Assembly (NCBI GenBank): GCA_052034405.1
Contig: JBPOIO010000004.1
Span: 751 to 64,750 of the forward strand
Length of the DNA stretch: 64,000 bases
From: Candidatus Magasanikiibacteriota bacterium
GTDB taxonomy: Bacteria; Patescibacteriota; Patescibacteriia; Magasanikbacterales; UBA922
Reading direction: 5' to 3'
In this document: positions 1-64,000 of the stretch, in pieces
How positions within the stretch are numbered: position 1 is the stretch's first letter
How the letters are laid out: every line of letters starts with the position of its first letter
The notes under the pieces: generated by a model
Database searches by the model: none
Told to the model about the DNA's origin: nothing
Seen by the model: the letters and a program-made list of their open reading frames with translations, nothing else
Translations under genes and position numbers: made by a program

Positions 1-1761
1 GCCATTGTTGAAGGCCTTGCCAAAAGAATCAATCAAGGCGATGTACCAGATATTCTCAAACGCAAACGCATCCTTTCGCTCGATCTGACACTCCTTATCT
101 CTGGAACCATTTATCGTGGAGAATTTGAATCCCGCCTTCGCCAAATTATAGAAGACATGAGCAAAAATCCAGATTGTATTTTATTTATTGACGAAATCCA
201 TAATATTATTGGCGCAGGATCAAACCAAGGAACCATGGATGCAGCCAATATCCTCAAACCAGCCCTTGCTCGCGGAAAACTTCGCTGTATTGGAGCCACA
301 ACCCTTGATGAATACAAAAAACATATCAGCAATGACCCAGCACTCGAACGCCGCTTTCAGTCGGTCCAGGTCGAAGAACCAAGTCGTGACGACACGGTCA
401 AAATTTTGACAGGCATTGCCCCACTCTACGAAAAATATCACGAAGTACAGTTTTCTCCAGAACTCTTGGCCCAAATAGTAGATCTTTCTATCAAATATAT
501 CCATGATAATTTTTTGCCAGACAAAGCCATAGATATTCTCGACGAAGCCGCTGCATCTGTACGAGTGAGTACTCCTTCCCACCCACTCAAACAAGCACAC
601 CACGCACTCGCAAAAGAAATTGGAGAAATACGAGAAAAAAAACAAGACTGTATTTTGGAAGAAAAATTTGAAGAAGCAAAAAAACTCAAAAACCGAGAAG
701 AAAAATTGATGAAAGAAATAAAAGCCCTTGAGAAAAAAATAGAAAAAATTCGTCCTGCAAAACACAAAAATGTTACGAGTGAAGATATTGCAAAAGTTTT
801 GGCACGAAAACTTCATACCAATAAAAATATTTTTCTTCAAGATGAATATACAAAGCTCCAAAATCTTGCAGAACAACTCAAAAAAGAAATTATTGGACAA
901 GACAGAGTCATTGAAAATGTTGTCGAGACACTCCAACGTTCATCTTTGGGACTCAAAGGAAAAAACCACCCACTCGCTTCATTTTTATTTGTTGGCCCAA
1001 CTGGTGTCGGCAAAACAGAACTCGCCAAAACACTAGCACGAGAACTCTATCACGACGAAAAAGCCCTCATCAAAATGGACATGAGTGAATTTTCCGAGCA
1101 ACATGGTATTAGCAAACTTCTTGGCTCACCAGCTGGATATATTGGCTATAAAGAACGCAATCATTTTACCGAAAGCCTGCGCAAACGCCCCTATTCTGTC
1201 GTACTTTTTGACGAAATCGACAAAGCCCACCCAGATGTACTCAAACTTTTACTCCAAATTTTGGACGAAGGAGAACTCAGTGAAAGCAATGGAAAAAAAG
1301 TTACTTTTCGTCACGCCGTAGTAATCCTTACAAGTAATGTTGGAGCTGAAATATTTAAACAAAAAAGTATAGGATTTGGAACAGTTGAGACAGAACAGCT
1401 CAGTAAACAAAAAGAAATCAGTGTCATGAGCAGCCTCAAAGAAAATTTTGGAGCCCCACTTCTTGGACGTATTGATGCCACTTGTCTTTTTATGCCCCTA
1501 CAAAAAAATGACCTTGAAACTATTATTCAAAAACGCATGGCCAAGATAAGTTCCCTCCTCGAACAAAAAATTCAAATCACCACAGACATACTCGCACTTG
1601 AACAAATCCTAAAAAATCTTGAACAGGACCTTGGGGCACGACCTATCGAATCCACGCTCGAGCGCATCCTCTACCCTATTTTATTTGCAGCACAAAAAGA
1701 AATACAAGGAAAGAAAAAAGTAAAACTCAGCTATGAAAAAAATAAATTTTTGCTGATATAA
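1..1761 (+). CDS. Clp-family AAA+ ATPase (ClpC-like), 5' end truncated by the window start
   Basis: The frame is open from nt 1. It has two AAA+ modules (Walker B FIDEIH, sensor GATT, second P-loop [19 protein letters not shown]) separated by a short charged linker rather than the long ClpB middle domain. Confidence 0.85.
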   Translation, partial: AIVEGLAKRINQGDVPDILKRKRILSLDLTLLISGTIYRGEFESRLRQIIEDMSKNPDCILFIDEIHNIIGAGSNQGTMDAANILKPALARGKLRCIGATTLDEYKKHISNDPALERRFQSVQVEEPSRDDTVKILTGIAPLYEKYHEVQFSPELLAQIVDLSIKYIHDNFLPDKAIDILDEAAASVRVSTPSHPLKQAHHALAKEIGEIREKKQDCILEEKFEEAKKLKNREEKLMKEIKALEKKIEKIRPAKHKNVTSEDIAKVLARKLHTNKNIFLQDEYTKLQNLAEQLKKEIIGQDRVIENVVETLQRSSLGLKGKNHPLASFLFVGPTGVGKTELAKTLARELYHDEKALIKMDMSEFSEQHGISKLLGSPAGYIGYKERNHFTESLRKRPYSVVLFDEIDKAHPDVLKLLLQILDEGELSESNGKKVTFRHAVVILTSNVGAEIFKQKSIGFGTVETEQLSKQKEISVMSSLKENFGAPLLGRIDATCLFMPLQKNDLETIIQKRMAKISSLLEQKIQITTDILALEQILKNLEQDLGARPIESTLERILYPILFAAQKEIQGKKKVKLSYEKNKFLLI

Positions 1762-1762
1762 T

Positions 1763-2110
1763 ATGTCTGATCAATACCAATGGGCCGAAGCCCTTCGAAA
1801 GGCAAGACAAAATGAACAACAAAAACAGCCACGGCTCAATTTTTCTGCACCCTCAAAAATATCTACCGAACAACTCGAAGAACAAATGGAGTACTACAAA
1901 AAAAAACTTCTTGAAGCCGTACAAAATAAAAAGACAGAAGAAATACAAAACCTTGTTGAGCGTCTTATCAACTGCCATTCACGCCTTACTGCGCTTCTTA
2001 TCAAAAACGAAAAAGACCTTGGTGCATCAGACAATTCCCCTCTTATTGCAGAATATTTGCAAAAATATTTTTCTGACTCTGCCAAACTTCTCGAAACTTT
2101 CCCCACATAA
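1763..2110 (+). CDS. hypothetical small protein
   Basis: 115-aa ORF starting 2 nt after the Clp gene. Composition is host-like. No recognisable motif. Confidence 0.4.
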   Translation: MSDQYQWAEALRKARQNEQQKQPRLNFSAPSKISTEQLEEQMEYYKKKLLEAVQNKKTEEIQNLVERLINCHSRLTALLIKNEKDLGASDNSPLIAEYLQKYFSDSAKLLETFPT

Positions 2111-2119
2111 TATACTTCC

Positions 2120-3154
2120 ATGCCCCTTACTGACAAAATTCGAGGAAAACTCATGAGCCCACTCAAAAATGCACTTCTTGGATTTGCTGTTTCGGTTTCC
2201 CCAGGGGTTCTCACCCGAGAAAGTGAAAAAACACTGGGTGCTGCTGTAGAAAAAATTGCAGAAGATATTGCTGAAAATACAGCACAGAACTTTGAAGAAC
2301 AACTCAAAAATTTTGGACCAAATAAAGGCCCTACTACGAATGCCGCAAATCCAAGTGAAGATGTACCCGCAGCAGATAATTTTCCGGATACTCCAAAAAA
2401 TGATATAATGCCAGACAAGAATATAGCAAAAGCTCTTGAAGCAGAAGCTGCAACACAACCAAATTCTCCAACAGAAGAAGCAAATCCAAAACCCAAAAGC
2501 TCCGAAGAAAATTCTACAGAACAAGGAAATCTTGCTGCGCAGGGTGAACAGCAAGGGACAGGAGAAAAAAAAGAAAAAAATCCAAATGAAACTCCAGAAG
2601 AAAAAGCTGAACGAGAACAAGAAGAAGCAGAAGAAAAAGCATACCAAGAAGAATTGGAAACAGCACGCAAAAAACTTCCCTCAGGAAAAGGCGCTATAAC
2701 CCAAACGCTCAACTCGCTTATTAATAGACGAAAAATTAAAAAATTAGAAAAACAACTTGCAAAACTTGGAGCAAACCTCAAACAATGGCAAAGAGAACTT
2801 GATAAAAAGAAAAAAATTCTTAGTCGCACAGAAAAACAAAAAAAACGTCTTGAAAACAAAAAAAAACGAATCGACACAATACGAAAATTTTTACGTGTTT
2901 TCAACTGGACAGCAGGATTCCTTATCTTTTTCTGGTTACTCGAGATTACTATCCCTTGGAAAAAAGTATTGGATGGAGCAGCACTTCGACTAGAACAAAT
3001 GATTGCCCCACTTGAAGAAAAAATCAAAAGCATAAAAAAAGTTATCACCGTTATAGAAAAACAAATAAAAACAGTACAAAAACAAATGACAGCAATAACC
3101 ATGCAAATATATGCGCTCTATAACCAAGGATTATTTGAACAGAGAAAAACATAA
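2120..3154 (+). CDS. hypothetical lysine/glutamate-rich coiled-coil protein with C-terminal transmembrane segment
   Basis: 344-aa ORF. It has long K/E-rich heptad-like stretches and a hydrophobic segment (FLIFFWLLEITIPW). The antisense 402-aa ORF is a poly-F/S artefact of the K-rich codons. Confidence 0.45.
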   Translation: MPLTDKIRGKLMSPLKNALLGFAVSVSPGVLTRESEKTLGAAVEKIAEDIAENTAQNFEEQLKNFGPNKGPTTNAANPSEDVPAADNFPDTPKNDIMPDKNIAKALEAEAATQPNSPTEEANPKPKSSEENSTEQGNLAAQGEQQGTGEKKEKNPNETPEEKAEREQEEAEEKAYQEELETARKKLPSGKGAITQTLNSLINRRKIKKLEKQLAKLGANLKQWQRELDKKKKILSRTEKQKKRLENKKKRIDTIRKFLRVFNWTAGFLIFFWLLEITIPWKKVLDGAALRLEQMIAPLEEKIKSIKKVITVIEKQIKTVQKQMTAITMQIYALYNQGLFEQRKT

Positions 3155-3183
3155 AATATTCCCTATTTTTAAATCCCAATAGT

Positions 3184-4398
3184 ATGGACAAAAAACGTAT
3201 TCTTATAGCTCTTGGATTTCTCCTCCTCTGTATAGGACTTGGATATTTGATTTATCGTTTCTTCTTTGCAAGCGCACCGACAGAGACACTCCCAAGCAGT
3301 GAAGGAACAACAAGCCCTACAATAAATAGCTTCCCAGAGGCTGGACTTGGTGGAAAAAAAGGCAGTACAAGTACCACAAATACCACACTCCCAAGCTCTG
3401 CGACAAATCCAAATGCAGGTCAATTGGGAGAAAACAAAAAACCTATTGTACAACTTTTGAGTGACTCTATTCTTGGAGTACAATCTGGCAAAGGTGGCAT
3501 GCGCTACTACAACCAACAAGATGGAAAATTTTATCGTATTGATGCCAATGGCAAACAAATTCCACTCGACGACAAAACATTTTTTGATGTTCAAAAAGTT
3601 ACTTGGGCACCAGGAAAAGACGAAAGTATCCTCGAATACCCAGATGGATCAAACACCTACTATAATTTTGAAACAAAAAAACAAGTTACCCTTCCAAAAC
3701 ACTGGGAACAATTTTCTTTTGCCCCAGACAGTGACAAAATTGCAGCCAAAAGTATTGGTATTTCAGCAGACAACAACTGGCTAATTAGTGCCTCACCAGA
3801 TGGACAAAACGTAAAACTCGTTGAACCCCTTGGAGAAAATGCCGATAAGGTTGATATCAACTGGTCACCAAACCAACAAGTCATTGCTACCTCTCGAACC
3901 GGTGAACCTCTTGGCGCCGACCAACAACAAGTACTTTTAATTGGACAAAATCACGAAAATTTTAAATCTATCACCGTTGAAGGCCGAGGTCTCGTAAGTG
4001 AATGGTCACCCCAAGGTGGAAAACTCCTTTACAGTGTTTACAGTGAACGCAGTGACTTCAAACCAGAACTCTGGATTACCAATGCTGCACCAGGAACAGC
4101 CGGAACCGAACGTAAACTGCTCAACGTCAATACCTGGGCAAACAAATGCACATTTTCCGACGACCGCTATGTATACTGTGGTATTCCAACATCCCTTGAT
4201 ACCGGGGCGGGTCTTGTCCCAGCTATTGCCGATCAAACTCCAGATAAAATTTTTAAGATTGACACACAAACTGGAGTAAAAACAGAACTCGCAACAGATG
4301 GAACCCACGTTATTGGAAGTATGTTTATAGGAGACGACGGAAAGACTCTTTATTTCACCGATAAAAACCAAAATGGATTATTTCAAGTAAATCAATAA
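3184..4398 (+). CDS. N-terminally anchored TolB-like beta-propeller repeat protein
   Basis: N-terminal TM helix, then a low-complexity Thr/Ser linker. Repeated SPDG/WSP(N/Q)G segments recall PD40/TolB-like blades. Confidence 0.5.
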   Translation: MDKKRILIALGFLLLCIGLGYLIYRFFFASAPTETLPSSEGTTSPTINSFPEAGLGGKKGSTSTTNTTLPSSATNPNAGQLGENKKPIVQLLSDSILGVQSGKGGMRYYNQQDGKFYRIDANGKQIPLDDKTFFDVQKVTWAPGKDESILEYPDGSNTYYNFETKKQVTLPKHWEQFSFAPDSDKIAAKSIGISADNNWLISASPDGQNVKLVEPLGENADKVDINWSPNQQVIATSRTGEPLGADQQQVLLIGQNHENFKSITVEGRGLVSEWSPQGGKLLYSVYSERSDFKPELWITNAAPGTAGTERKLLNVNTWANKCTFSDDRYVYCGIPTSLDTGAGLVPAIADQTPDKIFKIDTQTGVKTELATDGTHVIGSMFIGDDGKTLYFTDKNQNGLFQVNQ

Positions 4399-4399
4399 T

Positions 4400-5035
4400 A
4401 TGAGCACAAAAAAACTTCTCCTTGTTTTTGTCCCACTTCTTGTACTCGCAGGCCTAGCACTTTTTATTCGTATCATCCAATACGAACCACTTTTCCCAAA
4501 ACAAACAGACAAGACAGATAAAACAGTACTCCAAGTTCCTATCTATGGAGAAGATCCTATCACTGGAGACAAAAAATCAGCAGTCACACTCATTGCCTTT
4601 GAAGACTTTGCCTGTGAAAATTGTAAACTTGAATCAGAGCTCCTCACCCAAGTTTTAAAAGAAGCCCCAAATGCACTCAAAATCGTTTGGAAAATTTTTC
4701 CTATCACTCGCTATCCAATAGATTCAACACTATCAGCAGAATATAGTTACTGCGCGAATCAACAAGGAAAATTTGAGGAGTTCAAATCCTATGCCTTTGA
4801 AAATGCCGAAAACTTATCTGAAAGCACACTCCAAACCATTGCTACACAAATAAAACTTGATAGCAAAAAACTAAAAGCCTGTCTTGATTCAAAGGCTCCA
4901 ACTCCTTCTCTTGAAGCCAACAAAAATCTTGCAGATGCTCTTCAAATTCAAGTCCTTCCAACTATGTTTTTGAACAATAAACAAATTGACGCACCAAAAA
5001 CTATTGAAGGATGGAGAACCTTACTTGGAATTTAA
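4400..5035 (+). CDS. DsbA-like thioredoxin-fold protein (CxxC = CENC), membrane-anchored
   Basis: N-terminal TM segment, a CENC redox motif, and overall DsbA-like length and layout. Confidence 0.6.
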   Translation: MSTKKLLLVFVPLLVLAGLALFIRIIQYEPLFPKQTDKTDKTVLQVPIYGEDPITGDKKSAVTLIAFEDFACENCKLESELLTQVLKEAPNALKIVWKIFPITRYPIDSTLSAEYSYCANQQGKFEEFKSYAFENAENLSESTLQTIATQIKLDSKKLKACLDSKAPTPSLEANKNLADALQIQVLPTMFLNNKQIDAPKTIEGWRTLLGI

Positions 5036-5040
5036 TTTCT

Positions 5041-6324
5041 ATGAAATTTACAAAAAAACTTTTTTTTCTCAGTTTTCTTACACTTGCTGCTACTGTATTT
5101 TTTGAACCATCTATTTCACTCGCAGGACCTATCACAGACACATACAATGCCGGCACTTCTGTCAACGAACTCCAACAACAAGCAGGAAAACCAACAAATC
5201 GAATTAAAATTCCAGGAATTACTTATAGTAATATAAAAGAAGTAAAAGAAGACGGTGACACCTATCTCTACGTTCCCTATATTGGTGAATACTTATCTGT
5301 CGTATATCGCTACCTCGTAGTAATTGCAGGACTCGTTGCTGTCATAGTCATTATTATTGCAGGTATCCAGTGGACTGCATCTGGTGGAAATAGTAGTAGT
5401 ATTGAATCTGCAAAAAACAGAATTGTAGGAGCCCTCACCGGTCTTGGACTTGCTGTTGGATCTTATATTATTCTCTATACCATAAACCCAGAACTGGTAA
5501 ATTTTCGAAGCTTGAAAATAAAATATATTCCTGGAGTACCTGTTGAAGTAACCTATGACGAAGGTGAAGATCCTACAGCAAAACCTTCTACTGGTGGATA
5601 TCTTGGTGGAAATCCAAAACCTTCGGGAAAGGCAAAATGTATTTATGAGAAATTTACCCCAAATATAAAAGTTGGAGAAAAACCACCTATTCGACAAATA
5701 AATCTTCTTGGTATGGGGCGTTCTATTCCCGTCAATAGTAACAGTTACGATGCGTGGAAAAAAGCATCTGATGAAATACTTGCAAGTCAAGATCCTGAAG
5801 TACTTGGATACCTTCAATACATGCGAGATTTCCGAGATAAAAAAGTACCTGACTTACTTGGAGAAAAAGATGGAGCGGGGGTCGTATCACAAAGTCTTGG
5901 AAAAGGTATCGGTATAAGTCGAGCTACAGGAGCAGAACTTGGATCACTCATCCAAGATATGCATGTCATGGGACTCGCCGTTGATTTTATGACACGAAGT
6001 AATTGGGATATCAATTGGGGTGGAACAAAAAAAGGAAAAGCAGCCAGTGGTTACTGTGAAAATTATAAAAAGACACTCACAAAAATGAAAAATGGAGACT
6101 ACGGAGAACAGCTCAAATCCGATCCCTATAAAATGTATGAACGACTTGATAAAAAGATTGAACACTGCATGAACAAATTTGATAATGGAAATGATCCATT
6201 TACATCTATTCCCCAAGGAATGATTGATATCTTTGTCCGTAATGGGTTTTACTGGGGTGGATATGGTTGGGGCAATAAAATGAGAAGCGATGCTATGCAC
6301 TTTGAGTACTGGGGAGGTTGCTAA
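5041..6324 (+). CDS. secreted/anchored protein: TrbC/VirB2-like two-helix pilin-like hairpin fused to a LAS/peptidase M15 (VanY-like) domain
   Basis: Signal peptide MKFTKKLFFLSF. Hairpin motif [50 protein letters not shown] is shared with the ORF at 57592. C-terminal motifs MHVMGLAVDF and AMHFEYWGG match the His/Asp and HxxY zinc-binding motifs of VanY/M15 peptidases. Confidence 0.6.
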   Translation: MKFTKKLFFLSFLTLAATVFFEPSISLAGPITDTYNAGTSVNELQQQAGKPTNRIKIPGITYSNIKEVKEDGDTYLYVPYIGEYLSVVYRYLVVIAGLVAVIVIIIAGIQWTASGGNSSSIESAKNRIVGALTGLGLAVGSYIILYTINPELVNFRSLKIKYIPGVPVEVTYDEGEDPTAKPSTGGYLGGNPKPSGKAKCIYEKFTPNIKVGEKPPIRQINLLGMGRSIPVNSNSYDAWKKASDEILASQDPEVLGYLQYMRDFRDKKVPDLLGEKDGAGVVSQSLGKGIGISRATGAELGSLIQDMHVMGLAVDFMTRSNWDINWGGTKKGKAASGYCENYKKTLTKMKNGDYGEQLKSDPYKMYERLDKKIEHCMNKFDNGNDPFTSIPQGMIDIFVRNGFYWGGYGWGNKMRSDAMHFEYWGGC

Positions 6325-7496
6325 AATTCTATATTCTTGTTGTTATGTTTTTGTTTTACCGAAAGGTTCTTCTCATTCTTTTATTTTTTAGTATTTTATT
6401 TCCATTTCAATCCTTGAAAGCACAAGTTGATTCTGATGTATTTATACCTCCAGAAAATGAATACTTCAAAGCAAAAGTAACTGAAATTATTTCAAGAACA
6501 GGAGATGAAAGTCTACCTACTTTCCAACAGTTTAAAGCAACAGCTCTTGAAGGGACTTTTCAAGGAAAAGAAATTACTATCACACAAGAAGCAATTCATG
6601 GTATATACCAAATAAAAAAAGTACAAAAAGGAGAAACACTGGTTATCTTTAGAAATATACTGAGTGAACCAGAATTTACAGTTGAAGATAAATATAGAAT
6701 TCCCGCCCTCTGGTGGCTCCTCGCATTATTTTTGGGATGTGTTTTTCTATTTACTGGCAAAAAAGGATTTCGAGCAACATTGAGTCTCCTTGGAAGTCTC
6801 ATAGTCATTGTTTTTTTCATGGTTCCTCAAATAGCCCGAGGAGCGAATCCACTTCTTATTAGTTTGCTAAGTGCTCTTTTTTTACTTCTTTTATCTATTT
6901 ACCTTGGACATGGTGTAAATAAAAGAAGTACCATTGCACTTATTAGTAGTCTTAGCGTCATTGGGCTTTCTGTCTTTCTCGGAGAATTTTTTATCTACTT
7001 TGGAAAACTCTTTGGACTTGGAAGTGATGAAGCAGTACTTCTCCAATTTGGAAATCTTGGGAATATTAACCTTCGAGGACTTTTACTCGCTGGGATTATT
7101 ATTGGAACAATCGGAGTTCTTGATGATGTCACAGTTGTACAGGCAGCAACCGTAGAAGAAATTCATAGTCTTGACCCAAACATAAAAAGAGATGTACTCT
7201 ATAAAAAAGGTATGTCTGTAGGAAAAGAACATATCCTTTCAATGGTCAATACACTCATCCTTGCCTATACAGGAGCAGCACTTCCACTCGTACTTTTTTT
7301 CACTTTTCAAGAACACATACACCAACCATTTTGGGTAAAAATGAATAGTGAAAGTATTTCTGAAGAAGTTGTTCGTTCGCTCATTGGAAGTATTGTACTC
7401 ATCTTTGCGGTACCACTTACCACATGGATTGCTGCTTATTCTTATAACAAAAGCAATACAAATAAAATGTATGACGAAAGAAACAAAAACATTTGA
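6318..7496 (+). CDS. YibE/F-like multi-pass membrane protein
   Basis: About 8 predicted TM helices with GVLDDVTVVQAATVEEI and LAYTGAALP motifs reminiscent of the YibE/F family. Confidence 0.5.
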   Translation: MLKFYILVVMFLFYRKVLLILLFFSILFPFQSLKAQVDSDVFIPPENEYFKAKVTEIISRTGDESLPTFQQFKATALEGTFQGKEITITQEAIHGIYQIKKVQKGETLVIFRNILSEPEFTVEDKYRIPALWWLLALFLGCVFLFTGKKGFRATLSLLGSLIVIVFFMVPQIARGANPLLISLLSALFLLLLSIYLGHGVNKRSTIALISSLSVIGLSVFLGEFFIYFGKLFGLGSDEAVLLQFGNLGNINLRGLLLAGIIIGTIGVLDDVTVVQAATVEEIHSLDPNIKRDVLYKKGMSVGKEHILSMVNTLILAYTGAALPLVLFFTFQEHIHQPFWVKMNSESISEEVVRSLIGSIVLIFAVPLTTWIAAYSYNKSNTNKMYDERNKNI

Positions 7497-8820
7497 TTGT
7501 GCTCACTGCGGCGCTCAATACCAAAAATGGGTTGGGCGCTGCTCCGAATGTGGAAAATGGGGCAGTATTGCAGAGCAAGCAGTAAGTGAAAAACCAGATA
7601 CACGTTCGAGTAAAAGCGGAAAAACTTTTGCCGCAGGCAAACCAGTCAAACTGAGTGATATACAATCTACAAATGTACAAAGAATGCAAAGCAAAAGTAG
7701 CGAGCTCAACCGCGTGCTCGGTGGGGGCCTTGTCCCAGGCAGTTTTATTTTACTCGGAGGTGAACCTGGTATTGGAAAATCTACCCTCTCCATTCAAATT
7801 GCTTCCATGATTCCACAGTGCCTCTATATTTCTGGGGAAGAATCAGTCGAGCAAATAAAACTGCGGGCGGATAGACTCAAACTCGAAACCTCGACAATGC
7901 ATCTGCTCAACGAAACACATCTTGAAACAATACTTGCAACCATTGATGCGGTCAAATCCCCTCTGGTTATCATTGATTCAATACAAACCATGTTTACGAG
8001 TGAAGTCGACGGTGAACCTGGCAATGTTTCACAGCTGCGTGCCTGCGCCGTCAAACTTCTTGAAGCCGCAAAATCTACAAACACCGCAATTGTGCTGATT
8101 GGCCACGTCACCAAAGACGGTAGTGTAGCAGGACCTCGCACACTCGAACACCTGGTTGACACGGTCCTCTACCTCGAAGGTGACCGCTACCATGATATCC
8201 GAATACTCCGTGCAGTAAAAAACCGTTTTGGTTCCACCGATGAGGTTGGTATGTTTGAAATGAATGAAATGGGTTTGAACGATATTGAGAACCCATCGGC
8301 AATGCTGCTCGCTGAACGCGGCGACACAATGCCTGGAAGTGTGGTTACTTGTCTTAGTGAAGGAACGCGATCACTCCTTGTCGAAGTACAAGCGCTCATC
8401 ACCAAAACATCTTTTGGTTATCCTGTACGAAAGGCAAGTGGATTTGATCTCAACCGCCTGCATGTACTCATCGCCGTACTCCAGCGCCGTGCAGCCTTGA
8501 ATTTGGCCCAATACGATGTGCATATAAACGTAGTGGGTGGAGTTCTTGCCGACGAACCTGGAGCAGATCTCGCAGTATGCCTCGCTATCGCAAGTGCCTA
8601 CAAAGACAAGGCCCTCGGCAACGACCTCGCCGTCTTTGGAGAAGTTGGCCTTGGCGGAGAGATTCGCTCCGTACGATTTTTGGAGAAAAAAATCAAAGAA
8701 TGTGAAAACCTGGGAATGAAACGAGTACTCACAACACTCGGACCAAAGGGAAAAGCGACAAGTACGAAAGTAAAAATAATGAATGTCAAAAATATTGATG
8801 AACTGATCAAACACACCTAA
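7471..8820 (+). CDS. radA: DNA repair protein RadA (Sms)
   Basis: ATG at 7471 gives MTKETKTFDC. It has a C4 zinc finger (CAHCGAQY..CSECGKWGS), a RecA-like P-loop (GGEPGIGKST), KNRFG and a Lon-like C-terminal domain. It overlaps the upstream gene by 26 nt. Confidence 0.9.
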   Translation: MTKETKTFDCAHCGAQYQKWVGRCSECGKWGSIAEQAVSEKPDTRSSKSGKTFAAGKPVKLSDIQSTNVQRMQSKSSELNRVLGGGLVPGSFILLGGEPGIGKSTLSIQIASMIPQCLYISGEESVEQIKLRADRLKLETSTMHLLNETHLETILATIDAVKSPLVIIDSIQTMFTSEVDGEPGNVSQLRACAVKLLEAAKSTNTAIVLIGHVTKDGSVAGPRTLEHLVDTVLYLEGDRYHDIRILRAVKNRFGSTDEVGMFEMNEMGLNDIENPSAMLLAERGDTMPGSVVTCLSEGTRSLLVEVQALITKTSFGYPVRKASGFDLNRLHVLIAVLQRRAALNLAQYDVHINVVGGVLADEPGADLAVCLAIASAYKDKALGNDLAVFGEVGLGGEIRSVRFLEKKIKECENLGMKRVLTTLGPKGKATSTKVKIMNVKNIDELIKHT

Positions 8821-8845
8821 ATAAAATATTTGAAAATAAAAAATC

Positions 8846-8872
8846 CACCCAAAAAGGGTGGTTTTATTTTGA
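8846..8872 (+). terminator. rho-independent terminator downstream of radA
   Basis: Hairpin ccaccc-aaaaa-gggtgg followed by a T-run. Confidence 0.5.
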
Positions 8873-8992
8873 TTTTTCTCGCGCTCGCCTCCTCGAAGGT
8901 CGATCGTTGCATTCGCTCGGTGAAGAGCGCGAGAGGTGCCCGTCTGAGGGGCTGGGTGGGCCGTCGCACGAGGCGACGTCGGTGGGCGCGGG

Positions 8993-9295
8993 TCAGGCCG
9001 CGGGCTGGGACTCCGTGGAAGGAGCAGCGTTCTTCGTCGACGCCTGCTGGAGAGTGTAGCCTACGATCTCCATGTAGGCGCCCTTCTGAAGAAGCCGGAG
9101 CTCCTCCGGATCGAGCAGCGCCCGCCAGGCCAGGATGAACTGGTGGAGCGCCCCGAATCGCCGAAGCGTACCGACCATGTTCATGACCTCGGACCCAAAG
9201 GTCCGCTGTTCTCCCTCGCGGAAGCGCACCTTGATGGTGCGGACCTTCCCAGAAGAAAAATCAGCGAGCTTCAGACCCTTGCGCTGATGCTCCAT
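8993..9295 (-). CDS. small GC-rich ORF of unknown function (ATG at 9295; an upstream GTG at 9370 is possible)
   Basis: Minus-strand ORF with high third-position GC in a region of sharply elevated GC. The plus-strand alternatives are Arg/Pro-rich low-complexity. No motif recognised. Confidence 0.35.
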   Translation of the reverse strand: MEHQRKGLKLADFSSGKVRTIKVRFREGEQRTFGSEVMNMVGTLRRFGALHQFILAWRALLDPEELRLLQKGAYMEIVGYTLQQASTKNAAPSTESQPAA

Positions 9296-9440
9296 GATCG
9301 CCCCGATGATGGAATACAATTCCAATTCGCTCACGAGAACAAACTTTCTTTGAAATGTGGCAGCGCCCACTCTTACGAAGCCCTTCGCAAAAGCTTTTCT
9401 GCCAAATCCGCCGCCAGTATAGCATAAACAATAAAAAAAT

Positions 9441-9465
9441 CAAGGTCTTTTGAACCTTGATATTC
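9441..9465 (-). terminator. hairpin terminator downstream of guaB (minus strand)
   Basis: Inverted repeat atcaaggtc-ttttga-accttgat with an A/T run. It also overlaps a candidate -35 for the small ORF at 8993. Confidence 0.4.
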
Positions 9466-9478
9466 TTGAGTTATTAAC

Positions 9479-10906
9479 CTATTCGGATACCTTATTCCCC
9501 CGCCCCAAACTTTCATTCCAGCCACTACTCGTGATTTGAACAAATTCTGCGTTCTCCTGCATCTCTCGGATATTACTGGCACCGCAGTAGCTAATGGCGC
9601 TTTGCAAGCCTTTTTTGAGCCCCTTGACTACATCCTCTACAGCCCCTTTATAATCCACGAGTGTCGCAATCCCCTCTACAAAAATATCCATTTTTTCTTT
9701 TATGTGTTTTCCAACTTCATGTTCTTTGCGAATATGATTGCTATCATAAGAAGCACTGCCTGCATATTTTTTGTATCTTTTCCCATCTTTCATAATAATC
9801 ATGCCTGGTGCTTCGTCTGTTCCTGCAAAAAAACTTCCCGAATAGATACTACTGGCTCCTGCGGCAATTGCTTTGGCCACATCGCCTGGATATTTCATTC
9901 CACCGTCGGCTGTTACTGGTATGCTATAATTTTTTGCAACTTCACAGACATTCATCACAGCAGTAAATTGCGGAACCCCGGCCCCACTCATCACTCGCGT
10001 TGTACAAACTGGCGAAGGACCAATACCGACTTTGAGCCCATCTGCTCCAGCTTCGATCAAATCCTGCGCTGCTTCGGCAGTCGCAATATTTCCCACCATT
10101 ACGTCAACCGAAAAATTTGCTTTGAGTTCACGAAGTTTTTGAATAACAAAATCCGAATGCGCATGCGCAACGTCGAGGACCAAGACATCAACGCCTACTG
10201 CAATGAGTGCCTCTGCGCGTTCCACAGCGTCTTTGACCCCAACTGCCCCTGCAACCATGAGACGCCCTTTTCGATCCCTCGAGGCATTTGGCCAATATTC
10301 AAGTTTACTAATATCTTGTGTTGTAATAAGGCCCCGCACACGACCATTTTCAATCAGTGGCAATTTTTGAAATTTATAATGCTGCAGTACTTTTTTGGCA
10401 TCTGACAAACTAATTCCATATTTGGCAGTGACCAATTTTTCTGCCGGAGTCATGAGCTCTCGAATAGGCCTATCCAAACTTTCCTCAAACATATAGTCGC
10501 GGTGCGTGAGCATACCCACAAGCTCTTCGCCATTCATAATAAGCAGACTACTCACGTTGGAACGCTTCATCACTTCTTTTGCTTCACGAAGTGTCAGTCG
10601 AGGACTCACAGAAACAGGATCTTCCACGATTGAACTCGTACTTTTTTTTACCAATTTTACTTCTGCTGCCTGCTCTTCAATCGTTCCAAACTGATGAATC
10701 ACACCCAGTCCCCCTTCACGCGCCATGGCAATCGCCATTTTGTGCTCGGTTACTGTTGCCATATTGGCACTGACAAATGGCGTATTGAGAATAATATTTT
10801 TGGTAAATAAACTTCGCACATCTGCTTCGGATCGAGATTTGAGTGGACTTCGCTTTGGAACGAGCAAAACATCCTCATAGGTAAATCCAGTCGGTATTAT
10901 TTTCAT
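9479..10906 (-). CDS. guaB: inosine-5'-monophosphate dehydrogenase
   Basis: [20 protein letters not shown] start at 10906. It has CBS domains and a catalytic [11 protein letters not shown] loop. The upstream in-frame extension is probably not translated. Confidence 0.9.
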
Positions 10907-10931
10907 ACAATGCAGTGATAAAAAATAAATA

Positions 10932-13055
10932 CTATTCAAGGTGAACTTTTTTCTCCCAATCTCGCAGCTTTTCTTTGAGTGTTGGGTAATTTTTGAAATC
11001 AATGCCCCGAGCCAAGTCCCGGGCCAAACGAATTATATCACTATCCTGGAGACTCGCAAGTCGCAAATTCATCATACCACTTTGAGATGTCCCATATACT
11101 TCACCTGGGCCCCGAGTTTGCAAATCGTATTCGGAAAGTTCAAATCCGTCGAGTGTTTTTTCAAAAAATCGCAAACGGTCCATGGCAGATTGCGAACTCG
11201 AATCTGTAAGCAAAAAACAATAGGACTGATGCGTACTTCGCCCTACTCGTCCACGAAATTGATGCAGCTGAGCCAGACCAAAAAGCTCTGCATCTTCGAT
11301 CATCATCACGCTTGCGTTTGGAATATTCACACCTACTTCCACAACTGATGTAGAAACCAAAATATCTGTTTCACCCGCAGCAAACTTTTTCATTTTTTCA
11401 TCTTTTTCATTTCCTTTCAATTTGCCATGCAAAAAATCCACGCGAAATTTTGGAAATATTTCTTGCGATAATTTTTCGTATTCTTTGAGCACGGTTTTCT
11501 TTTCATCAAGTGATTCTATTTGTTTTTCATCTTTTGTAGATTCTGTAATGAGTGGACAAATTACAAAAACTTGTCTTCCCTGCGCCACCTGCGCACGAAT
11601 AAAATCATAGGCCTTCTGGCGATTTTTTGGCTCCACAAGGCGCGTCAAAATTGGCTTTCGTCCAGATGGCTTTGTTTTGATAATCGACAAATCAAGATCT
11701 CCATAAAGCGTGAGGGCAAAGGATCGTGGAATCGGAGTTGCTGTCATACTCAGAAAATGCGGCGTAATATTTTTTTGACCAGATTTATCCCGAATAGTTT
11801 TGCGCTGCTCTACCCCAAATCGATGCTGTTCATCCACTACAACAAGTCCAAGTTTTTTGAATTTTACGTTTTCACTGAGGAGTGCGTGTGTTCCAATAAT
11901 AATTTGCACTGTTCCGTCTTTTATTTTTTCAATCACTTCTTCTTTTTGAGATTTTTTTGCCTTCGTAGTAAATGCATAATTCAAAACTTGAAACTGCGTA
12001 CGCGAGAGCAAAGCAATTTTGACATCATATTTTTCAAATATTTTTTGCAGCGTTTCATAATGCTGACTTGCGAGTATTTCTGTCGGCGCCATAATCACTG
12101 CCTGATGACCATTCAAAATAGCATTGTACATGGCCATTGCCGCTACAACAGTTTTACCACTTCCGACATCTCCCTCGAGCAAGCGATTCATGGGTTCGAC
12201 ACGCTCCAAGTCCTGCAAAATTTCCCAGGCTGCAATTTTTTGGTCTTTCGTCAATTCAAAAGGCAAAGCCGCAACAAATTCTTTTATAGAGGCCTCTTGA
12301 AAAACAAGTTTTGGTGCTTTGAATATTTTGAGTTCTTGACGAATCATTTCACTGCGAAGTTGCAAAATAAATAGCTCATCAAATTTGAGACGGTATTCTG
12401 CTTTTTTCAGATCTTCTGTGGAACTCGGAAAATGAATCGCCAGCAGTGATTGTTCCAAAGCTTCCAAATTTGCTTTTTGCAAAATATCCTCGGGTATCCA
12501 ATCCTGAATATCTTTGGCAAAAGGCAAAACCTGCGTGAGCAAAAATCGCATTTGCTTTTGGGTAATGCCATTTGTCACAGAATATATTGGTACAATGCGC
12601 GCAGTATTACTGGTATTTTCCGAAACTTTTTCATAACTCGGTGACTGCATTGTAACTCCGAGCATGTCATGCTTGACGATTCCAGAAAGATAAATAGTCT
12701 CCCCTGCTTTGAGAATTTTTCCAATAAAAGGTTGGTTGAACCATACCACATGCATGCGACTGCTCTCGTCGCTGACCACTGCCTCGGTGAGGAGCATATG
12801 TTTGCGTGGACTACGTTTGGTAGCAATTTGTTCTATTTTTACCCGAACCGTCACATGTGTCCCTTCCTCGAGTTCTTCAATGGGGACCACCTGACTATAA
12901 TCCTCGTAGCGAAAGGGATAATAAAAAAGCAAATCTTCAAGAGTGTAAATACCCAAAAGAGCGAGGCGTGTTTCAAGGGCCTTGCCAACGCGGTGGAGTT
13001 TGCTAATAGGGGTTTTGAGACCATTTGTGAGATCCATAGAAAGATATTGTACCAC
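10932..13055 (-). CDS. recG: ATP-dependent DNA helicase RecG
   Basis: Wedge/OB N-terminal domain. Helicase motifs GDVGSGKT, DEQHRFG, SMTATPIPRS and QLHQFRGRVGR. The true start may be the internal Met at 13037. Confidence 0.9.
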   Translation of the reverse strand: MVQYLSMDLTNGLKTPISKLHRVGKALETRLALLGIYTLEDLLFYYPFRYEDYSQVVPIEELEEGTHVTVRVKIEQIATKRSPRKHMLLTEAVVSDESSRMHVVWFNQPFIGKILKAGETIYLSGIVKHDMLGVTMQSPSYEKVSENTSNTARIVPIYSVTNGITQKQMRFLLTQVLPFAKDIQDWIPEDILQKANLEALEQSLLAIHFPSSTEDLKKAEYRLKFDELFILQLRSEMIRQELKIFKAPKLVFQEASIKEFVAALPFELTKDQKIAAWEILQDLERVEPMNRLLEGDVGSGKTVVAAMAMYNAILNGHQAVIMAPTEILASQHYETLQKIFEKYDVKIALLSRTQFQVLNYAFTTKAKKSQKEEVIEKIKDGTVQIIIGTHALLSENVKFKKLGLVVVDEQHRFGVEQRKTIRDKSGQKNITPHFLSMTATPIPRSFALTLYGDLDLSIIKTKPSGRKPILTRLVEPKNRQKAYDFIRAQVAQGRQVFVICPLITESTKDEKQIESLDEKKTVLKEYEKLSQEIFPKFRVDFLHGKLKGNEKDEKMKKFAAGETDILVSTSVVEVGVNIPNASVMMIEDAELFGLAQLHQFRGRVGRSTHQSYCFLLTDSSSQSAMDRLRFFEKTLDGFELSEYDLQTRGPGEVYGTSQSGMMNLRLASLQDSDIIRLARDLARGIDFKNYPTLKEKLRDWEKKVHLE

Positions 13056-13069
13056 ATTTTTTCAAAGTA

Positions 13070-13098
13070 TTGACGAATCTCTTGTTTTCCGCTATACT
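13070..13098 (+). promoter_or_regulatory. sigma70-like promoter for tRNA-Arg (TTGACG-17nt-TATACT)
   Basis: Near-consensus -35/-10 with 17-nt spacing ending 14 nt before the tRNA. Confidence 0.4.
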
Positions 13099-13112
13099 AT
13101 CTCCAATTCCAT

Positions 13113-13184
13113 GCACTCGTCGTTCAATGGATAGGACGCTAGTTTGCGGAACTAGCAATCTAAGTTCGATTCTTAGCGAGTGCA
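13113..13184 (+). tRNA. tRNA-Arg, anticodon GCG (read from loop TTGCGGA)
   Basis: 72-nt cloverleaf folded by hand. The acceptor stem GCACTCG/CGAGTGC is perfect. The D-stem is GTTC/GGAC with GG in the loop. The anticodon stem CTAGT/ACTAG is perfect. The T-stem is CTAAG/CTTAG with a TTCGATT loop, and the discriminator is A. No CCA is encoded. Confidence 0.8.
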
Positions 13185-14669
13185 CACGTCGGGAAGTTGC
13201 GCCAAAGCGCGACTTACCTGGAACGGATACTTTGCTTCAACTAGCAGAGTTTTTTGTTTCAGCGCGAGGTTCGAGAAGAGGGTCTGGCAGACCTCGCGTT
13301 TCTTCTCGGGCTCGCCAGCTTCGAACTTTTTCTTCGCTAGAACTGCGAACGAAATCCCCTCCATCAAGGGTTCGATGAGTCCCGCGACTGGACTGGCTCG
13401 TTCCAGTTGCGCACGGAGCGCAATCTGCTCGCTTGTGAGGGCTCTGCGGTCCTCATCAAGCTCCTCGCCGGTAATGCGACCCTCAGCAGCTAGATGACGA
13501 AGGTTTCGGAGCTTCTCGTCGTTCTTCACCAGTTTCGCTTCGACCGTTTGGACGACCCTCGACTCCGAATCGCAGACCTCAGCGCGAACGCTCCTCAGCT
13601 CGTCCAGCACGGCCTCCGCTACGTCAGGCGGGAGAGTGAGATCGTTGATGCTCAACGCGAGTTGCTCTTCAAGTGACACTTGCTCGACGGACGGCTCGTC
13701 GCAGTAGAGATATGCACGACTCTTTCGGCAGCAATGGTAGTACGTGTAGCGGGTTCCGAATCGGTTGACCTTGTTCTCCGCAGTGACGACGGACGCACAA
13801 GAACCGCATCTCAATATGCCACGGTATGGAAACCGGTTCGTTTGTGGGCGCGGTTCAGATGCACCCAGGCGCTTGAACTGCTCCTGTACTTCCTCGAACT
13901 CGGCCCAGGAGACGGCGGCGGGATGCGTGCCGGGGAACGATCCCTCCTTCCGAACCATCAGCCCGGCATAGAACGGGTCGCGCAGTGTCCGGTACAACAA
14001 CGACTGGGAAATCAACTTCCCACCGTGGCTCCGCATCACCGGAGTCGTCAGGTGCCACTCCTTGCGGGCTCGGTTGAGGATATCGGACATTGGCACCCCC
14101 ATTCGCCGCAATCGAAACGCCTCTCGAATTAGAGGAAGTCGCACCGGATCAGCCAGGAGCTTCATTGTCGAACGGTCGCGGGTGTAGCCAATTTTCGGAG
14201 CACCAGGCCAAAGGCCCTGTAGCAGTGCCTGCTTGTTGCCACGACATATGTTCTTGCGGAGGTCATCAATGTCTTTCGTGGCCATCCCGAAGATGATGGA
14301 CATCATGAGCTTGTCGTCACCTGACCCAGTGAACGCCCGCTCGGGCGTGAGGATCTCCTTGATCGCTCCGGTGCCGAGCAGCCACATGATGGAGCCACCA
14401 TCGATGGGGTTCCTCGCCAGACGGTTGAGATGCCAGCACAAGACTGCGTCGGCTTTCTTCGCGTTGAGCATGGCCATGACTCTTGCGAACTCTGGCCGGC
14501 CTGGTTCCTTCGCAGACCGCGTTTCGCGGATCGGCTCCCCCACGATGAGAAGATTGCGGGCCTGAGCAAATGAGAGAAGCTCCCGCTCCTGGGCTGGTAT
14601 TGAGAGCTGCTGCTTCCCGTCGTCGAGCGTGGATTTCCGCACGTAGACTACGTATTTCAATGGGTTCAT
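13173..14669 (-). CDS. large serine recombinase (integrase) of the GC-rich island
   Basis: N-terminal resolvase catalytic motif YVRKST..QQLSIPAQ with the serine nucleophile. It also has a recombinase domain, a zinc ribbon (CGSCASV...YYHCC) and a coiled-coil. Its stop codon lies inside the tRNA T-stem. Confidence 0.9.
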   Translation of the reverse strand: MNPLKYVVYVRKSTLDDGKQQLSIPAQERELLSFAQARNLLIVGEPIRETRSAKEPGRPEFARVMAMLNAKKADAVLCWHLNRLARNPIDGGSIMWLLGTGAIKEILTPERAFTGSGDDKLMMSIIFGMATKDIDDLRKNICRGNKQALLQGLWPGAPKIGYTRDRSTMKLLADPVRLPLIREAFRLRRMGVPMSDILNRARKEWHLTTPVMRSHGGKLISQSLLYRTLRDPFYAGLMVRKEGSFPGTHPAAVSWAEFEEVQEQFKRLGASEPRPQTNRFPYRGILRCGSCASVVTAENKVNRFGTRYTYYHCCRKSRAYLYCDEPSVEQVSLEEQLALSINDLTLPPDVAEAVLDELRSVRAEVCDSESRVVQTVEAKLVKNDEKLRNLRHLAAEGRITGEELDEDRRALTSEQIALRAQLERASPVAGLIEPLMEGISFAVLAKKKFEAGEPEKKREVCQTLFSNLALKQKTLLVEAKYPFQVSRALAQLPDVCTR

Positions 14670-14685
14670 ATTGTTGTCAAGTTAG

Positions 14686-14892
14686 TTAGTCAAAGAGGAC
14701 CACGTAGAAAGCTGCCACGAGGTCCTTCGCTACGATTCTGAGCTCGGCCGGTGACAAATCCCGTGGATGGTGTGGGTCACTGCGAAGGGCTTCACCAAGC
14801 CGAATGAGGAAGGCGGCGCTGGGCTCGTAGTTGCCGAGACATGCTAACCTCATACGCTGTGATTTGTGGTCATTAGATGAGTGCATATGCAT
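14686..14892 (-). CDS. hypothetical small protein next to the integrase (possible excisionase/RDF-like accessory)
   Basis: 68-aa ORF immediately upstream of and co-oriented with the recombinase. No motif. The functional guess is by position only. Confidence 0.3.
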   Translation of the reverse strand: MHMHSSNDHKSQRMRLACLGNYEPSAAFLIRLGEALRSDPHHPRDLSPAELRIVAKDLVAAFYVVLFD

Positions 14893-14950
14893 TCATCGTA
14901 ACAACTCATTGCTTGGTCGTCCCGTCGCACCGTGATGCGAAAATGAACAA

Positions 14951-14980
14951 AAGAAGAACTCCACGACCGGAGTTCTTCTT
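14951..14980 (-). terminator. perfect 12-bp-stem hairpin (aagaagaactcc/ggagttcttctt), terminator-like on the minus strand
   Basis: Perfect inverted repeat with a 6-nt loop. On the minus strand it is followed by ttgttcatttt. It sits between the transfer-gene block and the integrase pair. Confidence 0.35.
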
Positions 14981-15242
14981 CATGCTTGTCATCTCTCTTC
15001 TTCTGCCCTGTGGATAGCGTGGTCAGAATCCGACCATCGTGCTACGGGACTACATCTTGCGGCTATGAGAAGATATACTATGTAAGCCGCGAAATCGGGC
15101 AAGACGAGAGTTTGAAAATGTCGTCACCCCAGTCTCGCGGAAATATGTGCCCTAGGCAGGCCATTCATCCCAACAAGAGAGGAGGTGACATTAGGTAGAC
15201 TACAACTTGTGCATATTCTGTCAAGTGTAGGTACCAATAGCT

Positions 15243-15944
15243 ATGACAAACAATGAATCAGAACAACGCGTGCTGAGCGAGAAATCGCTCGTGTTCAACG
15301 TGGAAGTTCTTCGCAAGAACTTCAGCAAGCACGTGGTCACGCAAGAAGACCTCGCCACCATGACCGGCGTGCCGAGGAGCGCGGCTGCGATGGAGTCCTC
15401 CCAACTGCCCGGCCGTGGTGTTCGCCGGAGTTCGTTCGTCATAGCGTGTCTGGTCAAGGTCAACGTGGGGTCGCCCTTGGGCCAGTCCGCCGGCTTCGCG
15501 TCGAAGCACCTCCTTCTCGTCCGTGGTTTCCCCGAGTCGGTTCGGGGCGGCCTTCGCCGCCTCAGATTCGGTTCGCGCGACCGGACACGACTCCGCGCTC
15601 AGCACCTGCGAGGCGTCGGGGGTCATCGTGGTGGTCGGTCGCGTCTTCACGAGCCCGACGCTACGCGCGGCGGATCGAGTGGTCGAGCGCGCGAAGGGTG
15701 CCGTGGTGTCTGCCCCTGGTGTGGCCCCCTGGTGCGAGCCCCCGGTCAGTCCGACACACCACCCCTCGGCTTCTCATCTTCTTGGAATCACTCGGTTTTC
15801 AAGGAACGCAAAACAAGGAATCAGCCCCTTCTTGGGGCATCTCGTTCATCCGGCGCACGGACGCGGACGACCGCGCCACTCTGCGCTTCCACCTCGCGTT
15901 CGCCAAGGTCCGCGAGCCGGTACCAGCCGCTCGTCAGCGCGTAG
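15243..15944 (+). CDS. XRE-family HTH regulator (N-terminal about 65 aa); the long Arg/Gly-rich C-terminal continuation is doubtful
   Basis: LRKNFSKHVVTQEDLATMTGVPRSAAAMES resembles an XRE HTH. The rest of the 233-aa frame is low-complexity, typical of open frames in GC-rich DNA, and overlaps the Replic_Relax gene on the opposite strand. Confidence 0.4.
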   Translation: MTNNESEQRVLSEKSLVFNVEVLRKNFSKHVVTQEDLATMTGVPRSAAAMESSQLPGRGVRRSSFVIACLVKVNVGSPLGQSAGFASKHLLLVRGFPESVRGGLRRLRFGSRDRTRLRAQHLRGVGGHRGGRSRLHEPDATRGGSSGRAREGCRGVCPWCGPLVRAPGQSDTPPLGFSSSWNHSVFKERKTRNQPLLGASRSSGARTRTTAPLCASTSRSPRSASRYQPLVSA

Positions 15945-16693
15945 TTCACCGGCTCGGCCTTCAGGTCGAGGACCCGGCCGAAGACCGGACCACCGATGTC
16001 CACCGCCTGGCGGCCCAGGGCGGCGAGCCGCTTCACCGATTTCGCCACGATGAGCATGCCGTCGGGGACCAGGCCCGCGATCTCCATGCGCGCGGCGTGC
16101 ATCCGGGCGAAGAAGGCGATCTTGTTCTCGGCCACGTACTGCGGCCCCTCGGTGCCCGTGTCGATCTCCACGACGAAGCTGCGCCGGCGCTCGGCGTCCT
16201 CGACCGTGAGGACCGCGTCGGGCCTGTACTTGAGGATGGTCGGGAGGTGGGCCTGGTCAAGCTCCCACTCGAACTGGTAGCGAACCAGGCGCACCCCTCG
16301 GGACAACTCGCACTCGGCCACGACCCGGCTCCAGAAGCGGACGTTCATCAGGTGGTGCTCGCCCGGACCCGAATACTCGGCCGGCGCGCTGCGGGGCCTC
16401 TCGTCGAGGCCGAGGTCCTCGAAGAGCGCGATCTGACCCTTGCGGTCGAGCACGTACCGCGTCTCTTCGTGCAGCGCGTTGCAGTACCCGGCCAGGTACC
16501 CGGTATCCATGAGCTTCTTGAGTCGCCGGCGGGCCATCGCCACGGACGGGAAGTAGAGCGGCACGACGTCGGACACGGTGAGCACCTTGGCCTTTCGGAG
16601 GGCCTCGAAGAGCGCGAGGTCGCGCTCCTGGAGATCAGCCGCGCGTCCGGCGCGGCCGTTCCCCGATTGCCTGCCGAGTCCACGTCCCGCCAT
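15821..16693 (-). CDS. replication-relaxation family protein (Replic_Relax-like)
   Basis: N-terminal wHTH-like LQERDLALFEALRKAKVLTVSDVVPLYF...ARRRLKKLMDTGYL, then a conserved core (EWELD, YRPDAVL, FVVEIDTGTE) as in plasmid/ICE replication-relaxation proteins. Confidence 0.55.
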   Translation of the reverse strand: MAGRGLGRQSGNGRAGRAADLQERDLALFEALRKAKVLTVSDVVPLYFPSVAMARRRLKKLMDTGYLAGYCNALHEETRYVLDRKGQIALFEDLGLDERPRSAPAEYSGPGEHHLMNVRFWSRVVAECELSRGVRLVRYQFEWELDQAHLPTILKYRPDAVLTVEDAERRRSFVVEIDTGTEGPQYVAENKIAFFARMHAARMEIAGLVPDGMLIVAKSVKRLAALGRQAVDIGGPVFGRVLDLKAEPVNYALTSGWYRLADLGEREVEAQSGAVVRVRAPDERDAPRRG

Positions 16694-16705
16694 GAGTGTG
16701 AGCCG

Positions 16706-17026
16706 CTACACCTTCGGGTTGACGATGGACACCCCGCAGGTGTGGCAGTTGACGTAGGCGGGCGCGGTCTTGCAGGCCGGGCAGGCCGACCACACCCAGC
16801 CGTCGCGCGTGGCGCCGCAGGTCGAGCACTCCCAGAGCCCGTCCGCCGGTTGGGGCGGGCAGCCCCGCTTGCACTTCAACTCGCGCTTGACCACGGCCAT
16901 GCCGACCTTCCCGGTCTTGTAGGTCCACTTGCCAAAGGAGATCAGCTTGAAGAGCGCGGCCAGCGAGAAGACCACGGCCGCGTACATGAGCTGAAACGGC
17001 GCCAGAATCCAGCGAAGTTCATCCAT
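16706..17026 (-). CDS. small membrane protein with C-terminal Cys-rich zinc-ribbon-like domain
   Basis: It has one TM helix followed by CxxC...CxxC...CxxC spacing (CSTCG, CPAC, CHTCG). Confidence 0.4.
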   Translation of the reverse strand: MDELRWILAPFQLMYAAVVFSLAALFKLISFGKWTYKTGKVGMAVVKRELKCKRGCPPQPADGLWECSTCGATRDGWVWSACPACKTAPAYVNCHTCGVSIVNPKV

Positions 17027-17050
17027 GCCTTGCCCTCTTTCGAGTTGTTT

Positions 17051-19075
17051 CTATCCGATGAACGGCCCTCTTCGCGTCCGGTTGCCCTTGGGGCTCTGGC
17101 CTTCGTGGCCCTTCTCCTCCTTTCCCGTAGCCCGTTGCCCATCGCCCAGGGGGACTGGCGGCGGAGCCGTTTGGCCGCCAGGTTCGCGTTTGGGTTGCTG
17201 CTCGTCTGGCCGAGGCGCAGCCTCGACCTCCTCTTGTCGCCCCTCAGATTCCTTCGCTGGCCGCGGCCTCACCTTGCCCGGAGGTGGCCGCTGCGGATTG
17301 CGCCGATCAGGCTTCGAGCCTGGCTCCCTGACCTCGTGGGGCACCCGGTCGCGCAGATCGCGCCTCGGGTCGCGAGCGAAGCCGCCCGCCACTTCCTTGA
17401 TGTGGTGCTTGCGCTTCTCGATGGCCTCGTTGAGGACGTGCGCTGGCGTGCCGCAGCCGTACCCACGGCACAGGGCGCGCAGCTCGTCGGAGGCCCGGTC
17501 AGCGGCCCGGCGCAGATCGTCGAACGGGACCTCGGGCGCAATGAGCCGTGCTGCCGGCCGCCCCAGCGCCCGCGGGTAGAACCAAAAGTGGCGCTTCGGC
17601 AGACGAATCAGCTCTTCGACGTGGCGCGCTCGCTGCTCGCTGGGGCGCTCGACGCGGGTCTCGTAGCGTGGGCCGTCGAGATCTCGCCGAACGCGGCAGT
17701 GCTCCGAGACCGGGAACATGTGGGAGAAGCGCCGGGCATCGCTCGGCGACTGCTGGAACACGGTCTGGTAGCCGCAGGAGTTCTCGATGGTCGCGAGCAG
17801 CGCCGAGCTGCGGCTCGCCACCTGCGCCGGCAACTGGTTGATGAGCCAGAGCGCCACGTTCTTGTGCCGGGCTAGGGTGAGCAGGCTCTCGAAGTCGCCG
17901 GCCAGGTCCGCGTCGAGACCCAGCCACCACTCGTCGATGGCCGCGATCACGGGCCGGCGGGTATCACGTCGGGAGTAGATGGCCCGGGCAAGCCCACGCA
18001 CGAAGACCGAGATCCAGAACCGGGTCAGGAACTCGGCGCCGCGCGGAGCCCCGCCCAGGTTGACCACGGTGAGCGGCCCTTCAAGTAGGGAGGCATAGGA
18101 CACGCACCCTGGGGCGCAGAGCACGCGCGCCGTATCCTCGAAGAGCAGCAGGTCGAGCCGGGCCACCACGGCCTGCACCGACTCGGTCGGCTCCTGCGGG
18201 AACCGGTGGGTGAAGTACTCGCGGATCTCATAGTCCTCGACTTCCCTGAGGAGGCCGTTCAGGTACCGGTCGTTGATGAGCGCCGAGCGCAACTCGAGGA
18301 TGGACAACCCGCCGACCGAAAGCATGAGGCGCAGGGCGTTGAGGAGAATCCCCATCATCCGGACGCCCCAGTCACCCCCGGCCCCGCCGAGGGCCTCCCC
18401 GATGAGGTTGGCGATCTCCTTGGCGTGAAGCGAGCGCGAGATGCCGCCGACGGGAGCAAGCAGGTTCATTTCCGGGAGGTTGCTTTCGTCGAAGGGCGCG
18501 ACGACGTTCAGGCCACGAATGACCTCGATGATGTCGTCTTCTTCAGCGTCTCGGAGCATGGCCGGGAGGAGCAGATCGGTGATCCACTCGGCGCTCTCGC
18601 CCTTGGCGTCCACGTGCAAGAGGGACCACGGCATGCCCGGCCCGATGAGCTGCATCTCCTCGGCGAAGGTCTGCGCGCTCTTGCCCCGGCCCGTGGCCCC
18701 GACGATCCAGCGGTGGACGCCGTACAACTCCGAGACCGGTACGGCGACCGGGATGTCCTCGGCCTCGGCCAGGGTGCCCACGAGGACGCGAACACCATCC
18801 TCACCGGCCCGCTCGTCGAGATCGTTCAGAAGGTGGACTTCAGGCGGCGGGTCGAGGCTCTCAAAGTGGTGCTCGATGGCCGCCTCGACCAGCTTGCGCT
18901 TGGAGCCCACGAAGAGCCGCCGAAGGCCGGCTTCGAGCAGGCTCACGAGAGGATCCGCGTTTGCTGGAGAAAGAGGCGCATGACGACGCTTGCTCCTGGT
19001 TGCCGAGCCCCTGCCCGGGCCACGAAGCAAAGCGTAGGACGATTTCCGGGATCCGCAACTTTTTTTCTGAAGCAC
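17051..19075 (-). CDS. FtsK/TraD/VirD4-like P-loop ATPase (type IV coupling-protein-like) with Arg/Pro-rich C-terminal tail
   Basis: Walker A is GATGRGKS and Walker B is VIAAIDEWW. A WLINQLPAQ motif resembles the T4CP Q-motif. The TraM-recognition-like C-region is low-complexity. Confidence 0.5.
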   Translation of the reverse strand: MLQKKSCGSRKSSYALLRGPGRGSATRSKRRHAPLSPANADPLVSLLEAGLRRLFVGSKRKLVEAAIEHHFESLDPPPEVHLLNDLDERAGEDGVRVLVGTLAEAEDIPVAVPVSELYGVHRWIVGATGRGKSAQTFAEEMQLIGPGMPWSLLHVDAKGESAEWITDLLLPAMLRDAEEDDIIEVIRGLNVVAPFDESNLPEMNLLAPVGGISRSLHAKEIANLIGEALGGAGGDWGVRMMGILLNALRLMLSVGGLSILELRSALINDRYLNGLLREVEDYEIREYFTHRFPQEPTESVQAVVARLDLLLFEDTARVLCAPGCVSYASLLEGPLTVVNLGGAPRGAEFLTRFWISVFVRGLARAIYSRRDTRRPVIAAIDEWWLGLDADLAGDFESLLTLARHKNVALWLINQLPAQVASRSSALLATIENSCGYQTVFQQSPSDARRFSHMFPVSEHCRVRRDLDGPRYETRVERPSEQRARHVEELIRLPKRHFWFYPRALGRPAARLIAPEVPFDDLRRAADRASDELRALCRGYGCGTPAHVLNEAIEKRKHHIKEVAGGFARDPRRDLRDRVPHEVREPGSKPDRRNPQRPPPGKVRPRPAKESEGRQEEVEAAPRPDEQQPKREPGGQTAPPPVPLGDGQRATGKEEKGHEGQSPKGNRTRRGPFIG

Positions 19076-19116
19076 GCGCCAGGAGGAATGTGAGGCTGCG
19101 GGGACGGACGCCGGAA

Positions 19117-20121
19117 CTACGAGAGAAGAGCAAGAACGCCTTCGAGTTCGCTCCGGAGTGCCTTCTTCTCGGCGTCCGACAGCTCCTTGGCGTTGAACTT
19201 GACGGGGCGCAAGCGCACGTCACCGATCTTCAGGTTGGTGCCGTCCGAGCGGAAGATGCTCGGGAGCGACTTCTTCTCCGATGCGCCCCGGAACGCCTCA
19301 TTGACGTGCCGAACGATCTGCGGGATGGAGAGTTCCTCGTTGTTGATGCGCGTGACCCACTCGATGTAGTGGAGCTTCGGGTACCTAGCCTTGAGCTTCT
19401 TCAGGGTCAGGGCATGGGTCGCCTTGAAGGTGGTCCCTTCCTCCCCGATGGCCGTCTGCACCTCAGCCGGCAGGTCGAGGAGCGCCAAGAGGTTGTTCTT
19501 CTGGCGCTTGGTGAGGTTCATGAGCTCAGCGACCTCGAAGCTCTTGTACCCCGAGTCCTGGTACCGCTTGATCACGTAGGCCCGGTCGATGTCCGAGTAG
19601 GTCTTGCGGGCCATGTTCTCGAGGACCGAGGCCCGGAACGCCTCCTGGTCGTCCACCAGGTCCCGGCGAACGTAGGCGGAGATGAAATCCGCCTTCAGCT
19701 CAGTGAGTGCCGTAGCCCGACGGAAGCCCGAGACGAGCTGCCACTTGAACCCGTCCTCGGGGCGCGGGTGAGGACGAACGACGGCCGGGATCTGCTGACC
19801 ACTCTCGCGGATGCTCTTGACGAGGTCGGCCACCCGCACGACCGCTCGGAAGCGGTACGTCACGTCGCCGAGGTCGATTTCGCTGAGCGGGACCTGACGA
19901 ACCACCAAGTCGTTGTCGAGGACCGTGGGGACGTCCACTGGGACCCGGCTCGCACCAGGCGGACGACCGCGGCGCTTCGCCGCAGATGGAGCGGCCTCGG
20001 TTGTGGGAGCGGGGGGCGTCGGCTCGGGTGTGGAGGTTTCCATGACCCTACTAGACGGAGCCTTCGCGGCGACTTTGCGATCTTTTTTCAACTGGCTCGG
20101 TTTTGGTGCGGGTCGGGGCAT
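19117..20121 (-). CDS. ParB/Sulfiredoxin-domain protein (ParB-like partition/nuclease)
   Basis: N-terminal ParB motif (LSEIDLGDVTYRFR ... VSGFRRATAL) followed by HTH-like and C-terminal helical regions. The N-terminus is Pro/Ala-rich. Confidence 0.65.
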   Translation of the reverse strand: MPRPAPKPSQLKKDRKVAAKAPSSRVMETSTPEPTPPAPTTEAAPSAAKRRGRPPGASRVPVDVPTVLDNDLVVRQVPLSEIDLGDVTYRFRAVVRVADLVKSIRESGQQIPAVVRPHPRPEDGFKWQLVSGFRRATALTELKADFISAYVRRDLVDDQEAFRASVLENMARKTYSDIDRAYVIKRYQDSGYKSFEVAELMNLTKRQKNNLLALLDLPAEVQTAIGEEGTTFKATHALTLKKLKARYPKLHYIEWVTRINNEELSIPQIVRHVNEAFRGASEKKSLPSIFRSDGTNLKIGDVRLRPVKFNAKELSDAEKKALRSELEGVLALLS

Positions 20122-20182
20122 GATTATCTCCGCAGGTGATTGTGGAGAAGGTCATACGCCGACGAACAAGTGGCCGCAAGGT

Positions 20183-20198
20183 GGGAAATCGATTTCCC
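20183..20198. promoter_or_regulatory. perfect 16-bp palindrome GGGAAATCGATTTCCC in the divergent promoter region (candidate operator)
   Basis: Perfect palindrome between the divergent parB-like gene and the plus-strand operon. A near-identical copy is at 25386–25401. Confidence 0.4.
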
Positions 20199-20297
20199 GG
20201 GGCTTACCGGTTCCGCGACGCTTGACGGTTGGTCATCAGGCTGCTAACCATCCCGACAAGCTATGAAATCCAGCACAATAACTTGTAACAACACGGT

Positions 20298-20999
20298 GTG
20301 GAGCGCCTGTTGAGTGATCGTGAGTACGACTCGACAACGGAGGTCACAAGCGAGATCATTCAGCTAGCTGAAGCCGAATCGTTGGAAGAAGCCGTCGCAA
20401 AGTTGAACATGCTTCCGCTTACCGGCACCTCGAAAATTGCACTCAAGATGCTGTCCCCGTGGACCCGCGGCGGTGCCGAGACGTACGTGACAACATTTGA
20501 TATCACGGCGGGGGCGGAGTGTGCTCCTTGCATTCTAAAGGCCTGTGTGGCGTTCGCCATCACGCCTGGCGGAGTAGAAGCAATTCTGGAGTCGTGGATC
20601 GCCCGTAGACGGTTACTTGCGGCCCATGGAGCAGCGGTCCCGCGGCTCTATGCATACGGCCGCGGGGTCGTTCTCGAGGAACGACTTCCTTACAGAGCGC
20701 AGGACTTGATCGCTGCCAAATCTGCGACACGCCCCGCTGTATTAGCAAGCCTTTTCAAGTTGACCCGCGCCTTGGAGCAGGTACGATTCCAGCCCGTATC
20801 AATACTCCCTGATGTCATGTCGGACGGAGAACGGGCCGTTCTGGTGGATTTCGGCCAGGATCTTGGAGACCCGATGCCTGCCGAAACCGACGTAGACACC
20901 TACGCCCGCACGGTCGCCTCGCTCACACAACTCGGAATAAATCTCAGCCCCGAAGAGCAGGAACTTACACTTGCCGTGCATAACGGCCACGTACACTAG
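20298..20999 (+). CDS. hypothetical protein, first gene of the island operon (weak protein-kinase-like features)
   Basis: 233-aa ORF. Weak resemblance to kinase motifs (CILKAC as a possible beta3 Lys, VLVDFGQD as a possible DFG). Speculative. Its stop overlaps the next gene. Confidence 0.35.
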   Translation: MERLLSDREYDSTTEVTSEIIQLAEAESLEEAVAKLNMLPLTGTSKIALKMLSPWTRGGAETYVTTFDITAGAECAPCILKACVAFAITPGGVEAILESWIARRRLLAAHGAAVPRLYAYGRGVVLEERLPYRAQDLIAAKSATRPAVLASLFKLTRALEQVRFQPVSILPDVMSDGERAVLVDFGQDLGDPMPAETDVDTYARTVASLTQLGINLSPEEQELTLAVHNGHVH

Positions 21000-22005
21000 G
21001 ACCAGAATGAAAATTCGTGACGCAGTCGAAGCAGCGCATTCCGTGAACGACGGGGCAACCGTAGTTGCCCCCCTAGATCTCGGCGGGAACGAGCAGAACC
21101 AGCTTCTGATGTTCCTGAAACCGGAGACCTTCCTGAGCAACGATAGGGAAACGCCAGCAACGGTGGCCGATCTTGCTGACCGCCTCATCAACTCGTTCCG
21201 ACTGCGGATGTCTGGGATCATCGGAGTGTCCGGGCCGACGCTCGGGTCACTCCGTGCAATGGACAAGCACTACGGCTTCATCAACAAGATGTCACGGGCT
21301 GCATCCGTCTCGCTGGATGCCAAAACGCTTGAAGGTCTTCGGTCCCGGTATGCCACTGGACCGGATGGCGCGGTTCTGGGTGGCCACGAGTTCCTTGAGC
21401 GTCATCAGGACTGGGATGCCCAGAAGCTGGACACGCTGTGGGCGACGAAGAAGAGCGACCGAATTCGAAGTGGCCTGTATGCTCAGCTCTACGACATTCC
21501 CGGCACTGGACCGACCATCCTGCTCAACGGCTTTCATCCTGCACAACTTGAACACTTCACTGCGCCAGGTCGAAAGGTCATCCTGATCGTGCTGAACAGC
21601 GACCTGCCCTGGTCTGTTCTGCGACGACGGATGCTCGGTGACACCTTCCCGGAGAAGGCGGTTGCGGGCTCGTTCAGGCGCGCACTCTACGACACCCGAG
21701 AGAAGTTGGGCTTGCCGGACGTCTCAATCGCCAACAATTTCGCGCATCTCTCGGCTGGACCATTCGAAGCTGCGTTTGAACTGAACAACTTCCTCGGATC
21801 TGTCTGCCCAGACCAGTTCACAATTGCGAACAGCCGATTGTGGAAGCACGGCCTGCGAATCGGGTTGACCAACGACCAGTTGGCTGGGTCACTCAACAAT
21901 CCGCCCGTGGAGGTCGCTGGAACGCGGCTTCCGCTCTTCGACGCTACCGAAGATTGTGACTCGCTGACCTCTCTTCAGCTGCTGGCATCGCACGGCGCGG
22001 GCTGA
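20971..22005 (+). CDS. nucleoside-diphosphate-kinase-like protein with an approximately 70-aa insertion (start probably at Met 21007)
   Basis: By-eye alignment to Ndk. LMFLKPETF matches IIKPNAV. FHPAQLEHFTAPGRKVILIVL matches FF.GLVEFMTSGPIVV.VL. RRRMLGDTFPEKAVAGSFRRALYD matches LLGATNPA.ALAGTLRADYA. NNFAHLSAGPFEAAFEL matches NGTHGSDSVESAAREI, with the catalytic His retained. Confidence 0.5.
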   Translation: MPCITATYTRTRMKIRDAVEAAHSVNDGATVVAPLDLGGNEQNQLLMFLKPETFLSNDRETPATVADLADRLINSFRLRMSGIIGVSGPTLGSLRAMDKHYGFINKMSRAASVSLDAKTLEGLRSRYATGPDGAVLGGHEFLERHQDWDAQKLDTLWATKKSDRIRSGLYAQLYDIPGTGPTILLNGFHPAQLEHFTAPGRKVILIVLNSDLPWSVLRRRMLGDTFPEKAVAGSFRRALYDTREKLGLPDVSIANNFAHLSAGPFEAAFELNNFLGSVCPDQFTIANSRLWKHGLRIGLTNDQLAGSLNNPPVEVAGTRLPLFDATEDCDSLTSLQLLASHGAG

Positions 22006-22018
22006 ATCGAGGCGACCT

Positions 22019-22873
22019 ATGGCGTCAAGTGCACCACGCGGCTGGCTCGGAAAAACGGCTGGCGTATTTAGCCTACACGAGTCTGACCGTACGTGCGGAT
22101 CGTATATTTCTATCCGAGACGCTGCCACGATTCTAAAGGTCGACCCTGCCGAACTCGACCACTACCGGCTCGCACAGCACGGCGAGCAAGATTTCACGAC
22201 AGACAAGACGCTTGGTCGCGCATGGGCTTCTGGCCAGATCACGAGTCCTCGCACATCCATGCGGCGCGGAAATTCCATGGTAAGTTTCGACGAACTCATC
22301 GTGCTCACTCTCATTGAGTTGACCTTGCCTGGTGCAGCCGTTCATCCGCAAAAAGAGGTTGATAGGTTCCTGATAGACTTTCTCGTGGAACACAATGGCG
22401 TAACAATTGCGCTTGAGTTTTGCGGACCGCACCACTTCATTCGACGACACCCAGGAGAGCGCACGCCCCTGGACCCGCGTGTTCGCGCTGAGCGCATTTC
22501 GCGGCTGCTGAACGTCGAGTGCGTTATCTGGCCGTATTGGGTCCAACGATGTGAGTCAAACGTCCGAGCCCTTTTTGATTCCTCAGTGCGCGGAATCGCC
22601 AGCGTTTGGTCAACAAGCGCCCAGTTCGGCAACTTTTCATTTCCTGACTCTCACAAAGTGATTCAGGACATCAACGCGCGCTTTCGAGTGGAACGGGAAA
22701 CTGGCATCGGGTACATGTACACTGACGAAATCGTGAGCAAGCCAGTGCACCCCGTGGTCTCCCAGATTAGACGGGGACGGGAGTCCGTTTCAAAACTCGT
22801 CCCGCCCGGTTCCACATCGTCGAAGCGATACTGGGTTCCACGGGTGCTTTGGTCCGTAATCGACGGTGGCTAG
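22019..22873 (+). CDS. DUF559/Vsr-like restriction-endonuclease-fold protein
   Basis: DRFLIDFLVEHNGVTIALEFCGPHHF followed by DPRVRAERISRLLNVECVIWPYW matches the DUF559 pattern (DF..x..L.iE.DG..H ... D..R...L...G..V.R). The usual Asp is replaced by Cys (EFCG). Confidence 0.45.
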   Translation: MASSAPRGWLGKTAGVFSLHESDRTCGSYISIRDAATILKVDPAELDHYRLAQHGEQDFTTDKTLGRAWASGQITSPRTSMRRGNSMVSFDELIVLTLIELTLPGAAVHPQKEVDRFLIDFLVEHNGVTIALEFCGPHHFIRRHPGERTPLDPRVRAERISRLLNVECVIWPYWVQRCESNVRALFDSSVRGIASVWSTSAQFGNFSFPDSHKVIQDINARFRVERETGIGYMYTDEIVSKPVHPVVSQIRRGRESVSKLVPPGSTSSKRYWVPRVLWSVIDGG

Positions 22874-24641
22874 CATGACTGACGACTTTCACGTCGACGC
22901 CGGCCTAATTCAAGCAGCGCAGGCGCTGGCGCGCATCATGCGAGAGCAGGAGTTCTGCCTCTACCTAACCGGGCTCGCCGCGTCAGGGAAGACCGCCGCA
23001 GCAGAAATCATTTCGCGGATGACGGGTGTGCCCGTTGTTGACTCCGGCCTGGTATTCCGACTCGCTGCCTATCTTTGCGTACATGTTCCTGTCGCAGCAG
23101 AGAATCCGGGCGTGCTCGCCCGCCTCTTGGGTGAGCACACAATCAAGGTCGTGAACGGGCAATATCGAATTCTGTCTGGTGACTCGGACATTACGGAGAG
23201 ACTTCAGGCGCCAGATGTCGGCTCTCAGGCGACTGCAACGGCCGCGGAACCTAGACTTCGAGAAGTGATTCTTACCTTTCTAAGATCTAGGACGAAGGCG
23301 CCAGCCATCGTGGCTGCACGCGGCGTTACTGAACCACTCACAACAGGAAACTTCGTTCAGATAGAATTGCGAGCAGACCTAGAGGTTCGCGCGGCTCGGC
23401 GCGCTAAGCAAAGTGGTTCGCCAGTTGCTACGATTCGAAAGAGCATACGAGCTCGAGACGACCGCGACCAACGCGGCCCGTCACGGTATCCAAGCGCTGA
23501 CTTTGTTGACAGTTCGAAACTGACCCTTCATGAGACCGTAGCCCGAGTTGTTGAAAGAACGACCGCGCGGATTTCTCGCCTTCTGAGCATCTCTGAATTT
23601 AGGAAAGTTGAGTTCAACAACGCTGAACAGCTGAGCAACCCCTTGCTTGTACGTCTCTGGGCCGAAGCACAGGCAGGACTTGAGGAGGAAGAAAGCACAC
23701 AGGGCATCCCGAAGGGGCACGCGAAAGCACGTTTTCTCCTCAATCTCTCGCGTTACTCGTCGCTGGATCTACTGGGACTGTCGCATTCATGGATGCCTGG
23801 GGCTCTGCCGGGACTTGTGGACACAGCCGCTGCTGTCCCCGCAAACGACTTGCTGATGCGCGAGTGTGCTAGAACGGTGGAAGAGCGGGCCAAGTCGATT
23901 CGGCGATTCATGGAAGCGACACGCTTTCCGAGTGCTATTTTTGATGAAAGATCCCTTCGGCTTGAGCTTGTTCGAGGGCGACCAGTGGGGACCTCGGAAG
24001 GTGGAGAGGTGGTAGAACACTATCACCTCCGTGACACGTCCCCAGAAGTCGGCATGTGGCTCGAAAACAATCTTCACTACTTAGGTGCAGCACGCCTCGA
24101 CACCACTCATAGAGTCGCGCTTGTAGAAGCGTCGAGTGAATTTCCTGTCCTGTACTTGTCATTCGCTCCAAACACTCGCAAGTACATGGAGCCGCTCCTG
24201 TGGCGAGTCGGACTCAGGTTAGAGGAGGTTGCTGTCGCAGTACGTGGCTACGGAACGCCCCGTTGTCCTCGGAATGCGATGGCATGGTTCCTTCGTGAGG
24301 CATGTGCTCGGGTCAAGCAAGACTTTCCACATCTCCGTGCCGTTGTCACAGACATCAACCCCAACTGGGGCTTCAGCGGATCGTCCTTTCAGGAGGCCGG
24401 ATTTGTCACGTTGGGAATGAAGTACGCTCCCACAAGCTTTGTCGCGGGCGATTATTCCCCGCGACGGAGCCTCGAGCGCCAACCCGGAAGCCGCGCGGCA
24501 GTTGGGAACAGACTGCCGCTGGTTCCAACGTTGGTCATGATTAGGCCATTTCCCAAGGAATCCATTCTTCGAACACGTATTGCAGAGTCGGTGGTTGATG
24601 GTGTATACTTGATACCTCGGGACTTGTATGAAGAAAAATAG
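22866..24641 (+). CDS. cytidylate-kinase-like P-loop kinase fused to a C-terminal GNAT-like acetyltransferase domain
   Basis: N-terminal about 235 aa align by eye to Cmk: LYLTGLAASGKTAAAEIISRMTGVPVVDSGLVFRLAA versus ITIDGPSGAGKGT...LLDSGAIYRVLA; LSGDSDITERLQAPDVGSQATATAAEPRLRE; IRARDDRDQRGPSRYP versus IKERDDRDRNRAVAPL. The C-terminus has a GNAT-like motif A (VRGYGTP) and NPNWGFSGSSFQEAGF. Confidence 0.55.
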   Translation: MASMTDDFHVDAGLIQAAQALARIMREQEFCLYLTGLAASGKTAAAEIISRMTGVPVVDSGLVFRLAAYLCVHVPVAAENPGVLARLLGEHTIKVVNGQYRILSGDSDITERLQAPDVGSQATATAAEPRLREVILTFLRSRTKAPAIVAARGVTEPLTTGNFVQIELRADLEVRAARRAKQSGSPVATIRKSIRARDDRDQRGPSRYPSADFVDSSKLTLHETVARVVERTTARISRLLSISEFRKVEFNNAEQLSNPLLVRLWAEAQAGLEEEESTQGIPKGHAKARFLLNLSRYSSLDLLGLSHSWMPGALPGLVDTAAAVPANDLLMRECARTVEERAKSIRRFMEATRFPSAIFDERSLRLELVRGRPVGTSEGGEVVEHYHLRDTSPEVGMWLENNLHYLGAARLDTTHRVALVEASSEFPVLYLSFAPNTRKYMEPLLWRVGLRLEEVAVAVRGYGTPRCPRNAMAWFLREACARVKQDFPHLRAVVTDINPNWGFSGSSFQEAGFVTLGMKYAPTSFVAGDYSPRRSLERQPGSRAAVGNRLPLVPTLVMIRPFPKESILRTRIAESVVDGVYLIPRDLYEEK

Positions 24642-24644
24642 CCT

Positions 24645-25217
24645 ATGAGAATCCTTGTAGCCACCCGCAACAGGGACAAATTCAATATCGTCAAGCGCCT
24701 GGTAGAAGCAACTGTGCCGGACGCACATCTTGTTTTTCTCGGCGACACTCCGATCAGCGGAGACGTTGTTGAAGCAGGGTCAATCCACGAACGCGCCCGG
24801 CAAAAGGCAGTGTACTTTTGGGGGCGCTTGGAGTGGTCTACAATAGCCGACGACTTCGATTCAGTGCTGGCGGTGGACGACGGGCTGAGCGTCGGCGGCG
24901 CGGAAGCCACGCCTCACTCCAAAGAGATGACAGAACGAATACTCAGTGAGGCGTGGCCAACGGGAACTAAGGTGGATGTCGTTCGCGCGTTTTGCCTGAT
25001 AAGGCGTGGGGAAGTGCCGCGTGTGGAACTCACGGCGATCCCGTTTGTATTTGTAGGCAATCCACATGGCGTCCAACGTGAAGACGGTACGTATCCGTTG
25101 AGCCAGGTCCTTAGCCCCGAGGGAATGGCTCAACCAGTGTCTCAACTCACAAACGATGAAGAAGATGCATTCTACCTTCGCCACTCTCGGGAGCCGCTCG
25201 TTGCGCTGTTCTCATAG
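24645..25217 (+). CDS. Ham1/ITPase-like (RdgB-family) non-canonical NTP pyrophosphatase-like protein
   Basis: MRILVATRNRDKFNIVKRLV versus MKIVFATGNKGK; TIADDFDSVLAVDDGLSVGGAEAT versus AIADDSGLAVDVLGGAPG. It starts 4 nt after the upstream stop. Confidence 0.5.
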   Translation: MRILVATRNRDKFNIVKRLVEATVPDAHLVFLGDTPISGDVVEAGSIHERARQKAVYFWGRLEWSTIADDFDSVLAVDDGLSVGGAEATPHSKEMTERILSEAWPTGTKVDVVRAFCLIRRGEVPRVELTAIPFVFVGNPHGVQREDGTYPLSQVLSPEGMAQPVSQLTNDEEDAFYLRHSREPLVALFS

Positions 25218-25260
25218 TGATCGGCACCCCAAATCATGGACATTGGCAATCAAGTAATTG

Positions 25261-25297
25261 CTCGACCAGGGTCCTGACTTCTATCCTCGCTGTGCAC
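25261..25297 (+). repeat. 37-bp direct repeat copy 1 (CTCGACCAGGGTCCTGACTTCTATCCTCGCTGTGCAC), candidate att/junction site
   Basis: 33 of 37 positions are identical to 27494–27530. Weaker similarity extends about 14 nt upstream. It contains a GTGCAC core. Confidence 0.6.
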
Positions 25298-25385
25298 TAA
25301 CCGTGAGCATGTCGAACTGAGCATGCTCTAACGAAACATCGCGTAATTGCGATGTTTTCATTTTCTAAGCAGTCGTTCGAGCACG

Positions 25386-25401
25386 CGGGAAATCGACTTC
25401 C
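25386..25401. promoter_or_regulatory. second copy of the GGGAAATCGAyTTCCC palindrome (one mismatch) upstream of the PD-(D/E)xK gene
   Basis: GGGAAATCGACTTCCC, about 57 nt upstream of the ATG at 25458. It is adjacent to the palindrome GAGCATGCTC at 25311–25340. Confidence 0.35.
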
Positions 25402-25457
25402 CAGCAATTCGAACAGGGCTTGTTGGCCTTTCTCTGATATGGTAACATTTAACTAAT

Positions 25458-26291
25458 ATGTTGAAATCACACATGGCTGCCCGCGAGGGCGTACTGCTTG
25501 CCAGCAGTAAGGTCGCAGCAAATACAGGGCATTCGCTTCATAAGGGAACGCCTCGCGAGATCTTTATCCGCGAGTTCCTGGAAAGCCATCTCGCCGAGAC
25601 CGTCGCGATCGGCACTGGCGAAGTGATCGACTCAGAATCGATGCCGAATCCGCCACCGACAAGACAGCGCAATCAGTACGACATCATCATTTACAAGAAG
25701 AATTATCCAAAACTCGCCATCGGCGGTGGGATCTCGGCGTTTCTTTGCGAGTCGGTTGTAGCGACAATCGAAGTGAAATCCACTCTCACTAAGGATGAGC
25801 TACAATCGAGTGCAAGAGCCGCGCGAGCTGCGAAGCTACTCAAACCCAGTAGAGTCGAGGCTTTCAGGACAGGCTACCACCCGCCGTCGATCTTGAACTA
25901 CGTCGTGGCATATGACGGACCTGCATCAATGAAGACTGTGGCCGGTTGGCTACAGGATGCTGACGCGTACGCTGGAGTGCCAGGGCATCCGGATCTAAGT
26001 GGTGCCGACAGAACTCAGAAGGCGAGCCCGAGCCTCGATGGCGTGTTCGTGATGGGCAAAGGGTTCATGTTGTACGGCAATTCACCACTTTCTATTCTTT
26101 CGGTGGACGACCGCAAACGTGCGTCGAACCTCAAATGGGAATTCGCTGACTGCGAAGTTGGAAGTCTGTTCTTGCTATTCGTAACGTTGAGCCAAGTCGT
26201 GAGTGGGCACTCTGCGACCTGGCTCGACGCTGGGCCATACCTCAGCGGATTCTCTGTCCAAAATGATTCAATTGGCATGGTCGGCTGGTAG
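25458..26291 (+). CDS. PD-(D/E)xK nuclease-fold hypothetical protein
   Basis: DIIIYKK ... ESVVATIEVKST gives the D...(E)xK arrangement typical of restriction-endonuclease-like folds. No closer family recognised. Confidence 0.4.
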   Translation: MLKSHMAAREGVLLASSKVAANTGHSLHKGTPREIFIREFLESHLAETVAIGTGEVIDSESMPNPPPTRQRNQYDIIIYKKNYPKLAIGGGISAFLCESVVATIEVKSTLTKDELQSSARAARAAKLLKPSRVEAFRTGYHPPSILNYVVAYDGPASMKTVAGWLQDADAYAGVPGHPDLSGADRTQKASPSLDGVFVMGKGFMLYGNSPLSILSVDDRKRASNLKWEFADCEVGSLFLLFVTLSQVVSGHSATWLDAGPYLSGFSVQNDSIGMVGW

Positions 26292-27380
26292 TACCAAGCT
26301 CGGTTGCAGGTTATTACTGAGCTGTATGCGGAGCACTAGTTCGTCAAGTCGCATCTTCTCTTCAAGCGCGTCCATCTGTTCTGATGGCACCCCAGTTGCG
26401 CTTCTAAGCTGTGATCGAACCATCGTCTCTAGTTTCTCCGCGTCAGTGCTGAATCGACAGCCCGTTCGATGGCACCGATAATAGCGATAGACTCGTCCAT
26501 TTCTCTTCATGTGTTGTTCGCCGACAAGGAATCCCAAACAATTTGGACAAGTGACCTTTCGAGCGAGTAGGAAGTGCAAGTGCTTCCGAGGCTGCCCGCC
26601 GCTGTGCTTCTGCCGAAAGACTTCCTGGCTTCGGTCGAATATCTCCTTGGTGATCAATGATGGATGAGTACCGGTGTACTCAACACCCACGACGACCATC
26701 TTCCCCATGTAGAATGAGTTGTGGAGGATCGCACAGACCTTTGCTGCACTGACTTTCTTGCCGTGCCGGCTGACGAGGCCAGCACGGTGCAGTTCGTCAG
26801 CAAGCTGAGCGCTTCCGACTTGACCAGTGGCCCAGCGCTCGAAAGCCATCTTTATGAATCTTGCTCGGGCAGGGTCAACGACGACTTTGCCGTGCTCCTT
26901 GAGATACCCAAGAGGAGGAAGTCCACACCATCCTCCACGAAGGAGCTTCTCTTCGATCCCCCTCTTGACTTGTTGCGCCAGGTTGGCGCTGTAGAATTCT
27001 GCTTGTGCTGACATAATACGTTCAATGAATTGACCAACTGGAGTTTCTTCGCAGTTCTCCACGGCCGAAACGATTCGAACACCGTGGCGACGGAGCCGCT
27101 CCTTGATGGTCAGATAAGTAAACATGTCGCGTGCCAGTCGGTCGAGACGGTGAACGAAGAAGATGTTCACGTCGCGACTGCGACACGCAACGTCGAGTCC
27201 AGAGAGAAGGCCTGTTCGTCCACGGAATGATGTGCCACTCGCCACGTCCGTGAACGTCCCCGCAGCAACCCAACCTCGCTCAGAACAAAGTCGTCGAAGC
27301 GTGCGCAGTTGTGCTGGAATTGAAAGATCCTTCTCCCCTTGCTTGCTCGTTGAAACGCGAGCGTAGAGTATGACTGACAT
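26268..27380 (-). CDS. serine recombinase (resolvase/integrase family, 370 aa) of the sub-element
   Basis: It has the YARVSTSKQ catalytic motif, a recombinase domain and a zinc ribbon (CPNC...YRCHRTGC). Confidence 0.85.
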   Translation of the reverse strand: MSVILYARVSTSKQGEKDLSIPAQLRTLRRLCSERGWVAAGTFTDVASGTSFRGRTGLLSGLDVACRSRDVNIFFVHRLDRLARDMFTYLTIKERLRRHGVRIVSAVENCEETPVGQFIERIMSAQAEFYSANLAQQVKRGIEEKLLRGGWCGLPPLGYLKEHGKVVVDPARARFIKMAFERWATGQVGSAQLADELHRAGLVSRHGKKVSAAKVCAILHNSFYMGKMVVVGVEYTGTHPSLITKEIFDRSQEVFRQKHSGGQPRKHLHFLLARKVTCPNCLGFLVGEQHMKRNGRVYRYYRCHRTGCRFSTDAEKLETMVRSQLRSATGVPSEQMDALEEKMRLDELVLRIQLSNNLQPSLVLPADHAN

Positions 27381-27493
27381 ATGATGTTGAGTTAATGACT
27401 ACACTCTTCATCATACACCTTTGATGGTACAGCGTGATGTTCATACTGTCCCGTAGCACCGTGATTCGTTTCTGAACATCCAGTCAACATCTT

Positions 27494-27530
27494 CTCGACC
27501 AGGGTTCTGACTTCTCTTCTCGCGGTGCAC
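27494..27530 (+). repeat. 37-bp direct repeat copy 2 (CTCGACCAGGGTTCTGACTTCTCTTCTCGCGGTGCAC) at the island/host junction
   Basis: It is followed immediately by AT-rich host sequence. GTGCACAC is shared with the tRNA 3' end. Confidence 0.6.
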
Positions 27531-27540
27531 ACATAAAAAA

Positions 27541-27570
27541 AGCTTCCTTTTGGAAAGCTTTTTTTGTTTT
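27541..27570. terminator. symmetric hairpin terminator (aaagcttcc-tttt-ggaaagcttttttt), probably bidirectional
   Basis: Perfect stem flanked by A-run and T-run. It lies immediately downstream of the minus-strand gene ending at 27575. Confidence 0.5.
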
Positions 27571-27574
27571 TCTT

Positions 27575-28075
27575 TTATTGAATCTTCCAGTTCCGTGCGG
27601 CAATATCGGCTGTTGGTTCACTATCTCTTTCCAAATCTTCTGGTAAAAATTCAAGCAGTGCAAAACGCAAATCTACAGGATTTTGATCACTCAAAGGAAC
27701 ACGCATGAGTGGTCGAATAATATTTTTTGTTTCAAAAAAAAGTGTCTTGACTGGAGGTTCATAAATAATATAAAAACCTTCAAGTTCAGAATATGGATAA
27801 AAACGATTTCCAATAATCACGCCAAGGTCTGTAATGGCAAAAGGAATAGTATGTGGTTCTTGGTGTTGTTGTACAAAAAGAATAATGGCAAAGAGCGCAA
27901 TAATCAAAGAAAACAAAAAGTTTCCAGTAAACATTCCGTACGCAATAAACACCAAACCCAGTCCTCCCATAACAAAATACCACAGTCGCCCACGAACCAT
28001 TTTTTCGTATTCTGGAAAAGTCCATTCAAAAAGTGGATTTCCAATCGATGTTTCTTCGGTAATTTGTTGTGGCAT
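27575..28075 (-). CDS. hypothetical membrane protein
   Basis: ATG at 28075 (MPQQITEETS). It has two or three TM helices. No motif. Confidence 0.45.
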   Translation of the reverse strand: MPQQITEETSIGNPLFEWTFPEYEKMVRGRLWYFVMGGLGLVFIAYGMFTGNFLFSLIIALFAIILFVQQHQEPHTIPFAITDLGVIIGNRFYPYSELEGFYIIYEPPVKTLFFETKNIIRPLMRVPLSDQNPVDLRFALLEFLPEDLERDSEPTADIAARNWKIQ

Positions 28076-28160
28076 AAAAAAACAAAGTATTTTTATATAT
28101 GTATAGTATAACAAAGCCCATTGTAAAACACAAGAAAAATCGTTATACTATACAAGCACT

Positions 28161-29630
28161 ATGGAACATCACTATCCAAATTTTTTGGCACCAGAACAAA
28201 ACCAAAAAAATGAAACTCCAAAAAAATCATACAGAACCTTATACTTTTTAGGCTTTCTTCTTTTTTTGGCTCTTGGGGCAATAGCCACACATGCATTTAT
28301 AAGTCCAAAAACTCCTCATTCACAAACAGAACTCCAAACACTCCAAGCAAAAAAACCTACAGGAATACTTGGAAAACTCAAAGAATTTATTTTTCATAAA
28401 GATGCCAAACTCCTCGGCATAAATGAAGACCGCATCAATATTCTCATTTTGGGAGAAGGTGGACCAGGTCACGACGGCCCCTACCTCACAGACACTATTA
28501 TTTTGGGAAGTATAAAACCATCGACCAACCAAGTAGCTATGGTTTCTATTCCACGCGACCTTGTGGTAAATATTCCAGGATACGGTCCACGAAAAATCAA
28601 CAACGCCAATGCCTTTGCCGAAGCAAAAAATCCAGGTACAGGACCAGAAGCAGCCAAACAAGTCATTGAAAATACCTTTGGCATTCAAATACATTATTAC
28701 ACACGCATCGATTTTGCTGCATTTGAAAAACTTATTGATAAAGTAGGTGGCATTACTCTGAGTGTTGACCAAAGTTTCACAGATTACGAATACCCAATCG
28801 AAGGTCGTGAAGATGCACTGCCTATTTCAAGTCGTTACAAAATATTAAAATTTCACTCTGGTCTTCAATACATGGACGGAAAAACAGCTCTCGAATATGC
28901 TCGCTCACGTCACGGTGATAATGGTGAAGGATCCGACTATGCACGTTCAAAGAGGCAACAAAAAGTTTTGCTTGCCCTCAAAGAAAAACTTCTCTCTTTT
29001 GAAACACTCGCAAACCCTGCCACAATCAGCGATATACTTACTATGGTTGATTCACATATTCTCACCAATATGAGTATATCCGACATGATTGCCTTTGGTG
29101 GAATGGCTGGTAGTCTCAATACCAAAGAAATCACCAATCTAACACTCGACGATAGTCCTACAGGGCATCTTCATTCTGGATACGATGCTATTGGAGCTTT
29201 TGTCCTCACACCAAAAACAGGCAACTTTCGTGAAATAAGCAGCGCTATACAAAATATTTTTAATACTTCAACAAGTTCGGGAATCACAAAAACTCTTGAA
29301 ACAGTTAGTCCAACACAAAACACAAGCCAAAACGAAAACACAAATAAAACGGTTGAAATCCACAATGGTACCTGGGCAGCAGGACTTGCAGCACAAGCCA
29401 AAACTCGTCTCATTCAAAAACAATTTAACGTTGGAACTATTGGCAACAGTATCAATCGTCCACAGGCAAAAAGCGCCATCTATATAGTCGGAAACAAAGC
29501 CAACCTTGACGAGGTAAAAAGACTCCATGAAGAGTTCGATATTCCTGTAGAAAAAACCCTTCCAAATGGTGAATTCTATGCGAACACTACAGATATTTTG
29601 CTCATTTTAGGAGAAGATTTTGCCCTCTAA
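28161..29630 (+). CDS. LytR-CpsA-Psr (LCP) family cell-envelope phosphotransferase with LytR_C-like C-terminal domain
   Basis: N-terminal TM segment. LCP core (INILILGEGG...LTDTIILGSIKP...VSIPRDLVVNIPGYG...KINNANAF) and C-terminal VEIHNGTWAAGLAAQ. Confidence 0.8.
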   Translation: MEHHYPNFLAPEQNQKNETPKKSYRTLYFLGFLLFLALGAIATHAFISPKTPHSQTELQTLQAKKPTGILGKLKEFIFHKDAKLLGINEDRINILILGEGGPGHDGPYLTDTIILGSIKPSTNQVAMVSIPRDLVVNIPGYGPRKINNANAFAEAKNPGTGPEAAKQVIENTFGIQIHYYTRIDFAAFEKLIDKVGGITLSVDQSFTDYEYPIEGREDALPISSRYKILKFHSGLQYMDGKTALEYARSRHGDNGEGSDYARSKRQQKVLLALKEKLLSFETLANPATISDILTMVDSHILTNMSISDMIAFGGMAGSLNTKEITNLTLDDSPTGHLHSGYDAIGAFVLTPKTGNFREISSAIQNIFNTSTSSGITKTLETVSPTQNTSQNENTNKTVEIHNGTWAAGLAAQAKTRLIQKQFNVGTIGNSINRPQAKSAIYIVGNKANLDEVKRLHEEFDIPVEKTLPNGEFYANTTDILLILGEDFAL

Positions 29631-29690
29631 CTTGAATTTTTTCAAGTTCTATGCTAGATTTAAAGAAAAATAATCACTTTTTCTCTTTTT

Positions 29691-31091
29691 ATGGCTACTC
29701 CAGCAAGTATTGATATTGACAAATTGCCTACCCTCGCCATTGTTGGACGAGTCAATGTTGGTAAATCCACACTCTTCAACCGTCTTGTCGAAAAAAACCA
29801 AGCAATCGTAAGTGACATCGCAGGAACCACCCGCACGAATAATGAAGGTGTTGTTTTATGGCGTGGAAAATTTTTCCACATTATTGACACAGGAGGACTC
29901 ACTTTTGAAAACGAAGTAGAATTTGAAAAAGATATCATGACCCAAGTAGAACGTGCGGTCCAGCATGCGGATATGATTGTTTTTGTGACAGATGCACAAA
30001 TAGGCATTTTACCCCAAGAAAAAGAATTGGCACGAAAACTTCGACGTATCACCCAAAAACCAGTTATGCTGGTTGCCAACAAAGTTGATACCACCAGAAT
30101 TGAATCTCAAATTCATAGTCCAGAATGGAGTAAACTCGGTCTTGGCGAACCCTATCCAGTATCGGCTGTCAATGGTCGCAATGTTGGAGACTTTCTTGAT
30201 CTTGTTTTCAAAACACTCAAAAAACTTTCAAAGAATCCAAAAGTAGTAAAAGATCCAAAAGACGAACCTATACGCGTAAGTATTTTTGGAAAACCAAATG
30301 TTGGAAAATCTTCACTTTTCAATAAACTTATTGGAGATGAAAAAGTAATAGTTAGTCCTATTGCACACACCACGCGCGAACCACACGATACACTCATGAC
30401 CTATGAATACGAAGAAAATGGTAAACTCCGAAAACAAAAAATAAATTTTATTGATACAGCCGGAATCCGCCGTAAAGCACAAGTAAATGGAGAACTTGAA
30501 CGCGCTGGTATTAGCAAAAGTCTCGACACTTTTACCACTTCGGATATCATTCTTTTTGTACTCGACGGATCAGAGCCAATTAGTCACCAAGATATGCAAC
30601 TTGGAGGACTTATGGAACGCCATTCAAAAAGTGTCATTGTTATTTTGAACAAATGGGATCTTGCAGAAGACAACAGTGATGAAAAACGCAATCAAGTAAA
30701 AAAAATGATAGCGTCTCATTTTCCACATATTGATTTTGCGCCAATTATCCTTACAAGTGGTCTTACTGGATACCGTGTACACCAAATTTTTCCAACCATT
30801 ATCGAAACATGGAAAGCACGTCACACTCGTATTGAAGCCGATGTCCTTGGAAACTTCATCCAAAAAATCAAACGTGAACACCGACCATCTCGTGGAAAAG
30901 GGACACGCCATCCAGATATTATGGGATTTCGTCAACTTGATACCAACCCACCAATATTTGAAATGCTTATCAAATATGGTACATCAATTCATATTTCATA
31001 CGTAAAATATATAGAAAATCGTTTGCGTGAAGAATTTAACTTTTTTGGTACACCTATTGTTATCAAACTCACAAAAATGAAACGTAAATAA
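29691..31091 (+). CDS. der: ribosome-associated GTPase Der (EngA)
   Basis: Tandem GTPase domains (GRVNVGKSTLFNRL, DTGG; GKPNVGKSSLFNKL, DTAG) and a KH-like C-terminal domain. Confidence 0.9.
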   Translation: MATPASIDIDKLPTLAIVGRVNVGKSTLFNRLVEKNQAIVSDIAGTTRTNNEGVVLWRGKFFHIIDTGGLTFENEVEFEKDIMTQVERAVQHADMIVFVTDAQIGILPQEKELARKLRRITQKPVMLVANKVDTTRIESQIHSPEWSKLGLGEPYPVSAVNGRNVGDFLDLVFKTLKKLSKNPKVVKDPKDEPIRVSIFGKPNVGKSSLFNKLIGDEKVIVSPIAHTTREPHDTLMTYEYEENGKLRKQKINFIDTAGIRRKAQVNGELERAGISKSLDTFTTSDIILFVLDGSEPISHQDMQLGGLMERHSKSVIVILNKWDLAEDNSDEKRNQVKKMIASHFPHIDFAPIILTSGLTGYRVHQIFPTIIETWKARHTRIEADVLGNFIQKIKREHRPSRGKGTRHPDIMGFRQLDTNPPIFEMLIKYGTSIHISYVKYIENRLREEFNFFGTPIVIKLTKMKRK

Positions 31092-31132
31092 TGTTTTATA
31101 TCCTAACGGCTATATAATCTTCGCTCGCTCCT

Positions 31133-31675
31133 ATGAAACTCATAATTGGTCTCGGAAATCCTGGGAAAAAATATGAGAAAACCCGACACAATGTTGGGTT
31201 TTTGGTACTTGATGCACTTCATGAAAAACTTGCAAAAGAACAAATGTCCCCATGGGAACACAGCCGAAAATTTCGATCCGAAATAGCTGGAGCAACTCTC
31301 AATAACGAAAAAATTATTTTGGTAAAACCCCAGACATTCATGAATGAATCTGGAGTTGCGGTCCAACAAATTGCCAGTTTTTATAAACTCACCTCAAAAG
31401 ATATTATCGTAGTACACGACGATAAAGATATTCCCCTTGGAGAAATAAAAGTTCAACAAGATCGAGGGAGTGCTGGACATAATGGTATTAAATCAATTAT
31501 AGAACATATCGGAACTCAAAATTTTTTTCGTATTCGTGTTGGAGTTGCCAGTGACAATGCAAAACAAATGGAAAATATTGCTGATTTTGTCCTCTCCAAA
31601 TTTGGACTATTTGAAAAAGGAAAACTCAAACTCAAAATACAACACGCAGTTGATGAAATTCTCAAACTTCTATGA
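31133..31675 (+). CDS. pth: peptidyl-tRNA hydrolase
   Basis: MKLIIGLGNPGKKYEKTRHNVGF, VVHDD and GHNG motifs. Confidence 0.9.
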   Translation: MKLIIGLGNPGKKYEKTRHNVGFLVLDALHEKLAKEQMSPWEHSRKFRSEIAGATLNNEKIILVKPQTFMNESGVAVQQIASFYKLTSKDIIVVHDDKDIPLGEIKVQQDRGSAGHNGIKSIIEHIGTQNFFRIRVGVASDNAKQMENIADFVLSKFGLFEKGKLKLKIQHAVDEILKLL

Positions 31676-32748
31676 GAAAAGAAATCCTCATCTCCTATTT
31701 TCCAAAAATTACTTTTACACGCTATCAATCACTGATACGAAAATTTCATAATCTTGACTCTGCATGGAAGGCAGAGTTTTCTGATTTTGGAGAATCTACT
31801 TGGGAAGAAAATATTATTCATGAATTTTTGTTATGGAAAGAAAAAGTAGACGAAGAAGCGCTTGAAAAAACTTTGGAAAAAGAAAACATACAGCCCGTAT
31901 TTTTTACAGACAAAAACTATCCCCCACTCCTACGCGAAATTCATGATCCACCACTGTGTTTGTTTATTCGTGGAAATATAGAAAATATTTCATATCCAAT
32001 TGCCATTGTTGGTACAAGAAAGTCTACATCCTATGGACGCCAAGTAAGTGAAGAAATTATCAAAGATCTTGTTTCCTGCAATATGACCATTGTGAGTGGT
32101 CTTGCTCTTGGTATTGACGGTATTTGCCATGAAGCAACACTCAAAGAGCATGGCAGAACTATTGCGGTACTTGGCTCTGGCGTAGATAAAAATACTATTT
32201 ATCCATCACTACACAAGCATCTTGCAGAAAAGATTATTGCGTCAGGTGGAGCCGTCATTTCTGAATACCCGCCCTACAGCAAAGCAAGCATCTATTCATT
32301 CCCCCGTCGTAATCGCATCATCGCAGCCATGACAATGGGAACACTTGTTATTGAAGCCCAAGAATCTTCGGGGTCACTTATCACCGCACAATGTGCTCTT
32401 GAATATAATCGTGAAGTTTTTGCGATTCCACAAAATATTCATTCACCTACTGCAGCAGGTCCAAACAATATTATAAAAATGGGAGCACGCCCAGTCACAG
32501 AATCACAAGATATTTTAAATATTTTCAACTTACAAAAACCAACCCTCCTTGAAAGCGAAAAACAAATAGGAAATACCCCCGAAGAAACACTTATTTTACA
32601 AACACTTTCAAGAGAACCGACGCACATTGATGCTATAATAAAAAACACACATATGAGTAGCTCCTCTGTACTTGGAACCTTGACAATTTTGGAAATCAAA
32701 GGTAAGGTGCGAAATCTTGGCAGCCAAAATTATATCCTCAATATATGA
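31672..32748 (+). CDS. dprA: DNA-processing protein DprA (Smf)
   Basis: Rossmann-like core IAIVGTRKSTSYG, GLALGIDGICH and GTLVIEA. Its start overlaps the pth stop by 4 nt. Confidence 0.85.
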   Translation: MRKEILISYFPKITFTRYQSLIRKFHNLDSAWKAEFSDFGESTWEENIIHEFLLWKEKVDEEALEKTLEKENIQPVFFTDKNYPPLLREIHDPPLCLFIRGNIENISYPIAIVGTRKSTSYGRQVSEEIIKDLVSCNMTIVSGLALGIDGICHEATLKEHGRTIAVLGSGVDKNTIYPSLHKHLAEKIIASGGAVISEYPPYSKASIYSFPRRNRIIAAMTMGTLVIEAQESSGSLITAQCALEYNREVFAIPQNIHSPTAAGPNNIIKMGARPVTESQDILNIFNLQKPTLLESEKQIGNTPEETLILQTLSREPTHIDAIIKNTHMSSSSVLGTLTILEIKGKVRNLGSQNYILNI

Positions 32749-34025
32749 CATACTCTGAGGCAGAACAATATATTCTCTCTTTTTCCAACCTTCCACGGAC
32801 AGAATACATGCAAAATCCAAAAGATTGTGTACAATATCTCAAACGTGTACAATTTTTTCTTGACCGTATCAAAAATCCAGAACGTAAAATTCCACACTTT
32901 ATCCATGTAACTGGTACCAGTGGAAAAGGTTCTGTCTGTGCATTTTTACAATCCATACTTGTGACACATCACAAAAAAACAGGACTTTTTGTATCTCCTC
33001 ATCCAACGGATCTCTGTGAACGATGGCAGATCAATAATCGTCAAATGACAAAAAGAGAATTTATAAAAATAATAGAAAAACTCAAACCTATTTTTGACCT
33101 TTACGCAAAGACGAGCACCTACGACATGCTTTCTTTTTTTGATATTACAACAATTATAGGGCTTGTGTATTTTGCAGAACATAAAGTTGAATGGGCTGTT
33201 ATCGAAGTAGGCTGTGGTGGACGATATGACTCAACAAATATTTTACCCTGGAAAGACATCGCTATCATTACAAATATTGGACTTGATCACACACAGATTC
33301 TTGGAGAAACAAAAGAAAAAATTGCATACGAAAAATCTGGCATCATACAAAAAGATTGTACTGTGTTTACCATGGAAGCCGAAAAGAAAGTTTTAAAAAT
33401 TATACAAACAGAGTGTACACAAAAAAATGTTGTTTTACATGTTGTAAAAAATAAACAAAACAATACACAAAAATTACAAGAAAAATGGAATATTGTGGGA
33501 GCCCACCAAGTACAAAATGCACTTTTTTGTAAAGAAGTTGCAGGCTTTCTCCAAATTCCTGAATCTATAATCGAACAAGGTATAAAAAATACCAAACAAC
33601 CACTTCGCATGCAAATAGTTTCCAAAAAACCATATATCATTCTTGATGGCGCACATAATAAAGATAAAATTCAAACAAGCGTGGCAAGTACAAAAGAACT
33701 CCAAAAAAATAAAAAACGAAAAAATATTCATATCATTGTGGGATTTTCTGCAGATAAAAATTTTGAACAAATGATCAAACAACTTTCTACCCTCCAAGCT
33801 TCGAGCATTGCATGTACTCGTAATACTATTAATCCTTTTAAAAAAGTTGCAAATCCTGTAGATATTGCAGCTCTCTTCAAAAAACAAAACCCAAAAGCAA
33901 AGATACAAATATTTCTTGATCCACAACAAGCCTTTGCCTGGAGCAAAAAACAGTGCCAAAGCAAAGATATAATTCTCTCAACTGGCTCCATATTTTTAAG
34001 TGGTGAACTCCGCAAAACTTTTTGA
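32745..34025 (+). CDS. Mur-ligase-family folylpolyglutamate synthase-like protein
   Basis: P-loop HVTGTSGKGS and central Mur ligase motifs (ITNIGLDH). The length and architecture are those of FolC. Confidence 0.7.
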   Translation: MTYSEAEQYILSFSNLPRTEYMQNPKDCVQYLKRVQFFLDRIKNPERKIPHFIHVTGTSGKGSVCAFLQSILVTHHKKTGLFVSPHPTDLCERWQINNRQMTKREFIKIIEKLKPIFDLYAKTSTYDMLSFFDITTIIGLVYFAEHKVEWAVIEVGCGGRYDSTNILPWKDIAIITNIGLDHTQILGETKEKIAYEKSGIIQKDCTVFTMEAEKKVLKIIQTECTQKNVVLHVVKNKQNNTQKLQEKWNIVGAHQVQNALFCKEVAGFLQIPESIIEQGIKNTKQPLRMQIVSKKPYIILDGAHNKDKIQTSVASTKELQKNKKRKNIHIIVGFSADKNFEQMIKQLSTLQASSIACTRNTINPFKKVANPVDIAALFKKQNPKAKIQIFLDPQQAFAWSKKQCQSKDIILSTGSIFLSGELRKTF

Positions 34026-34093
34026 GCCGATTGACAGAATGGCAAAACTCGACTACTATGAGTAGTACCTTATAGCAAAAACTCCCTTATTTT

Positions 34094-36508
34094 ATGCCAA
34101 AAACACTCGTTATTGTAGAGTCTCCTACAAAAGCAAAAACCATTTCAAGATTCCTTGGATCACAATATATTGTTGAATCTTCTTTTGGTCATGTACGCGA
34201 TTTACCAAAAAGCAAAATGGGAATTGACCTCGAACACGGAACTTTTGAACCTCAATATACGGTCTCACGCGACAAAGCAGCTCATGTCAAAAAGCTCAAA
34301 GAACTTGCAGCAAAAGCAGATGATATTATATTCGCAACCGATGAAGACCGCGAAGGAGAAGCTATCTCCTGGCATTTGGCACATATATTTGATGTAGATC
34401 CTGCAAAAGCAAAACGCATCGTATTTCACGAAATTACAGAACATGCTATTACAGAAGCGATAAAAAATCCAAGACATATTGACCAAAGACTTGTCGATGC
34501 ACAACAAGCACGCCGTATTCTTGATCGTATCGTTGGATATGAACTCTCACCATTTCTCTGGAAAAAAGTAGCACGAGGGCTTTCGGCAGGACGAGTACAG
34601 TCCGTAGCAGTACGTCTCATTGTAGAACGCGAACGAGAAATTCAAGCTTTCAAACCCGAAGAATATTGGACTCTCGGCGGAATTTTTACAGAACCAAAAC
34701 AACAAGGTGAAATTCGTGCAGAACTCAATGCTATTGATGATAAAAAACTCGATAAATTTGATTTGAATACAAAAGACAAAATTGATCAAGTATTAAAACA
34801 TCTCGAAAATACAAAATATACAATCACAAATATTGAAAAAAAATCTGCCAAGCGCACACCTCCTGCACCATTTACCACCTCTACACTTCAGCAGGTTTCA
34901 AACCAAAAACTCAAATATTCGAGTAAACAAACCATGCGTTTGGCACAGCAACTTTATGAAGGTATTGCACTTGGAACTGGTGGCCAAGTTGGTCTCATTA
35001 CCTACATGCGTACTGACTCAAATTTTCTCTCTGAGAAATTTTTGGACGAAACAAAAAGTTTTGTAAAATCTCAGTATGGTGCGAAGTTTTCTCTTGAATC
35101 TTCACGCGTTTTCAAAACAAAATCAAAAGGCGCACAAGAAGCCCACGAAGCAATTCGTCCAACGGATCCGACACGAACCCCCGAATCTATTGCTGCATAC
35201 CTTACACCACAACAACTCAAACTCTATGCACTCATTTGGAAGCGTGCAGTAGCAACACAAATGGCCGATGCAATGCTTGATCGCACAGCAATTGATATCA
35301 CATCAAATTCATCTCCAAGCTACAACTTTCGCGCCAATGGACAAACTGTTGTATTTCCAGGATGGCTTACACTCTATCCAGAATTTCAAAAAGAAGAAGT
35401 CCTCCCAAATGTTCAAGAAAAAGATCTGGTCAACTGCAACTCACTCACTCCAGAGCAACACTTCACAGAGCCACCTGCTCGCTACAGTGATGCGACACTC
35501 GTCAAAGTGATGGAAGAATACGGCATTGGTCGTCCTTCAACTTATGCACCAACCATTGGTACTATTGAAGCACGCCAATATGTAGAGCGTGATGACAACA
35601 AACGCCTCAAACCAACAGATGTTGCATTTTTGGTCAATGCACTTTTGGTTGATCATTTTCAAAATATTGTAGACTATGGTTTCACAGCACAAATGGAAGA
35701 AAACCTCGATGAAATTGCAGAAGGAACCAAAGATTGGAAACCAATTATCGCAACATTCTACGAACCATTTCACGAAAATATTTTGAACAAAACAGAAGAA
35801 CTCGAAAAAGCAACCCTCACAGGTGCACGAGACCTTGGAATTGATCCTACAAATGGCAAGCCAATTTCTGTTCGTCTTGGCCGTTTTGGACCCTTTGTAC
35901 AAAAAGGAACAAAAGAAGACGAAGAAAAACCTCTATTTGCATCTCTCAAAAAAACACAATCCATGGAAACGATCACACTCGAAGACGCGCTTGAACTCTT
36001 CAAACTTCCTCGCGATTTGGGTGAAACAACAGATGGTGAAAAAATGATTGTACAAATTGGACGCTTTGGACCCTATATCAAAGTTGGTCCAAAATATTAT
36101 AGTCTCAAAGTAGATGATCCATATACAGTAACCCATGTTCGTGGACTTGAAATAATTCAAGAAGCTGCCGACAAAGAAGCCGCTGCGCTCATCAAATCAT
36201 TTCCAGAGAGTGACATTGTAGTGAAAATTGGTCGCTATGGACCCTACATCACTGACGGAAAGAAAAATGCCAAAATACCAAAAGGAGTAGAAGCAAAAGA
36301 TCTTGATTTTGAAACAGTCAAAAAACTCATTGATGAAGCCCCAGAAAAACGAGGCGGCTGGGGACGAAAGAAAAAAACTGATTCAAAAGATGACGAAGGT
36401 TCTGAAAAAGAAACTCCAAAAAAACCAAAGAAAAAAACAACTCGCAAAAAATCTACAAAAAAGAAAAGCACAAATTCAGGCAAAGCAACAAAAATCCAAG
36501 TTGTCTAA
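34094..36508 (+). CDS. topA: DNA topoisomerase I
   Basis: Toprim domain (LVIVESPTKAKTI). The Tyr domain contains ITYMRTDS. C-terminal repeats carry GRFGPF/GRYGPY motifs, followed by a lysine-rich tail. Confidence 0.92.
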   Translation: MPKTLVIVESPTKAKTISRFLGSQYIVESSFGHVRDLPKSKMGIDLEHGTFEPQYTVSRDKAAHVKKLKELAAKADDIIFATDEDREGEAISWHLAHIFDVDPAKAKRIVFHEITEHAITEAIKNPRHIDQRLVDAQQARRILDRIVGYELSPFLWKKVARGLSAGRVQSVAVRLIVEREREIQAFKPEEYWTLGGIFTEPKQQGEIRAELNAIDDKKLDKFDLNTKDKIDQVLKHLENTKYTITNIEKKSAKRTPPAPFTTSTLQQVSNQKLKYSSKQTMRLAQQLYEGIALGTGGQVGLITYMRTDSNFLSEKFLDETKSFVKSQYGAKFSLESSRVFKTKSKGAQEAHEAIRPTDPTRTPESIAAYLTPQQLKLYALIWKRAVATQMADAMLDRTAIDITSNSSPSYNFRANGQTVVFPGWLTLYPEFQKEEVLPNVQEKDLVNCNSLTPEQHFTEPPARYSDATLVKVMEEYGIGRPSTYAPTIGTIEARQYVERDDNKRLKPTDVAFLVNALLVDHFQNIVDYGFTAQMEENLDEIAEGTKDWKPIIATFYEPFHENILNKTEELEKATLTGARDLGIDPTNGKPISVRLGRFGPFVQKGTKEDEEKPLFASLKKTQSMETITLEDALELFKLPRDLGETTDGEKMIVQIGRFGPYIKVGPKYYSLKVDDPYTVTHVRGLEIIQEAADKEAAALIKSFPESDIVVKIGRYGPYITDGKKNAKIPKGVEAKDLDFETVKKLIDEAPEKRGGWGRKKKTDSKDDEGSEKETPKKPKKKTTRKKSTKKKSTNSGKATKIQVV

Positions 36509-36547
36509 AACAAAAAAAGAACCCCGACTCAATCGGGATTCTTTTTT

Positions 36548-37795
36548 TTATTCCAAATATGATGCTGGGTTTACCGGTATACCATTTTTACGTACTTCAA
36601 AGTGCAAATGCGCACCCGTCACAAAGGGACCAGCTCCAGCAGTTCCTGGAGTTCCACCAGAATATCCAATCACGTCCCCACGAGTCACAAATTGGTCTTC
36701 TGTAACAATAATCTTACTCAAGTGACCATATAAGGTAGATACATTCCCGTCATGAACTATAAGAATATAGGCATAACAACTTGCGAGTGTACATTTTTTA
36801 GCACGAGCCACATAGCCCGAAGCAGCAGCACGAATTGGCGTACCCTGAGAAGCACGAATATCAATACCACTATGCTCAAATACATTTCGAAATGGATAGC
36901 TTGGATCATGAAAAGTTGCCGTCACATAGCGACTTGGAGCTGGCCAAGCAAAAGCTCCCGCACTATCCGAAACCTTTTCTGTAATTTTTTTATTTTTTTC
37001 CAATTTTTTTCGAACCTGTCGTTCAATACTCGTTACTTCATTTTCAACCTGTTGGTATTGCTGTTTTAAACTGGATAATAATGTATTGTATTTTGCTTGT
37101 GAAATAGATGTTTGTACGAGCAATGTTTGTTTTCCATTTGTCTGTTCTATCAAATCTTGTTTTTTATTTTTTAGGTCAGTCTGCACTGCAATAAAATTTG
37201 TTTTCTGACCTTCCAAATCTTTTTTTTGTGTTTCCAGTTCTTCTTTTGCAAGACGAAGTCCTCGCATAGTACGACTCAAATCCTCTTCTACTGTTTTGGT
37301 ATAATGAAGTTGATTGTAAAAATCAGAAAAATTATCATGACTCGCGGCAATTTCGATATAGTTCTTTTCATCCTGCTGGTGAAGCGAACGAACCAGTTCA
37401 CTCACAATACTTTTTTGACGAGCAATCTGCTGTTCTTTTTGACTCATGGCGAGCTGTGTTCGAGAAATTTCTAACTGTAAAACATCAAGCTTTTCTTGTG
37501 TCGCATTAATATCTGTTGTTATTTCAGAAACTCGTGCATCCAAAATACCAATTTGATTTGATAAAGATATTGCTTCAAGATGTTTTTCCTGAATTTTTTT
37601 CTTGAAATCTGCGATAGATTTTTCAAGCTGTGCAATTCTTTGTTTTTTTTCATTAATTTGTTTTTGAAGCGAGTCTATTTCTTCTACATTTCCACCTGTT
37701 TCTTGAACAGAAAAAACGGGAATCGAATTGGAAATACAAAAAACCACAGCAAAAAGAAAAGCTGTGATAAAAAATGATATCTTTTTATTTTTCAT
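36548..37795 (-). CDS. coiled-coil M23 (LytM-family) peptidase, EnvC-like
   Basis: Signal peptide, long coiled-coil, and a C-terminal M23 core (GIDIRASQGTPIRAAASGYV ... HLHFEVRKNG). Confidence 0.8.
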   Translation of the reverse strand: MKNKKISFFITAFLFAVVFCISNSIPVFSVQETGGNVEEIDSLQKQINEKKQRIAQLEKSIADFKKKIQEKHLEAISLSNQIGILDARVSEITTDINATQEKLDVLQLEISRTQLAMSQKEQQIARQKSIVSELVRSLHQQDEKNYIEIAASHDNFSDFYNQLHYTKTVEEDLSRTMRGLRLAKEELETQKKDLEGQKTNFIAVQTDLKNKKQDLIEQTNGKQTLLVQTSISQAKYNTLLSSLKQQYQQVENEVTSIERQVRKKLEKNKKITEKVSDSAGAFAWPAPSRYVTATFHDPSYPFRNVFEHSGIDIRASQGTPIRAAASGYVARAKKCTLASCYAYILIVHDGNVSTLYGHLSKIIVTEDQFVTRGDVIGYSGGTPGTAGAGPFVTGAHLHFEVRKNGIPVNPASYLE

Positions 37796-37827
37796 AGAGC
37801 GACAAGCATTTATTCCCTATGTTTTTT

Positions 37828-39303
37828 TTATAATTGTGAAATCGCCTGTTCAATACGATGAAGCGTTTTTTCTTTTCCCAAACAATCTGCGATTTCAAAT
37901 GGTCCTGGAGAATTTTGCCGACCCGAAAGCGATACTCGCATTGGCCAAAGGACATCCCCTACTCCAAAACTTTTTTCTGTAATCCAATTTTTTATTTTTT
38001 CTGACAAAATTTCCAAAGTCCAATCACTATCATCAACACCCTTCAAAAATTCACAGAGTAAACTCAACTTTTCTTTTGATCCCTCACGCGTATCTTTTTT
38101 CCAAATCAAAATCGTTGGATCATATTCAAGTGTTTCTGCAAAAATAAATCCCACAGATTCAGAAAGTTCTGATAAAACTGTCATGCGTTCTTTTTCAAGA
38201 GCAACTACTTTCTGTAACCATGGAGTATTCTTGTGCTCTGACACAAGTCCAGCATTGATAAGAAATGGCAAAGCACGTTCCGTAAGCTCCATACTATCCA
38301 TTTTCTTTATATATTCCTTATTATACCAGTTTAGCTTCTCTCTGTTAAATACAGCAGCAGCTTTGGATACTTTTTCGATTGAAAATTCTTTTTCAAGATC
38401 AGATACTTCAAACATTTCTCTTTCATCTCCAGGATTCCAGCCCAAAAAGGAAACAAAATTCACCATGGCTTCTGGCAAATAGCCTTTTTGTTTGAAATCT
38501 TCTACAGAAACATCCCCATGACGTTTACTCAGTTTTTGTTTTTGTTCGTTTATAAGAAGTGAAAGATGCGCAAAAGTAGGTGCCTCCCAGCCAAACATTT
38601 TGTAGAGCACAATATGCTTTGGAGTCGAAGGAAGCCATTCTTCCGCACGGAGCACATGTGTAATACCCATAAAGTGATCATCTACAACCACAGCCAAATG
38701 ATAGGTTGGAAAACCATCAGACTTGATAAGCACTTGATCATCAATAAGTTTATTTTGAAAACTCACTTCTCCACGAATTAAATCCGTAAATTTTGTATCT
38801 CCATCATGTGGCATATTCATTCGCACCACATGCGACTGACCCGATTGTAATTTTTCTTCAATTTCAGATGATGCCAAATTTTTGCAATACCCATCATACA
38901 TAGTTGGCTGTTTCATCACCTCTTGATTTGTACGCAATTCATCAAGTCGTTCTTTTGTACAAAAACAATAATAGGCATGTCCATTGGCAATCAATTCTTC
39001 GGCATATTTTTTATAAATATCCAATCTTTGAGATTGAATATAAGGGCCATTTTCTCCTTTTTGAATAATATGACCATGCTCATCCATATCCACCCCTTCA
39101 TCAATCGTAACTCCAGCCCATTTGAGAGATTGAATCATATTTTCCATTCCACCCTCAACAAAACGTCCCTGATCCGTATCTTCCATACGCATCATAAACG
39201 TGCCCCCATGATGACGGGCAAAAAGATAAGAATAGAGGGCAGTTCGAAGACCTCCAACATGAAGCATTCCGGTAGGACTAGGGGCAAAACGAGTCTTTAT
39301 CAT
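37828..39303 (-). CDS. gltX: glutamate--tRNA ligase
   Basis: Class I HIGH (PSPTGMLHVGG) and KLSKRHG motifs. GluRS architecture. Confidence 0.9.
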   Translation of the reverse strand: MIKTRFAPSPTGMLHVGGLRTALYSYLFARHHGGTFMMRMEDTDQGRFVEGGMENMIQSLKWAGVTIDEGVDMDEHGHIIQKGENGPYIQSQRLDIYKKYAEELIANGHAYYCFCTKERLDELRTNQEVMKQPTMYDGYCKNLASSEIEEKLQSGQSHVVRMNMPHDGDTKFTDLIRGEVSFQNKLIDDQVLIKSDGFPTYHLAVVVDDHFMGITHVLRAEEWLPSTPKHIVLYKMFGWEAPTFAHLSLLINEQKQKLSKRHGDVSVEDFKQKGYLPEAMVNFVSFLGWNPGDEREMFEVSDLEKEFSIEKVSKAAAVFNREKLNWYNKEYIKKMDSMELTERALPFLINAGLVSEHKNTPWLQKVVALEKERMTVLSELSESVGFIFAETLEYDPTILIWKKDTREGSKEKLSLLCEFLKGVDDSDWTLEILSEKIKNWITEKSFGVGDVLWPMRVSLSGRQNSPGPFEIADCLGKEKTLHRIEQAISQL

Positions 39304-39423
39304 ATATCTATCAGACTAAGGCTAAGAGAGATTCTAGCATAGCAAAAAAAAGGGCACTTGACAACTCTTTTAATAAGCATTAGGGTCTAAGTAGAATCCT
39401 CACACCATACAGGGAGAAAGACG

Positions 39424-39768
39424 ATGTATCATCGAGATAACACCCTCTTTCAAACCCTCGTTAATGGCGATGGGTTTGTTGGTGGGCTCATTACAGGGCC
39501 AAAAGGGCGCCGAGGAAGAATCCTGGGCATCGAGATCAACCCCCACAGAATCGTGGTGCGCTGGGTTTCAGAAGATGGAAAAACAGTACTTCCAATCGTT
39601 TTCCAACTTCGGGACCTGATTCGATATCATGGTTCCACAGAAGACGGTGACGAAGAAGAATACTTCGTCATCAGCCTCAGCCCCGAAATCCAACACCGAT
39701 GGGTGATTTATCGCCCCAGCCCAGGCGACGAAAAACCCAACTCTGACTCCCCCGAAGTGGGTGAGTAA
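39424..39768 (+). CDS. small GC-richer ORF of unknown function in an intergenic cassette
   Basis: 114-aa ORF preceded by a TTGACA-like -35, an AGGGAG RBS 7 nt before the ATG, and followed by a GC-rich hairpin. No motif recognised. Confidence 0.35.
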   Translation: MYHRDNTLFQTLVNGDGFVGGLITGPKGRRGRILGIEINPHRIVVRWVSEDGKTVLPIVFQLRDLIRYHGSTEDGDEEEYFVISLSPEIQHRWVIYRPSPGDEKPNSDSPEVGE

Positions 39769-39814
39769 AGCCGATCGAGCAGCGCTCTCGGCACCCCGCC
39801 CGACAGACGTCGCG

Positions 39815-39860
39815 GCGACACCCCGGCCGACTTTTGTCGCGACCGGGGTTGAATTTTTTT
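39815..39860 (+). terminator. GC-rich imperfect hairpin plus T-run (ccccggccgac...gtcgcgaccgggg tttttttt)
   Basis: Stem-loop followed by T8. It abuts the stop of the minus-strand TrmH-family gene, so it may act bidirectionally. Confidence 0.35.
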
Positions 39861-40612
39861 TACAAAGAAACTTTGCTGAGCACTATCCCCGCAGCAATCG
39901 CAACATTGAGTGATTCTGCCTCACCAATTCTAGGGATAGTACAACTTTGATTCAAGACCGTTTGCACTTGAATACTGATTCCATGAGATTCAGATCCAAA
40001 GACACAAACTGTTTTTTTATCAAATTTTACATCTTTGATCGAGTCCCCCGTCATCTGCATTCCAACAACCGTATATCCTTTTGCTTGAAGCATTTTCAAA
40101 TCTGGCACCAAATTTTTACTTTCAAAAATCTTTGAACGAAAAATTGATCCCATGGTTGAACGCACTACTTTTTCATTGTAGGTATCCACACAATCTTCTG
40201 AAAGTAAAATATTTTTTATCCCAAACCAATCGGCGCTGCGAATAATAGTTCCAAGATTCCCTGGATCTTTTACTCCATCAAGACAAATGATTGGGGAATC
40301 AAGATCAAAGTCATCCATCGAGACTTCTGGCATTTTCACAATCGCCATAATCCCTGGAAAAGTCTCTGTTGTTTTTATTTCTTTGACCTCTGCCCTCGTC
40401 GCATACATCACTGTTGGTCCAGCATCAACAAACAATGGCAACTCCACTGGCACAGTTTTTTCTTCTTCCAAAATAATGGTGGTGATGAAAAGTCCCGAAG
40501 CCAATGCCTCTTCTACACCTTTCACTCCTTCTATCAAAAATTCACCAAATTCTTCACGATATTTTTTTTGTGTGAGTTTCTTAATGTGTTTTCGAATATT
40601 TTCTGTCAGCAT
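39860..40612 (-). CDS. TrmH/SpoU-family RNA 2'-O-methyltransferase (RlmB-like)
   Basis: SpoU substrate-binding N-domain and SPOUT motifs (DGVKDPGNLGTIIRSA, VFGSESHGIS, ESLNVAIAAGI). Confidence 0.8.
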   Translation of the reverse strand: MLTENIRKHIKKLTQKKYREEFGEFLIEGVKGVEEALASGLFITTIILEEEKTVPVELPLFVDAGPTVMYATRAEVKEIKTTETFPGIMAIVKMPEVSMDDFDLDSPIICLDGVKDPGNLGTIIRSADWFGIKNILLSEDCVDTYNEKVVRSTMGSIFRSKIFESKNLVPDLKMLQAKGYTVVGMQMTGDSIKDVKFDKKTVCVFGSESHGISIQVQTVLNQSCTIPRIGEAESLNVAIAAGIVLSKVSL

Positions 40613-40617
40613 ATTTA

Positions 40618-41196
40618 TTAGGATTTATATTCATTAAATCTTTTTTCAAGATATCTTACGTTCTCCCAAGCTTGAGATTTTATACCCCGAGATTGTTGTG
40701 ACTTAAATAAGCGGTTCAAATTAGGCATAATCTCCTCTAAACTAATAGAAAACCAATCATATAGTAACTCTATATCTACATAGTCTCTTTTCAATAGCAT
40801 TCCTATCTCCTCCAAAACCCTAAGAATGTGATGAATTTTTTTATTTATTTGATCTATAGATAATTTATTTGGATTATCTAATAATGTTGTTGGTAATTCA
40901 TATGCAATAAAATATAAGTTTTCTGAAGTTTTTTCACTAGAGAGTTTTTTAATATAGTATAAAGTTCTATCAATTTTATCTTTTCTATCTGTAAACCAAA
41001 AACTTTTTTTTGCCCAATAGGCTGTTAAAACAATTGCTATTGTAGAAATACACGTAAAGGAAGCAATTAAAATATCGGATTGACTCCCCCATGTATTTGA
41101 TAAAATATTTAAAATAAATAAAACAAAAAGAAAAAAAATCATTACACTAAGTCCAGCAATAAAACTTATAAAAAGTATTTTATTTCTTTCTATCAT
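40618..41196 (-). CDS. hypothetical membrane protein
   Basis: The internal ATG at 41196 avoids overlap with the upstream transferase gene. Two TM helices. Confidence 0.4.
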   Translation of the reverse strand: MIERNKILFISFIAGLSVMIFFLFVLFILNILSNTWGSQSDILIASFTCISTIAIVLTAYWAKKSFWFTDRKDKIDRTLYYIKKLSSEKTSENLYFIAYELPTTLLDNPNKLSIDQINKKIHHILRVLEEIGMLLKRDYVDIELLYDWFSISLEEIMPNLNRLFKSQQSRGIKSQAWENVRYLEKRFNEYKS

Positions 41197-41917
41197 ACCG
41201 TAAAAAATAAAATAAAAATACAACAGTCGCCTTCCAAATACGTTTGATACGTCGAGGTTCACGAACGAGGCGATAAAGCCACTCCAATCCAAGACGTCGA
41301 AAAATTGCGGGAGCACGTTTTACTTTCCCTGAGATAAAATCAAAAGATCCTCCAATTCCCATCGCGATTCTGACACTTGGAAGTTCTGGCAAAAATCCAT
41401 AAATCCATTTTTCTTGTTTTTTGTGGCCAAAAGCAACAAACAAAATATCTGGAGCCGCAAAAATAATATCATCAATCACAGCATCGTTTGCAGAGCTATC
41501 AAACGTAAAGTCATGTGCAATTTGGATTCCAGGATGCATGCCAACTATCTTCAAATTCGGAAATTTTGCAAGTAATTTATTTTTACATCCTTTCAAAACT
41601 TCACTTGAGCCACTCCCGAGCAAATACACAGACTTGTTTTCGCCTGCAGCAAATTCACAAATATCTATCATAAAATCCACGCCAGGTATTCGTTCAATCG
41701 ACTCTTTTGCTACCAAGGCAAGCCCACGTCCATCACACAAATTCAAATCCCCTGCATTCAAGACCTCTTTGAAATAGAGATCTTTTTGGGCATCTACCAG
41801 CATCTCGGGATTTGGGGTAAAAATCATGTGACCCTCGTGAGATGCCAAAAAATCAGCTACATTAGAAAGGGCCAATGATTTATCTACTTTATCCACTCGA
41901 ACGCCTAAAATGTACAT
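41180..41917 (-). CDS. WecB/TagA/CpsF-family glycosyltransferase
   Basis: The sequence MYILGVRVDKVDKSLALSNVADFLASHEGHMIFTPNPEMLV and the C-terminal WLYRLVREPRRIKR are characteristic of the family. Confidence 0.8.
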   Translation of the reverse strand: MYILGVRVDKVDKSLALSNVADFLASHEGHMIFTPNPEMLVDAQKDLYFKEVLNAGDLNLCDGRGLALVAKESIERIPGVDFMIDICEFAAGENKSVYLLGSGSSEVLKGCKNKLLAKFPNLKIVGMHPGIQIAHDFTFDSSANDAVIDDIIFAAPDILFVAFGHKKQEKWIYGFLPELPSVRIAMGIGGSFDFISGKVKRAPAIFRRLGLEWLYRLVREPRRIKRIWKATVVFLFYFLRYDRKK

Positions 41918-42045
41918 AAATAAGCCTTATTTGTGCTATAATAATGAGGTAAGCATACAGGATTTGACAGTTTTTTTCAATTGCGGTATTATCACTCTAT
42001 ACTATCGAGTGATAATATAACTCTTCAATCTTCACCAAAGCCTTT

Positions 42046-44691
42046 ATGAACCCACAAAATTTTACCAACAAATCCCAAGAAGCCCTCCAACGAGCTGCCA
42101 CTATCTCCCACGAAAATGGCCAGCCGCATATGGAACCGCCTCATCTTTTTCTTGCCCTTCTCGAACAAAACGAAGGTGTTGTTGTATCTGTTATAAAAAA
42201 ACTCAATATTGAAGTAAACAGCCTCAAAATAGAAATTCAAAATCTTATCAACATGCTTCCAAAACAATTTGGTGCCATGTCCCCTGGTGGCTTTGGACAG
42301 ATACTCATGGGCCAGGCTATGATGTATATTTTGCAAGGGGCCCAAGAAGAAAGCAAAAAAATGGGAGACGAATATATTAGCGTTGAACATCTTTTGCTTG
42401 CTTTTTTGAAAAATAAAAACCCAATCAGTGAATACCTTTCCAAATATAAAGCAGACTATGACGCTGTGCTGCGTACACTCGTACAAGTTCGTGGAAATCA
42501 AAAAGTAGATTCTGTAGAACCAGAAAGCAAATACCAAGCCCTTGAAAAATACGGCAAAAATTTTACCGAACTTGCACGCAAAGAAAAACTTGATCCTGTA
42601 ATTGGTCGAGATGATGAAATCCGCCGTGTTATGCAAGTACTCTCTCGTCGTACCAAAAACAATCCTGTTCTTATTGGTGAACCGGGTGTTGGTAAAACTG
42701 CCATTGTCGAAGGCCTGGCGCAGCGTATTGTGAATGGAGATATTCCAGAAAGTATCAAAGACAAAGAAGTCATTGGACTTGATGTTGGAGCACTCGTTGC
42801 CGGAACCAAATTTCGTGGTGAATTTGAAGAACGCTTCAAAGCCGTCCTCAAAGAAGTCACCGAATCAAATGGAAAAATTATTTTGTTTATAGATGAGCTT
42901 CATACCATTGTCGGAGCTGGTAGTAGTGAAGGTGCTATCGATGCCAGCAACATGCTCAAACCTGCTCTTGCACGAGGAGAACTTCATACCATTGGAGCTA
43001 CGACCATCAAAGAATACCAAAAACACATTGAACGCGATGCGGCTTTTGAACGTCGTTTTCAACCAGTCACAGTAAATGAACCAAGCAAAGACGATACCAT
43101 CGCAATCCTGCGCGGTATCAAAGAAAAATACGAAGTGCACCATGGTGTCCGTATTACTGACCCTGCTATTGTTGCTTCTGTTGAGCTTTCGAGTCGCTAT
43201 ATCACGGATCGTTTTTTACCAGACAAAGCCATTGACCTCATTGACGAAGCCACATCGGCCTTGCGCATGGAAATTGACTCTATGCCAATGGAACTCGACA
43301 AAATGAAACGTCGAAGTATTCAACTTGAAATCGAACTTCAGGCCCTCAAAAAAGAAACTGACGACGAGTCAAAAGAAAGAAGTAAAAAACTCAAAAAAGA
43401 ACTTGAAAATTTAAAAGAACAAAGCAACGAACTTGAAATTCATTGGAAAACAGAAAAAGAAATTATTACCAATATTCGTGCTTGCAAAAAAGAAATTGAA
43501 CAATTGAAACAAGTAGCAGACATTGCAGAACGACGAGGTGACCTCCAAAAAGTTGCCGAAATTCGCTATGCAAAAATTCCAAGTAAAGAAGATGAAATAA
43601 AACAAAATCAACAAAAACTTCTTGAGATTCAACAAGGCCATGCTATCCTCAAAGAAGAAGTTACCGAACAAGATATTGCAGAGGTAGTCTCACGTTGGAC
43701 CGGAGTACCTGTTACCAAAATGCTTGAAGATGATCTCAAAAAATTGGAACGTATGGAACAGGAACTTGGTTCTCGTGTTATTGGCCAAGAAGAAGCTATC
43801 AGCGCCATTTCCAATGCTATTCGCCGCTCACGCGCAGGTATGAGTGAAGAAAAAAAACCAATTGGATCATTTATTTTTATGGGACCAACAGGGGTAGGAA
43901 AAACAGAACTTGCCAAGGCACTTGCAGAATTTTTGTTCAACGATGAAGATGCTATTGTCCGAGTTGATATGAGTGAATTTATGGAAAAACATTCTGTCAG
44001 CAAACTTATTGGTTCCCCTCCTGGATATGTTGGCTACGATGAAGGTGGACAACTCACAGAAAAAATTCGTCGTCGCCCATACTCGGTGATTCTCTTTGAT
44101 GAAATTGAAAAAGCAAATGGAGATGTGTTCAATATTATGCTTCAAATTTTGGAAGATGGACACCTTAGCGATGCAAAGGGACGCAAAGTAAATTTCAAAA
44201 ATACAGTCATTATCATGACGAGTAACGTTGGATCCGAAATGATCATGAGCATGAGCAAACGCGGTGAATTTGGTTTTGCTGCAGGCCACCAAGGAAACGC
44301 AGGAAGCAATGAAAAAGAAATCAAAGAAAAAGTCATGGAAGCACTCAAAGAACATTTTAAACCAGAATTTTTGAATCGTATCGACGATATCATCATGTTC
44401 CATCCCCTCAGCGAAAAACAAATTCGTTCTATTGTGGATTTACAACTTGCACATGTCATGGAACGTCTTGAAAATAAACGTATCAAACTCGATGTGAGTG
44501 CCAAAGCCAAAGATTGGCTCGGCAAACGCGGCTATGATCCAAATCTTGGAGCACGTCCTCTCAAACGTGTCATTCAAAGTGAAGTTCTTGATAAACTCGC
44601 ACTCATGATCATTCAAGGTCTTATTCAAGATGGAGATAAAATAAAAATTGATATCAATGGTGAAGCACTTAGCATTGAAAAAAAATCTTAA
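42046..44691 (+). CDS. clpB: chaperone ClpB
   Basis: Clp N-domain, AAA1 (GEPGVGKT), a long middle coiled-coil, and AAA2 (GPTGVGKT, sensor 2 GARPLKR). Confidence 0.92.
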
Positions 44692-44693
44692 AT

Positions 44694-45419
44694 TTATTCG
44701 AATACCCAATCAGGATATTCCTTTTCAAGAGCATACATACTATAGAGATACACAATTTTGTGTATCTCTTTTGATAATTCTGGAGTAACAAAAGCCATAC
44801 TTTCTCGCCAGCTTCTATTCAAAACATATCGCAAGGCCAAAAGTGTTGCCAGATTCAAAGGCACAGTAATTTGTTCACGATTTTGAAGTTTGTCATTGTG
44901 ACAGATAAGTCCCCCACTCGAAAATGAAAAAAACATTTTTTCTTCTTTCAATTCTCGTCCACAAAAAGTGCATTCAGATAAATTTGGTTCAAATCCAAAA
45001 AAAGAAAGCATCTTCAAAATAACCGCATCCAAAAGTACTGTTTTTGTTTCGGGAACAGTATTTAAAAACACAAGCCAAGATAACAGCATATCATATACTT
45101 GGCTATTTTGTTCAAAAGGTTTTAAAATCCCATCAAGCCACTTTACAAAAAATCCCGCCTGCCAAGATTTTTGCAAATTTTTTCGAATAGCCGAAAAATA
45201 CTCCAGTGACTGAGTTGTAGTAATATACTCAATATCTTTTCCCGGAACCAAAGCAAGTTCAATACAAGAAAATGGTTCCAAAAAAGGACTATTTTTACTC
45301 AGAAACTTTTTTGTACTACGAGCTGTCAATTCAATTTTTCCTTTTTCTTTCGTATAGAGTGAAATTATTTCATCACACTCTTTGAAACTCTGCCGTCTCA
45401 GCACTATCGCTTCTAACAT
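44694..45419 (-). CDS. recO: DNA repair protein RecO
   Basis: ATG at 45419 (MLEAIVLRRQ...). OB-fold N-terminus and a Cys cluster (CTFCGRE...CHN). Confidence 0.8.
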   Translation of the reverse strand: MLEAIVLRRQSFKECDEIISLYTKEKGKIELTARSTKKFLSKNSPFLEPFSCIELALVPGKDIEYITTTQSLEYFSAIRKNLQKSWQAGFFVKWLDGILKPFEQNSQVYDMLLSWLVFLNTVPETKTVLLDAVILKMLSFFGFEPNLSECTFCGRELKEEKMFFSFSSGGLICHNDKLQNREQITVPLNLATLLALRYVLNRSWRESMAFVTPELSKEIHKIVYLYSMYALEKEYPDWVFE

Positions 45420-45426
45420 AATTTTT

Positions 45427-46701
<1,275 letters not shown>

Positions 46702-46742
46702 TTACCTGTCTATTGTATCAGAATTGAGAGTTTTTATGCAAA

Positions 46743-47612
46743 CTATTGAATTTGGTAAGTTACACTCACATTCAAGAGTACATCCGTACTTCCAGGTTCA
46801 ATACTTGGCGCTGGAGCAGCGGCCCCAACACTGTCAGCCATCACATTTGCTTTATAGAGTGGATAGTCATTTTGACCACCTTCGTATTCATTATAATTTA
46901 CAATACCTACAATATGCACACCAAGAGAACTTGATAATGCAGCAGCTTTTGCCTGAACTTTTTGAATAGCGATTTCACGAGCCTGCGCTTTGTATACTTC
47001 TCTATCATCAATAGTAAAGGTAATACCACTTACATTGTTGATTCCAAGTTCACCCGCAAGGGCCAAAACTTTTTGAGAATTTTGCAAATTACGAATTTTT
47101 ACAGTTACATTTTGTGAAACTTGATAACCTTTGAGGGTTTGAACACCTTTGTCACTGTATTCATACTGTGGATAGACATTGTAATTGGCAGTTTGAATGT
47201 CTTTTGCTTCAATAGCAAGTCCTTTCAAACGATCAATGAGCTTGTTCATGGTTTCTGTGTTTTTTTGCTGTGCTTCGGCAACGGTAGCAGCATCCGAAAT
47301 CATACCCATAGTTGTCATAGCGATATCAGGAACAACAGTCACTTTCCCCTGACTTTCAACACTAATAGTATGTTCTGGAGCATCGGCTTTTCCAATAAAA
47401 TAAAAACTTCGCAAATTATTTCGAATCAAAGTACCTACAAGTACTGTGGAATAAACCAAAAAGATTCCAAGCAAAGTCGCTAAAAGTTTGCGACCAAAGT
47501 CCATGTTTTTGAGGTGGCGCATATAGGCACGACTGCAGTCTTTATTGAAACAACAGTCATGGGCTTCGTACATACCTTCTTTGGTATGCGCGACAGAAGA
47601 TTTGACAGGCAT
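46743..47612 (-). CDS. SIMPL/DUF541-domain periplasmic protein with N-terminal membrane anchor
   Basis: The domain organisation and motifs are of the 26-kDa periplasmic immunogenic protein type. The true start may be internal. Confidence 0.55.
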   Translation of the reverse strand: MPVKSSVAHTKEGMYEAHDCCFNKDCSRAYMRHLKNMDFGRKLLATLLGIFLVYSTVLVGTLIRNNLRSFYFIGKADAPEHTISVESQGKVTVVPDIAMTTMGMISDAATVAEAQQKNTETMNKLIDRLKGLAIEAKDIQTANYNVYPQYEYSDKGVQTLKGYQVSQNVTVKIRNLQNSQKVLALAGELGINNVSGITFTIDDREVYKAQAREIAIQKVQAKAAALSSSLGVHIVGIVNYNEYEGGQNDYPLYKANVMADSVGAAAPAPSIEPGSTDVLLNVSVTYQIQ

Positions 47613-47651
47613 AAAATATATATTAAAAGTACTTCTAGTATAACACGATTC

Positions 47652-48029
47652 TTACTCTATGGGAATAATATACTGTTTACAAATACAATCTGAATCCAAA
47701 TTTCCATAAACACTCACCTGTTCAAATTGCATTGGAACCCCAGTCAAAGAAATATTTTTTGAAAGACAATATTCTTTTGCTCCACGAAAAAGAAAAGCAA
47801 GCTTTTCATGACCCGTAGCACGTTCGGCACTTCCATCATCAAAAGCACGTGTTTTCACTTCTACAAAACAAAGGGTTTTTTCACCTTTTATCTCACGCCA
47901 AGCAATAATATCAAGCTCTGATTTTTTGAGTTTATAGTTTCGTTCCAAAATTTCATATCCCTTTTGAACAAGAAATTCCACCGCTTTTTCCTCTCCCCAA
48001 GCACCAATTTCTTGTTTTACTGTCTTCAT
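47652..48029 (-). CDS. YraN-family (UPF0102) endonuclease-like protein
   Basis: GEEKAVEFLVQKGYEILERNYK...ELDIIA...FVEVKTR. Confidence 0.7.
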   Translation of the reverse strand: MKTVKQEIGAWGEEKAVEFLVQKGYEILERNYKLKKSELDIIAWREIKGEKTLCFVEVKTRAFDDGSAERATGHEKLAFLFRGAKEYCLSKNISLTGVPMQFEQVSVYGNLDSDCICKQYIIPIE

Positions 48030-48577
48030 AATCTTTCTTCATGTCGAAACAACACAATACCATGATGATACTTTCCAACAGGAAATTCTTCTTGTACGAG
48101 GAATCCTTCATGCTTCGCCCATGTTTTTATTTGAGAAAAATCTACAAATTTATCATCTTTTGGCCCCATCGCAGAATTTACTTTTGTTGCCCAGTCCACA
48201 ATCAATAAACGTGATTTTGGAGAAAGCAAACGCTTTGCCTCGAATAAAACAAGATCTGGACTATCACAAAAAGAAAGCGTATTTACAAGAAATACCACAT
48301 CAAGTGATTTTTCTGGAATCGCAGTTTTTCCTTTTTCAAGATCAGACCAAATTGGATGTATATTTACAAAAGATTCGAGTTCTGCACGTTTTTTGATATT
48401 TTCCAAAATAGACTTCAAAATATCTACGGCATACACAATCCCTTTTTCGCCAATCAAAAGAGCTGCAGGAAACACAATATGGCCACTACGATCACTTCCA
48501 AAATCAGCAATATGCATGCCTTTTTGCAACTGTACCTTTTGAAAAAGAAGTCCAGGATCAATCATGAGATTATTCAT
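48026..48577 (-). CDS. class I SAM-dependent methyltransferase
   Basis: Motif I HIADFGSDRSGH and an acidic loop VYAVDI. Its stop overlaps the YraN start. Confidence 0.7.
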   Translation of the reverse strand: MNNLMIDPGLLFQKVQLQKGMHIADFGSDRSGHIVFPAALLIGEKGIVYAVDILKSILENIKKRAELESFVNIHPIWSDLEKGKTAIPEKSLDVVFLVNTLSFCDSPDLVLFEAKRLLSPKSRLLIVDWATKVNSAMGPKDDKFVDFSQIKTWAKHEGFLVQEEFPVGKYHHGIVLFRHEERL

Positions 48578-48578
48578 A

Positions 48579-48827
48579 CTATTGTTTTAATGCTCCAAAC
48601 ATACCTCCAAAAATACTGAGAATTATACTTCCAAGAGTCCCTGTCATTGCCATAATAGCCCCGAAAAACAAAATAATACCCAAAAGCTTATACATCGTGC
48701 GACTACCATCTCCTCCGAGGTGTTCCTCTGCCCAACTACTTTTTCCAAAACTTTGTAAAAACCAATCGGCTTTAATAGTCATAAATACACCAAGAACCAT
48801 CACTAAAAGCCCAAAAACATATGTCAT
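48579..48827 (-). CDS. small membrane protein
   Basis: ATG at 48827. Two TM helices. It is transcriptionally coupled to the methyltransferase. Confidence 0.4.
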   Translation of the reverse strand: MTYVFGLLVMVLGVFMTIKADWFLQSFGKSSWAEEHLGGDGSRTMYKLLGIILFFGAIMAMTGTLGSIILSIFGGMFGALKQ

Positions 48828-48927
48828 AAAAATGCAAGTCAAAATTTTCTCTAGTATACACTTTTTTAGGAAAAAAAGAAAACCAGTAGCCTGCTGCCAC
48901 TGGTTTTTTCTTTGAAAGAATACAGAC

Positions 48928-50391
48928 TTACAAAGCGTTTTGTATTTCTTTTTCGAGACTGTCAAAATCAAGGGCCCCAGAAATTGGAGTGACTTCACCT
49001 TTTGTGTTAAAAAGCAATGTATAGGGAGTTCCCTGTGCCCCAGCATTCATGGCATCGGCAATATCTTCATCTACTTTTTGTGAATATTTTTCAGTTTTGT
49101 AACAAGTATTGAAGGTTGGAACATCCACTCCTGCTTGTACAGCATAACTTGGTAATTTACTCAGATCAAGACTATCATTGGAATTGGTATTGGCAAACAA
49201 AATATCTGCAAACTGCCAAAATTTTCCTTGTTCCCCTGCACATTCACTCGCAAGTGCTTCGGCCCGAGCCTGTGAATGAAGTGACTCGAGTGGATATTGA
49301 CGAAATACCCAGCGTATACGATCTCCATATTGGGCCATAGCTTGTTTCATTGTTGCATGAAACTGTTTGCAATATGGGCATTCAAAATCTGCATATTCAA
49401 TCAAAGTCACTTTTGCTTTCATATTACCCGTAATATGATCAAAATTATCATCAACTTTCAAATATTTGATATCATTTTGAGGTTCATCAATTGGCAATGG
49501 ATTTGAAATATCTTCGATTCCATGAGTAAACAAATCAAGCGGATTCATGTTATCAAAATTCAAATCTGGATTTGTCCATGGATCTTGATCAAGACTATTA
49601 TCAAGTGGCAAATTATTCATGAGATCCTCTGAAAAAGAGTCTCCAAATCCACTAAACATTTGTGCAAAGGCATCTGTAAAATACTGACTAAAAAATTCAC
49701 CGATATTGTCAATTGGCGCTCCAATTTGGAATTGATAAATAGGTGAAAGTACAGGCACACGATCACGACGATATCCAATATAATCAAGCAAAGTCTCATT
49801 TTTTACATGGTGACGCATCATACGACCTGTTTTTGCATCAGGCAAAGTCACATATATTTTTGACAAATTATCACTATATCGAAACAAATAAGCTCCTTGT
49901 AAAAATACTTCATCCGTACTTTTGATTTCACTTCCTTCTACAAATTTATCCAAAGTAGCCTGAGGAACTGTCTCTACCCATGAAGCATCAAAACCCATTG
50001 TTGCAAGAAGTTCCGCACTCGCAATTTTATTTTTGAAAACAGACAAAACCAAATAAACACTGTCACTACTTGGTGATTTTATAAGTGACCCTGTACGTGG
50101 AAAATATTTTGGTCCCATGGTCGCAGGCAAAAGGTCAGTTTTTACAGCAGACAATTTTGCTCCACTTGTTACTTGAACCGCATTCCAAGAATCAAAATAA
50201 GAAAAATACTCATCTTGATTGAGCAGTTGCTTGCTGCAATGATCCGTAATATAGTAAACCGCAGGACTTTGGGCTGTTTTATAAGCTCCACCACTACTCA
50301 GTGGACAGCTCGCAGCAGAAACAGAAGCTGGAACAAAACCCAAAATTCCAGCACAAAGCACAAAAGCTGAAACAATATACTTCATAATCAA
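48928..50391 (-). CDS. secreted protein with C-terminal DsbA-like thioredoxin domain (CPYC) and about 330-aa N-terminal domain of unknown function
   Basis: Signal peptide. C-terminal ADFECPYCKQFH ... FRQYPL ... GKFWQF has a DsbA-like pattern. Confidence 0.65.
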   Translation of the reverse strand: MIMKYIVSAFVLCAGILGFVPASVSAASCPLSSGGAYKTAQSPAVYYITDHCSKQLLNQDEYFSYFDSWNAVQVTSGAKLSAVKTDLLPATMGPKYFPRTGSLIKSPSSDSVYLVLSVFKNKIASAELLATMGFDASWVETVPQATLDKFVEGSEIKSTDEVFLQGAYLFRYSDNLSKIYVTLPDAKTGRMMRHHVKNETLLDYIGYRRDRVPVLSPIYQFQIGAPIDNIGEFFSQYFTDAFAQMFSGFGDSFSEDLMNNLPLDNSLDQDPWTNPDLNFDNMNPLDLFTHGIEDISNPLPIDEPQNDIKYLKVDDNFDHITGNMKAKVTLIEYADFECPYCKQFHATMKQAMAQYGDRIRWVFRQYPLESLHSQARAEALASECAGEQGKFWQFADILFANTNSNDSLDLSKLPSYAVQAGVDVPTFNTCYKTEKYSQKVDEDIADAMNAGAQGTPYTLLFNTKGEVTPISGALDFDSLEKEIQNAL

Positions 50392-50462
50392 GTATAAAAA
50401 TTAAAAGTAATTTTTTTATCTTCTCAAGAATAACAGTTTTGAAAATATTTTGCAAAGAAACC

Positions 50463-51716
50463 CTAAAATTTAGAAATATCACGAGCAGAAAAAAGATTCA
50501 AGGTCCAATTTGCCGCCACTTTAAACTTTTTTTGCCAAGAAATAAGTTTACTCAGATATATCGTACGCCAAATCCACCAGGCAAGATGACCACTGAATGA
50601 AAAATTGGAAATTTCCCCCATAGCCATCCAGTGACCAAGGGAAACCAACGAACCCTTGTGATGATACTCAAAGGCTTGAAGTGTTGTACCCGAAATTGAC
50701 GCCGCAATATTCTTGGCAGCAGCCTCAGCTTCTTTCACCGCCACTTGAGCCAGAGCTGGCAAAGGTTTTTGTGTTTTTGGATCAATATAACCAGACATAT
50801 CACCAAGCACAAACACTTCAGGATAGTCTTTCATATTGAGTGTGCTTTCTACAGGAATCGTTCCATTTTTATTTTTTATAATTTCTTCATCAAATTTTAG
50901 AGAGACAGGAGCAATTCCCGCAGTCCAAATAGGATTTGAACTTTCAATAAGTTCAGCATTTTTACACATTACTCCCCGTTCATCAATACTTACTACTTCT
51001 GTATTCAACAATATTTTTACAGCTTTTTTTGTGAGTACTTCAAAGCTTTTTTTACGCAATTTTTCGGAAAACATGGACAAAAGTTCTCTGTCTCGATGAA
51101 TCAAAACAATTTCTGCATCACGCAAAATATTTGCATTACAAAAATATTTATCAAGTGTCCCTTGAAAAAATTCTATCATTTCTGCGGCAAGCTCTACCCC
51201 AGTTGGACCGCCTCCAATAATTACCATACGAAGCAATTTTCGTCGTTCGCGTTCATCTGTAACATGTAAGGCCTGTTCACAAACATCAATACAGCGATTT
51301 TTAATACGCTTGGCATCATCCAAATTTTTAAGCGTCAAACAATTTTCCTCAGCACCAGGAATAGCAAAAAAATTGGAAGTACTTCCAAGTCCAAGTACCA
51401 AATAATCGTAGCGAATCTCCCCATCAGCTGTTTTGATAGATTTTTCTTTGAGTGAAATTGATTGCACTTCACTGATGTGAAATTTTGCAAGACAACAACC
51501 CAAAACTTTTCGGATTGGTTCAACTATATTTTGGGGATCAATACTACCCGTCGCTACTTCGTGTAACAGTGGTGTAAACAAAAAATAATTTGTTCGACTT
51601 ACCATCACGAGTTCAACATTTTTATCATGATGATATATTTTATGAAGTTGTTTATAGGCATAAACACCAGCAAAACCCGCACCGAGAATAACGATGCGTT
51701 TTTTTTCTTTTTGCAT
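50463..51716 (-). CDS. ndh: type II NADH dehydrogenase (NDH-2)-like FAD/NAD(P)-binding oxidoreductase
   Basis: GAGFAGV and a second GGGPTGVE dinucleotide-binding motif. Confidence 0.8.
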   Translation of the reverse strand: MQKEKKRIVILGAGFAGVYAYKQLHKIYHHDKNVELVMVSRTNYFLFTPLLHEVATGSIDPQNIVEPIRKVLGCCLAKFHISEVQSISLKEKSIKTADGEIRYDYLVLGLGSTSNFFAIPGAEENCLTLKNLDDAKRIKNRCIDVCEQALHVTDERERRKLLRMVIIGGGPTGVELAAEMIEFFQGTLDKYFCNANILRDAEIVLIHRDRELLSMFSEKLRKKSFEVLTKKAVKILLNTEVVSIDERGVMCKNAELIESSNPIWTAGIAPVSLKFDEEIIKNKNGTIPVESTLNMKDYPEVFVLGDMSGYIDPKTQKPLPALAQVAVKEAEAAAKNIAASISGTTLQAFEYHHKGSLVSLGHWMAMGEISNFSFSGHLAWWIWRTIYLSKLISWQKKFKVAANWTLNLFSARDISKF

Positions 51717-51727
51717 AATTCAAGATA

Positions 51728-52711
51728 TTAACGAATTCCAACTTTTCGACGAACTTCTTCCATTGTTTTTTGTGCGATACTACGAGCTTTTTCTGCACCA
51801 CGATTCAAAACATCGGCGATTTCATCGTGATTGGAGAGAAGCTGATTTCGACGAATACGAAACTCTTCAAAATAGGCTGAAATAGCATTTGCCAAATCAG
51901 TTTTGAGGTCCCCATAGCGAATCGAGCCATCTTTTTCCGCCTCACTATATTGTTTATACAACTGAGGAGTAGCAAAATATTTCAAAAGCTCAATAAGATT
52001 ATTGGCCCCTGGAGATCCAGCACCACCTTCGGTTGCTGTCACAACTTTTTTGAGTTTTTTCAAAAGAAGCTCTGGTTCATCACACAGTTGAATCACTGTA
52101 TCAAGTCCATGACTTTTACTCATCTTTTTTTCAGGCTCAAGCAAACTCATAATCTTTGGAGTTTCAGTAAGAAATGGTTTTGTTTCTGGAAAATAATTTC
52201 CATAACGATTGTTAAACCAACGCGCACAATCACGAGTGAGTTCCACATGCTGTACTTGATCCTGACCAACAGGAACAAGTGTTGCGTGATAGAGCAAAAT
52301 ATCTGCAGCCTGTAAAATTGGATAGGTCAAAAGTCCAGTATTAATATTTTTTGCTTGACGCGCAGATTTATCTTTGAACTGTGTCATGCGTTCAACCTCT
52401 GCAACAGGAGTAAGTGTATTAAAAATCCATCCAAGCTCTGTGTGTTCTGGCACATGAGATTGAACAAAAAGTGTTGTCTTGTGAGGATCAATACCCGCAG
52501 CCAAAAGTTCTGCCGCAACGAGAGTAATTTGCTCACGGCGAGTTTTGGCATCCATATCCCCTGTCAATGAATGCAAATCTGCAATAAAAATATACATGTC
52601 ATACTTGCCACTTTCCTGCATTTCTACCCAATTTTTTACAGCACCAAGATAATTTCCGATATGAAGGTTTCCGGTCGGCTGAATACCTGAGACAACAATA
52701 GGTTTTGACAT
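51728..52711 (-). CDS. trpS: tryptophan--tRNA ligase
   Basis: The sequence VSGIQPTGNLHIGNYLG contains the HIGH motif, and a KMSKS motif is also present. Confidence 0.9.
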   Translation of the reverse strand: MSKPIVVSGIQPTGNLHIGNYLGAVKNWVEMQESGKYDMYIFIADLHSLTGDMDAKTRREQITLVAAELLAAGIDPHKTTLFVQSHVPEHTELGWIFNTLTPVAEVERMTQFKDKSARQAKNINTGLLTYPILQAADILLYHATLVPVGQDQVQHVELTRDCARWFNNRYGNYFPETKPFLTETPKIMSLLEPEKKMSKSHGLDTVIQLCDEPELLLKKLKKVVTATEGGAGSPGANNLIELLKYFATPQLYKQYSEAEKDGSIRYGDLKTDLANAISAYFEEFRIRRNQLLSNHDEIADVLNRGAEKARSIAQKTMEEVRRKVGIR

Positions 52712-52777
52712 AATTCTACGGGGCTAAATATATAGCTTATAGTGTATGGCATTTAGCAGAAAAAGACAAGTTTGATA

Positions 52778-52806
52778 TTGACAAAAAGCATTATTTTAAG
52801 TATAGT
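52778..52806 (+). promoter_or_regulatory. consensus-like sigma70 promoter TTGACA-17nt-TATAGT upstream of the small lipoprotein ORF
   Basis: Perfect -35 with a 17-nt spacer. An AAGAGGA RBS lies 9 nt before the ATG at 52890. Confidence 0.35.
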
Positions 52807-52889
52807 TCCGAAACTTTCAAAATTTGGAAATTGAAGTGGTTGCTGTCTGACGGGTATATAAGAACACTCCTTCAAGAGGAAATACAATC

Positions 52890-53204
52890 ATGAAAATGAC
52901 GACGGCTCTACTGATCGCTACGATAATGCTGGGCTGCGCCACGAAGCCCCTGTTCACAAAACCCCACAAAACGATGCCCCCAGCGGCACGCGAACAGGAA
53001 AGCCCCTTGGAGCAAGTCGGGGCCAAGGACTTTGGCCTCCAGCACGACGGAAGTTTTGTGGCCTGTGGCCCGAGTGAGGCCATCGCAAGCGCAGAGGCCA
53101 AAAACTACTTCCAGGGACGAAAAACCCGAAACGGAGTTCAAGTCTCCGACCGCCCCGAAGAAAACTCGGATAGGCTGACCTGCGCAAGGGTCTGGCCGGA
53201 GTGA
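52890..53204 (+). CDS. small GC-richer lipoprotein-like ORF of unknown function
   Basis: Signal peptide with lipobox-like IMLGC. It is 104 aa. It sits in the trpS-pnp intergenic region and has distinctly higher GC than the flanks. Confidence 0.45.
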   Translation: MKMTTALLIATIMLGCATKPLFTKPHKTMPPAAREQESPLEQVGAKDFGLQHDGSFVACGPSEAIASAEAKNYFQGRKTRNGVQVSDRPEENSDRLTCARVWPE

Positions 53205-53253
53205 GTTTTCGCTTCACCCTCGACGCCACCACCCACTCCAATTTCCAAATACA

Positions 53254-53283
53254 AAAAGACCAGCTTTCGCTGGTCTTTTTTAT
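53254..53283. terminator. hairpin terminator aaagaccagc-tttc-gctggtcttttttatt, probably bidirectional (small ORF and pnp)
   Basis: Perfect 9-bp stem flanked by A-run and T-run. The pnp stop is at 53293 on the minus strand. Confidence 0.5.
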
Positions 53284-53292
53284 TCTTCTTTT

Positions 53293-55506
53293 TTAGTTCT
53301 CACGACGAGGTGGAAATGGTTTACGAAATCCTCCACCGTTTCCTGTTCGAGGAGGTCCCATTGGGCGACGTTCTTGTTCCACATAGCCTTCTGGTTTTGG
53401 CAAAAGTGCTTTCATAGAGAGGTTCACACGTCCCATAGAGTCAATTTCTTTCACTTTTACTTTTACCACATCACCAAGTTTCAAAACATCACTTGGTTTA
53501 TTGACACGTTCATAGCTAATTTCAGAAACATGTACGAGTCCATCTTTATTTGGTGTAAGAGATACAAATGCACCAAAATCCTCAATACGAACTACTTTTC
53601 CTTCATAGATCTCCCCTGCTGTAATATCTTTTGTAATTTCGTTTACGCGATCAATCGCCATTTGCATTTTTGTCGCATCAACTGATGTGATAAGCACACG
53701 TCCATCTTGTTCAATATCAATATCAACTCCAGTTTCTTCCACAATTTTCTTAATAGTTTTTCCACCAGGTCCAATAAGATCACCAATTTTTTCTGGATTG
53801 ATTTGAATTGTTACTATGCGAGGTGCATATTTTGAAAGTTCAGCTCGAGGCTCTGCAATAACAGTTGCCATTTTTGCCAAAATTTCTTTGCGAGCTTCAA
53901 GGGCCTGCTTCAAAGTTTGCTCTACAATATTCCAAGTCAAACCTTGAGTTTTTGTATCCATTTGAATGGCAGTAATACCATCAAGCGTACCAGCAATTTT
54001 GAAGTCCATTCCACCATGTCCATCTTCTACATCTTGAAGATCTGTCAATACTTTGTAATTACCTTTGTCATCACTTGCAAGTCCCATAGCAATACCTGCA
54101 ACAGGTTTACGAAGTGGAACTCCAGCTGCCATGAGTGACAAACTTGATCCACAAGTAGAAGCCATTGAACTTGATCCGTTTGAACCAAGAACTTCTGACA
54201 CTACGCGAATTGCATATGGAAAATCTGCCTCAAGAGGAAGTACTGGTTCGATGGCACGTTCTGCAAGTGCACCATGACCAATCGCACGGCGTCCTGGTCC
54301 ACGAAGTGGTCCAGCTTCTCCATAACTATATGGAGCATCATTGTAGTGGTGCATGTAACGTTTTTTACCATCTTCTTCCATACTATCAAGTGTCTGTACG
54401 TCTCCTGGAGCACCAAGAGTAACAATAGACAAAACCTGTGTATCTCCGCGCATAAACATACCAGAACCGTGTACGCGTGGAAGAAGGTCAACTTCAACTT
54501 GAAGTTCACGAATTTCAGTAATACTTCGTCCATCAAGACGTTGATTTTTACTCAGGATTCTTTCTGAAATAACGTCCCCAATACTATATTTGAGCTGAGA
54601 CAAAGCACCTGCAAGAACTTTTTCATCAATTTCTTTATCAGCAAAAAATTCCTTTGCTTTTGTTTTCATAGCATCAATCATTGCTACGCGATCAGATTTT
54701 GTAATTTTATTTGAATTGAAAATCATTGACTCAGCGTTGTCCGCAATAAATTGTTTTACCTGTGCAGCAACTTCACTTTCAGGAGTAACTTTCACTTCTG
54801 GAGTAATTTTTGCAAGTCCTGCTTCTACTTGAATTTTTTTGATAAAATCAACGACAGGTTGCATTTGCTCACTTCCCCATTTCATAGCTTCAAACATTTT
54901 TCCTTCAGGAACTTCACTTGCTCCTGCTTCTACCATGATGAGTTTTTCTGCAGTTCCAGCAACCACAAGATCAAGTGTTTTATTGGCTTCAAGTTCACTC
55001 GCAGTAACATTGAGGATATATCCACCTTCTGCATTCATACCAACACGCGCTGCAGCAATAGGACCATTCCAAGGAATAGATGAAAGTGAAAGTGCGGCAG
55101 AAGCAGCCACAAGTCCAGTAATAGCAGCATCGTTTTCTCCGTCAACAGCAAGAGCTGTAATAATCACTTGCACATCTTCACGAATACTTTCGTCAAAAAG
55201 TGGACGAATAGAACGATCAATAAGACGTCCTGCCAAAATTGCTTCGTCACTTGGACGTCCTTCACGTTTCATAAAACGTGAGCCTTTGATTTTTCCAGCC
55301 GCGTAAAGTTTTTCTTCAAAATCTACAGAAAGAGGAAAGTAGTCGAGCCCAGGTCGAATATTACTACTTTTTACTACTGTCGCCATAATAACTGTTTCAC
55401 CATATTGAACAGTACATGAGGCATTTGTTTGAAGAGCCAAACGTCCTGTTTCTACAGTAAGCGTTCGTCCTCCCCAGGACATTTCCCATTTTTTTGTTTG
55501 CAACAT
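53293..55506 (-). CDS. pnp: polyribonucleotide nucleotidyltransferase (PNPase)
   Basis: Two RNase PH domains, then KH ([10 protein letters not shown]) and S1 domains, and a Gly/Arg-rich tail. Confidence 0.92.
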
Positions 55507-55525
55507 ATATATGTATGCTTAGTGC

Positions 55526-55582
55526 TGGTCATAAGGCGAAAGATCCTTTTATAAATTTAGGGATCTCGATGTCTTATGACCA
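55526..55582 (-). promoter_or_regulatory. long stem-loop in the pnp 5' leader (candidate RNase III-type autoregulatory hairpin)
   Basis: A perfect 10-bp outer stem (tggtcataag/cttatgacca) with an inner agatcc/ggatct helix, 20–75 nt upstream of the pnp start. Confidence 0.4.
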
Positions 55583-55712
55583 ACTTTGATAAATAAATTA
55601 ACTCGGAGTTATGTATTTGACCTTTTCGCTTTCCTCGCCCTGGGCTCAGGGATGACCTCTGCGGAGTTCATAACCCACTCAAAGGTCAAATACCTAACTC
55701 CTCACAATTTAT

Positions 55713-56282
55713 TTACTTTCTTTTTTGTGTACGAAATCGCGCAGCAAGTCTCTCACCAATCAAAAACATTTCTTTTCCATCACTCAAATTCACAAAGTCA
55801 TCACAAACTTCTACAAGCTTACTCGATGTTGTTTCTGCAAAAGCAACAACCTCAACTTGTTTTCCTGTACTTTTTTGCAAATATTCTACAAGTGGAACAT
55901 AATCACCATCTCCTGAGATTAAGATTATAGCATCAAGTGTTGATGAAAGTCGAATTGCATCCACTGTCAGTCCTACATCCCAATCTGCTTTTTTTGTTCC
56001 ACTACTAAAAATTTGCAAATCTTTTTCACGAGTTTCAATACCTTGATTGTACAGAGCTTCAAAAAACGGTTGTTCATCTTGAGATTCTGTTCGAACTACA
56101 TAGGCAATAGCACGAATCAATTTTCGTCCAGCCACAGCCTCTCGAACAATATTTCCAAAATGAACTTTTTTGCCATGAAGATGTCTCGCGCTATAATAAA
56201 GGTTCTGAACATCAATAAAAACCCCAACGCGCTGGTCGGGGTGTTTTAATGGATTTTTTTTATTCGGCAATGTCTGATTCAT
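55713..56282 (-). CDS. NYN-domain (LabA-like) protein
   Basis: VGVFIDVQNLYY ... ILISGDGDYVPL match NYN/LabA. The start is ambiguous between 56282 and 56306, and both overlap the rpsO 3' end. Confidence 0.65.
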   Translation of the reverse strand: MNQTLPNKKNPLKHPDQRVGVFIDVQNLYYSARHLHGKKVHFGNIVREAVAGRKLIRAIAYVVRTESQDEQPFFEALYNQGIETREKDLQIFSSGTKKADWDVGLTVDAIRLSSTLDAIILISGDGDYVPLVEYLQKSTGKQVEVVAFAETTSSKLVEVCDDFVNLSDGKEMFLIGERLAARFRTQKRK

Positions 56283-56595
56283 TTGGTTCTTCTTCGTCGT
56301 TTTCAATAGTTTGTTTGATAAGTGTTTTTGCTTGTTTAAGTTTCAATTTTTTCACCAAATCTTCGTAGGATACAGCATTTTCTTTTTTCAAATAACGAAG
56401 AAGTCTTCGACGAGCACCAACTTTACGAAGGAGACCGCGGCGACTTGAATGGTCTTTTGGATGAAGCTTCAAGTGCTCTACAAGTTCATCAATTTCTGTT
56501 GAAAGAAGGGCAATTTGAACTTCACTTGATCCAGTATCCCCAGCGTGGGTTTGGAATTTCTTAATAACTTTTCCTTTTTTGTCTTTTTCTAACAT
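56260..56595 (-). CDS. rpsO: 30S ribosomal protein S15 with an approximately 25-aa acidic C-terminal extension
   Basis: GDTGSSEVQIALLS...HLKLHPKDHSSRRGLLRKVGARRRLLRYL matches S15. The frame continues past the usual end. Confidence 0.8.
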   Translation of the reverse strand: MLEKDKKGKVIKKFQTHAGDTGSSEVQIALLSTEIDELVEHLKLHPKDHSSRRGLLRKVGARRRLLRYLKKENAVSYEDLVKKLKLKQAKTLIKQTIENDEEEPNESDIAE

Positions 56596-56790
56596 ACATG
56601 CCAAAAGTTTACCGGGCCTATGGTTCGCATGTACACCGACTGAGCCGGGGGCATCCAAGGTCCGTTTCCCTATTAATAGGGATTAAATGATAGCGGAAGT
56701 ATAGCAGAAACAGGGCCTTTTTGTCAAGGGTACCTGTTGACAATGACGATTTTATGCTATACTATAAACACCTTATATTTTCCCCTCTCT

Positions 56791-57552
56791 ATGCCAGGAA
56801 GTTTGAACCCAAAAAAACCATTTTTTAAGACTTTTTTTGGCATTGTTACGCTTATTCTTCTCTCAATTTTGGCCCTTGCTTTCATTGTTTTTGGCTGTTT
56901 TTTTGCTTACTATCTCTGGGCGCAAAAATATGCCTCTCCAGAAGTCCAAAAAGAACTTTCCGAACGCTATAACCCCTCATTTACCAAAGCTCCTGGTCTT
57001 GGTGGACAAGCAAGCCAAACAAACAAAAACGTCGCTTCCTATATCCGAAAACACAATGCCACTTTTGGCCCCGAAAAAGCCCCTATTACAATAGTTGCAT
57101 TTATTGATTTTGAATGCCCTTATTCTCATAAATCTTACCCTATTTTCGAAGAAGTCCTCAAAAAATATGGCCCAACAGTCCGTGTGATCTTCAAAAATTT
57201 TCCTATTCAATCTATTCACGAACATGCACTTCTTGCCTCACTTGCTGGTGCCTGTGCCCAAGAACAAAACAAATTTTGGCCTTATTACAGAGATATTTTT
57301 GCATTACCCGAAATTAACGAAGATCTTGTAAAAGCAGAAGCTACAAAACTCAAACTGGATAGTACAAAATTTTCAGCTTGTATCGATAAACAAGATTATA
57401 ACAAAAATGTTATGGAAGATTTGCAAGATGGAATTGCACTTGGCGTAGAAGGAACCCCAACGTATTTTGTAAATCAACAAAAAATTGAAGGAGTACTTGA
57501 CAGTGCTGGCTGGGATCAAGTCCTCCTCAAAGAAATTCAAAAGAAAAAATAA
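56791..57552 (+). CDS. membrane-anchored DsbA-like thioredoxin protein (CPYS variant of CxxC)
   Basis: ATG at 56791. TM helix. FIDFECPYSHKSYP ... FKNFPI ... NKFWPY has a DsbA-like pattern. The CxxC is degenerate as CPYS, with only the first Cys retained. Confidence 0.6.
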   Translation: MPGSLNPKKPFFKTFFGIVTLILLSILALAFIVFGCFFAYYLWAQKYASPEVQKELSERYNPSFTKAPGLGGQASQTNKNVASYIRKHNATFGPEKAPITIVAFIDFECPYSHKSYPIFEEVLKKYGPTVRVIFKNFPIQSIHEHALLASLAGACAQEQNKFWPYYRDIFALPEINEDLVKAEATKLKLDSTKFSACIDKQDYNKNVMEDLQDGIALGVEGTPTYFVNQQKIEGVLDSAGWDQVLLKEIQKKK

Positions 57553-57591
57553 AATTTTTCTTCGATCACATTACTCGATAATAAGCTTTGT

Positions 57592-59136
57592 ATGTCAAAA
57601 TCTCTATTCACGCTTCTTTTTTTCACATTTTTTCTTGGAGCAATACCAAGCGTAGTACAAGCTCAAACAGCCCAACCTCTTGATGCACGTTGTTTTACGC
57701 AGACAGAATGTAAGGCAGCTCGTGCAAAAATGAACATGCCAATCGAAGAGCAAGTCAAAGGGTTTTATAACAATACCTCAGAAACACGCGAGGCCTGTAA
57801 AAACAAAAAAGATTCTGCAGGTATAGAACTTGGCTTTTGTCTTCCTGCAGGACAGGCAGTTACAACAGTAAAATTTGGAGGTACAACAAAATTTGCCAAT
57901 ATTGGAATTTTTATACAATATATTTATCGCTACGGTATTATCTTTGCAGGAATTCTTGCAGTGCTCATTATTATCGTAGCAGGACTGCAATGGACATCTT
58001 CTGGTGGCAACAGCAGCACTATTGAATCTGCCAAAAATAGAATCACAGGAGCTGTCACAGGACTTATACTCGTTGCATGTTCGTATATTATCCTCAATAC
58101 CATAAACCCTGCTACGGTCAACCTGCGTCTGCCCCAAATATGGCTACTCCGCCAAGATCGCATCCAAAATCAACATGAATTTTGTGTATCTGTTCCCGCA
58201 GTACCTACAGGAGAACGAGGAAAATTCACCATACCAAAAATTGCACCATATAGCGAAAACTACCAATCTATTCCAGAAGATCAATTCAAAGAAATTTATA
58301 CTCTTCATGCAGGAGATGATAGATACCAAGAAGTATTTCCTCAAAAAACAGAAAATAACCCAGGAGCAACTTGTGGACAAAAAATGGTTATACAAGATAC
58401 ACAAGGAACTTCTTGTACCACTACCTACTGTCCAGATGGACAACTCTGTTTTGCAAAAGAAGGAAAATGTAAACCTGGTCCAGAAAGAGGTGGTATTGCG
58501 GGAACTATTACCGCTCGTGATGGAAAATATTTAGATGATATTTGGCTCAAAGTTGTCTGTAATGATGAAAATGGAAATAGCACGATACGAGATATTGATA
58601 GCGCCAATCTCGGAGATGGGGTTGACTCCTACCAATTTTCTGATGTTACCGCACAAGGAGCAAGTGAATGTGGAGAAGCAAAAAATATAGCAGGATACTT
58701 TTTTACCATAGAAGTAAACGACTCTGATCTTCTCAACACTACCGATGATCAATGGATTGGAGGAAGATCTTTCTGCCAAATCAATGGACCAAGTTGTGGA
58801 TTTTATGGCTACAATGGATCACTCAATGATTCTGATGCCGAGCCTTTTATTGGAGCCATGATACAAACACAAGAACTTTTTCTCCCCGCAGAAATTGATC
58901 GTGGATTCAAATGTGATTTTACCAATACAGTAGAGGCAATGCCAAATATGGGAAATGCCTATAGTGCCTACGTATTTTATGCCGGAGTCAACTATCTGCT
59001 CGATACAAATTCAAGACCAGATAATGAAAGTGCTGAATTTGGAACCCTCAATGGAAAGTGTAGAGAACTGAGTGAAAAACAAGACCAGTGGGATGCCTAT
59101 ATCAAAAAAGTAAAAGATGCAAAAAATAAAAAATAA
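57592..59136 (+). CDS. secreted pilin-like hairpin protein (paralog of 5041–6324) with large Cys-rich C-terminal domain
   Basis: Signal peptide. The [54 protein letters not shown] hairpin is shared with 5041–6324. The remaining 330 aa contain more than 15 Cys. Confidence 0.5.
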
Positions 59137-59163
59137 TAACTCATTATACAGCCTGATCCACCT

Positions 59164-61989
59164 ATGAAGTCAATCAAAATTACGAATGCACGGGTACATA
59201 ATCTCAAAAACATTTCACTTGAAATTCCAAAAAACACACTCAGCGTGATTACCGGTTTATCGGGATCAGGAAAATCTTCACTTGCCTTTGATACCATTTA
59301 TGCCGAAGGCCAACGCCGTTATGCAGAAAGTCTTAGTGCCTATGCACGCCAATTTATGGATGTGCAAGACAAACCTGATGTTGATGAAATAAAAGGTCTT
59401 TCCCCAACTATTGCCATTGATCAAAAAAATATTTCCCAAAATCCTCGTTCTACGGTAGGAACCACAACAGAAATTTATGATTATCTGCGTCTTTTGTTTT
59501 CTCGCATAGGTATACAGTATGATCCAGATAGCAATACTCCTATACTCAAATATACCAAGGGTGAAATTATCGAAATTTTGCGCAAAGTAACACGAAATAA
59601 AACGCTATCGCTCCTCTGTCCACTCGGAGAACAAACAGGTGCCAATGCAAAAAACATGATCCTCGGGCTTGATGCAACACACTGTGAATTTATCCGTATC
59701 AACGGAAACAAAATAAAACTTGCAGAAGCAAAAAAATTTGTCTTCAATGCCGTGAGTAGCTATGAAATTGATGTTCTTTTGGGCAGACTTGAAGGAGATA
59801 ACAAGAAAAAAATTCCAATGCTCGTAGAAAAAGGACTGGACCTCAGTAATGGTACAGTACTCACTATCGATGAAGACAGTGGTGAGGAAGAATTTTATCG
59901 CACCTTCCCCTACTCTTCTGAAAGTAAAAAACATTTCGATCCAGTTGAACCCAGAACCTTTAGTTTCAATAGTCCATATGGTGCATGTCATCGTTGTACT
60001 GGACTTGGATTCACCCTTGATGTTGATCCAGAACTTGTGATTCCAAATCCACGCCTTACACTTGCAGAAGGTGCTATTCAACCATGGACTCGTATTGTTG
60101 GCAACCAATCATTTTACCAAAAACTTCTTGGTGAAGTTGCTACTGCACATGGATTTTCCGAACACACTCCAGTCCAAGAGCTTCCCGACAGTGCACTTCA
60201 AATTTTGCTCTATGGTACAGGACGAAAAAGCTATGCTATTGATAATAAAACAGTAACATTTGACGGAGTTATTCCAAATTTGCTAGGTCGATACATGGAA
60301 ACAGACTCAGAATATATCAAAAAAGAAATCCAAGAGTACATGCGAGAAAAACTCTGTCCAGTATGTCTTGGAAAACGTTTGAAACCCGAATCACTCGCTG
60401 TAAAAATTGGAAACTACTCTATTGGAGATTTGGTAGAAAAAAGTATTGAAGACGCACTCATATTTTTTGAAGGAGAACGAAAATCTGGGAGTCCACTTCT
60501 TGAAGTTATCAAAAAAGAACAACTTGTTATTGCAGAACCGATCATCCGTGAAATTGTAGGACGCCTCAAAAATTTGATTGAAGTAGGACTTCCCTACCTC
60601 ACACTCGACCGATCTGTCACTACAATTTCTGGAGGAGAAGCACAACGTATCCGTCTTTCAACACAACTCTCTACTGGCCTTACGGATGTCATTTATGTGC
60701 TTGACGAACCTTCTATTGGACTGCATCCAAAAGATAATACAAAACTCATCCATACCTTGAAAACCTTGCGTGATCTTGGCAACACAGTGATTGTAGTAGA
60801 GCACGACGAAGCAATGATTGAAGCAGCGGACTTTGTTGTCGATATTGGGCCAGGCGCTGGAACCTATGGAGGTGAAATTATGGCTATGGGAACACCAGAT
60901 GCTATCAAAAAAAGCAAACATTCTTTGACTGGGGCGTATATTTCTGGAAAAGAACGTATCGAAGTACCAAAAAAATTCCGAACAGGTACTGGCAAAAAAA
61001 TTCAAATTATTGGAGCAAATGCCAATAACCTCAAAAATGTTTCTATTTCTATTCCACTTGGAACTTTTGTTTCTATTACGGGTGTATCTGGTTCTGGAAA
61101 ATCCAGTCTTATTATTGATATCTTGAGTAAATCACTCAGCAAACATTTTTATCGCGCCAAAGAAGAACCAGGAGACCACAAAGAAATCAAAGGTATTGAA
61201 CATATTGATAAAGTTATTAGTATTGATCAAACTCCAATCGGACGTACTCCTCGTAGTAACCCTGCAACTTATACCAATGTATTCACTGCTATTCGTGATT
61301 TGTTTACCGCACAACCCGAAGCAAAAATGCGTGGATTCAATGCTGGTATGTTTAGTTTCAACGTCAAAGGCGGCGGACGATGTGAATCATGCAGTGGTGA
61401 AGGATACCGACGTATTCCAATGCAATTTTTGGCAGATGTATTTGTAGAATGCAATGACTGTCATGGCGCACGCTACAACAAAGAAGCCCTTGAAATTCAC
61501 TATCGTGGAAAAAATATTGCCGATGTTTTGTCTCTCACGGTTGAAGATGCCTATGTATTTTTTCGTGACGTTTCTGCAATCAGTGAAAAACTCAATGTTT
61601 TGCGCGATGTGGGTCTTGGATATTTACACCTTGGACAACCAGCAACACAACTCTCTGGAGGTGAAGCACAGCGCATCAAACTTGCAACCGAACTCTCTCG
61701 AAGATCCACAGGAAAAACCCTCTATATTCTGGATGAACCTACGACAGGACTTCATTTTGAAGATATCAAACGCTTGCTGCATGTTTTGTCACAGCTCGTA
61801 GACAAAGGCAATACAGTTATTACCATTGAACACAACCTTGATGTTATCAAATGTTCAGACTGGGTGATTGATCTTGGACCAGAAGGTGGAAGCAAAGGTG
61901 GAGAACTTGTAGCCGAAGGAAATCCTCGTGAAATTATAAAATCAACAAGAAGCTTTACCGGAAAATACCTCAAAGAACTTCTCAAATAA
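59164..61989 (+). CDS. uvrA: excinuclease ABC subunit A
   Basis: Two ABC ATPase modules ([12 protein letters not shown]; [10 protein letters not shown]), zinc fingers (CHRCTGLG; CESCSGEG...CNDCHG) and LSGGEAQR signatures. Confidence 0.92.
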
Positions 61990-62007
61990 AAAGATTTTTA
62001 AAGAATA

Positions 62008-62038
62008 AAAAAACCGATCGCTTTATGCGGTCGGTTTT
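62008..62038. terminator. bidirectional hairpin terminator between uvrA and rplS
   Basis: aaaaaaccgatcgc-ttta-tgcggtcggtttt (8-bp stem with one G·U), flanked by A and T runs. Confidence 0.5.
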
Positions 62039-62051
62039 AACTATACAATAT

Positions 62052-62402
62052 TTAGGCAGCAACTTTTGCTTTTCGTTCTTTCTTTACTTCTTTCAATTTC
62101 TTTTTACTGGTACGAAGATTATAAGCTTTTGCTTTGTTTACTTTCAAAGTACGTACCAATTCAACATCTGCAACAACAGGAGAATGCATTGGGTAGATTC
62201 TTTCTACTCCAACTCCGTCACTAACTTTACGAACTGTAAATGTAGCACCTGCTTGACTGCCATGCTTTACCGCAATAACAGTTCCTTCAAGGAGCTGAAT
62301 ACGCTCTTTTTCTTGGCCTTTGGTATCAGTTTCTTTGATTTTCTGGTGAACTTTTACGATCATTCCAGGCTTCAAGTTGAAACGAATATGGTTGGTATCC
62401 AT
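62052..62402 (-). CDS. rplS: 50S ribosomal protein L19
   Basis: ATG at 62402 (MDTNHIRFNLKPG...). The C-terminus is lysine-rich. Confidence 0.85.
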   Translation of the reverse strand: MDTNHIRFNLKPGMIVKVHQKIKETDTKGQEKERIQLLEGTVIAVKHGSQAGATFTVRKVSDGVGVERIYPMHSPVVADVELVRTLKVNKAKAYNLRTSKKKLKEVKKERKAKVAA

Positions 62403-62471
62403 ACAAAATAGATAAAAGTGAGAGGTTGGAATAAGGACTACCAACGTCAAAGTCATTAAAAGACTGGGCCT

Positions 62472-62500
62472 ACTATACTATAAATTATCACTCCTGTCAA
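62472..62500 (-). promoter_or_regulatory. sigma70-like promoter for rplS (TTGACA-17nt-TATAGT on the minus strand)
   Basis: The reverse complement of 62495–62500 is TTGACA. The reverse complement of 62472–62477 is TATAGT. The spacer is 17 nt. Confidence 0.35.
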
Positions 62501-62503
62501 GCC

Positions 62504-64000
62504 TTATAATTCGTCAATACTTTTGAGAAAACTGGTCATTTTTGGCCTTGTTTTACTTGAAAAAGGCTCGTCTTCATCCGCCACATAGGTAATCCCCTCA
62601 TCTTCATCATTGAGATCTTGAAAATAGCTATTGCCAGCAGCCCCACTCATTTCGACCAAATTTTTGTCTATTTCTTCAAGAAACATACTCGGACCCCCCA
62701 AGGCTCCAAAGTTCATATTGGATACAAGTGGATAAGACATATGCAAATGGGTTTTTGCCCGAGTAATTGCCACATAAAAAAGCCGACGTTCTTCTTCGAG
62801 CCCCTTTTCCTCATTGAGGGCCCGATCACTTGGAAACTGCCCAGCACTCACATTGAGAATAAAGACTGTTTCCCACTCAAGACCTTTGGCCTGATGGATC
62901 GTTGAAAGTACAATTTTTTCTTCGTTTGAATTCTGGCTTTCAGATTCTTGGGGCCGCGCAAAATTTTCTTGAAGACCCGCTTCGGCAAGAAATTTGCCAA
63001 GATCACTTTCTTTTTCGGCAAAAATTGCTAGTTGTTCAATATCATTTGTTCGTTCACGATAATCAGTATATTCACTTTCCAAATAACTTTTATAATTTGA
63101 ATCCATTACTGCACGAATAAGTCCGCTTGGACTTCCATCACTTCCTTCAAGGTTTCTCCAAATATTCAAAAAATCTTTAAAACCAACTTTTGCCCGCGCA
63201 GCAAGAATTTCACTTATGCCCGATAAATCTTTTGACCCAGCACTGCGTATTTCTGCTATAATTTTTTCTGCTGCTCCAGGACCAACACCATTTTGCATTG
63301 TGAGAATACGACCCCAGGCAACAGTATCTTCAAGATTATTGTAAGCACGCAAAAATCCCAAAACATCTTTGATGTGGGCTCTTTCAAAAAATCGAGTACC
63401 TCCACGATAGTCATAGGCAATATGACGTTTGGTCAGTTCGACTTCAAGTGCTTGTGAATGATGCGAGGCACGAAACAGCACCGCAATTTCTCGAGGAGAA
63501 ATGCCCTTGTGTATATAACCCAAAATATTTTGGGCAACGCTTTCGGCTTCTTCACGTTGGTCTGCATAAACCTGAACTTCTGGACGTGCCTCGGAATTTC
63601 GGATACTCTGCAGTTCTTTTTTATACTGATTGATATTATTTCCAATCACCTCGTTAGCCAGATCCAAAATTTCTGGTGTTGAACGATAATTTGTTTCAAG
63701 ACGAAATACTTGTGAGTCAATAAATCTTTTTTCAAAGTCCAAAATATTTGCGATATTGGCAGCACGAAAACTATAAATACTTTGTGCATCATCCCCCACT
63801 ACCAATAAATTTTTGTGAATACTCGCAAAAAGATCAATAATACTCGCTTGAATTTTATTGGTATCCTGGTATTCATCCACCAGTACATATTGAAACTGCG
63901 TTGCAAATTTTTTTCGTACAGCTTCACTGTTTTGCAAAAGATTTCGAAGATTCAAAAGCAAATCATCAAAATCCATGGCATTGGCATTTTTCTTTTTTTT
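62504..64000 (-). CDS. UvrD/PcrA-family DNA helicase, C-terminal two-thirds (N-terminus beyond the window end)
   Basis: Helicase motifs QYVLVDEYQDTN, a UvrD 2B/2A region and VAITRAK are present. The frame is open to nt 64000. Confidence 0.85.
   Translation of the reverse strand, partial: KKKKNANAMDFDDLLLNLRNLLQNSEAVRKKFATQFQYVLVDEYQDTNKIQASIIDLFASIHKNLLVVGDDAQSIYSFRAANIANILDFEKRFIDSQVFRLETNYRSTPEILDLANEVIGNNINQYKKELQSIRNSEARPEVQVYADQREEAESVAQNILGYIHKGISPREIAVLFRASHHSQALEVELTKRHIAYDYRGGTRFFERAHIKDVLGFLRAYNNLEDTVAWGRILTMQNGVGPGAAEKIIAEIRSAGSKDLSGISEILAARAKVGFKDFLNIWRNLEGSDGSPSGLIRAVMDSNYKSYLESEYTDYRERTNDIEQLAIFAEKESDLGKFLAEAGLQENFARPQESESQNSNEEKIVLSTIHQAKGLEWETVFILNVSAGQFPSDRALNEEKGLEEERRLFYVAITRAKTHLHMSYPLVSNMNFGALGGPSMFLEEIDKNLVEMSGAAGNSYFQDLNDEDEGITYVADEDEPFSSKTRPKMTSFLKSIDEL

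Follow-up and report, generated by a model that had tools for sequence, protein, structure and literature searches.

The protein encoded by ORF 5041-6324 of the window, i.e., of the whole 64-kb stretch of DNA that was analyzed, joins a VirB2/TrbC-like pilin hairpin to a predicted M15 zinc peptidase and is, judged by its sequence, a member of a large class of CPR proteins in which one pilin module is combined with interchangeable wall hydrolases. As the best explanation, we propose that it is a disulfide-bonded extracytoplasmic peptidoglycan peptidase, which is held on a functional VirB2-like pilin module and might act as the wall-cutting partner of the Patescibacterial T4SS/pilus, a proposal to which we give an even chance. 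The original prediction of a surface-displayed lytic enzyme, which would attack the wall of a partner cell or, at a secretion apparatus, remodel that of the producing cell itself, would still be the most plausible idea of its function.

The protein starts with a signal peptide, which is followed by a short beta segment, the two-helix hairpin, a disordered linker of about 35 residues, and the C-terminal Peptidase_M15_4 domain (Table 1). The public annotation (P0001) uses an alternative start codon, ATG 5011, which yields a protein of 437 aa and changes nothing except for 10 additional residues. Read from ATG 5041, the N-terminus has the form of a classic signal peptide, MKFTKK-LFFLSFLTLAATVFF-EPSISLA followed by GP, whereby cleavage would be expected between SLA and G. 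A similar N-terminal signal peptide is present in 65 out of 65 homologues. Residues 29-58 are disordered (AF2 pLDDT <50 over aa 22-58), and the subsequent motif KPTNRIKIPGI..YLYVPY is predicted by AF2 to form a beta-hairpin with the strands E66-70 and E73-78. P58 is invariant in 27 homologues, and the pre-hairpin motif is kept across hydrolase types. Behind the two-helix hairpin, the linker shows AF2 pLDDT values <50 at aa 164-174, which stay low until about residue 190. The extensions around the hairpin amount to 50 residues on the N-terminal and 265 residues (linker and domain) on the C-terminal side. The Pfam domain matches of the ORF, as well as its similarity to ORF 57592-59136, are, as sequence scores, far beyond what would be expected by chance. 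A phmmer search with the whole protein against the PDB gave no meaningful match, and no description of an architecture of pilin hairpin plus wall hydrolase was found in the literature.

Table 1. Positions of the features of ORF 5041-6324 and of associated genes in the window.
Feature	Position	Strand	Basis or description
Whole gene, predicted pilin-module-tethered M15 peptidoglycan peptidase	5041..6324	+	427 aa
Putative Sec signal peptide, aa 1-28 (MKFTKK / hydrophobic core / SLA, then G)	5041..5124	+	Sequence and hydropathy peak at aa 7-25
Pre-hairpin segment, aa 29-78, extracytoplasmic	5125..5274	+	AF2 and conservation
VirB2/TrbC-like pilin module (PF18895), aa 79-162	5275..5526	+	Pfam, AF2, hydropathy, identity to P0066
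Flexible linker, aa 163-197, acidic, Pro/Gly-rich	5527..5631	+	AF2 pLDDT and homology breakpoint
Peptidase M15 (LAS-type) catalytic domain, aa 198-427	5632..6321	+	Pfam, domain model, profile match, BFVD
H308-x6-D315 zinc-binding motif (HVMGLAVD)	5962..5985	+	Invariant in 27 homologues
D417-A-M-H420, catalytic Asp and third zinc ligand	6289..6300	+	Invariant in 27 homologues
Replaceable cassette (linker, M15 domain, YibE/F gene)	5530..7470	+	Left bound pilin module, right bound RadA start
DsbA-like thiol-disulfide oxidoreductase	4400..5035	+	211 aa, CENC motif, 5-nt gap before the hairpin gene
YibE/F-family polytopic membrane protein	6318..7496	+	Pfam YibE_F E=1.6e-66, within the segment differing from the nearest relative
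Second DsbA-like gene	56737..57552	+	CPYS motif, directly upstream of paralogue 57592, Thioredoxin_4 E=8e-23
Paralogue 57592	57592..59136	+	Signal peptide, pilin module aa 104-180 (nt 57901-58131), 330-aa Cys-rich C-terminal domain

The hairpin consists of TM helix 1 (about aa 84-112), the short basic loop SGGNSSSIESAKNR (aa 113-126), and TM helix 2 (about aa 127-148), followed by the INPELVNFRSLKIKY strand; AF2 placed the helices at H79-113 and H118-148 with a pLDDT of 85-90. A signal peptide followed by two hydrophobic helices with a short basic loop is the layout of a pilin, whereas the size of 427 aa is beyond the ~100-190 aa of stand-alone pilins. Its likeness to TrbC/VirB2 pilins had originally been suggested from a motif of 20 residues, which is present at aa 109-128, and is borne out by the profile and sequence comparisons. 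Thus, the Pfam family T4SS_pilin matched aa 87-144 with E=1e-5 and 26.0 bits, 0.6 bits short of the cut-off of 26.6, which is exceeded by paralogue 57592 with 27.4 bits. The stand-alone 139-aa pilin P0066 presents 49% identity to the hairpin, and some close hairpin relatives (4/105 sampled) also match Pfam TrbC with a best E of 6.7e-8. The motif in common with the PF18895 pilins reads ...G..AK.RI...GL...SY..L..INP.L, and the conservation includes the non-membrane loop (SGG...AK.RI). From NCBIfam, there was a sub-threshold match to the Mycoplasma ICE pilin-like family NF045849 and nothing else. A search of the PDB sequences with the hairpin profile did not match any solved conjugative pilin. 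Foldseek returned only long-helix proteins, e.g., AcrA and MexA, for the full-length model against the PDB, and the structural match to the conjugative pilus subunit 8dfu (TM 0.64) was equalled by other helical hairpins, e.g., ATP synthase subunit c, so that the Foldseek result is uninformative on the identity of the hairpin. Overall, with its conserved sequence the hairpin has the appearance of a genuine pilin module and not of a passive anchor.

For the C-terminus, a LAS-type M15 peptidase had been proposed on the basis of the sequences HVMGLAVDF and MHFEYWGG, which are located at aa 308-316 and aa 419-426, respectively. This assignment agrees with the match of Pfam Peptidase_M15_4 (clan Peptidase_MD) to aa 307-423 (E=8.4e-7; 29.9 bits, above the cut-off of 25), with the presence of the three zinc ligands, and with the profile match to Ply500. 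PF13539 is also assigned to most of the full-length homologues by precomputed labels. The profile check against TrbC/VirB2 and Peptidase_M15 revealed neither an unrelated membrane-anchor family for the hairpin nor a missing zinc ligand or M15 match for the C-terminus. No variation was seen among 27 homologues at H308, D315, D417, and H420, which include all three metal ligands, and D417-A-M-H420 provides the acidic residue three positions before the distal His (D/E-x-x-H). An inactive binding module was ruled out for the catalytic domain, since these four catalytic or ligand residues are all invariant. The nearest solved relatives are Ply500, LysB4, and YodJ, the best one by profile being the L-Ala-D-Glu peptidase Ply500 (2vo9, E=2e-4). 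Here, HVMGLAVD aligns to H-N-Y-G-V-A-V-D of Ply500, and the D417-A-M-H420 region aligns to D-Y-P-H-F-E of Ply500 and LysB4. A large helical insertion of about 75-90 residues (~aa 325-400) lies between H-x6-D and D-x-x-H, and aa 198-300 constitute an N-terminal subdomain of the catalytic domain. There are four Cys residues at positions 200, 339, 376, and 427, whereby C200 and C339 are nearly invariant and C427 is invariant in 27 homologues. The model of the catalytic domain has a pLDDT of 93.7. In BFVD it matched phage M15 proteins with a probability of 0.92-0.99 at a weak E of 6.5e-3, and in a Foldseek comparison with the PDB, the match, to Ply500 (E=1.4), was weak, so that bond specificity is not readable from it. 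We infer from the motifs that the domain cuts peptidoglycan stem peptides, and its choice of bond would likewise have to be deduced from them. Wherever this M15 subtype was detectable by similarity, it lay behind the pilin hairpin.

The hairpin alone matched 17,755 cluster representatives in an exhaustive representative search. Cargo domains were counted in a sample of 105 cluster representatives with the hairpin, roughly half of which contained wall-hydrolase domains. The cargo included SLT (17), Amidase_2 (13), VanY (8), C39_2 (7), NlpC/P60 (6), and GDSL_2 (6), as well as a few each of M15, M23, CHAP, and GH18. T4SS_pilin was matched at E<=1e-3 by 90 of these hairpin proteins.

A local hairpin HMM was run on all six frames of the window and matched exactly two ORFs, namely 5041-6324 and 57592-59136. 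By BLASTP, 49 of 80 residues are identical between the two (E=2e-28); the alignment is confined to the hairpin, and outside of it the proteins do not align. The hairpin had been described as shared almost verbatim with ORF 57592. The similarity is real, with an identity of 61% over 80 aa. Gene conversion between the two paralogues was ruled out as the source of this likeness, given a protein identity of only 61%. The C-terminal domain of paralogue 57592, whose orthologues are P0048-P0060, has no family match, and the whole protein contains 17 Cys residues. Both hairpin genes of the window are directly preceded by a DsbA-like gene. The one at 4400-5035 matches Pfam Thioredoxin_4 (E=4e-20) and DSBA (E=2.7e-9) and, in all syntenic loci that were inspected, its counterpart likewise precedes the hairpin gene, whereas the second one is 29% identical to the first, and its pairing with a hairpin gene is kept in locus L016. 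Judging from gene order and Cys content, DsbA 4400-5035 is likely the folding partner of the Cys-containing exported domain.

The arrangement of DsbA, hairpin protein, and RadA is syntenic in relatives, whereby the N-terminal module is constant and the C-terminal domain varies. This slot is always filled, and its neighbors are ClpC, a coiled-coil membrane protein, a PD40-like membrane protein, DsbA, RadA, and RecG. The C-terminal domains at the slot are M15, Amidase_2, NlpC/P60, or CHAP-like, and C39_2 or SLT were seen in tandem arrangements or in close homologues; the tandem pairs are C39_2 with M15, and SLT next to a hairpin protein of 614 aa without any recorded Pfam match. Compared to the closest relative, the DNA identity drops from ~85% to ~40% at nt ~5530, right behind the hairpin, and is regained at RadA. 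Against L005, blastn detected homology only at 1-5529 and 7471-8820, and the sliding DNA identity falls from 0.8-0.9 before ~5530 to ~0.4 after it; the blastn breakpoints for L003 and L004 are at 5525 and 5529, respectively. The protein alignments part after LKIKYI. Over nine syntenic loci, the identity of the 84-aa module is 95/83/85/85/61/55/53/44/52%, and that of RadA is 93/84/90/85/63/53/61/60/63%. The module is as conserved as RadA and more so than ClpC, DsbA, or the PD40-like neighbor. A YibE/F gene follows the M15-type genes in the closer lineages (L001/L002, L007, and L008), but was found neither after the Amidase_2, NlpC/P60, and CHAP-like versions, where RadA follows directly, nor after distant M15 versions. 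A general immunity function of YibE/F was ruled out by its absence from distant M15 loci and all non-M15 loci, and a literature search on YibE yielded irrelevant matches only. In the manner of polymorphic toxins, there is a constant N-terminal part, with non-homologous C-termini in close relatives and a sharp junction, but no downstream immunity-like gene per cargo was found after the Amidase_2, NlpC/P60, or CHAP-like versions. Read from these breakpoints, the catalytic part, here together with the YibE/F gene, is exchanged by recombination just behind the hairpin at this chromosomal slot. Its replacement between genomes with 84-86% identical flanks suggests a diversifying pressure. The shared hairpin carrier, the cassette exchange at a conserved slot, and the DsbA pairing of both hairpin genes go beyond what the original prediction comprised.

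A link to a T4SS, for which a search for T4SS genes in the genome had been recommended, did not show up near the gene. No T4SS gene was detected among 17 selected window ORFs scanned with Pfam, and according to precomputed Pfam labels VirB4, VirB6, VirB3/PrgI, and VirD4 do not occur within ±8-10 kb of the slot in 11 related loci. Thus, the co-location with T4SS genes that characterizes the pilin and VirB1-like classes is absent at the slot, where the neighbors are housekeeping genes, while the combination of membrane anchor and peptidoglycan-hydrolase domain, which also characterizes VirB1-like proteins, is present by sequence and model. In Southlakia epibionticum, the PF18895 pilins SEML1_0014-0019 lie inside an essential T4SS cluster, which also encodes the lysozyme/cysteine-peptidase protein SEML1_0006 and, adjoining VirB4, SEML1_0007 with a Hedgehog/DD-peptidase (M15-fold) domain; epibiotic growth requires the T4SS as well as its pilins (PMC10633639). 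Pilin and DD-peptidase-fold proteins are neighbors in the Southlakia cluster and fused in ORF 5041-6324. VirB1 is not detectable in most Patescibacteria with VirB2-like pilins, and in a part of Table S1 of the same study both Magasanikbacteria assemblies (class ABY1) are listed as VirB4-positive (PMC12102498). A demonstration of pilus formation by any PF18895 protein was not found in the literature.

According to our proposal, the protein would be exported by Sec and its signal peptide removed, as its N-terminal sequence suggests. The two helices would then insert as a hairpin with the basic loop in the cytoplasm and both flanks outside, a topology that is predicted from hydropathy and signal peptide and would be that of VirB2-type propilins. 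The adjacent DsbA would oxidize the four conserved Cys residues of the outside domain, as gene pairing and Cys conservation imply, and the M15 domain on its linker of ~35 residues would cut stem peptides with its intact H-x6-D...D-x-x-H site, which is closest to phage L-Ala-D-Glu endopeptidases; here the motifs are evident, and activity and bond specificity are presumed from them. The pilin module would finally couple the enzyme to the Patescibacterial type IV secretion/pilus machinery, so that a VirB1-like role would be fused to a VirB2-like subunit and the wall would be cut at the passage point of the pilus or channel. This is in line with the M15_4 match above and the T4SS_pilin match close to the cut-off, the invariant catalytic residues, the confident models, a hairpin that is conserved like RadA, the exchangeable cargo, the sharp breakpoint at ~5530, the pilins and hydrolases of the Southlakia T4SS cluster, the rarity of a detectable VirB1 in Patescibacteria with VirB2-like pilins, and the VirB4-positive Magasanikbacteria assemblies. 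Against it stand the lack of T4SS genes near the slot, the T4SS_pilin score of the protein itself, 0.6 bits below the cut-off, the hairpin profile that matched no solved conjugative pilin, and the unspecific structural match to 8dfu; moreover, a VirB2-type filament would accommodate a C-terminal extension of 265 residues on every subunit only with difficulty.

It might also be that the protein is a housekeeping autolysin, whose hairpin is a passive anchor in the cell's own membrane and whose enzyme trims or opens the own wall in growth or division. The slot is always filled, its surroundings are housekeeping and envelope genes that are conserved and do not include T4SS genes, the membrane tether with its ~35-residue linker would place the enzyme in the own wall layer, and the Amidase_2, NlpC/P60, and CHAP-like versions lack an immunity-like gene behind them. 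The catalytic domain would be replaceable since any wall cut suffices, and domain exchange of this modular kind is also typical of autolysins and endolysins. However, a passive anchor would be expected to keep its hydrophobicity and not its sequence, whereas hairpin and loop are conserved at the level of RadA, and the hairpin is homologous to stand-alone pilins. A signal peptide plus a hairpin with domains on both sides would be a needlessly complex anchor, and cassette replacement between 84-86% identical flanks suggests a diversifying pressure, so we consider an autolysin somewhat unlikely. A proteolytic cut after the hairpin near INPELVNFRSLKIKY, which would release a soluble hydrolase and a mature small pilin, was considered in parallel to the TrbC/VirB2 propilins, whose C-terminal trimming is established. 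The segment behind helix 2 is strongly conserved for all cargo types and adjoins the disordered linker, and the stand-alone pilin P0066 ends about 25 residues past the same INP.L motif. But neither a protease gene nor a recognizable cleavage motif was identified, and the post-hairpin segment is modeled as a beta strand beside the pre-hairpin strands, which suggests a structural role rather than one in processing; such a pro-protein would be very improbable.

More far-reaching is the assumption of a polymorphic anti-host effector borne by the pilus, in which the fusion would be extracted into the T4SS pilus or onto its tip, so that the hydrolase opens the host wall and the C-terminal cassette is swapped to fit hosts with different wall chemistries. 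Polymorphic toxins are built in this way, with unrelated enzymes at the C-terminus joined by a sharp recombination junction to a conserved carrier at the N-terminus, and the cargo repertoire (SLT, amidase, NlpC/P60, CHAP, M15/VanY, M23, GDSL lipase) resembles that of interbacterial effectors. Peptidoglycan hydrolases are reportedly delivered by the bacteria-killing T4SS of Xanthomonas. In VirB2-type pili, as known from F and T pilus structures, both termini point outward, so that a C-terminal cargo would be exposed. It fits that T4SS and pilins are essential for epibiotic growth (PMC10633639) and that the M15 cassette is accompanied in closer lineages by YibE/F, which could protect the producer from this cargo or assist it. 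On the other hand, most cassettes have no candidate immunity gene, the enzyme would sit in the producer's own wall before any extraction, the 265-residue C-terminal extension would have to be packed on pilin subunits, no pili of PF18895 proteins have been reported, and the locus is unlinked to T4SS genes. Extraction and host-adapted swapping, taken as one joint claim, thus appear unlikely to us. We are similarly skeptical of the general form of this idea, namely that in Patescibacteria the pilin module generally serves to load exchangeable enzymes for the degradation of envelopes on the T4SS pilus, by which the host wall would be cut. If this were true, the fusions would decorate or tip the filament and supply the "missing VirB1" together with a means of host breach, and the enzyme cassette would be swapped by recombination, tracking host wall chemistry.

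Much of bacterial diversity belongs to the Patescibacteria, which live on the surface of other microbes. Their T4SS and its unusual pilins are essential for this lifestyle, and VirB1, the usual helper in wall cutting, is apparently missing in most genomes. The pilin-hydrolase fusions would offer a concrete, testable link between pilins and wall degradation, the bounded cassette exchange at the slot a natural experiment on host-driven diversification, and the cargo a defined set of enzymes for biochemistry on host-type and self-type peptidoglycan.

Compared to known systems, ORF 5041-6324 shares the signal peptide, the helix-basic loop-helix arrangement, and the motif with the Patescibacterial VirB2-like pilins of PF18895 (Wang et al., 2023; Quinonero-Coronel et al., 2025). 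These pilins have about 120-190 aa and are often encoded in arrays and often beside virB4, whereas ORF 5041-6324 has 427 aa, an internal hairpin, a C-terminal enzyme, and a housekeeping neighborhood. There is also a likeness to the membrane-anchored VirB1-like hydrolases PrgK of pCF10, TraG of pIP501, CwlT of ICEBs1, and TcpG of pCW3. These Gram-positive proteins are likewise composed of anchor and hydrolase in a monoderm envelope (PMC12102498), and SLT, CHAP, NlpC/P60, LytM/M23, and muramidase form a repertoire common to them and the hairpin fusions. Their presumed role is to open the wall for the T4SS; they have a simple N-terminal anchor and are encoded within the T4SS operon, whereas ORF 5041-6324 has a pilin-homologous anchor, M15 catalysis, and a gene outside any T4SS cluster. 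With the M15C phage endolysins Ply500 (2vo9) and LysB4 (6akv) and the M15B enzymes of the CwlK/YodJ type (4ox3), H-x6-D and D-x-x-H align residue for residue, but only these two motif regions align, and ORF 5041-6324 differs by its extra helices, the aa 198-300 subdomain, and the four conserved Cys residues. Polymorphic toxins (CdiA-CT, Rhs, T7SS LXG) and the peptidoglycan-hydrolase effectors of the Xanthomonas T4SS likewise possess a conserved N-terminal delivery part and, behind a sharp junction, C-terminal enzymes that are unrelated between close relatives, and their cargo is likewise directed at the envelope. Unlike these, the hairpin slot has no consistent downstream immunity gene, and the carrier is an integral-membrane pilin module instead of a soluble secretion domain or a C-terminal XVIPCD signal. 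Also in contrast to polymorphic toxin loci, the hairpin locus occupies just one conserved slot of the chromosome and lacks orphan cassettes.

The ORF is present in the window sequence as predicted, and its 427-aa product contains the three motifs originally quoted, namely the 20-residue hairpin motif (aa 109-128), HVMGLAVDF (aa 308-316) and MHFEYWGG (aa 419-426). The public annotation describes the protein as hypothetical, nothing more. The proposed M15-type peptidase domain was recovered by Pfam Peptidase_M15_4, which matches aa 307-423 with 29.9 bits (cut-off 25). For the pilin-like hairpin, T4SS_pilin (PF18895) aligns to aa 87-144 but stays, with 26.0 bits, below its cut-off of 26.6, and the paralogue, the second hairpin ORF, scores 27.4; NCBIfam yielded a weak match to a Mycoplasma ICE pilin-like family and no other. 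The original prediction also held that the hairpin is common to the paralogue, which applies to the hairpin itself (49/80 identical, E=2e-28) but not to the remainder, which does not align. A locally built hairpin HMM, run over all six reading frames of the window, matched exactly these two ORFs.

Features of the window and of the hairpin-M15 protein (nucleotides of the window; aa, residues counted from the ATG at 5041)
Feature	Position	Strand	Remark
Hairpin-M15 gene	5041-6324	+	start at 5011: longer reading, used in public annotation
Sec signal peptide	aa 1-28		typical; then disordered stretch
Beta-hairpin motif KPTNRIKIPGI...YLYVPY	between disordered stretch and helices		conserved
Two long hydrophobic helices	aa 79-113 and 118-148		pLDDT 85-90; connecting loop SGGNSSSIESAKNR
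Strand NPELVNFRSLKIKY	directly C-terminal of helix 2		conserved
Linker	~35 residues		acidic, Pro/Gly-rich; low model confidence
C-terminal domain	aa 198-427		compact
Coiled-coil membrane protein	2120-3154
404-aa membrane protein	3184-4398		faint PD40/WD40-like beta-propeller signals
First DsbA-like gene	4400-5035		active site CENC
YibE/F-family membrane protein	6318-7496
Region without counterpart in L005	8821-9428
tRNA-Arg(gcg)	13113-13185
GC-rich segment	13187-27524		~14.3 kb
Serine recombinases	13173-14669 and 26268-27380	-
Peptidase_M23 protein	36548-37795	-	EnvC/LytM-like
Third protein with DsbA domain	48928-50391	-
Second DsbA-like gene	56737-57552		active site CPYS, without second cysteine
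Paralogue	57592-59136	+

Modelled alone, the C-terminal domain reached a pLDDT of 93.7 and a pTM of 0.90. We infer an N-out, loop-in, C-out topology and, with the signal peptide cleaved, the catalytic domain would therefore be extracytoplasmic. Aligning 27 homologues of M15 type showed no variation at H308, D315, D417, H420 or C427 and next to none at C200 and C339; all four cysteines of the window protein are located within the exported domain, and a DsbA-like gene lies 5 nt upstream of the hairpin-M15 gene. The protein is very probably an exported, DsbA-dependent, predicted M15 peptidoglycan peptidase on a pilin-family hairpin tether.

Both hairpin genes of the window are preceded by a DsbA-like gene, and in the relative L016 the second pair likewise stands in the order DsbA, 514-aa protein, UvrA. 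Behind the same pilin module the paralogue has a 330-aa C-terminal domain that matched no Pfam or NCBIfam family; the whole protein contains 17 cysteines and has many orthologues, 511-536 aa in length (P0048-P0060). It may act as an adhesin or be a further enzyme.

The gene order ClpC, ~115-aa gene, coiled-coil membrane protein, ~404-aa PD40-like membrane protein, DsbA, hairpin protein, RadA, RecG is kept in relatives, and the domains carried by the hairpin protein at this slot differ between them. The closest relative, L005 (84-86% DNA identity), aligns collinearly with window positions 1-5529 and again from the RadA start at 7471 onwards, but not with the stretch between; collinearity ends at 5525 for L003 and at 5529 for L004. 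Identity to L005, taken in 60-nt windows, stays at 0.8-0.9 as far as ~5510 and has dropped to ~0.4 past ~5530; at the protein level all slot versions agree through ...NPELVNFRSLKIKYI and diverge afterwards. The breakpoints at ~5525-5530 and the resumption at 7471 thus delimit an exchangeable unit of linker, M15 domain and YibE/F gene (5530-7470), across which identity to L001 is ~71%, equal to the flanks. The simplest history would be that the L005 lineage replaced M15 and YibE/F by a CHAP-like domain.

The YibE/F gene, situated between the M15 gene and RadA, is found only at slots with the closer M15 versions, and its gain or loss goes along with that of the M15 domain. Upstream of DsbA, the syntenic loci always contain two conserved membrane proteins (2120-4398 in the window); the coiled-coil protein, the PD40-like protein and the hydrolase may form one envelope module.

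Cargo of the hairpin protein at the slot in related loci, and identity (%) to the window, segment by segment
Locus	Cargo	YibE/F	Hairpin module (84 aa)	RadA	DsbA	ClpC (C-terminal part)
L005 (cargo also L006)	CHAP-like	no	95	93	87	90
L001 (cargo also L002)	M15	yes	83	84	64	71
L003	Amidase_2	no	85	90	69	78
L004	NlpC/P60	no	85	85	62	70
L007	M15	yes	61	63	44	53
L008	M15	yes	55	53	39	50
L010	tandem C39_2 + M15	no	53	61	47	49
L009	distant M15	no	44	60	25	43
L011	tandem 614-aa hairpin protein (Pfam match on record: none) + SLT	no	52	63	49	no value

A signal peptide and one internal hairpin copy are present in 65/65 proteins found with the full-length query, of which only some have an M15 domain; other cargo includes Amidase_2, NlpC/P60, Peptidase_C39_2, SLT, VanY and GDSL+SLT, with CHAP-like and SLT-like assignments resting on weaker Pfam matches. 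An exhaustive phmmer search of cluster representatives with the 84-aa hairpin returned 17,755 at E<=1e-3, of which 3,210 reach E<=1e-10. Of all 17,755, the 150 best are almost without exception 300-1100 aa long with an internal hairpin, a few having 2-10 hairpins. In a Pfam census of 105 hairpin-matching representatives, T4SS_pilin was found in 90, SLT in 17, Amidase_2 in 13, VanY in 8, C39_2 in 7, NlpC/P60 and GDSL_2 in 6 each, TrbC in 4 (best E=6.7e-8), M15 and M15_4 in 2 each, and M23, CHAP and GH18 in 1 each. A stand-alone 139-aa pilin shows 49% identity to the hairpin, with common motifs up to ILYTINPDL, and the hairpin HMM also matches locus L015, where small pilin genes (123-223 aa) stand seven in tandem at 8722-12163.

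The neighbours of this array are genes for tRNA synthetases and a solute-binding protein rather than VirB4. For polypeptides with 2-10 tandem pilin hairpins (P0074, 1147 aa; P0197, 966 aa; P0109, P0113 and further ones) there are two readings: pilin polyproteins, or pilin arrays in which gene calling fused separate genes.

Elsewhere in the window, the GC-rich segment (GC 54-69% vs ~38% in the backbone) is missing from L005. It begins directly past tRNA-Arg(gcg) and also holds a protein with a cytidylate kinase domain as well as an 809-aa ORF without family match. Its origin is either the integration of a foreign element or a chimeric assembly. The region without L005 counterpart, which follows RadA and precedes the next gene that is conserved, lies in a 2-kb block of raised GC (~49%) and gave no Rfam match at gathering threshold. 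Another wall hydrolase, secreted and coiled-coil with Peptidase_M23 at its C-terminus, has no pilin hairpin.

Across the nine syntenic loci compared, the hairpin module is conserved, as is its non-membrane loop, which is not what a passive anchor would be expected to show; the module probably makes specific contacts with itself, small pilins or machinery. The main rival, a plain autolysin for which the hairpin is such an anchor, would suit the housekeeping gene context and a slot without immunity genes, and we consider it rather unlikely. A pilus-borne polymorphic effector directed at the host wall agrees with exchange of the cassette and with a cargo repertoire like that of effectors, but filament incorporation of the fusion is unsupported and sparing of the producer's own wall must be accounted for, so that this reading appears more doubtful still. 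Processing of a pro-protein into free pilin and free enzyme is possible, unsupported and highly improbable.

The mechanism that we favour overall, giving it about an even chance, is one in which an M15 peptidase, coupled to a T4SS or pilus, would act much as VirB1 does, because the hairpin is constrained and homologous to stand-alone pilins, because VirB1 is generally absent and because of the parallel with the Southlakia cluster. The link of the hairpin-M15 protein to T4SS is indirect: no T4SS genes were found among the 17 window ORFs scanned with Pfam, nor within ±8-10 kb of the slot in related loci. Pilins of the PF18895 family occur widely across Patescibacteria, frequently close to virB4 and in some cases as arrays, and recognisable VirB1 is missing from most genomes that have them (PMC12102498); in the portion of Table S1 available, 2/2 Magasanikbacteria assemblies (class ABY1) are scored VirB4-positive (PMC12102498).

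Taken singly, pilin hairpin and wall hydrolase are known kinds. Their fusion, how widely it occurs, the replacement of cassettes at a conserved slot and the pairing with DsbA appear undescribed, and no description of pilin-hydrolase fusions was found in the literature searched; resting on inference so far, the fusion is of real interest to T4SS and Patescibacteria workers. Southlakia epibionticum encodes the pilins SEML1_0014-0019 within an essential T4SS cluster, which also has the lysozyme/cysteine-peptidase protein SEML1_0006 and, beside VirB4, SEML1_0007 with a Hedgehog/DD-peptidase-fold domain (PMC10633639). The window protein mirrors, as a fusion, the neighbouring pilin and wall-enzyme genes of that cluster.

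Follow-up and report, generated by a model that had tools for sequence, protein, structure and literature searches.

A palindrome repeated on an integrated element is the predicted site of its orphan ParB/Noc-family protein

The perfect 16-bp palindrome GGGAAATCGATTTCCC, located beside an orphan ParB/Noc-family gene on an integrated element, is likely to be the cognate site of the protein encoded by that gene, comparable to the parS, OB and bisS sites of known ParB-type systems. This assignment is based on sequence comparison across related loci. By analogy with KorB and BisD, the predicted site probably autoregulates parB and may also control neighbouring cargo genes. The sites themselves exist and are non-random; in many loci they are found together with the ParB-like gene and vary in step with it.

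Results

Three related copies of the palindrome are present in the window, i.e. the whole 64,000-nt stretch of DNA analysed here (Table 1). An earlier note on this DNA had placed a perfect 16-bp palindrome between a divergent parB-like gene and an operon, and this primary site was found there. It is intergenic, with the ATG of the ParB-like gene (20121, minus strand) on one side and the GTG of operon gene 1 (20298, plus strand) on the other; 61 nt separate it from the parB-like ATG, which is downstream of it, and 3 nt from a -35-like hexamer. The second copy is downstream of a terminator-like hairpin (25333-25358) and upstream of the DUF6602/PD-(D/E)xK ORF (start 25458). The same note had reported this one-mismatch copy near the nuclease ORF; the copy does exist, however, its position is 25387-25402 and its distance from the ORF 55 nt, rather than 25386-25401 and about 57 nt. 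The third copy, located inside the coding sequence of serine recombinase 1, had been missed. The copies differ only by transitions at three central-right positions, and the outer GGGAA...TTCCC is constant in all three.

With up to 3 mismatches allowed, the window contains 3 matches compared with a shuffle mean of 0.34, and none of 100 dinucleotide shuffles reached 3. For up to 2 mismatches, the analytic expectation is 0.003 matches for the 14.4-kb island and 0.015 for the window. The GC content is 59% in the island, where all three copies are located, and 39% in the host flanks, which contain none. Perfect palindromy alone is not rare, as the window holds four perfect 16-bp palindromes; what counts as evidence is the recurrence within the island together with the comparison across loci. 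The proposal that the palindrome represents a repeated, non-random site of protein-binding type is supported. Half-site heptamers were not enriched beyond the three full sites, and in a generic promoter/terminator scan neither intergenic copy overlapped a sigma-70 consensus; the sole call was the terminator-like hairpin upstream of the second copy.

The two additional copies differ in how far they can be followed into other loci. The intragenic copy is identical at 16/16 positions in the recombinase orthologue of a related locus, L013 (related loci are designated by L numbers), the two genes being 77% DNA-identical. Fully identical 16-nt windows make up only 1.9% of this comparison, synonymous changes flank the site, and its 16-mer is the parB-proximal site of L013-L016. 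The copy is kept in one independent orthologue only and coding constraint could thus explain its conservation. The second copy is found in all contigs that contain its module, but these are 99.98-100% identical and lend no independent support for function.

The island carrying the copies is a 14,345-bp element. Two contigs assembled from public sequencing data, L020 (100% identity to the island) and L021 (99.99%), join window position 27532 to 13180 through the 8-bp overlap GTGCACAC, representing the unintegrated (attP) form. As the same core is present at both ends in the window, the island is a genuinely integrated element. By sequence, this type of element is one found in Myxococcota MAGs, here integrated in a tRNA-Arg gene of the host. 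A further recombination junction, GCGTGCCGAG, is located at 15367-15376 and interrupts an XRE-like gene. In L020, this gene is intact (5516-5872, 118 aa) and gives an HTH_3 match with E = 0.0027, below the cut-off, while in the window it is cut within the HTH region, fused to unrelated sequence and without a Pfam match. Exact-protein look-ups of serine recombinase 1 and of three host genes returned no contig, and viral contigs contained no relative of this recombinase and a single remote ParB relative.

A 2.2-kb module comprising the second palindrome copy, the DUF6602 gene and serine recombinase 2 is bracketed by a pair of 37-nt att-arm repeats. It contains a palindrome copy and no parB of its own. 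L013 has an att arm beside recombinase 1, but is without the recombinase 2/nuclease module. Based on the bracketing direct repeat and on L013, it is plausible that the module is a sub-element. The two serine recombinases were at first viewed as a simple CcrAB-like pair split by integration, a view set back by the 37-nt repeat.

Table 1 Features of the integrated element and its palindromic sites in the window (. = no strand)
Feature	Position	Strand	Remarks
Serine recombinase 1, 498 aa (540 aa unintegrated)	13173..14669	-	attP in its 3' end
attL core GTGCACAC	13180..13187	+	Island left end; overlaps 3' end of host tRNA-Arg(GCG) 13113-13185
Third site GGGAAATCAACTTCCC	14006..14021	.	2 mismatches; intragenic, serine recombinase 1
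Replic_Relax (replication-relaxation) family gene	15821..16693	-	Last gene of conserved backbone; Pfam PF13814, E = 2.7e-13; synteny
Conserved 106-aa protein	16706..17026	-	Weak zinc-ribbon matches
FtsK/HerA-like P-loop ATPase, 631 aa by gene calls	17051..18946	-	Weak DUF87/HerA and PADLOC HerA matches; directly downstream of parB
Orphan ParB/Noc-family gene, 334 aa	19117..20121	-	Pfam ParB_N and HTH_ParB; TIGR00180
Putative parB promoter	20151..20179	-	-35-like TTGCGG 20179-20174, 17-nt spacer, -10-like TATGAC 20156-20151; by eye and conservation
Primary palindrome GGGAAATCGATTTCCC	20183..20198	.	Same-position palindrome kept in relatives; L013/L002 homology ends at outer edge
Five-gene cargo operon	20298..25217	+	Divergent from parB; relatives have unrelated cargo here
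att-arm-like 37-nt repeat	25261..25297	+	Direct repeat of 27494-27530, 89% identical; left border of 2.2-kb module
Secondary site GGGAAATCGACTTCCC	25387..25402	.	1 mismatch; intergenic
DUF6602 / NucC-like PD-(D/E)xK nuclease gene	25458..26291	+	Pfam PF20247; PADLOC PD_DExK and NucC
Serine recombinase 2, 370 aa, CcrA/CcrB/XisF-like	26268..27380	-	Sequence matches
attR core GTGCACAC	27525..27532	+	Island right end

Within the cargo operon, a cytidylate-kinase domain is encoded at the N-terminal end of gene 4, and weak matches were obtained for gene 5 (Ham1-like) and gene 3 (restriction-endonuclease-like). PADLOC returned nothing for the five cargo genes or ParB and matched only the ATPase (HerA-like) and the DUF6602 protein (PD-DExK/NucC). 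No informative PDB sequence match was obtained for the FtsK-like ATPase, and small ORFs are listed between serine recombinase 1 and Replic_Relax. DUF6602 proteins form a very large cross-phylum family which in another context also adjoins a small serine recombinase, there without the palindrome. As the palindrome was not found with DUF6602 homologues elsewhere, the site is not a feature of the DUF6602 family.

The ParB-like protein keeps the motifs and, according to the model, the fold of ParB. With 25.3 bits, HTH_ParB exceeds its cut-off of 22.6, Pfam ParB_N is likewise above cut-off, and TIGR00180, also above cut-off, is the best NCBIfam domain match. A disordered N-terminus (residues ~1-70), containing an AT-hook-like KRRGRPP, is followed by a ParB N-terminal CTPase-type domain with the motifs GFRR and ENxxR, the HTH and a C-terminal region; about 60 of the 334 residues follow the HTH region, with no extra domain detected. 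In an alignment of 29 homologues, G132-F-R134-R135 and E168-N169-x-x-R172 are invariant. A profile of these homologues searched against the PDB matched Noc (E = 4e-22), Spo0J and ParB, and more weakly KorB (E = 2e-5), with both domains covered and the alignment to the Noc/ParB DNA-binding domains running to profile residue ~244. In this profile alignment, GFRR lies opposite GERR of Noc and the conserved ENxxR opposite ENLQR of Noc. The replacement of the glutamate of GERR by phenylalanine means that nucleotide use could differ, and ParB folds are also able to bind ATP or GTP (PMC12704722). The AlphaFold2 model (mean pLDDT 78) has disordered residues 10-69 and helices matching the HTH domain, and its best structural matches in Foldseek are Noc, KorB and ParB.

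Partners of the kind known from related systems were not encountered. Inspection of the alignment revealed no LG(K/R)GL-type ParA-interaction motif in the N-terminus, and no ParA/CbiA/AAA_31-type gene is present among the island ORFs or in the gene tables of related loci. Likewise, no KorA- or BisC-type partner was identified, and no conserved small HTH gene accompanies parB across loci.

The comparison covered about 100 related loci; 34 non-redundant loci have at least 40% identity. Homologues of the ParB-like protein number at least 128 and loci of the family 168 or more, and the genome matches are mainly Myxococcota MAGs, in agreement with the GC content of the island. Among plasmid and phage records no close relative was found, the best match being RepB at 30-35% identity. 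A perfect 14-bp palindrome of the same family is located beside parB in 24 of the 34 non-redundant loci and most of the others carry versions with 1-2 mismatches. The density of perfect 14-mers is 1.20 per kb near parB versus 0.13 per kb elsewhere. The family can be written as NGxAxTCGAxTxCN. Relatives from genomes and metagenomes, with identities as low as ~40%, have it 55-200 bp upstream of the parB-like start. Multiple copies also occur in relatives. In one subclade, parB is closely followed on its downstream side by 4-6 copies of GGCAATCGATTGCC in 45-bp tandem repeats. In L042, 3 copies lie upstream, L017 and L013 have 3 copies each, and extra copies are also found in L020, L030, L033 and L036, mostly intergenic and some intragenic.

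By comparison of loci, the palindrome goes with the parB-like gene and not with the five-gene operon, which the earlier note took to be coordinated with the sub-element through this site. In the closest relatives, the order palindrome, parB, FtsK-like gene, 106-aa gene and Replic_Relax is conserved, while the other flank differs in every lineage. Synteny of the FtsK-like gene extends to L001, L002, L003, L013-L017 and L047, and the trio of FtsK-like, 106-aa and Replic_Relax genes is limited to the nearest clade and L047. The five-gene operon is absent from L002, L013-L017 and others. At the DNA level, the window matches L013 (92%) and L002 (75%) exactly as far as the outer edge of the palindrome, where homology ends. 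As the operon is variable cargo and homology stops at this edge, the palindrome belongs to the parB module. More distant homologues sit amid unrelated accessory genes (restriction-modification, nuclease, AAA-ATPase), with the palindrome still 80-95 bp upstream of the start codon. Across loci, parB is its only constant neighbour.

The half-sites change symmetrically between clades, with GGAAAT, GGCAAT, TGCAAT, CGCAGT, TGCAGT, CGTAAT, GGACAT and others observed, while the central TCGA is mostly kept. The recognition-helix segment of the protein varies along with the half-site (LTKRQKNNL, LGERQMRNL, LRERQKYNL, LKRRQTQLL, LRRRQLLYI and LRDRQVQNL). Such co-variation would be expected of a dimeric HTH protein and its site, and is partly phylogenetic because clades share both helix and site. 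Together with the co-occurrence, it makes a strong comparative argument for the ParB-like protein, one of two binders suggested by the earlier note.

In the closest clade, a conserved CTTGC is found 2-3 nt past the palindrome and GCGTAT 17 nt further. Both elements are kept at the same offsets in L013, L002, L033 and L017, and the -35-like CTTGC alone in L003, L027, L032 and L108; overall, CTTGC is conserved in 9 relatives. We read these elements as a putative parB promoter whose -35 is abutted by the palindrome. A generic sigma-70 scanner did not call this promoter, which is why it is treated as putative throughout.

Discussion

Orphan ParB-type switches that are located on a mobile element and have their own palindromic site are of a known kind (PMC11790492, PMC12409273, PMC12704722). 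The system described here shares features with several of them. KorB of the IncP plasmid RK2 is likewise a ParB-CTPase-family protein on a mobile element, and its OB sites are short palindromes present in several copies, at promoters and distally. At PkorA, OB lies directly upstream of the -35 (PMC11790492), so that one site in the protein's own circuit has the placement that the putative parB promoter would give the primary site here. Matches to the KorB structures 8qa8 and 8qa9 were obtained with the profile as well as with the AlphaFold2 model. However, KorB works with IncC (ParA) and the clamp-locking KorA, neither of which was found here, its site sequence differs, RK2 is a plasmid whereas the present element is integrative, and the similarity is weak, ranking below Noc and ParB. 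BisD of ICEclc from Pseudomonas is a ParB-like protein with bisS sites partly inside genes (PMC12409273). It is an orphan CTP clamp on an integrative element without ParA and with few palindromic sites, some of them intragenic (PMC12409273), all of which resembles the predicted system here. BisD exerts long-range control over genes of its element (PMC12409273), and we propose a counterpart by analogy. Unlike the 334-aa protein, in which no such domain is recognisable, BisD carries an additional activator domain at its C-terminus (BisDact), and it needs BisC, for which there is no recognisable equivalent. The bisS site is 23 bp long with 11-bp arms and has an unrelated sequence.

Similarities to chromosomal and plasmid partition systems are also apparent. 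ParB/parS and RepB of repABC systems share the 16-bp palindrome beside parB, with multiple and sometimes intragenic copies, as well as an N-terminal CTPase fold followed by an HTH, RepB being the best plasmid match. They differ in that the element here has no ParA and no ParA-interaction motif, has a different site sequence, and links the protein to an FtsK-like ATPase, a Replic_Relax gene and variable, apparently accessory cargo. Noc of Bacillus is the top PDB match both by sequence and by structure (7ol9, 7nfu); it, too, is an orphan paralogue of ParB and has a 14-16-bp palindrome of its own. Its NBS, ATTTCCCGGGAAAT, is unlike GGGAAATCGATTTCCC in that the heptamers GGGAAAT and ATTTCCC are common to both but in swapped order, and Noc is a chromosomal, membrane-binding protein with no link to mobile elements. 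Att sites of large serine recombinases differ from the palindrome, as the junctions of the element are at GTGCACAC and GCGTGCCGAG. No paper was retrieved in a literature search with the core motif; for this reason, and in view of the lack of close plasmid or phage relatives, the family, its site and its link to the FtsK-like/Replic_Relax backbone appear to be undescribed.

Several other functions of the palindrome were weighed against that of a ParB-type site. Partition ParB, RepB and Noc are the nearest matches of the protein, the 4-6-site tandem arrays beside parB in one subclade resemble plasmid centromeres, and the element, as it encodes Replic_Relax, may replicate when excised. These features would suit a pure partition centromere, with parS sites segregating an excised replicating circle via a host ParA or another motor and without any regulation. 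Such an exclusive role is nevertheless unlikely, considering that no ParA-type ATPase is encoded in the island or listed for any related locus, that the N-terminus carries an AT-hook-like RGRP instead of the LG(K/R)GL motif, and that the primary site of the close clade is set precisely against a -35-like element, suggesting promoter control. By analogy with KorB, which does both jobs, a partition role would be compatible with the explanation preferred here. The second binder put forward by the earlier note was the XRE-like HTH protein of the island. Palindromes are typical targets of HTH dimers, so the form of the site would fit such a regulator, and the 118-aa gene is indeed present in the unintegrated form (L020). 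Yet the gene is disrupted in the window, so that its product is not a credible binder here. Moreover, neither gene calling nor tblastn revealed it in most of the loci that keep the palindrome and have parB as the sole constant neighbour, and the site variants track the ParB recognition helix. We regard an operator of another regulator as highly improbable.

A role in recombination, either as crossover or att-type sites of the serine recombinases or as hotspots of cargo exchange, might be suspected from the homology to L013 and L002 breaking off exactly at the palindrome, from the primary and second copies flanking the five-gene operon (as two L017 copies flank the first cargo block there), and from the copy within a recombinase gene. 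The junctions actually used map elsewhere, however, namely to GTGCACAC (13180/27525, with the attP form in L020 and L021) and to GCGTGCCGAG, and most palindrome loci have no serine recombinase. Serine integrases need an asymmetric central dinucleotide, whereas the central CG of the site is palindromic and thus provides no polarity, and tandem arrays spaced at 45 bp are unlike att sites. This makes a recombination site highly unlikely. A transfer origin or translocase locus (oriT or clt) for the Replic_Relax and FtsK-like proteins would agree with the position of the closest-clade site at the head of the parB/FtsK-like/Zn-ribbon/Replic_Relax gene block and with its form, inverted repeats being usual in oriT regions. 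It is very unlikely all the same, because the palindrome persists in relatives without FtsK-like and Replic_Relax genes, at least 3 copies are present per element in addition to arrays, and the single-strand hairpins of the three sites are weak (-5 to -6.6 kcal/mol, two of the three no better than shuffles). The palindrome also differs from the short direct repeats that make up the clt sites of FtsK-like TraB proteins. Chance occurrence, or a structural hairpin or terminator without a protein partner, could be argued from the four perfect palindromes in the window and from symmetric changes, which would preserve a hairpin too. Three related copies confined to the island, a site kept beside parB across dozens of loci, a TCGA centre that stays constant while the arms vary, and the missing T-run after the site make this explanation extremely improbable, and its hairpin/terminator version was dropped in view of the weak folding.

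A predicted site of the ParB-like protein is the explanation we favour. The intragenic third copy, together with the tandem arrays and intragenic copies in relatives, fits loading of the parS/bisS type better than a classical promoter operator. In the proposed mechanism, a dimer of the ParB-like protein would recognise two 8-bp half-sites through its helix-turn-helix domain. The site-bound protein would then take CTP in the conserved GxRR/ENxxR pocket, close as a clamp and slide onto flanking DNA. Since the primary site abuts the putative -35 of the parB/FtsK-like/Replic_Relax promoter, binding there would autoregulate these backbone genes in the geometry of KorB at PkorA. The two secondary sites, ~3-6 kb apart around the 14.3-kb circle, would act as further loading sites, from which the clamp could reach the cargo operon and the DUF6602 nuclease gene, probably damping their expression. 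Keeping or positioning the excised circle is a possible additional role.

A more far-reaching idea, which we consider unlikely, is that the orphan ParB clamp delimits domains of silencing or maintenance across variable, apparently accessory cargo, and that the small module is a hitchhiker on the ParB of a helper element. Pairs of sites do bracket cargo blocks, namely the primary and second copies around the five-gene operon here and sites 6287 and 9758 around the first cargo block of L017. If this were true, the nuclease gene of the module, or else the inheritance or transfer of the module itself, would come under the ParB of the helper element. The earlier note had coupled the operon to a sub-element through a shared site; the att-arm repeat gives the sub-element some support, and the operon and the nuclease gene may be regulated in a coordinated manner. 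For the second copy, all available contigs are near-identical.

Recognition of mobile-element orphan ParB-type CTP switches such as KorB and BisD as long-range gene regulators is recent, and a recent survey revealed many uncharacterised ones. With the palindrome, a large family of at least 128 proteins, mostly from Myxococcota-type elements, gains a predicted cognate site. The natural series of site and recognition-helix variants represents material for studying how ParB specificity evolves. For genome annotation, the palindrome would be assigned to the parB module rather than to the adjacent operon, and it marks the exact border between a conserved backbone and swappable cargo.

Integration and a probable second attachment site

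In the 39% GC host, the 59% GC island is inserted exactly into a tRNA-Arg(GCG) gene, at its 3′ end, and an 8-bp core, GTGCACAC, is present at each end of the island. Relatives of the island are found in Myxococcota MAGs, and contigs 99.98–100% identical to it, such as L020, carry the unintegrated attP form. Together, the near-identical attP contigs and a Myxococcota-type, high-GC island in a low-GC host suggest that the element moved very recently between hosts that are only distantly related.

A second recombination-type junction with a shared core, GCGTGCCGAG, cuts the XRE-like HTH gene of the window. In L013 and L001, two loci carrying relatives of the ParB-like gene, as well as in L020, the same element sits inside a larger element, inserted at this junction; the surrounding element carries a second Replic_Relax/TrwB/primase module as well as a tyrosine integrase. 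Judging from these insertions, the inserted element, which itself encodes two serine recombinases, apparently recombines at two distinct attachment sites.

Coordinates of recombination sites, genes and palindromes
Feature	Sequence	Position
tRNA-Arg(GCG) gene/island ends		window 13113-13187; 27494-27532
attP form		L020 3420-3490
Second junction	GCGTGCCGAG	window 15367-15376; L013 about 1886, about 14761; L001 8734; L020 5647
att-arm direct repeat, 37 nt		window 25261-25297; 27494-27530
Motif upstream of recombinases	GTCCCGT(A/C)GCACCGTGAT	window 14919-14949; 15009-15050 (inverted); 27448-27478
ParB-like paralogues		L107 1-336; 10001-10888
Cargo operon		window 20298-25217
Island palindrome		window 20183-20198
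Host perfect 16-bp palindrome	TTGGAAGTACTTCCAA	window 51373-51388
Host perfect 16-bp palindrome	TCCCTATTAATAGGGA	window 56667-56682
Host perfect 16-bp palindrome	CCCAAAATATTTTGGG	window 63519-63534

Recombinase module

The two copies of an att-arm direct repeat (89% identical) flank a 2.2-kb module containing a copy of the palindrome, the DUF6602 nuclease gene and serine recombinase 2, an arrangement that resembles SCC-type tandem accretion. Matches of the recombinases to CcrA/CcrB/XisF-like proteins are weak. The regions upstream of both serine-recombinase genes have a motif in common, GTCCCGT(A/C)GCACCGTGAT, possibly a shared site with a regulatory or accessory role in the recombination module.

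ParB-like protein and palindrome

The best structural match of the ParB-like protein is Noc. Its disordered N-terminus contains an AT-hook-like KRRGRPP motif (residues about 48–54), found again in many homologues. In canonical ParB proteins, this region holds the ParA-interaction motif. The Bacillus Noc-binding site, ATTTCCCGGGAAAT, contains the same heptamers as the island palindrome, GGGAAAT and ATTTCCC, in swapped order, which is probably a coincidence. The 6.6-Mb contig L107 encodes two paralogues of the ParB-like family 10 kb apart, and upstream of the second lies a variant palindrome of its own, GGGAAACCGGTTTCCC. Within the window, the low-GC host sequence contains three further perfect palindromes, which bear no relation to the island motif.

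Cargo operon

By its gene content, the five-gene operon resembles a set for nucleotide metabolism. In the product of gene 4, a cytidylate-kinase domain at the N-terminus is joined to an unknown region of ~350 aa; genes 5 and 3 have weak Ham1/ITPase-like and restriction-endonuclease-like matches, respectively. PADLOC returned no match for the operon. Relatives carry unrelated accessory genes in its place, among them AAA-ATPase and methyltransferase-domain genes, and the operon may thus represent an undescribed defence or nucleotide-modifying system.

Follow-up and report, generated by a model that had tools for sequence, protein, structure and literature searches.

Bacteriophage T4 hypermodifies its DNA pre-replicatively, using the dCTPase gp56, the dCMP hydroxymethylase gp42, the dNMP kinase gp1 and the host NDK. 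Viperin is co-encoded in pVip loci with NMP kinases that deliver the modified NTP, and the Kongming defence system (KomA deaminase, KomB HAM1 and KomC SIR2) relies on a dITP signal. The cytosine methyltransferases Dcm and M.MthTI are each encoded with a partner, the T/G mismatch endonuclease Vsr and the HhH-GPD glycosylase Mig, respectively. Two further reference points are GNAT proteins: phage Mu Mom, a tRNA-dependent DNA adenine N6 aminoacyl-transferase, and TmcA/NAT10, which join an NTPase module to a GNAT domain and acetylate N4 of cytidine in RNA.

Here we describe a cassette of five genes from a Candidatus Magasanikiibacteriota bacterium, located in a 64,000-nucleotide stretch of contig JBPOIO010000004.1 (hereafter the window), whose probable product is an unusual modified pyrimidine nucleotide. 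The initial annotation of this DNA had put the genes forward as a candidate undescribed system, and in agreement with this no description of it was found in PADLOC, PHROGs, phage and plasmid collections or the literature.

Organisation, mobility and conservation of the cassette

The five plus-strand reading frames of the initial annotation (20298-20999, 20971-22005, 22019-22873, 22866-24641 and 24645-25217) were recovered, with two starts better placed further downstream. The longest gene 2 reading frame opens with a TTG codon, but translation most likely begins at the downstream ATG (Table 1): an AGGA lies 6 nt before it, and the resulting protein is the one called in identical contigs. Gene 4 may start at the ATG at 22875, giving 588 aa. 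These starts would leave intergenic gaps of 7, 13, 1 and 3 nt, a tight packing without overlap. The hairpin 3' of gene 5 may close the operon; it is terminator-like by consensus match only, and such sites are no commoner in the region than in shuffles.

Table 1. Coordinates (window positions) of the cassette genes and associated features.
Feature	Position	Strand	Description
Gene 1	20298..20999	+	233 aa
Gene 2	21007..22005	+	332 aa, diverged NDK-like; longest ORF from TTG 20971
Gene 3	22019..22873	+	284 aa, HTH, Vsr/DUF559-type core and C-terminal extension
Gene 4, N-terminal domain	22866..23570	+	Cytidylate (CMP/dCMP) kinase with altered base pocket
Gene 4, C-terminal domain	23571..24641	+	Mom-family GNAT after helical linker
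Gene 5	24645..25217	+	190 aa, Ham1/ITPase-superfamily NTP pyrophosphatase-like
Terminator-like hairpin	25333..25358	+	11-bp stem, then T tract; 3' of gene 5
NucC-like PD-DExK nuclease	25458..26291		240 nt downstream of cassette
Carrier element	13176..27532		14.35 kb, integrated at 3' end of tRNA-Arg

The description of the surrounding DNA as a mobile island was borne out by its insertion at a tRNA gene and by metagenome contig L010, which joins window position 27532 straight to 13176 and represents the excised circle of the element. Both ends of the element share a GTGCACAC core. Its genes include, by Pfam, serine recombinases, a Replic_Relax relaxase, a HerA/TraG-like ATPase and ParB. The GC content of the element is 53-69%, compared with ~39% for the host, and that of the cassette lies 2-18 points under that of its flanks.

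The cassette genes occur together, with protein identities of 42-63%, in ~10 distinct metagenomic loci and in four kinds of gene order (1-2-3-4-5; 3-4-5 with convergent 2-1; 4-5-1-NDK; and 3-4-5 alone). All of these loci lie on integrative or conjugative backbones, which differ from one locus to another. The linkage is far beyond chance, and the five genes are a conserved, horizontally mobile module. The homologues are thus not scattered: the neighbourhood of the CMK-GNAT fusion is conserved across loci, in support of the single operon on mobile DNA that the initial annotation had proposed. With a few tens of sequences among billions, the cassette is very rare.

The most deeply conserved pair consists of gene 4, a kinase-Mom fusion, and the Ham1-like gene 5, which usually overlap or abut. 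In a distant clade, this pair is accompanied by an HhH-GPD DNA glycosylase in 12 of 15 species genomes, the 12 belonging to Clostridia, Bacilli and Patescibacteria. Judged by its domains, the third constant partner appears to act on DNA: in the present cassette it is gene 3, which is Vsr/DUF559-like and has an Xis-type HTH, and in the distant clade it is the glycosylase.

Domain assignments of the five proteins

The cytidylate kinase assignment of the N-terminal half of gene 4 proved sound (PF02224, E 4.4e-22, 79 bits; CMKs in the PDB, E 4e-17). The kinase residues G36-K42 (P-loop), S60, F64, R65, R132 and R152 are kept. The Asp of the GRD motif is replaced by Gly153 in almost all gene 4 members; its equivalent in E. 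coli CMK, Asp132, hydrogen-bonds cytosine (PMC3603445).

The C-terminal half had been annotated as a generic GNAT acyltransferase. The fold holds, but the label is too broad. When an AF2 model of this domain (pLDDT 88) was compared with the PDB using Foldseek, the top match was phage Mu Mom (8bv8, E 6e-9, TM 0.68), with generic GNATs, TmcA and NAT10 among them, ranked below. The Pfam Mom model (PF25680) is not reached by the window protein but is matched by 51 of 89 remote relatives, and 16 also have a CMK domain. Membership of the Mom family narrows the possibilities far more than a generic acyltransferase label. Mom itself adds an acyl group to the exocyclic amine of adenine (PMC13219725). 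In an alignment with Mu Mom, H404, Y405, R460, P468 and N470 are kept. The essential Mom residue Ser124 is Ala or Gly in the gene 4 clade, Asn stands in for both Asp149 and Arg151, and Phe for Tyr159. With these changes the GNAT has to work by another mechanism, unless the domain serves for binding instead. In place of the HTH-like DNA-binding insertion of Mom there is a shorter segment, modelled by AF2 mostly as coil and with lower confidence, which contains the invariant R533 and R534. A segment this short would suit a small substrate, and the fused NMP kinase suggests that this substrate is a nucleotide.

Gene 5 had been called Ham1/ITPase-like, and this is supported at the superfamily level by profile comparison and by retention of the ITPase catalytic residues. 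The window protein scores below the cut-off of the Pfam Ham1 model (E 0.013) but matches NCBIfam (E 7e-5), a 17-sequence family profile matches the dITP/XTP pyrophosphatase 6wwd (E 1.4e-5), and 12 of the 17 members match PF01725. N9, K12, E43, K54, D78 and D79 are invariant, and the TRN noted earlier occupies residues 7-9.

For gene 2, a profile search of the PDB returned NDKs only, weakly (E 0.7-1.7). The same slot in sister cassettes holds a canonical 179-aa NDK (PF00334, E 5e-37), to which gene 2 aligns in hhalign with E 4e-5, placing His247 on the catalytic His. A K-P-E motif is found at residues 38-40. The call of a diverged NDK-like protein is therefore upheld.

Gene 3 combines an N-terminal Xis/MerR-like HTH with a restriction-endonuclease-like core of the Vsr/DUF559 type and, at the C terminus, an extension that is also conserved. 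The nuclease fold originally assigned to it finds weak matches, and the canonical PD-(D/E)xK triad is absent; the EFCG motif quoted previously corresponds to residues 133-136.

Gene 1 has orthologues in every complete cassette but just 28 homologues in 5.8 billion proteins, and no family was matched in Pfam, NCBIfam or PADLOC. K81, E127-E128 and D184-x-G186-x-D188-L-G are invariant, and F185 and D172 nearly so. Its description as weakly kinase-like found no support in profile searches: a match to WbdD/Rio2 (E 0.02) with a 6-sequence profile was gone with a 27-sequence profile.

The initial annotation stated that no known effector was present. This overlooked the NucC-like nuclease downstream (Table 1), which is absent from all sister cassettes and is part of a separate repeat-flanked module, not of the cassette; the conserved set itself contains no SIR2, TIR, viperin or other recognised effector.

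Proposed pathway and alternative explanations

We consider it likely that the cassette is a conserved module for the handling of a modified pyrimidine nucleotide. More tentatively, it may encode a full pathway by which a cytidine triphosphate with a modified base is made in the nucleotide pool for use in DNA. The domain identities, the linkage and the mobility are observed directly; the substrate, order of steps, chemistry, acyl donor and DNA destination that we infer would be as follows. The Ham1-like pyrophosphatase (gene 5) would convert a cytidine-type (d)NTP to the monophosphate, and the Mom-family half of gene 4 would acylate or aminoacylate the free nucleotide at its exocyclic N4 amine. 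The CMP-kinase half, its base pocket widened by the Asp-to-Gly change, would then phosphorylate the modified monophosphate, and the NDK-like gene 2 would carry out the final step to the triphosphate, which a polymerase could use to mark DNA. Gene 3, with its DNA-binding domain and nuclease fold, would serve as a repair or discrimination partner on the DNA, and gene 1 may contribute an extra phosphotransfer step. Several points speak against this pathway. Phage genomes and viral contigs are essentially devoid of relatives, whether close or remote, unlike the case for known pre-replicative hypermodification pathways, and modification at the level of the pool would mark the host chromosome and RNA too. 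The Mom residues changed in gene 4, the missing triad and weak fold matches of gene 3, and the failure of profile searches to support a function for gene 1 also count against it.

A less probable reading is an antiviral or signalling nucleotide system, pVip-like or Kongming-like, in which the kinase cascade and the Mom-like GNAT produce a base-modified NTP that is toxic to phage polymerases or signals alarm. Host protection, or the effector function, would then fall to the Ham1-like enzyme and the nuclease or glycosylase. The cassette is mobile-element cargo of lower GC content than its flanks, and is adjoined by CBASS in L015, a TIR-AAA pair in L006, an RHS toxin in L003 and the NucC-like nuclease in the window; in addition, Kongming uses Ham1-family proteins, and paralogues of gene 3 occur inside a DISARM-like SNF2/methyltransferase/helicase operon. 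However, none of the five proteins was matched by PADLOC, and neither a recognised effector nor the NucC-like gene belongs to the conserved set. Furthermore, gene 5 keeps the catalytic Asp pair, where Kongming KomB sensors have His, and the distant trio has ordinary chromosomal surroundings in some genomes (rpsF-ssb-rpsR/dnaB, nrdD).

It is unlikely that the GNAT domain modifies a polymer directly, acting post-replicatively on DNA as Mom does, or on tRNA/RNA like TmcA, while the CMK, NDK and Ham1-like protein merely supply or regulate nucleotides or the donor. A full NMP-to-NTP kinase set with an NTP pyrophosphatase is hard to account for with a polymer-level enzyme, and the altered kinase base pocket suggests that the modified nucleotide itself is handled. 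The nearest solved structure is nevertheless a DNA-modifying enzyme, TmcA/NAT10 are among the fold matches, and the partner genes act on DNA. The region corresponding to the HTH-like insertion, which in Mom is essential for DNA modification, cuts both ways, as it is not predicted as an HTH here yet holds two invariant arginines.

Salvage or house-cleaning is rather improbable. Here, the kinases and pyrophosphatase would recycle or detoxify a non-canonical cytidine derivative from RNA/DNA turnover, and the glycosylase-like or nuclease-like partner would remove the base or clear mis-incorporation. Patescibacteria rely on nucleotide salvage and Ham1 enzymes are classic house-cleaning enzymes. In Dojkabacteria, moreover, a PfkB-family kinase gene comes next after the distant operon in both loci (L030 and L031, from two genomes), and a queuosine-salvage gene (PF10343) lies near it in L030, neighbours which could instead point to modified-nucleoside salvage. 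Set against this are the rarity of the cassette, its carriage as mobile-element cargo, which would be unusual for salvage, the DNA-binding HTH of gene 3 and a GNAT fold suited to group addition, not removal.

Chance juxtaposition of diverged housekeeping nucleotide-metabolism genes without joint function is highly improbable: the cmk, ndk and rdgB families do have housekeeping members, and ordinary cmk genes were the only matches in phage and plasmid collections, but this explanation is already contradicted by synteny conserved through four gene orders at 42-63% identity, the recurrent CMK-Mom fusion, gaps of 1-13 nt and a mobile backbone in every instance.

Comparison with known systems

Phage Mu Mom is the best structural match to the C-terminal domain of gene 4, which keeps the equivalents of Mom H58, Y59, R111 and the P-x-N motif. 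Gene 4 differs in its fusion to a CMP kinase, in being encoded by a cell or mobile element rather than a phage, and in lacking Ser124, Asp149, Arg151, Tyr159 and the HTH-like insertion. TmcA/NAT10 similarly pair a P-loop NTPase domain with a GNAT and acylate the cytosine exocyclic amine, whereas gene 4 has a true NMP kinase instead of a helicase-type ATPase, a GNAT nearer to Mom and no tRNA-binding domain.

Like Kongming, the cassette brings together a Ham1-family protein, nucleotide kinases and, as proposed, a base-modified nucleotide. It has neither deaminase nor SIR2, it encodes its own kinases, whereas Kongming borrows them from the phage, and gene 5 retains the catalytic Asp that is His in KomB. 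As in pVip loci, a putative nucleotide-modifying enzyme stands beside nucleotide kinases, although radical-SAM viperin is absent and the chemistry would be different.

The proposed order of NTP pyrophosphatase, NMP-modifying enzyme, NMP kinase and NDK follows the four-step logic of the T4 hydroxymethyl-dC pathway. The folds differ, with Ham1 in place of a dUTPase-/MazG-type enzyme, a GNAT in place of a thymidylate-synthase-like one and a CMK in place of the T4-type dNMP kinase; the cassette travels on an integrative or conjugative element and not in a phage, and DNA is here the presumed destination. Finally, the coupling of a putatively cytosine-directed enzyme to a Vsr-fold protein in this clade, or to an HhH-GPD glycosylase in the distant clade, resembles that seen in Dcm-Vsr and M.MthTI-Mig.

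Conserved linkage of the cassette genes

The initial annotation described five plus-strand ORFs as a tightly coupled operon on a mobile island, and the ORF list of the window places all five exactly where it had put them. The operon stands, but its genes abut rather than overlap once two start codons are moved. The start of gene 2 is better placed at ATG 21007, which has an AGGA 6 nt upstream and gives a product of 332 aa, the length called for gene 2 in four identical metagenome contigs; gene 2 probably begins there, and ATG 22875 is a possible start for gene 4. With the moved starts, the intergenic gaps are 7, 13, 1 and 3 nt, in order from gene 1 to gene 5. Promoter-like sites were no more frequent than in shuffled sequence, and no riboswitch was identified with Rfam because the only match is a tRNA.

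G+C content is 53-69% across approximately 13.2 to 27.5 kb compared with approximately 39% in the host, a difference in composition that indicates recent acquisition from a putative high-GC donor. Some homologues of gene 1 originate in Pseudonocardiaceae MAGs. Long ORFs on the opposite strand of the high-GC stretch are likely to be high-GC artefacts, judging from the ORF list. The carrier element sits at the 3' end of a tRNA-Arg gene and has a GTGCACAC core at both ends. In L010, a comparison contig from an independent sequencing run, window position 27532 runs straight on into 13176, with an overlap of 11 bp. The 14.35-kb integrative element has therefore been caught as an excised circle and, together with the shared core at its two ends, this demonstrates the mobile island that had previously been inferred.

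Downstream of the cassette, a pair of 37-nt direct repeats brackets gene 6 and the 370-aa serine recombinase, and the second repeat overlaps the right attachment core of the carrier element. The bracketed stretch resembles a mobile module of small size, either nested or in tandem, and is missing from every sister cassette (the related cassettes on contigs fetched for comparison). Gene 6 was ruled out as the missing effector of the system, as it does not occur in any sister cassette and pairs with its own serine recombinase inside the direct repeats. On the host side of the window, a 437-aa protein has both a T4SS-pilin-like segment and a Peptidase_M15_4 domain, a peptidase family that is also found beside the cassette in comparison contig L001.

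At least 13 close relatives of gene 4 were found among 5.8 billion clustered proteins and JGI metagenomes added three. IMG/VR and a set with a single genome for each GTDB species yielded none. Searches of phage and plasmid collections with tblastn returned housekeeping cmk only and no record with a kinase-Mom fusion. The association of the cassette genes first seen in the window is conserved, with homologues co-located in about ten distinct loci on the fetched contigs (42-63% identity) and in four arrangements: 1-2-3-4-5 (the window, L001/2, L003-5/9 and L006), 3-4-5 followed by convergent 2-1 (L007/L014 and L015), 4-5-1-NDK (L018), and 3-4-5 alone (L016). The backbones of these loci also vary (a tyrosine integrase by a lysin, a relaxase with a coupling protein, or ParB with ArdC), as do their settings, which include CBASS and TIR-AAA neighbours. 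Linkage that outlasts both rearrangement and backbone swaps is strong evidence that the cassette is one functional module moving as cargo. Homologues scattered as housekeeping genes and never co-located elsewhere, the outcome that would have refuted the initial reading, are therefore not what the loci show. Furthermore, the G+C content of the cassette is 2-18 points lower than that of its flanks wherever both could be measured (L001, L003, L006, L014, L015 and L016), and it therefore behaves as cargo foreign even to its carrier elements.

The CBASS, TIR-AAA and RHS surroundings of the sister cassettes in L015, L006 and L003 are typical variable or defence-island neighbourhoods. Frameshifted or split copies in L006, L016 and L033 reflect either decay or long-read assembly errors.

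Coordinates of the cassette, its carrier element and features of the comparison contigs (L-numbers)
Feature	Sequence	Position	Strand	Remarks
Gene 1, no family	window	20298-20999	plus	
Gene 2, NDK-like	window	20971-22005	plus	as initially called
Gene 3, HTH with nuclease-like core	window	22019-22873	plus	
Gene 4, kinase-Mom fusion	window	22866-24641	plus	as initially called
Gene 5, Ham1/ITPase-like	window	24645-25217	plus	
Terminator-like hairpin	window	25333-25358		after gene 5
Gene 6, NucC-like PD-DExK nuclease	window	25458-26291		DUF6602 E 3.5e-22; PADLOC PD_DExK 7e-25, NucC 7e-8
Carrier element	window	13176-27532		
tRNA-Arg	window	13113-13185		
Serine recombinase, 498 aa	carrier element			adjoins tRNA-Arg; Pfam
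Replic_Relax relaxase	carrier element			Pfam
HerA/TraG-like ATPase	carrier element			Pfam
ParB	carrier element			Pfam
Cassette, then DUF6602/NucC-like nuclease	carrier element			Pfam
Second serine recombinase, 370 aa	window	26268-27380	minus	Pfam
37-nt direct repeats	window	25261-25297 and 27494-27530		89% identical
Stretch resembling a mobile module	window	25261-27530		
Example of long opposite-strand ORF	window	15446-17875		likely artefact
437-aa protein	window	5011-6324		host side
CBASS pair (CD-NTase and Cap15)	L015	11216-12749		adjoins sister cassette
TIR_2 and AAA/LDcluster4 pair	L006	541-2407		adjoins sister cassette
RHS/YD-shell toxin with DUF6843	L003	1557-7294		adjoins sister cassette
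Operon with gene 3 paralogue	L019	2754-16779		
Distant trio	L024	5881-9129		
Distant trio	L030	3583-7920		
Frameshifted or split genes 2 and 3	L006	8123-9990		
Frameshifted or split gene 4	L016	10001-11882		
Frameshifted or split fusion	L033	5881-7747		distant clade

The kinase-Mom fusion encoded by gene 4

The assignment of gene 4 to the cytidylate kinases (CMKs) is confident, as residues 36-231 match PF02224 with 79.3 bits (Pfam cut-off 26; E 4.4e-22) and CMKs in the PDB match this half with E 4e-17. The P-loop GxxxxGK[ST] is retained (G36-K42), and the NMP-site residues S/T60, F64, R65, R132 and R152, equivalent to Ser36, Tyr40, Arg41, Arg110 and Arg131 of E. coli, are invariant or conservative, with Phe64 retaining the aromatic character of Tyr40. 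In nearly all members, Gly153 stands where the GRD motif has its Asp (ARG for GRD). In bacterial CMKs, Asp132 hydrogen-bonds the cytosine base jointly with Arg110 (PMC3603445), and we infer that the base pocket of the gene 4 kinase may be widened or altered. The score against TIGR00017, the equivalog model of housekeeping cmk, is 61 bits and does not reach the cut-off of 135.55. Judged by sequence, the N-terminal half is a CMK-family domain and not the housekeeping enzyme.

The C-terminal half had been called a GNAT domain, and this fold was borne out and proved to be of the Mom type. The likeness emerged solely from structure prediction, as this half of the window protein has no Pfam match (E<=1) and no match in a PDB sequence-profile search. 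An AlphaFold2 model built with 12 homologues (pLDDT 88, pTM 0.87) has phage Mu Mom (8bv8) as its top PDB neighbour (E 6e-9, target TM 0.68). The next structural matches are generic GNATs (E 4e-5 or weaker), including TmcA and NAT10/Kre33, which are cytidine N4-acetyltransferases. An exhaustive profile search identified 372 representative relatives of the Mom-like half. PF25680 (Mom), which the window protein itself does not match at E<=1, is matched by 51 of the 89 relatives examined, and 16 also have a CMK domain, so the joining of kinase and Mom-like domains recurs.

Three of the seven residues in the Mom-essential set (H58, Y59, R111, S124, D149, R151 and Y159) are kept in gene 4. In the alignment, His58, Tyr59 and Arg111 of Mu Mom correspond to H404, Y405 and R460, and the P-x-N motif is also kept. 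The essential Ser124 corresponds to Ala473 in gene 4 and to Gly in other members, while Asp149, Arg151 and Tyr159 correspond to Asn498, Asn500 and Phe508. The C-terminal domain is Mom-like and not a Mom orthologue. To our knowledge, Mom was for decades the sole enzyme of its kind. It moves glycine from Gly-tRNA onto the N6 amine of adenine, a tRNA-dependent chemistry that was solved only in 2026 in a study that mined viromes for single-domain homologues only, and its HTH-like insertion is needed for DNA modification (PMC13219725). The segment that replaces this insertion in gene 4 is shorter, mostly coil and modelled with lower confidence, and the modelled domain is probably aimed at a smaller substrate. 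By analogy with the amine modified by Mom, we infer that its candidate target is N4 of cytosine.

Partner proteins and a distant kinase-Mom clade

The Ham1/ITPase-like reading of gene 5 stands on its catalytic residues and family profile, but the window protein itself scores 15.8 bits against PF01725, below the cut-off of 22.5. PF01725 is matched by 12 of the 17 members of the gene 5 family at E<=0.01 (best 9e-6), and the 17-sequence profile matches the dITP/XTP pyrophosphatase 6wwd in the PDB (E 1.4e-5). The catalytic and phosphate-binding set tested (T-x-N-x-x-K, Glu, Lys and Asp-Asp) is represented by N9, K12, E43, K54, D78 and D79, which are invariant across both the cassettes and a distant clade described below; this invariance suggests that gene 5 is probably active. 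Where E. coli RdgB has the purine-reading Arg in its S-H-R motif, gene 5 has Ser in our alignment; hhalign of the gene 5 profile with RdgB is weak (E 0.17) and covers the C-terminal part only, in a consistent register.

Gene 2 had been described as a diverged NDK-like protein, and its scores against family models are very weak (NCBIfam E 0.2 for the window protein; PF00334 E 0.06-0.11 for its orthologues). Three lines of evidence nonetheless agree on a putative NDK-like protein. All five PDB matches of the gene 2 profile are NDKs (at E about 1), hhalign aligns it with the NDKs of sister cassettes (E 4e-5, probability 70%) and places H247 on the catalytic His of the N-x-x-H-x-S motif, and the gene 2 slot is filled by a canonical NDK in some cassettes and by the 332-aa form in others. 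The sister-cassette NDK is bona fide (179 aa, PF00334 E 5e-37).

Gene 1 has 28 homologues and belongs to no Pfam, NCBIfam or PADLOC family. Its earlier description as weakly kinase-like was not accepted because the matches to WbdD and Rio2 obtained with a 6-sequence profile (E 0.02-0.8; WbdD 0.02) were lost with a 27-sequence profile, and no kinase Pfam model is matched by any of the 27 members. What is left of the kinase likeness is a DFG-like motif.

Gene 3 encodes the best conserved cassette protein (73% mean column identity across six aligned cassette orthologues). Its model (pLDDT 90) has three parts, including a conserved C-terminal extension, and the Vsr/DUF559 catalytic pattern is incomplete. 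A second clade of homologues was found outside cassettes. In comparison contig L019, one such paralogue (P0179, 43% identity) lies between a SNF2 helicase and an MmeI/Eco57I-type methyltransferase, followed by a 677-aa protein and a large helicase, with GmrSD and an HTH protein upstream. This operon resembles DISARM class 1 with an extra component, and gene 3 is therefore regarded as a DNA-directed module.

Remote kinase-Mom fusions are present in 15 species genomes (26-57% mutual identity and about 30% or less to gene 4). In 12 of these 15 genomes, the next gene after the fusion is a homologue of gene 5 (E 1e-27 to 1e-43 against the gene 5 profile), and an HhH-GPD DNA glycosylase gene comes third; the genes usually overlap. 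These genomes belong to uncultured Clostridia, Lachnospiraceae, Bacilli, Dojkabacteria and other Patescibacteria. The distant trio, seen in contigs L022-L033, looks like a separate operon that is itself uncharacterised. In both Dojkabacteria loci the glycosylase gene is followed by one for a PfkB-family kinase, a queuosine-salvage gene lies upstream of the operon in contig L030, and a tyrosine recombinase lies just upstream in two Clostridia. Members of the distant clade and stand-alone Mom-like proteins are both essentially missing from viral contigs. Co-occurrence in both clades defines the kinase-Mom fusion and the Ham1-like enzyme as the invariant core. The third constant is a predicted DNA-acting protein, the glycosylase in the distant clade and the Vsr-like nuclease-fold protein in window-type cassettes. 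Kinases are added by lineage: NDK, together with gene 1, in the five-gene cassette and PfkB in the distant clade.

Predicted pathway and comparison with known systems

In our view, the module is likely to handle a modified pyrimidine nucleotide. In the proposed order of events, the pyrophosphatase (gene 5) would yield a monophosphate, the Mom-like domain of gene 4 would modify its base, the fused kinase with its altered pocket would phosphorylate the modified product, and NDK would complete the triphosphate. This four-step order uses each assigned activity once. Cytosine-modifying enzymes are classically accompanied by Vsr or HhH-GPD enzymes, in pairs such as Dcm-Vsr and M.MthTI-Mig, and the DNA-acting partner that is always present points to DNA as the destination. 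The full predicted pathway, in which cytidine would be modified in the nucleotide pool and carried as a triphosphate to DNA, is a tentative reading by analogy to which we give somewhat under an even chance, as it is weakened by the loss of the catalytic Ser of Mom in gene 4, by the weak nuclease assignment of gene 3 and by the absence of the family from phages. More doubtful is its specific form, in which a Mom-type GNAT encoded by a cell or mobile element, possibly using aminoacyl-tRNA, would modify a free cytidine nucleotide at its exocyclic amine, with the kinase and NDK converting the product to a triphosphate for DNA.

The product could instead be an antiviral or signalling nucleotide; we regard this as unlikely. 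Direct modification of a polymer in the style of Mom or TmcA, both of which are structural neighbours of the gene 4 domain, is improbable when set against the shortened segment in place of the insertion. Salvage of a modified nucleoside is the least probable of these three.

If the predicted cytidine pathway is correct, it would represent a new kind of cytosine hypermodification that has a Vsr-like or HhH-GPD protein as its dedicated partner. Gene 4 would be the first Mom relative to work at the level of the nucleotide pool, and the pathway would be the first of the pre-replicative hypermodification type to lie outside phages. Mom-type chemistry would have been extended from DNA to the nucleotide pool by a widespread but rare cellular branch, in which a fusion to a nucleotide kinase is set within a complete NMP-to-NTP cascade. 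What emerges could be a modified base new to the DNA of bacteria or mobile elements, or an antiviral or signalling nucleotide of a new type, and a function would follow for two uncharacterised operons, the mobile five-gene cassette and the kinase-Mom, Ham1-like and HhH-GPD trio of Clostridia and Patescibacteria. New modified nucleotides, along with the enzymes that make, tolerate or remove them, are also useful in sequencing, in restriction-resistant vectors and in the synthesis of nucleotide analogues.

The combination had not been recognised as a described system in the initial annotation. Genes 1-5 have no match in PADLOC-DB v2, where neighbouring gene 6 alone matches PD_DExK/NucC, and no informative match in PHROGs; the fusion is in no record of the phage and plasmid collections, and full-text searches of open-access papers and bioRxiv returned no description of the cassette, the CMK-Mom fusion or the distant trio. 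The cassette is therefore classed as an undescribed system. Membership of pVip was rejected, and membership of Kongming was ruled out by the lack of a deaminase or SIR2 domain in the cassette and by the retained Asp-Asp pair; the catalytic Asp is replaced by His in the Kongming sensor KomB, whereas gene 5 keeps it. Conservatively, the cassette is placed with nucleotide-pool base modification, with a realistic chance that it is more distant. The hydroxymethyl-dC pathway of T4 runs by the same logic, whereas the folds of the cassette differ from it at every step.

Follow-up and report, generated by a model that had tools for sequence, protein, structure and literature searches.

NDK is a textbook enzyme. 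The T-even modified-dNTP pathway runs through a dCTPase, a dCMP hydroxymethylase, a dNMP kinase and the host NDK, and this synthesis of hydroxymethyl-dCTP by T-even phages follows the classic logic by which an NMP kinase, an NDK and an NTP pyrophosphatase together yield a modified dNTP. Genetic linkage between nucleotide kinases and immune enzymes that modify nucleotides is also known, as in the case of viperin and CMPK2 (bioRxiv 10.1101/2023.09.13.557418). A different kind of modifier is Mom of phage Mu, a GNAT-fold DNA adenine N6-carbamoylmethyl transferase (PDB 8bv8); the characterised enzyme modifies double-stranded DNA, with Gly-tRNA(Gly) as the donor, and not free nucleotides (PMC13219725).

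Here, we analysed a 64,000-nt stretch of DNA, referred to as the window, in which a gene on the forward strand (21007..22005, +) encodes a 332-aa protein of an NDK family that we call the long form. In our preferred reading, to which we assign a probability of about 0.62, this protein is a working NDK that carries out one step of a five-gene cassette making a modified (d)NTP for the mobile element on which it resides. The logic would be that of viperin or pVip with CMPK2-type NMP kinases, where dedicated kinases are linked to a nucleotide-altering enzyme; in one relative (L099), the long NDK and a 233-aa partner protein have a MoaA/viperin-like radical SAM enzyme as a neighbour, together with a nucleosidase. 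The modifier in the window is a Mom-like GNAT, rather than the radical SAM enzyme or the thymidylate-synthase-like hydroxymethylase of the viperin and T-even pathways, and the element supplies its own gene for the NDK step.

The protein falls well below the thresholds of standard annotation models. A search with the Pfam NDK model PF00334 returned zero matches at E<=1, NCBIfam PRK00668, which requires 155 bits, scored the target at 11.4, and the long-form homologue in a related locus (L097) reached 13.6 bits against the PF00334 cut-off of 27; comparison of the target with PHROGs gave nothing significant. Single-sequence pairwise likeness to one short NDK was weak (z=2.4), and the only match of the target in a single-sequence phmmer search of the PDB, to a catenin, was rejected as spurious. 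Using a profile of the whole family, 10 of the 11 PDB matches were NDKs, the best being 1xqi (E=0.0036). Direct alignment of the long family with short NDKs in hhalign gave 89.5% probability (E=2e-6), and an HMM built from two short NDKs picked up long-family members at E=1e-7 to 1e-3. An AlphaFold2 (AF2) model of the target has a pLDDT of 95.2 and a pTM of 0.90, and when this model was compared with the PDB using Foldseek, the top 50 matches were all NDKs, with probability 1.0 and target-normalised TM scores of 0.54–0.77. As modelled, the target has the ferredoxin-like core fold of NDKs. The initial annotation had described a diverged NDK-like protein with a large insertion and with conserved NDK blocks in order, to be checked with the Pfam NDK profile and a fold comparison. 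Profile, fold and catalytic-residue evidence bear out this description: the plain Pfam scan was empty, but the fold is that of NDK and the blocks are collinear, and a search for blocks out of order or for an unrelated fold revealed neither.

Considering the family of at least 755 proteins (E<=1e-3), which has 42 invariant columns and no Pfam domain, together with the PDB profile matches, the hhalign result and the top 50 Foldseek matches, the NDK-like blocks are all present and collinear with NDK to an extent far beyond chance. With residues counted from the methionine at 21007, the FLKPE block contains K38, which corresponds to NDK Lys12 on strand beta1 and is found in 120 of 121 family members; K38-P39 of the KPE motif (21118..21123, +) aligns to KPD of short NDKs. 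H88-Y89 of the MDKHY block (21268..21273, +), each likewise present in 120/121 members, aligns to EHY of short NDKs, with Y89 matching Tyr52 of the NDK 'HY' motif. Further along, LEHFTAPGRKVILIVLNSD is the counterpart of F..L..FMtSGPvv plus strand beta3, RRMLGDTFPEKAVAGSFR carries R206, T213 and R224, and NNFAHLSAG...FE carries N244, H247, S249 and E258. This catalytic half (R206, G211-D-T213, S222-x-R224, N244-x-x-H247-x-S249 and E258; 21622..21780, +) was delineated by hmmsearch with PDB NDKs, hhalign and conservation, and includes the predicted phospho-histidine, H247 (nt 21745–21747). The N, H and S of this motif (120/121 members each) and E258 (118/121) align to NxxHxS and the E of PDB and cassette short NDKs, this E being the Glu of helix alpha4 that supports the catalytic histidine.

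Among the 121 diverse members compared, K38, Y89, T213, R224, N244, H247, S249 and E258 are essentially invariant and position 206 is R or K; all nine NDK catalytic or nucleotide-binding residues are thus retained almost without exception. We take K38, Y89, R/K206, T213 and R224 to be equivalent to the nucleotide- and phosphate-binding set Lys12, Tyr52, Arg88, Thr94 and Arg105 (E. coli-type numbering), with R/K206, T213 and R224 placed by profile alignment, and K38 and Y89 placed, less rigorously, by motif order and secondary structure. Both the core fold and the order K, Y, R, T, R, N, H, S, E are common to the long form and canonical NDK (Ndk/NME, PF00334), including the Pyrobaculum aerophilum 1xqi type.

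The long form differs from canonical and 1xqi-type NDKs in being ~190 residues longer: it has 332 aa with five added segments, against the ~135–180 aa expected of NDKs, which assemble into hexamers or tetramers. Motif spacing relative to 179-aa short NDKs, combined with the secondary structure of the model, divides the extra length among an N-terminal extension of ~29 aa, ~11 aa between K38 and Y89, a main insertion after the HY motif (21274..21534, +; residues ~90–176), ~10 aa in the Kpn-loop region and a C-terminal extension of ~65 aa (21805..22002, +; residues 267–332). The main insertion, modelled as helices and a small sheet, adds ~80 aa, against ~30 aa in the shorter enzymes, and its position behind the HY motif matches that of the insertion in 1xqi and in the 179-aa cassette NDKs, in which the Kpn-loop region is lengthened likewise. 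A single extra segment of ~70 aa had originally been noted in a protein of 300+ aa; the oversize and the big insertion hold, but the additional residues are spread over five places. An AKTLEG/GKTLEG match had suggested that the long insertion arose by enlargement of the one in short NDKs, an idea that was dropped because this stretch is not conserved in the family. Family-invariant H127 and W145 lie within the main insertion and H177 of an NGFHP motif follows directly after it; together with W202, N298 (in an invariant N298-P299 pair) and E315, the last two in the C-terminal extension, they form a set of family-specific invariants tied to the insertion and extensions. With invariants of their own, these segments could redirect the specificity or function of the enzyme.

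The gene is located on an integrated mobile element of 14,353 bp (13180..27532), which has a GC content of 59.3% against 38–41% in the flanks and a backbone resembling that of an actinomycete integrative element. Its attL core GTGCACAC (13180..13187, +) lies inside the 3' end of a tRNA-Arg(GCG) gene (13113–13185) and is repeated directly, over 8 bp, as the attR core (27525..27532, +). In another sample (L008) the excised circular junction, with 27532 joined to 13180, was present at 100% identity. Large serine recombinases are encoded at both the left (498 aa; 13173..14669, −) and the right end (370 aa; 26268..27380, −), and the backbone further includes a Replic_Relax (replication-relaxation) protein (15821..16693, −), a HerA/FtsK-like ATPase with a possible role in DNA transfer (17051..19075, −) and a ParB-family protein (19117..20121, −) divergent from the cassette. 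The element is a site-specific, tRNA-targeting integrative mobile element, and the earlier proposal that the gene is carried on a mobile element is confirmed by the att cores, the tRNA-Arg site, the circular junction, the recombinase, ParB and Replic_Relax genes, and the GC contrast. A gene for a DUF6602/PD-DExK (NucC-like) nuclease (25458..26291, +) lies outside the conserved set of five genes and is probably part of an accreted unit. Its product and the HerA-like ATPase were the only matches on the element to the PADLOC-DB v2 defence models, with 0 matches for the five cassette proteins.

In gene order, the cassette encodes the 233-aa protein (20298..20999, +), the NDK, a 284-aa protein (22019..22873, +), a fusion of a cytidylate kinase (Cmk) with a Mom-like GNAT (22866..24641, +; 591 aa, or 588 aa from the ATG at 22875) and a Ham1/ITPase-like protein of 190 aa (24645..25217, +). 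All five genes occur together in six independent elements. Long-form NDKs occupy the NDK slot in the window and in three related loci (L097, L098 and L101), and short NDKs occupy it in L095/L103 and L096, where they are bona fide members of PF00334 (E=1.6e-34 and 4.6e-37). That long and short enzymes can replace one another at this position argues for an NDK function of the long form.

The remaining partners are assigned to different degrees. The gene for the 233-aa protein always directly adjoins the NDK gene, in cassettes as well as in related clusters: the pair is also found in L016, L019, L020 and L054, and in L100 its neighbours are a Ham1-QueA fusion, an AdoMet decarboxylase and a protein resembling adenylate kinase. 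Its GAETY, KAC and VDFGxDLG motifs could be read as kinase-like, a reading that is unsupported, and deeper profiles of the 233-aa and 284-aa proteins gave no assignment against the PDB or Pfam; for the latter, a central domain like that of restriction endonucleases is indicated only weakly. The 190-aa protein, 58–61% identical among five cassette copies, has an N-terminal ATxNxxK motif and a weak likeness to Ham1 proteins, scoring 15.8 bits with Pfam Ham1p_like against a cut-off of 22.5 (E=0.013, N-terminal 78 residues only), while its family profile has a single PDB match, the dITP/XTP pyrophosphatase 6wwd, at a weak E=0.022.

The N-terminal part of the fusion protein (residues ~30–235) is a cytidylate-kinase domain, matching Pfam Cytidylate_kin (PF02224) with E=4.4e-22 and 79.3 bits against a cut-off of 26, over profile positions 5–208 of 211. 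The fusion family has 13 proteins; across 12 members the P-loop GLAASGK is invariant, as are motifs of the DSG..R and RD..D..R types. The C-terminal ~350 aa (nt 23583–24638) gave no Pfam match at E<=10 and no PDB sequence match, and are predicted to adopt a GNAT fold that most resembles Mom of phage Mu: the two best Foldseek matches of the AF2 model of the fusion (pLDDT 87.4) were both to Mom 8bv8 (E=9.5e-9 and 6.9e-8; target-normalised TM 0.64–0.68), with other GNATs in the same search at E>=3e-5. The GNAT fold, its putative use for nucleobase modification and the carriage on mobile elements are common to this domain and Mom, whereas the fusion domain is covalently attached to a cytidylate kinase and has NDK and Ham1-like genes as partners, which Mom lacks. 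Mom itself has a catalytic Ser (Ser124) and an insertion of the helix-turn-helix type.

As we infer the pathway, the Mom-like GNAT domain would add an acyl or aminoacyl group to a nucleotide of the (d)CMP type, at its exocyclic amine, the fused Cmk domain would turn the modified NMP into the NDP, and the long NDK, probably together with the 233-aa protein, would turn the NDP into the NTP, while the Ham1-like protein might make the NMP substrate from NTPs or clean the pool. The resulting modified (d)NTP may be incorporated into the DNA of the element as a protection against restriction, or may serve as an antiviral or competitor-inhibiting analogue. That the NDK might supply an unusual NTP to a neighbouring enzyme had been suggested at the outset, and the gene context, with the Cmk/Mom-like fusion, the Ham1-like protein, the slot interchange and the recurring pair of NDK and 233-aa protein, supports this suggestion. 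Fusion of a Mom-like modifier to a CMP kinase, with NDK and Ham1-like proteins present in every case and with integrative or conjugative elements as carriers, suggests that precursors are modified; so far, finished DNA is the only substrate known for Mom chemistry.

Beyond the window, the long form is widespread: 138 species-representative genomes carry it, and its proteins make up at least 755 clusters from Chloroflexota, CPR, DPANN and other groups. This previously unnamed form of the enzyme is annotated as 'hypothetical' almost everywhere. Searches of the literature for the family or the cassette found no description. No canonical ndk is encoded within the 64,000-nt window, which makes the initial label of the gene as an NDK paralog a tentative one. 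A wider and more tentative reading, which we hold with less conviction than the NDK role itself, is that the cassette represents an undescribed mobile-element pathway for an N-acylated or N-aminoacylated cytidine-type (d)NTP, with modification at the mononucleotide level by a Mom-like GNAT fused to Cmk, and that the long form is a second, elaborated NDP kinase lineage, maybe the sole NDK of Caldilineaceae/Anaerolineae, Micrarchaeota and some CPR, missed by annotation pipelines. Should the long form be the working NDK of the lineages that carry it, metabolic reconstructions in which their ndk is listed as absent would need correction.

The majority of the family are stand-alone chromosomal genes of Chloroflexota, CPR and DPANN without the cassette, so that the initial view of an NDK in an accessory operon applies to this element but not to the family as a whole. 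Housekeeping genes such as rsfS, sucCD, tmk and aIF5B surround the chromosomal copies; in Clostridium akagii, for example, the long-NDK gene comes after that for thymidylate kinase, and in L002 after sucCD, both of them contexts that fit an NDK. The idea that one operon partner is conserved across phyla throughout the family was rejected, the synteny being only lineage-specific. The default role of the family may be ordinary NDK activity rather than the use of unusual substrates, and the cassette protein could itself be an ordinary NDK which, with Cmk, boosts or rebalances (d)NTP pools during replication or transfer of the element, or serves hosts that lack ndk. This fits the fully canonical catalytic site, the ability of a plain short NDK to fill the same cassette slot and the housekeeping surroundings of most relatives. 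We nevertheless consider it unlikely for the cassette, since linkage to four specialised genes, including the Mom-like modifier and the Ham1-like protein, in 6/6 cassettes and the recurrence of the NDK and 233-aa pair next to other nucleotide-modifying enzymes are not explained by pool boosting alone.

A further alternative concerns the modifier rather than the kinase. With double-stranded DNA as the substrate of the characterised Mom and Gly-tRNA(Gly) as its donor (PMC13219725), the Mom-like domain may, by analogy, act after DNA synthesis, leaving the kinases another role: it would modify finished DNA, or tRNA or other RNA, while the kinases regenerate a cofactor or donor, sense nucleotides, or deplete or poison pools in defence. 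Defence or conflict genes do adjoin cassettes or the NDK and 233-aa pair, namely CBASS in L097, TIR in L098, ArdC in L099 and the NucC-like nuclease in the window. Against this, the GNAT is covalently fused to an NMP kinase with retained Cmk motifs, which argues for a mononucleotide substrate common to both domains, and the set of Cmk, NDK and NTP-pyrophosphatase follows the classic modified-dNTP logic. Searches of INPHARED phages and IMG/VR gave no relatives and no viral cassette copies. We regard action after DNA synthesis as improbable.

It is also conceivable, at a very low probability, that the NDK fold has been repurposed, with the His phosphate passed to a non-nucleotide acceptor (a protein, a lipid-linked molecule or a sugar) or with the protein acting as a nuclease or in DNA binding, the insertion and C-terminal domain forming a new substrate site. 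The added segments contain His, Trp, Asn and Glu residues that are specific to the family and invariant within it, which would be consistent with such a change. So would two other gene contexts: a second, patchily distributed module in which the long NDK is accompanied by a DgkB/YegS-type lipid kinase and two unassigned proteins, and the only two plasmid homologues, both distant, which have myo-inositol-1-phosphate synthase and SAM synthetase as neighbours. However, it is not the His alone that has been kept but also the nucleotide-binding residues K38, Y89, R206, T213, R224 and N244, and the long form is positionally interchangeable with canonical NDK.

Finally, long spurious ORFs are common in high-GC DNA and several overlap this region in other frames, but a chance open frame or decayed pseudogene is refuted by the 755 homologues with 42 invariant columns and the confident predicted model, along with the 99.98% identity of the gene between independent samples and its operon-like spacing to its neighbours. 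The gene context was read from the near-identical protein P0121. Scans for consensus promoters and terminators in the region gave results at chance level. The mechanical ORF begins at a TTG (20971..22005, +) and would encode 344 aa; the real start is probably the ATG at 21007, giving 332 aa, since this codon lies 8 nt past the upstream stop, is preceded 5 nt before by AGGA, and agrees with the 332-aa NCBI protein (P0001) and with the gene calls in six further loci (L007–L012).

The open reading frame of the NDK-like gene spans 20971..22005 on the plus strand and gives 344 aa if read from a TTG codon. An ATG at 21007, which has AGGA upstream and follows a gene that stops at 20999, yields a 332-aa protein (plus strand, 21007-22005) that is 100% identical to the NCBI protein P0001 and is the form also called in six near-identical metagenomic contigs; residues are numbered from this ATG. 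The NDK-like blocks described in the initial annotation are all found, in the order claimed: FLKPE (K38), MDKHY (Y89), LEHFTAPGRKVILIVLNSD, RRMLGDTFPEKAVAGSFR and NNFAHLSAGPFEAAFELNNF.

Direct sequence searches with the target gave little: no match to the Pfam NDK profile at E≤1, which was one of the checks proposed in the initial annotation, 11.4 bits only against the NCBIfam NDK model, and no meaningful match to the PDB by single-sequence phmmer. The protein lies outside the curated sequence thresholds and the size of NDKs. Its 755 homologues at E≤1e-3 are almost all 327-348 aa long and without a Pfam domain, with two labelled 'nucleoside diphosphate kinase' by JGI, and an alignment of 40 family sequences contains 42 invariant columns. 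A family profile searched against the PDB matched 11 sequences, 10 of them NDKs, the best being the insertion-bearing Pyrobaculum enzyme 1xqi (E=0.0036), with an alignment spanning the catalytic half. Alignment of the long family to two short NDKs by hhalign gave 89.5% probability (E=2e-6), and an HMM built from the same two short NDKs recovered only long-family members among 2,525 ORFs (E=1e-7 to 1e-3). In another proposed check, a fold comparison, the AlphaFold2 model of the target (pLDDT 95.2, pTM 0.90) returned NDKs as all 50 of its top Foldseek PDB matches (probability 1.0, TM normalised to the target 0.54-0.77). Across 121 diverse members, the equivalents of the NDK active site (K38, Y89, T213, R224, N244, H247, S249 and E258) are essentially invariant, and position 206 is R or K. 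The profile matches, AlphaFold2 fold and conserved active-site residues together indicate that the predicted fold and the catalytic apparatus are those of an NDK. With profile, hhalign, HMM, Foldseek and active-site evidence in agreement, the description as a diverged NDK-like protein holds, and the target represents a known kind of enzyme in a new structural form.

Motif spacing relative to 179-aa NDKs, combined with secondary structure read from the model, places the extra length of about 190 residues in five places. The large insertion previously described corresponds to the stretch that follows the HY motif (residues ~90-176), which adds about 80 aa and is modelled as several helices and a small sheet. 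Both termini are extended, the N-terminus by about 29 aa and the C-terminus by about 65 aa; K38 and Y89 are about 11 aa further apart, and the Kpn-loop region is longer by about 10 aa, a lengthening shared with 1xqi-type NDKs.

The target lies second in a compact plus-strand gene set, between genes for a 233-aa protein (20298-20999) and a 284-aa protein (22019-22873), followed by a 591-aa fusion (22866-24641) and a 190-aa protein (24645-25217). The N-terminus of the fusion is a cytidylate kinase (Cmk) domain (Pfam, 79 bits versus a cut-off of 26), and its conserved C-terminal ~350 aa matched no Pfam family. A model of this C-terminal region (pLDDT 87.4) is closest by Foldseek to phage Mu Mom, 8bv8 (E=9.5e-9 and 6.9e-8), with generic GNAT acetyltransferases behind (E≥3e-5) and TmcA also among the matches. 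The mechanical start of the fusion, GTG 22866, overlaps the upstream stop, and the deposited 588-aa protein P0124 begins three codons on, at ATG 22875. Profile searches show a weak resemblance of the 190-aa protein to Ham1/ITPase, and deeper profiles gave no PDB or Pfam assignment for the 233-aa and 284-aa proteins.

The fusion family comprises just 13 proteins, and six independent cassettes are represented: that of the window, L095 (the same element as L103), L096, L097, L098 and L101. All five genes are kept in 6/6. In the NDK slot, four cassettes (window, L097, L098 and L101) have the long form, and L095/L103 and L096 have a bona fide 179-aa NDK (PF00334, E=1.6e-34 and 4.6e-37). Because a short NDK can fill the same slot, we read the long protein as probably catalysing the NDK reaction, and of the arguments at hand for that activity, this positional interchange is the strongest. 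The cassette as a whole combines known kinds of enzyme in a new way. None of its five proteins matched PADLOC models, no relatives were found among phages and IMG/VR, and our literature search found no description of the long-NDK family or the cassette.

A CBASS pair (CD-NTase and Cap15) adjoins the cassette of L097 (11216-12749), on a contig with TrwB/TraG-like genes, and TIR and AAA genes lie near that of L098; on mobile elements, defence genes are thus among the neighbours of the cassette. In L098, a long-read contig, the long NDK-like and 284-aa genes are each split into 2-3 frame-shifted pieces (8123-9990), reflecting either assembly error or real decay, and the fusion and 190-aa genes are intact.

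The gene for the 233-aa protein, a family of 28, directly adjoins an NDK gene in every case. In L099, the pair contains a long NDK and occurs with a MoaA/viperin-like radical SAM enzyme, a PNP_UDP-type nucleosidase fusion and an ArdC gene. In L100, a Pseudonocardiales MAG (GCA_052390495.1), it contains a short NDK and lies in a nucleotide-related cluster of unusual make-up (3544-13000) with an ASCH protein, BpsA_C, a 556-aa Ham1-QueA fusion, AdoMet decarboxylase, an archaeal-type adenylate-kinase-like protein matching the PADLOC VakA model and, on the opposite strand, adenosine deaminase. The pair is present too in loci L016, L019, L020 and L054. Its recurrence beside different nucleotide-modifying enzymes makes it look like a portable phosphorylation unit. 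Viperins, which are genetically linked with NMP kinases, provide a precedent (10.1101/2023.09.13.557418).

Alongside the features established here (an NDK fold with its catalytic residues, the element with both ends, a conserved cassette, long-short interchange in its NDK slot, and the Cmk and Mom-like folds), we propose a pathway in which the Mom-like domain would modify the exocyclic amine of a (d)CMP-type nucleotide, the fused Cmk would make the diphosphate, and the long NDK with its 233-aa partner would make the triphosphate. The Ham1-like protein would provide the NMP substrate or remove unwanted NTPs, and the product would serve the element as a modified-DNA precursor or an inhibitory analogue. 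The main objection to such a mononucleotide pathway is that characterised Mom acts on dsDNA with Gly-tRNA(Gly) (PMC13219725). The Mom-like domain of the cassette is fused to Cmk, and this fusion to an NMP kinase tips the balance towards a mononucleotide substrate.

The block bearing the element has 55-69% GC versus about 38% for the genome, and encodes two large serine recombinases, a Replic_Relax protein, a HerA/FtsK-like ATPase and a ParB protein. In L008, a contig from another sample, window sequence 19577-27532 runs unbroken into 13180-14623 at 100% identity, which is the junction of an excised circle. An 8-bp core, GTGCACAC, occurs at 13180-13187, within the 3' end of a tRNA-Arg(GCG) gene (13113-13185), and again at 27525-27532. 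The junction and the cores therefore bound the element at 13180-27532 (14,353 bp, 59.3% GC; flanks 38-41%), and the att cores, recombinases, excised junction and GC contrast bear out the initial annotation's placement of the gene on a mobile element. The GC contrast, an LCP-family cell-wall protein encoded by the low-GC host and relatives of the 233-aa gene in Pseudonocardiales MAGs suggest recent transfer from a high-GC actinobacterial donor.

The element copy in L007, another contig, is 99.98% identical over 8.7 kb and shares cassette and backbone, its left end being replaced by a tyrosine integrase module. There (1-2786, versus window 13180-15365), a tyrosine integrase and a 263-aa gene stand in for the 498-aa serine recombinase; the integration module is swapped. 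A 37-nt direct repeat (25261-25297 and 27494-27530, 89% identical, each copy ending in GTGCAC, as the att core does) flanks a 2.2-kb piece with a DUF6602 nuclease gene and a 370-aa serine recombinase gene, which looks like a separate unit joined to the element end by tandem accretion. The other cassettes are without DUF6602.

In species-representative genomes, a scan identified 138 relatives, mainly from Caldilineaceae and Anaerolineae, with others in Peribacteria, Gracilibacteria, Micrarchaeota, Aminicenantes, Omnitrophota, Planctomycetota and Clostridium akagii. Neighbour clustering revealed no cross-phylum partner, synteny being lineage-specific only; the Cmk-Mom, 284-aa and 190-aa genes occur at 0/80 family loci and the 233-aa gene at only 4/80. 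The long NDK gene has housekeeping-like neighbours, adjoining rsfS, directly following sucC-sucD elsewhere or thymidylate kinase in C. akagii, and adjoining aIF5B in Micrarchaeota. These surroundings suggest that by default the family probably acts as an ordinary stand-alone enzyme, which may be the NDK of the cell, and that the cassette copies would be a recruited subset. The earlier view of an accessory rather than housekeeping gene thus fits the target in its cassette and not the family, which is mostly stand-alone. In a rough NJ tree drawn without support values, element-borne copies cluster with scattered copies of unrelated phyla, and the groups of Chloroflexota and Micrarchaeota lie separately.

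When read with table 11, the long NDK-like gene is fragmented into short ORFs in two CPR loci, L068 (Peribacteria; 133 aa) and L069 (Gracilibacteria; none clustered). The pattern fits UGA recoding in these lineages, and code 25 is required to read such loci. A second module, with 55-77% protein identity among Omnitrophota, Acidobacteria, Clostridia and Deferrimicrobium, comprises genes for a ~465-aa protein, the long NDK-like protein, a ~213-aa protein and a DgkB/YegS-type lipid kinase (about 4.4-8.4 kb in loci L029, L063, L078 and L089; 0.3-4.6 kb in L038). Matches for the ~213-aa protein link L029, L038 and L078, and those for the lipid kinase link L038 with L063; in L029 (Aminicenantes), the upstream position is occupied by a B12-binding radical SAM enzyme. 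Plasmid homologues of about 26% identity, L013 (Parageobacillus NZ_CP040554.1) and L014 (B. thuringiensis pST7-2, CP016196.1), retain K, Y, N, H and S and have lost some other active-site residues. Both share clusters with myo-inositol-1-phosphate synthase and SAM synthetase, to which L013 adds SurE, NUDIX and glucose dehydrogenase and L014 short-chain dehydrogenases; these clusters may serve small-molecule biosynthesis.
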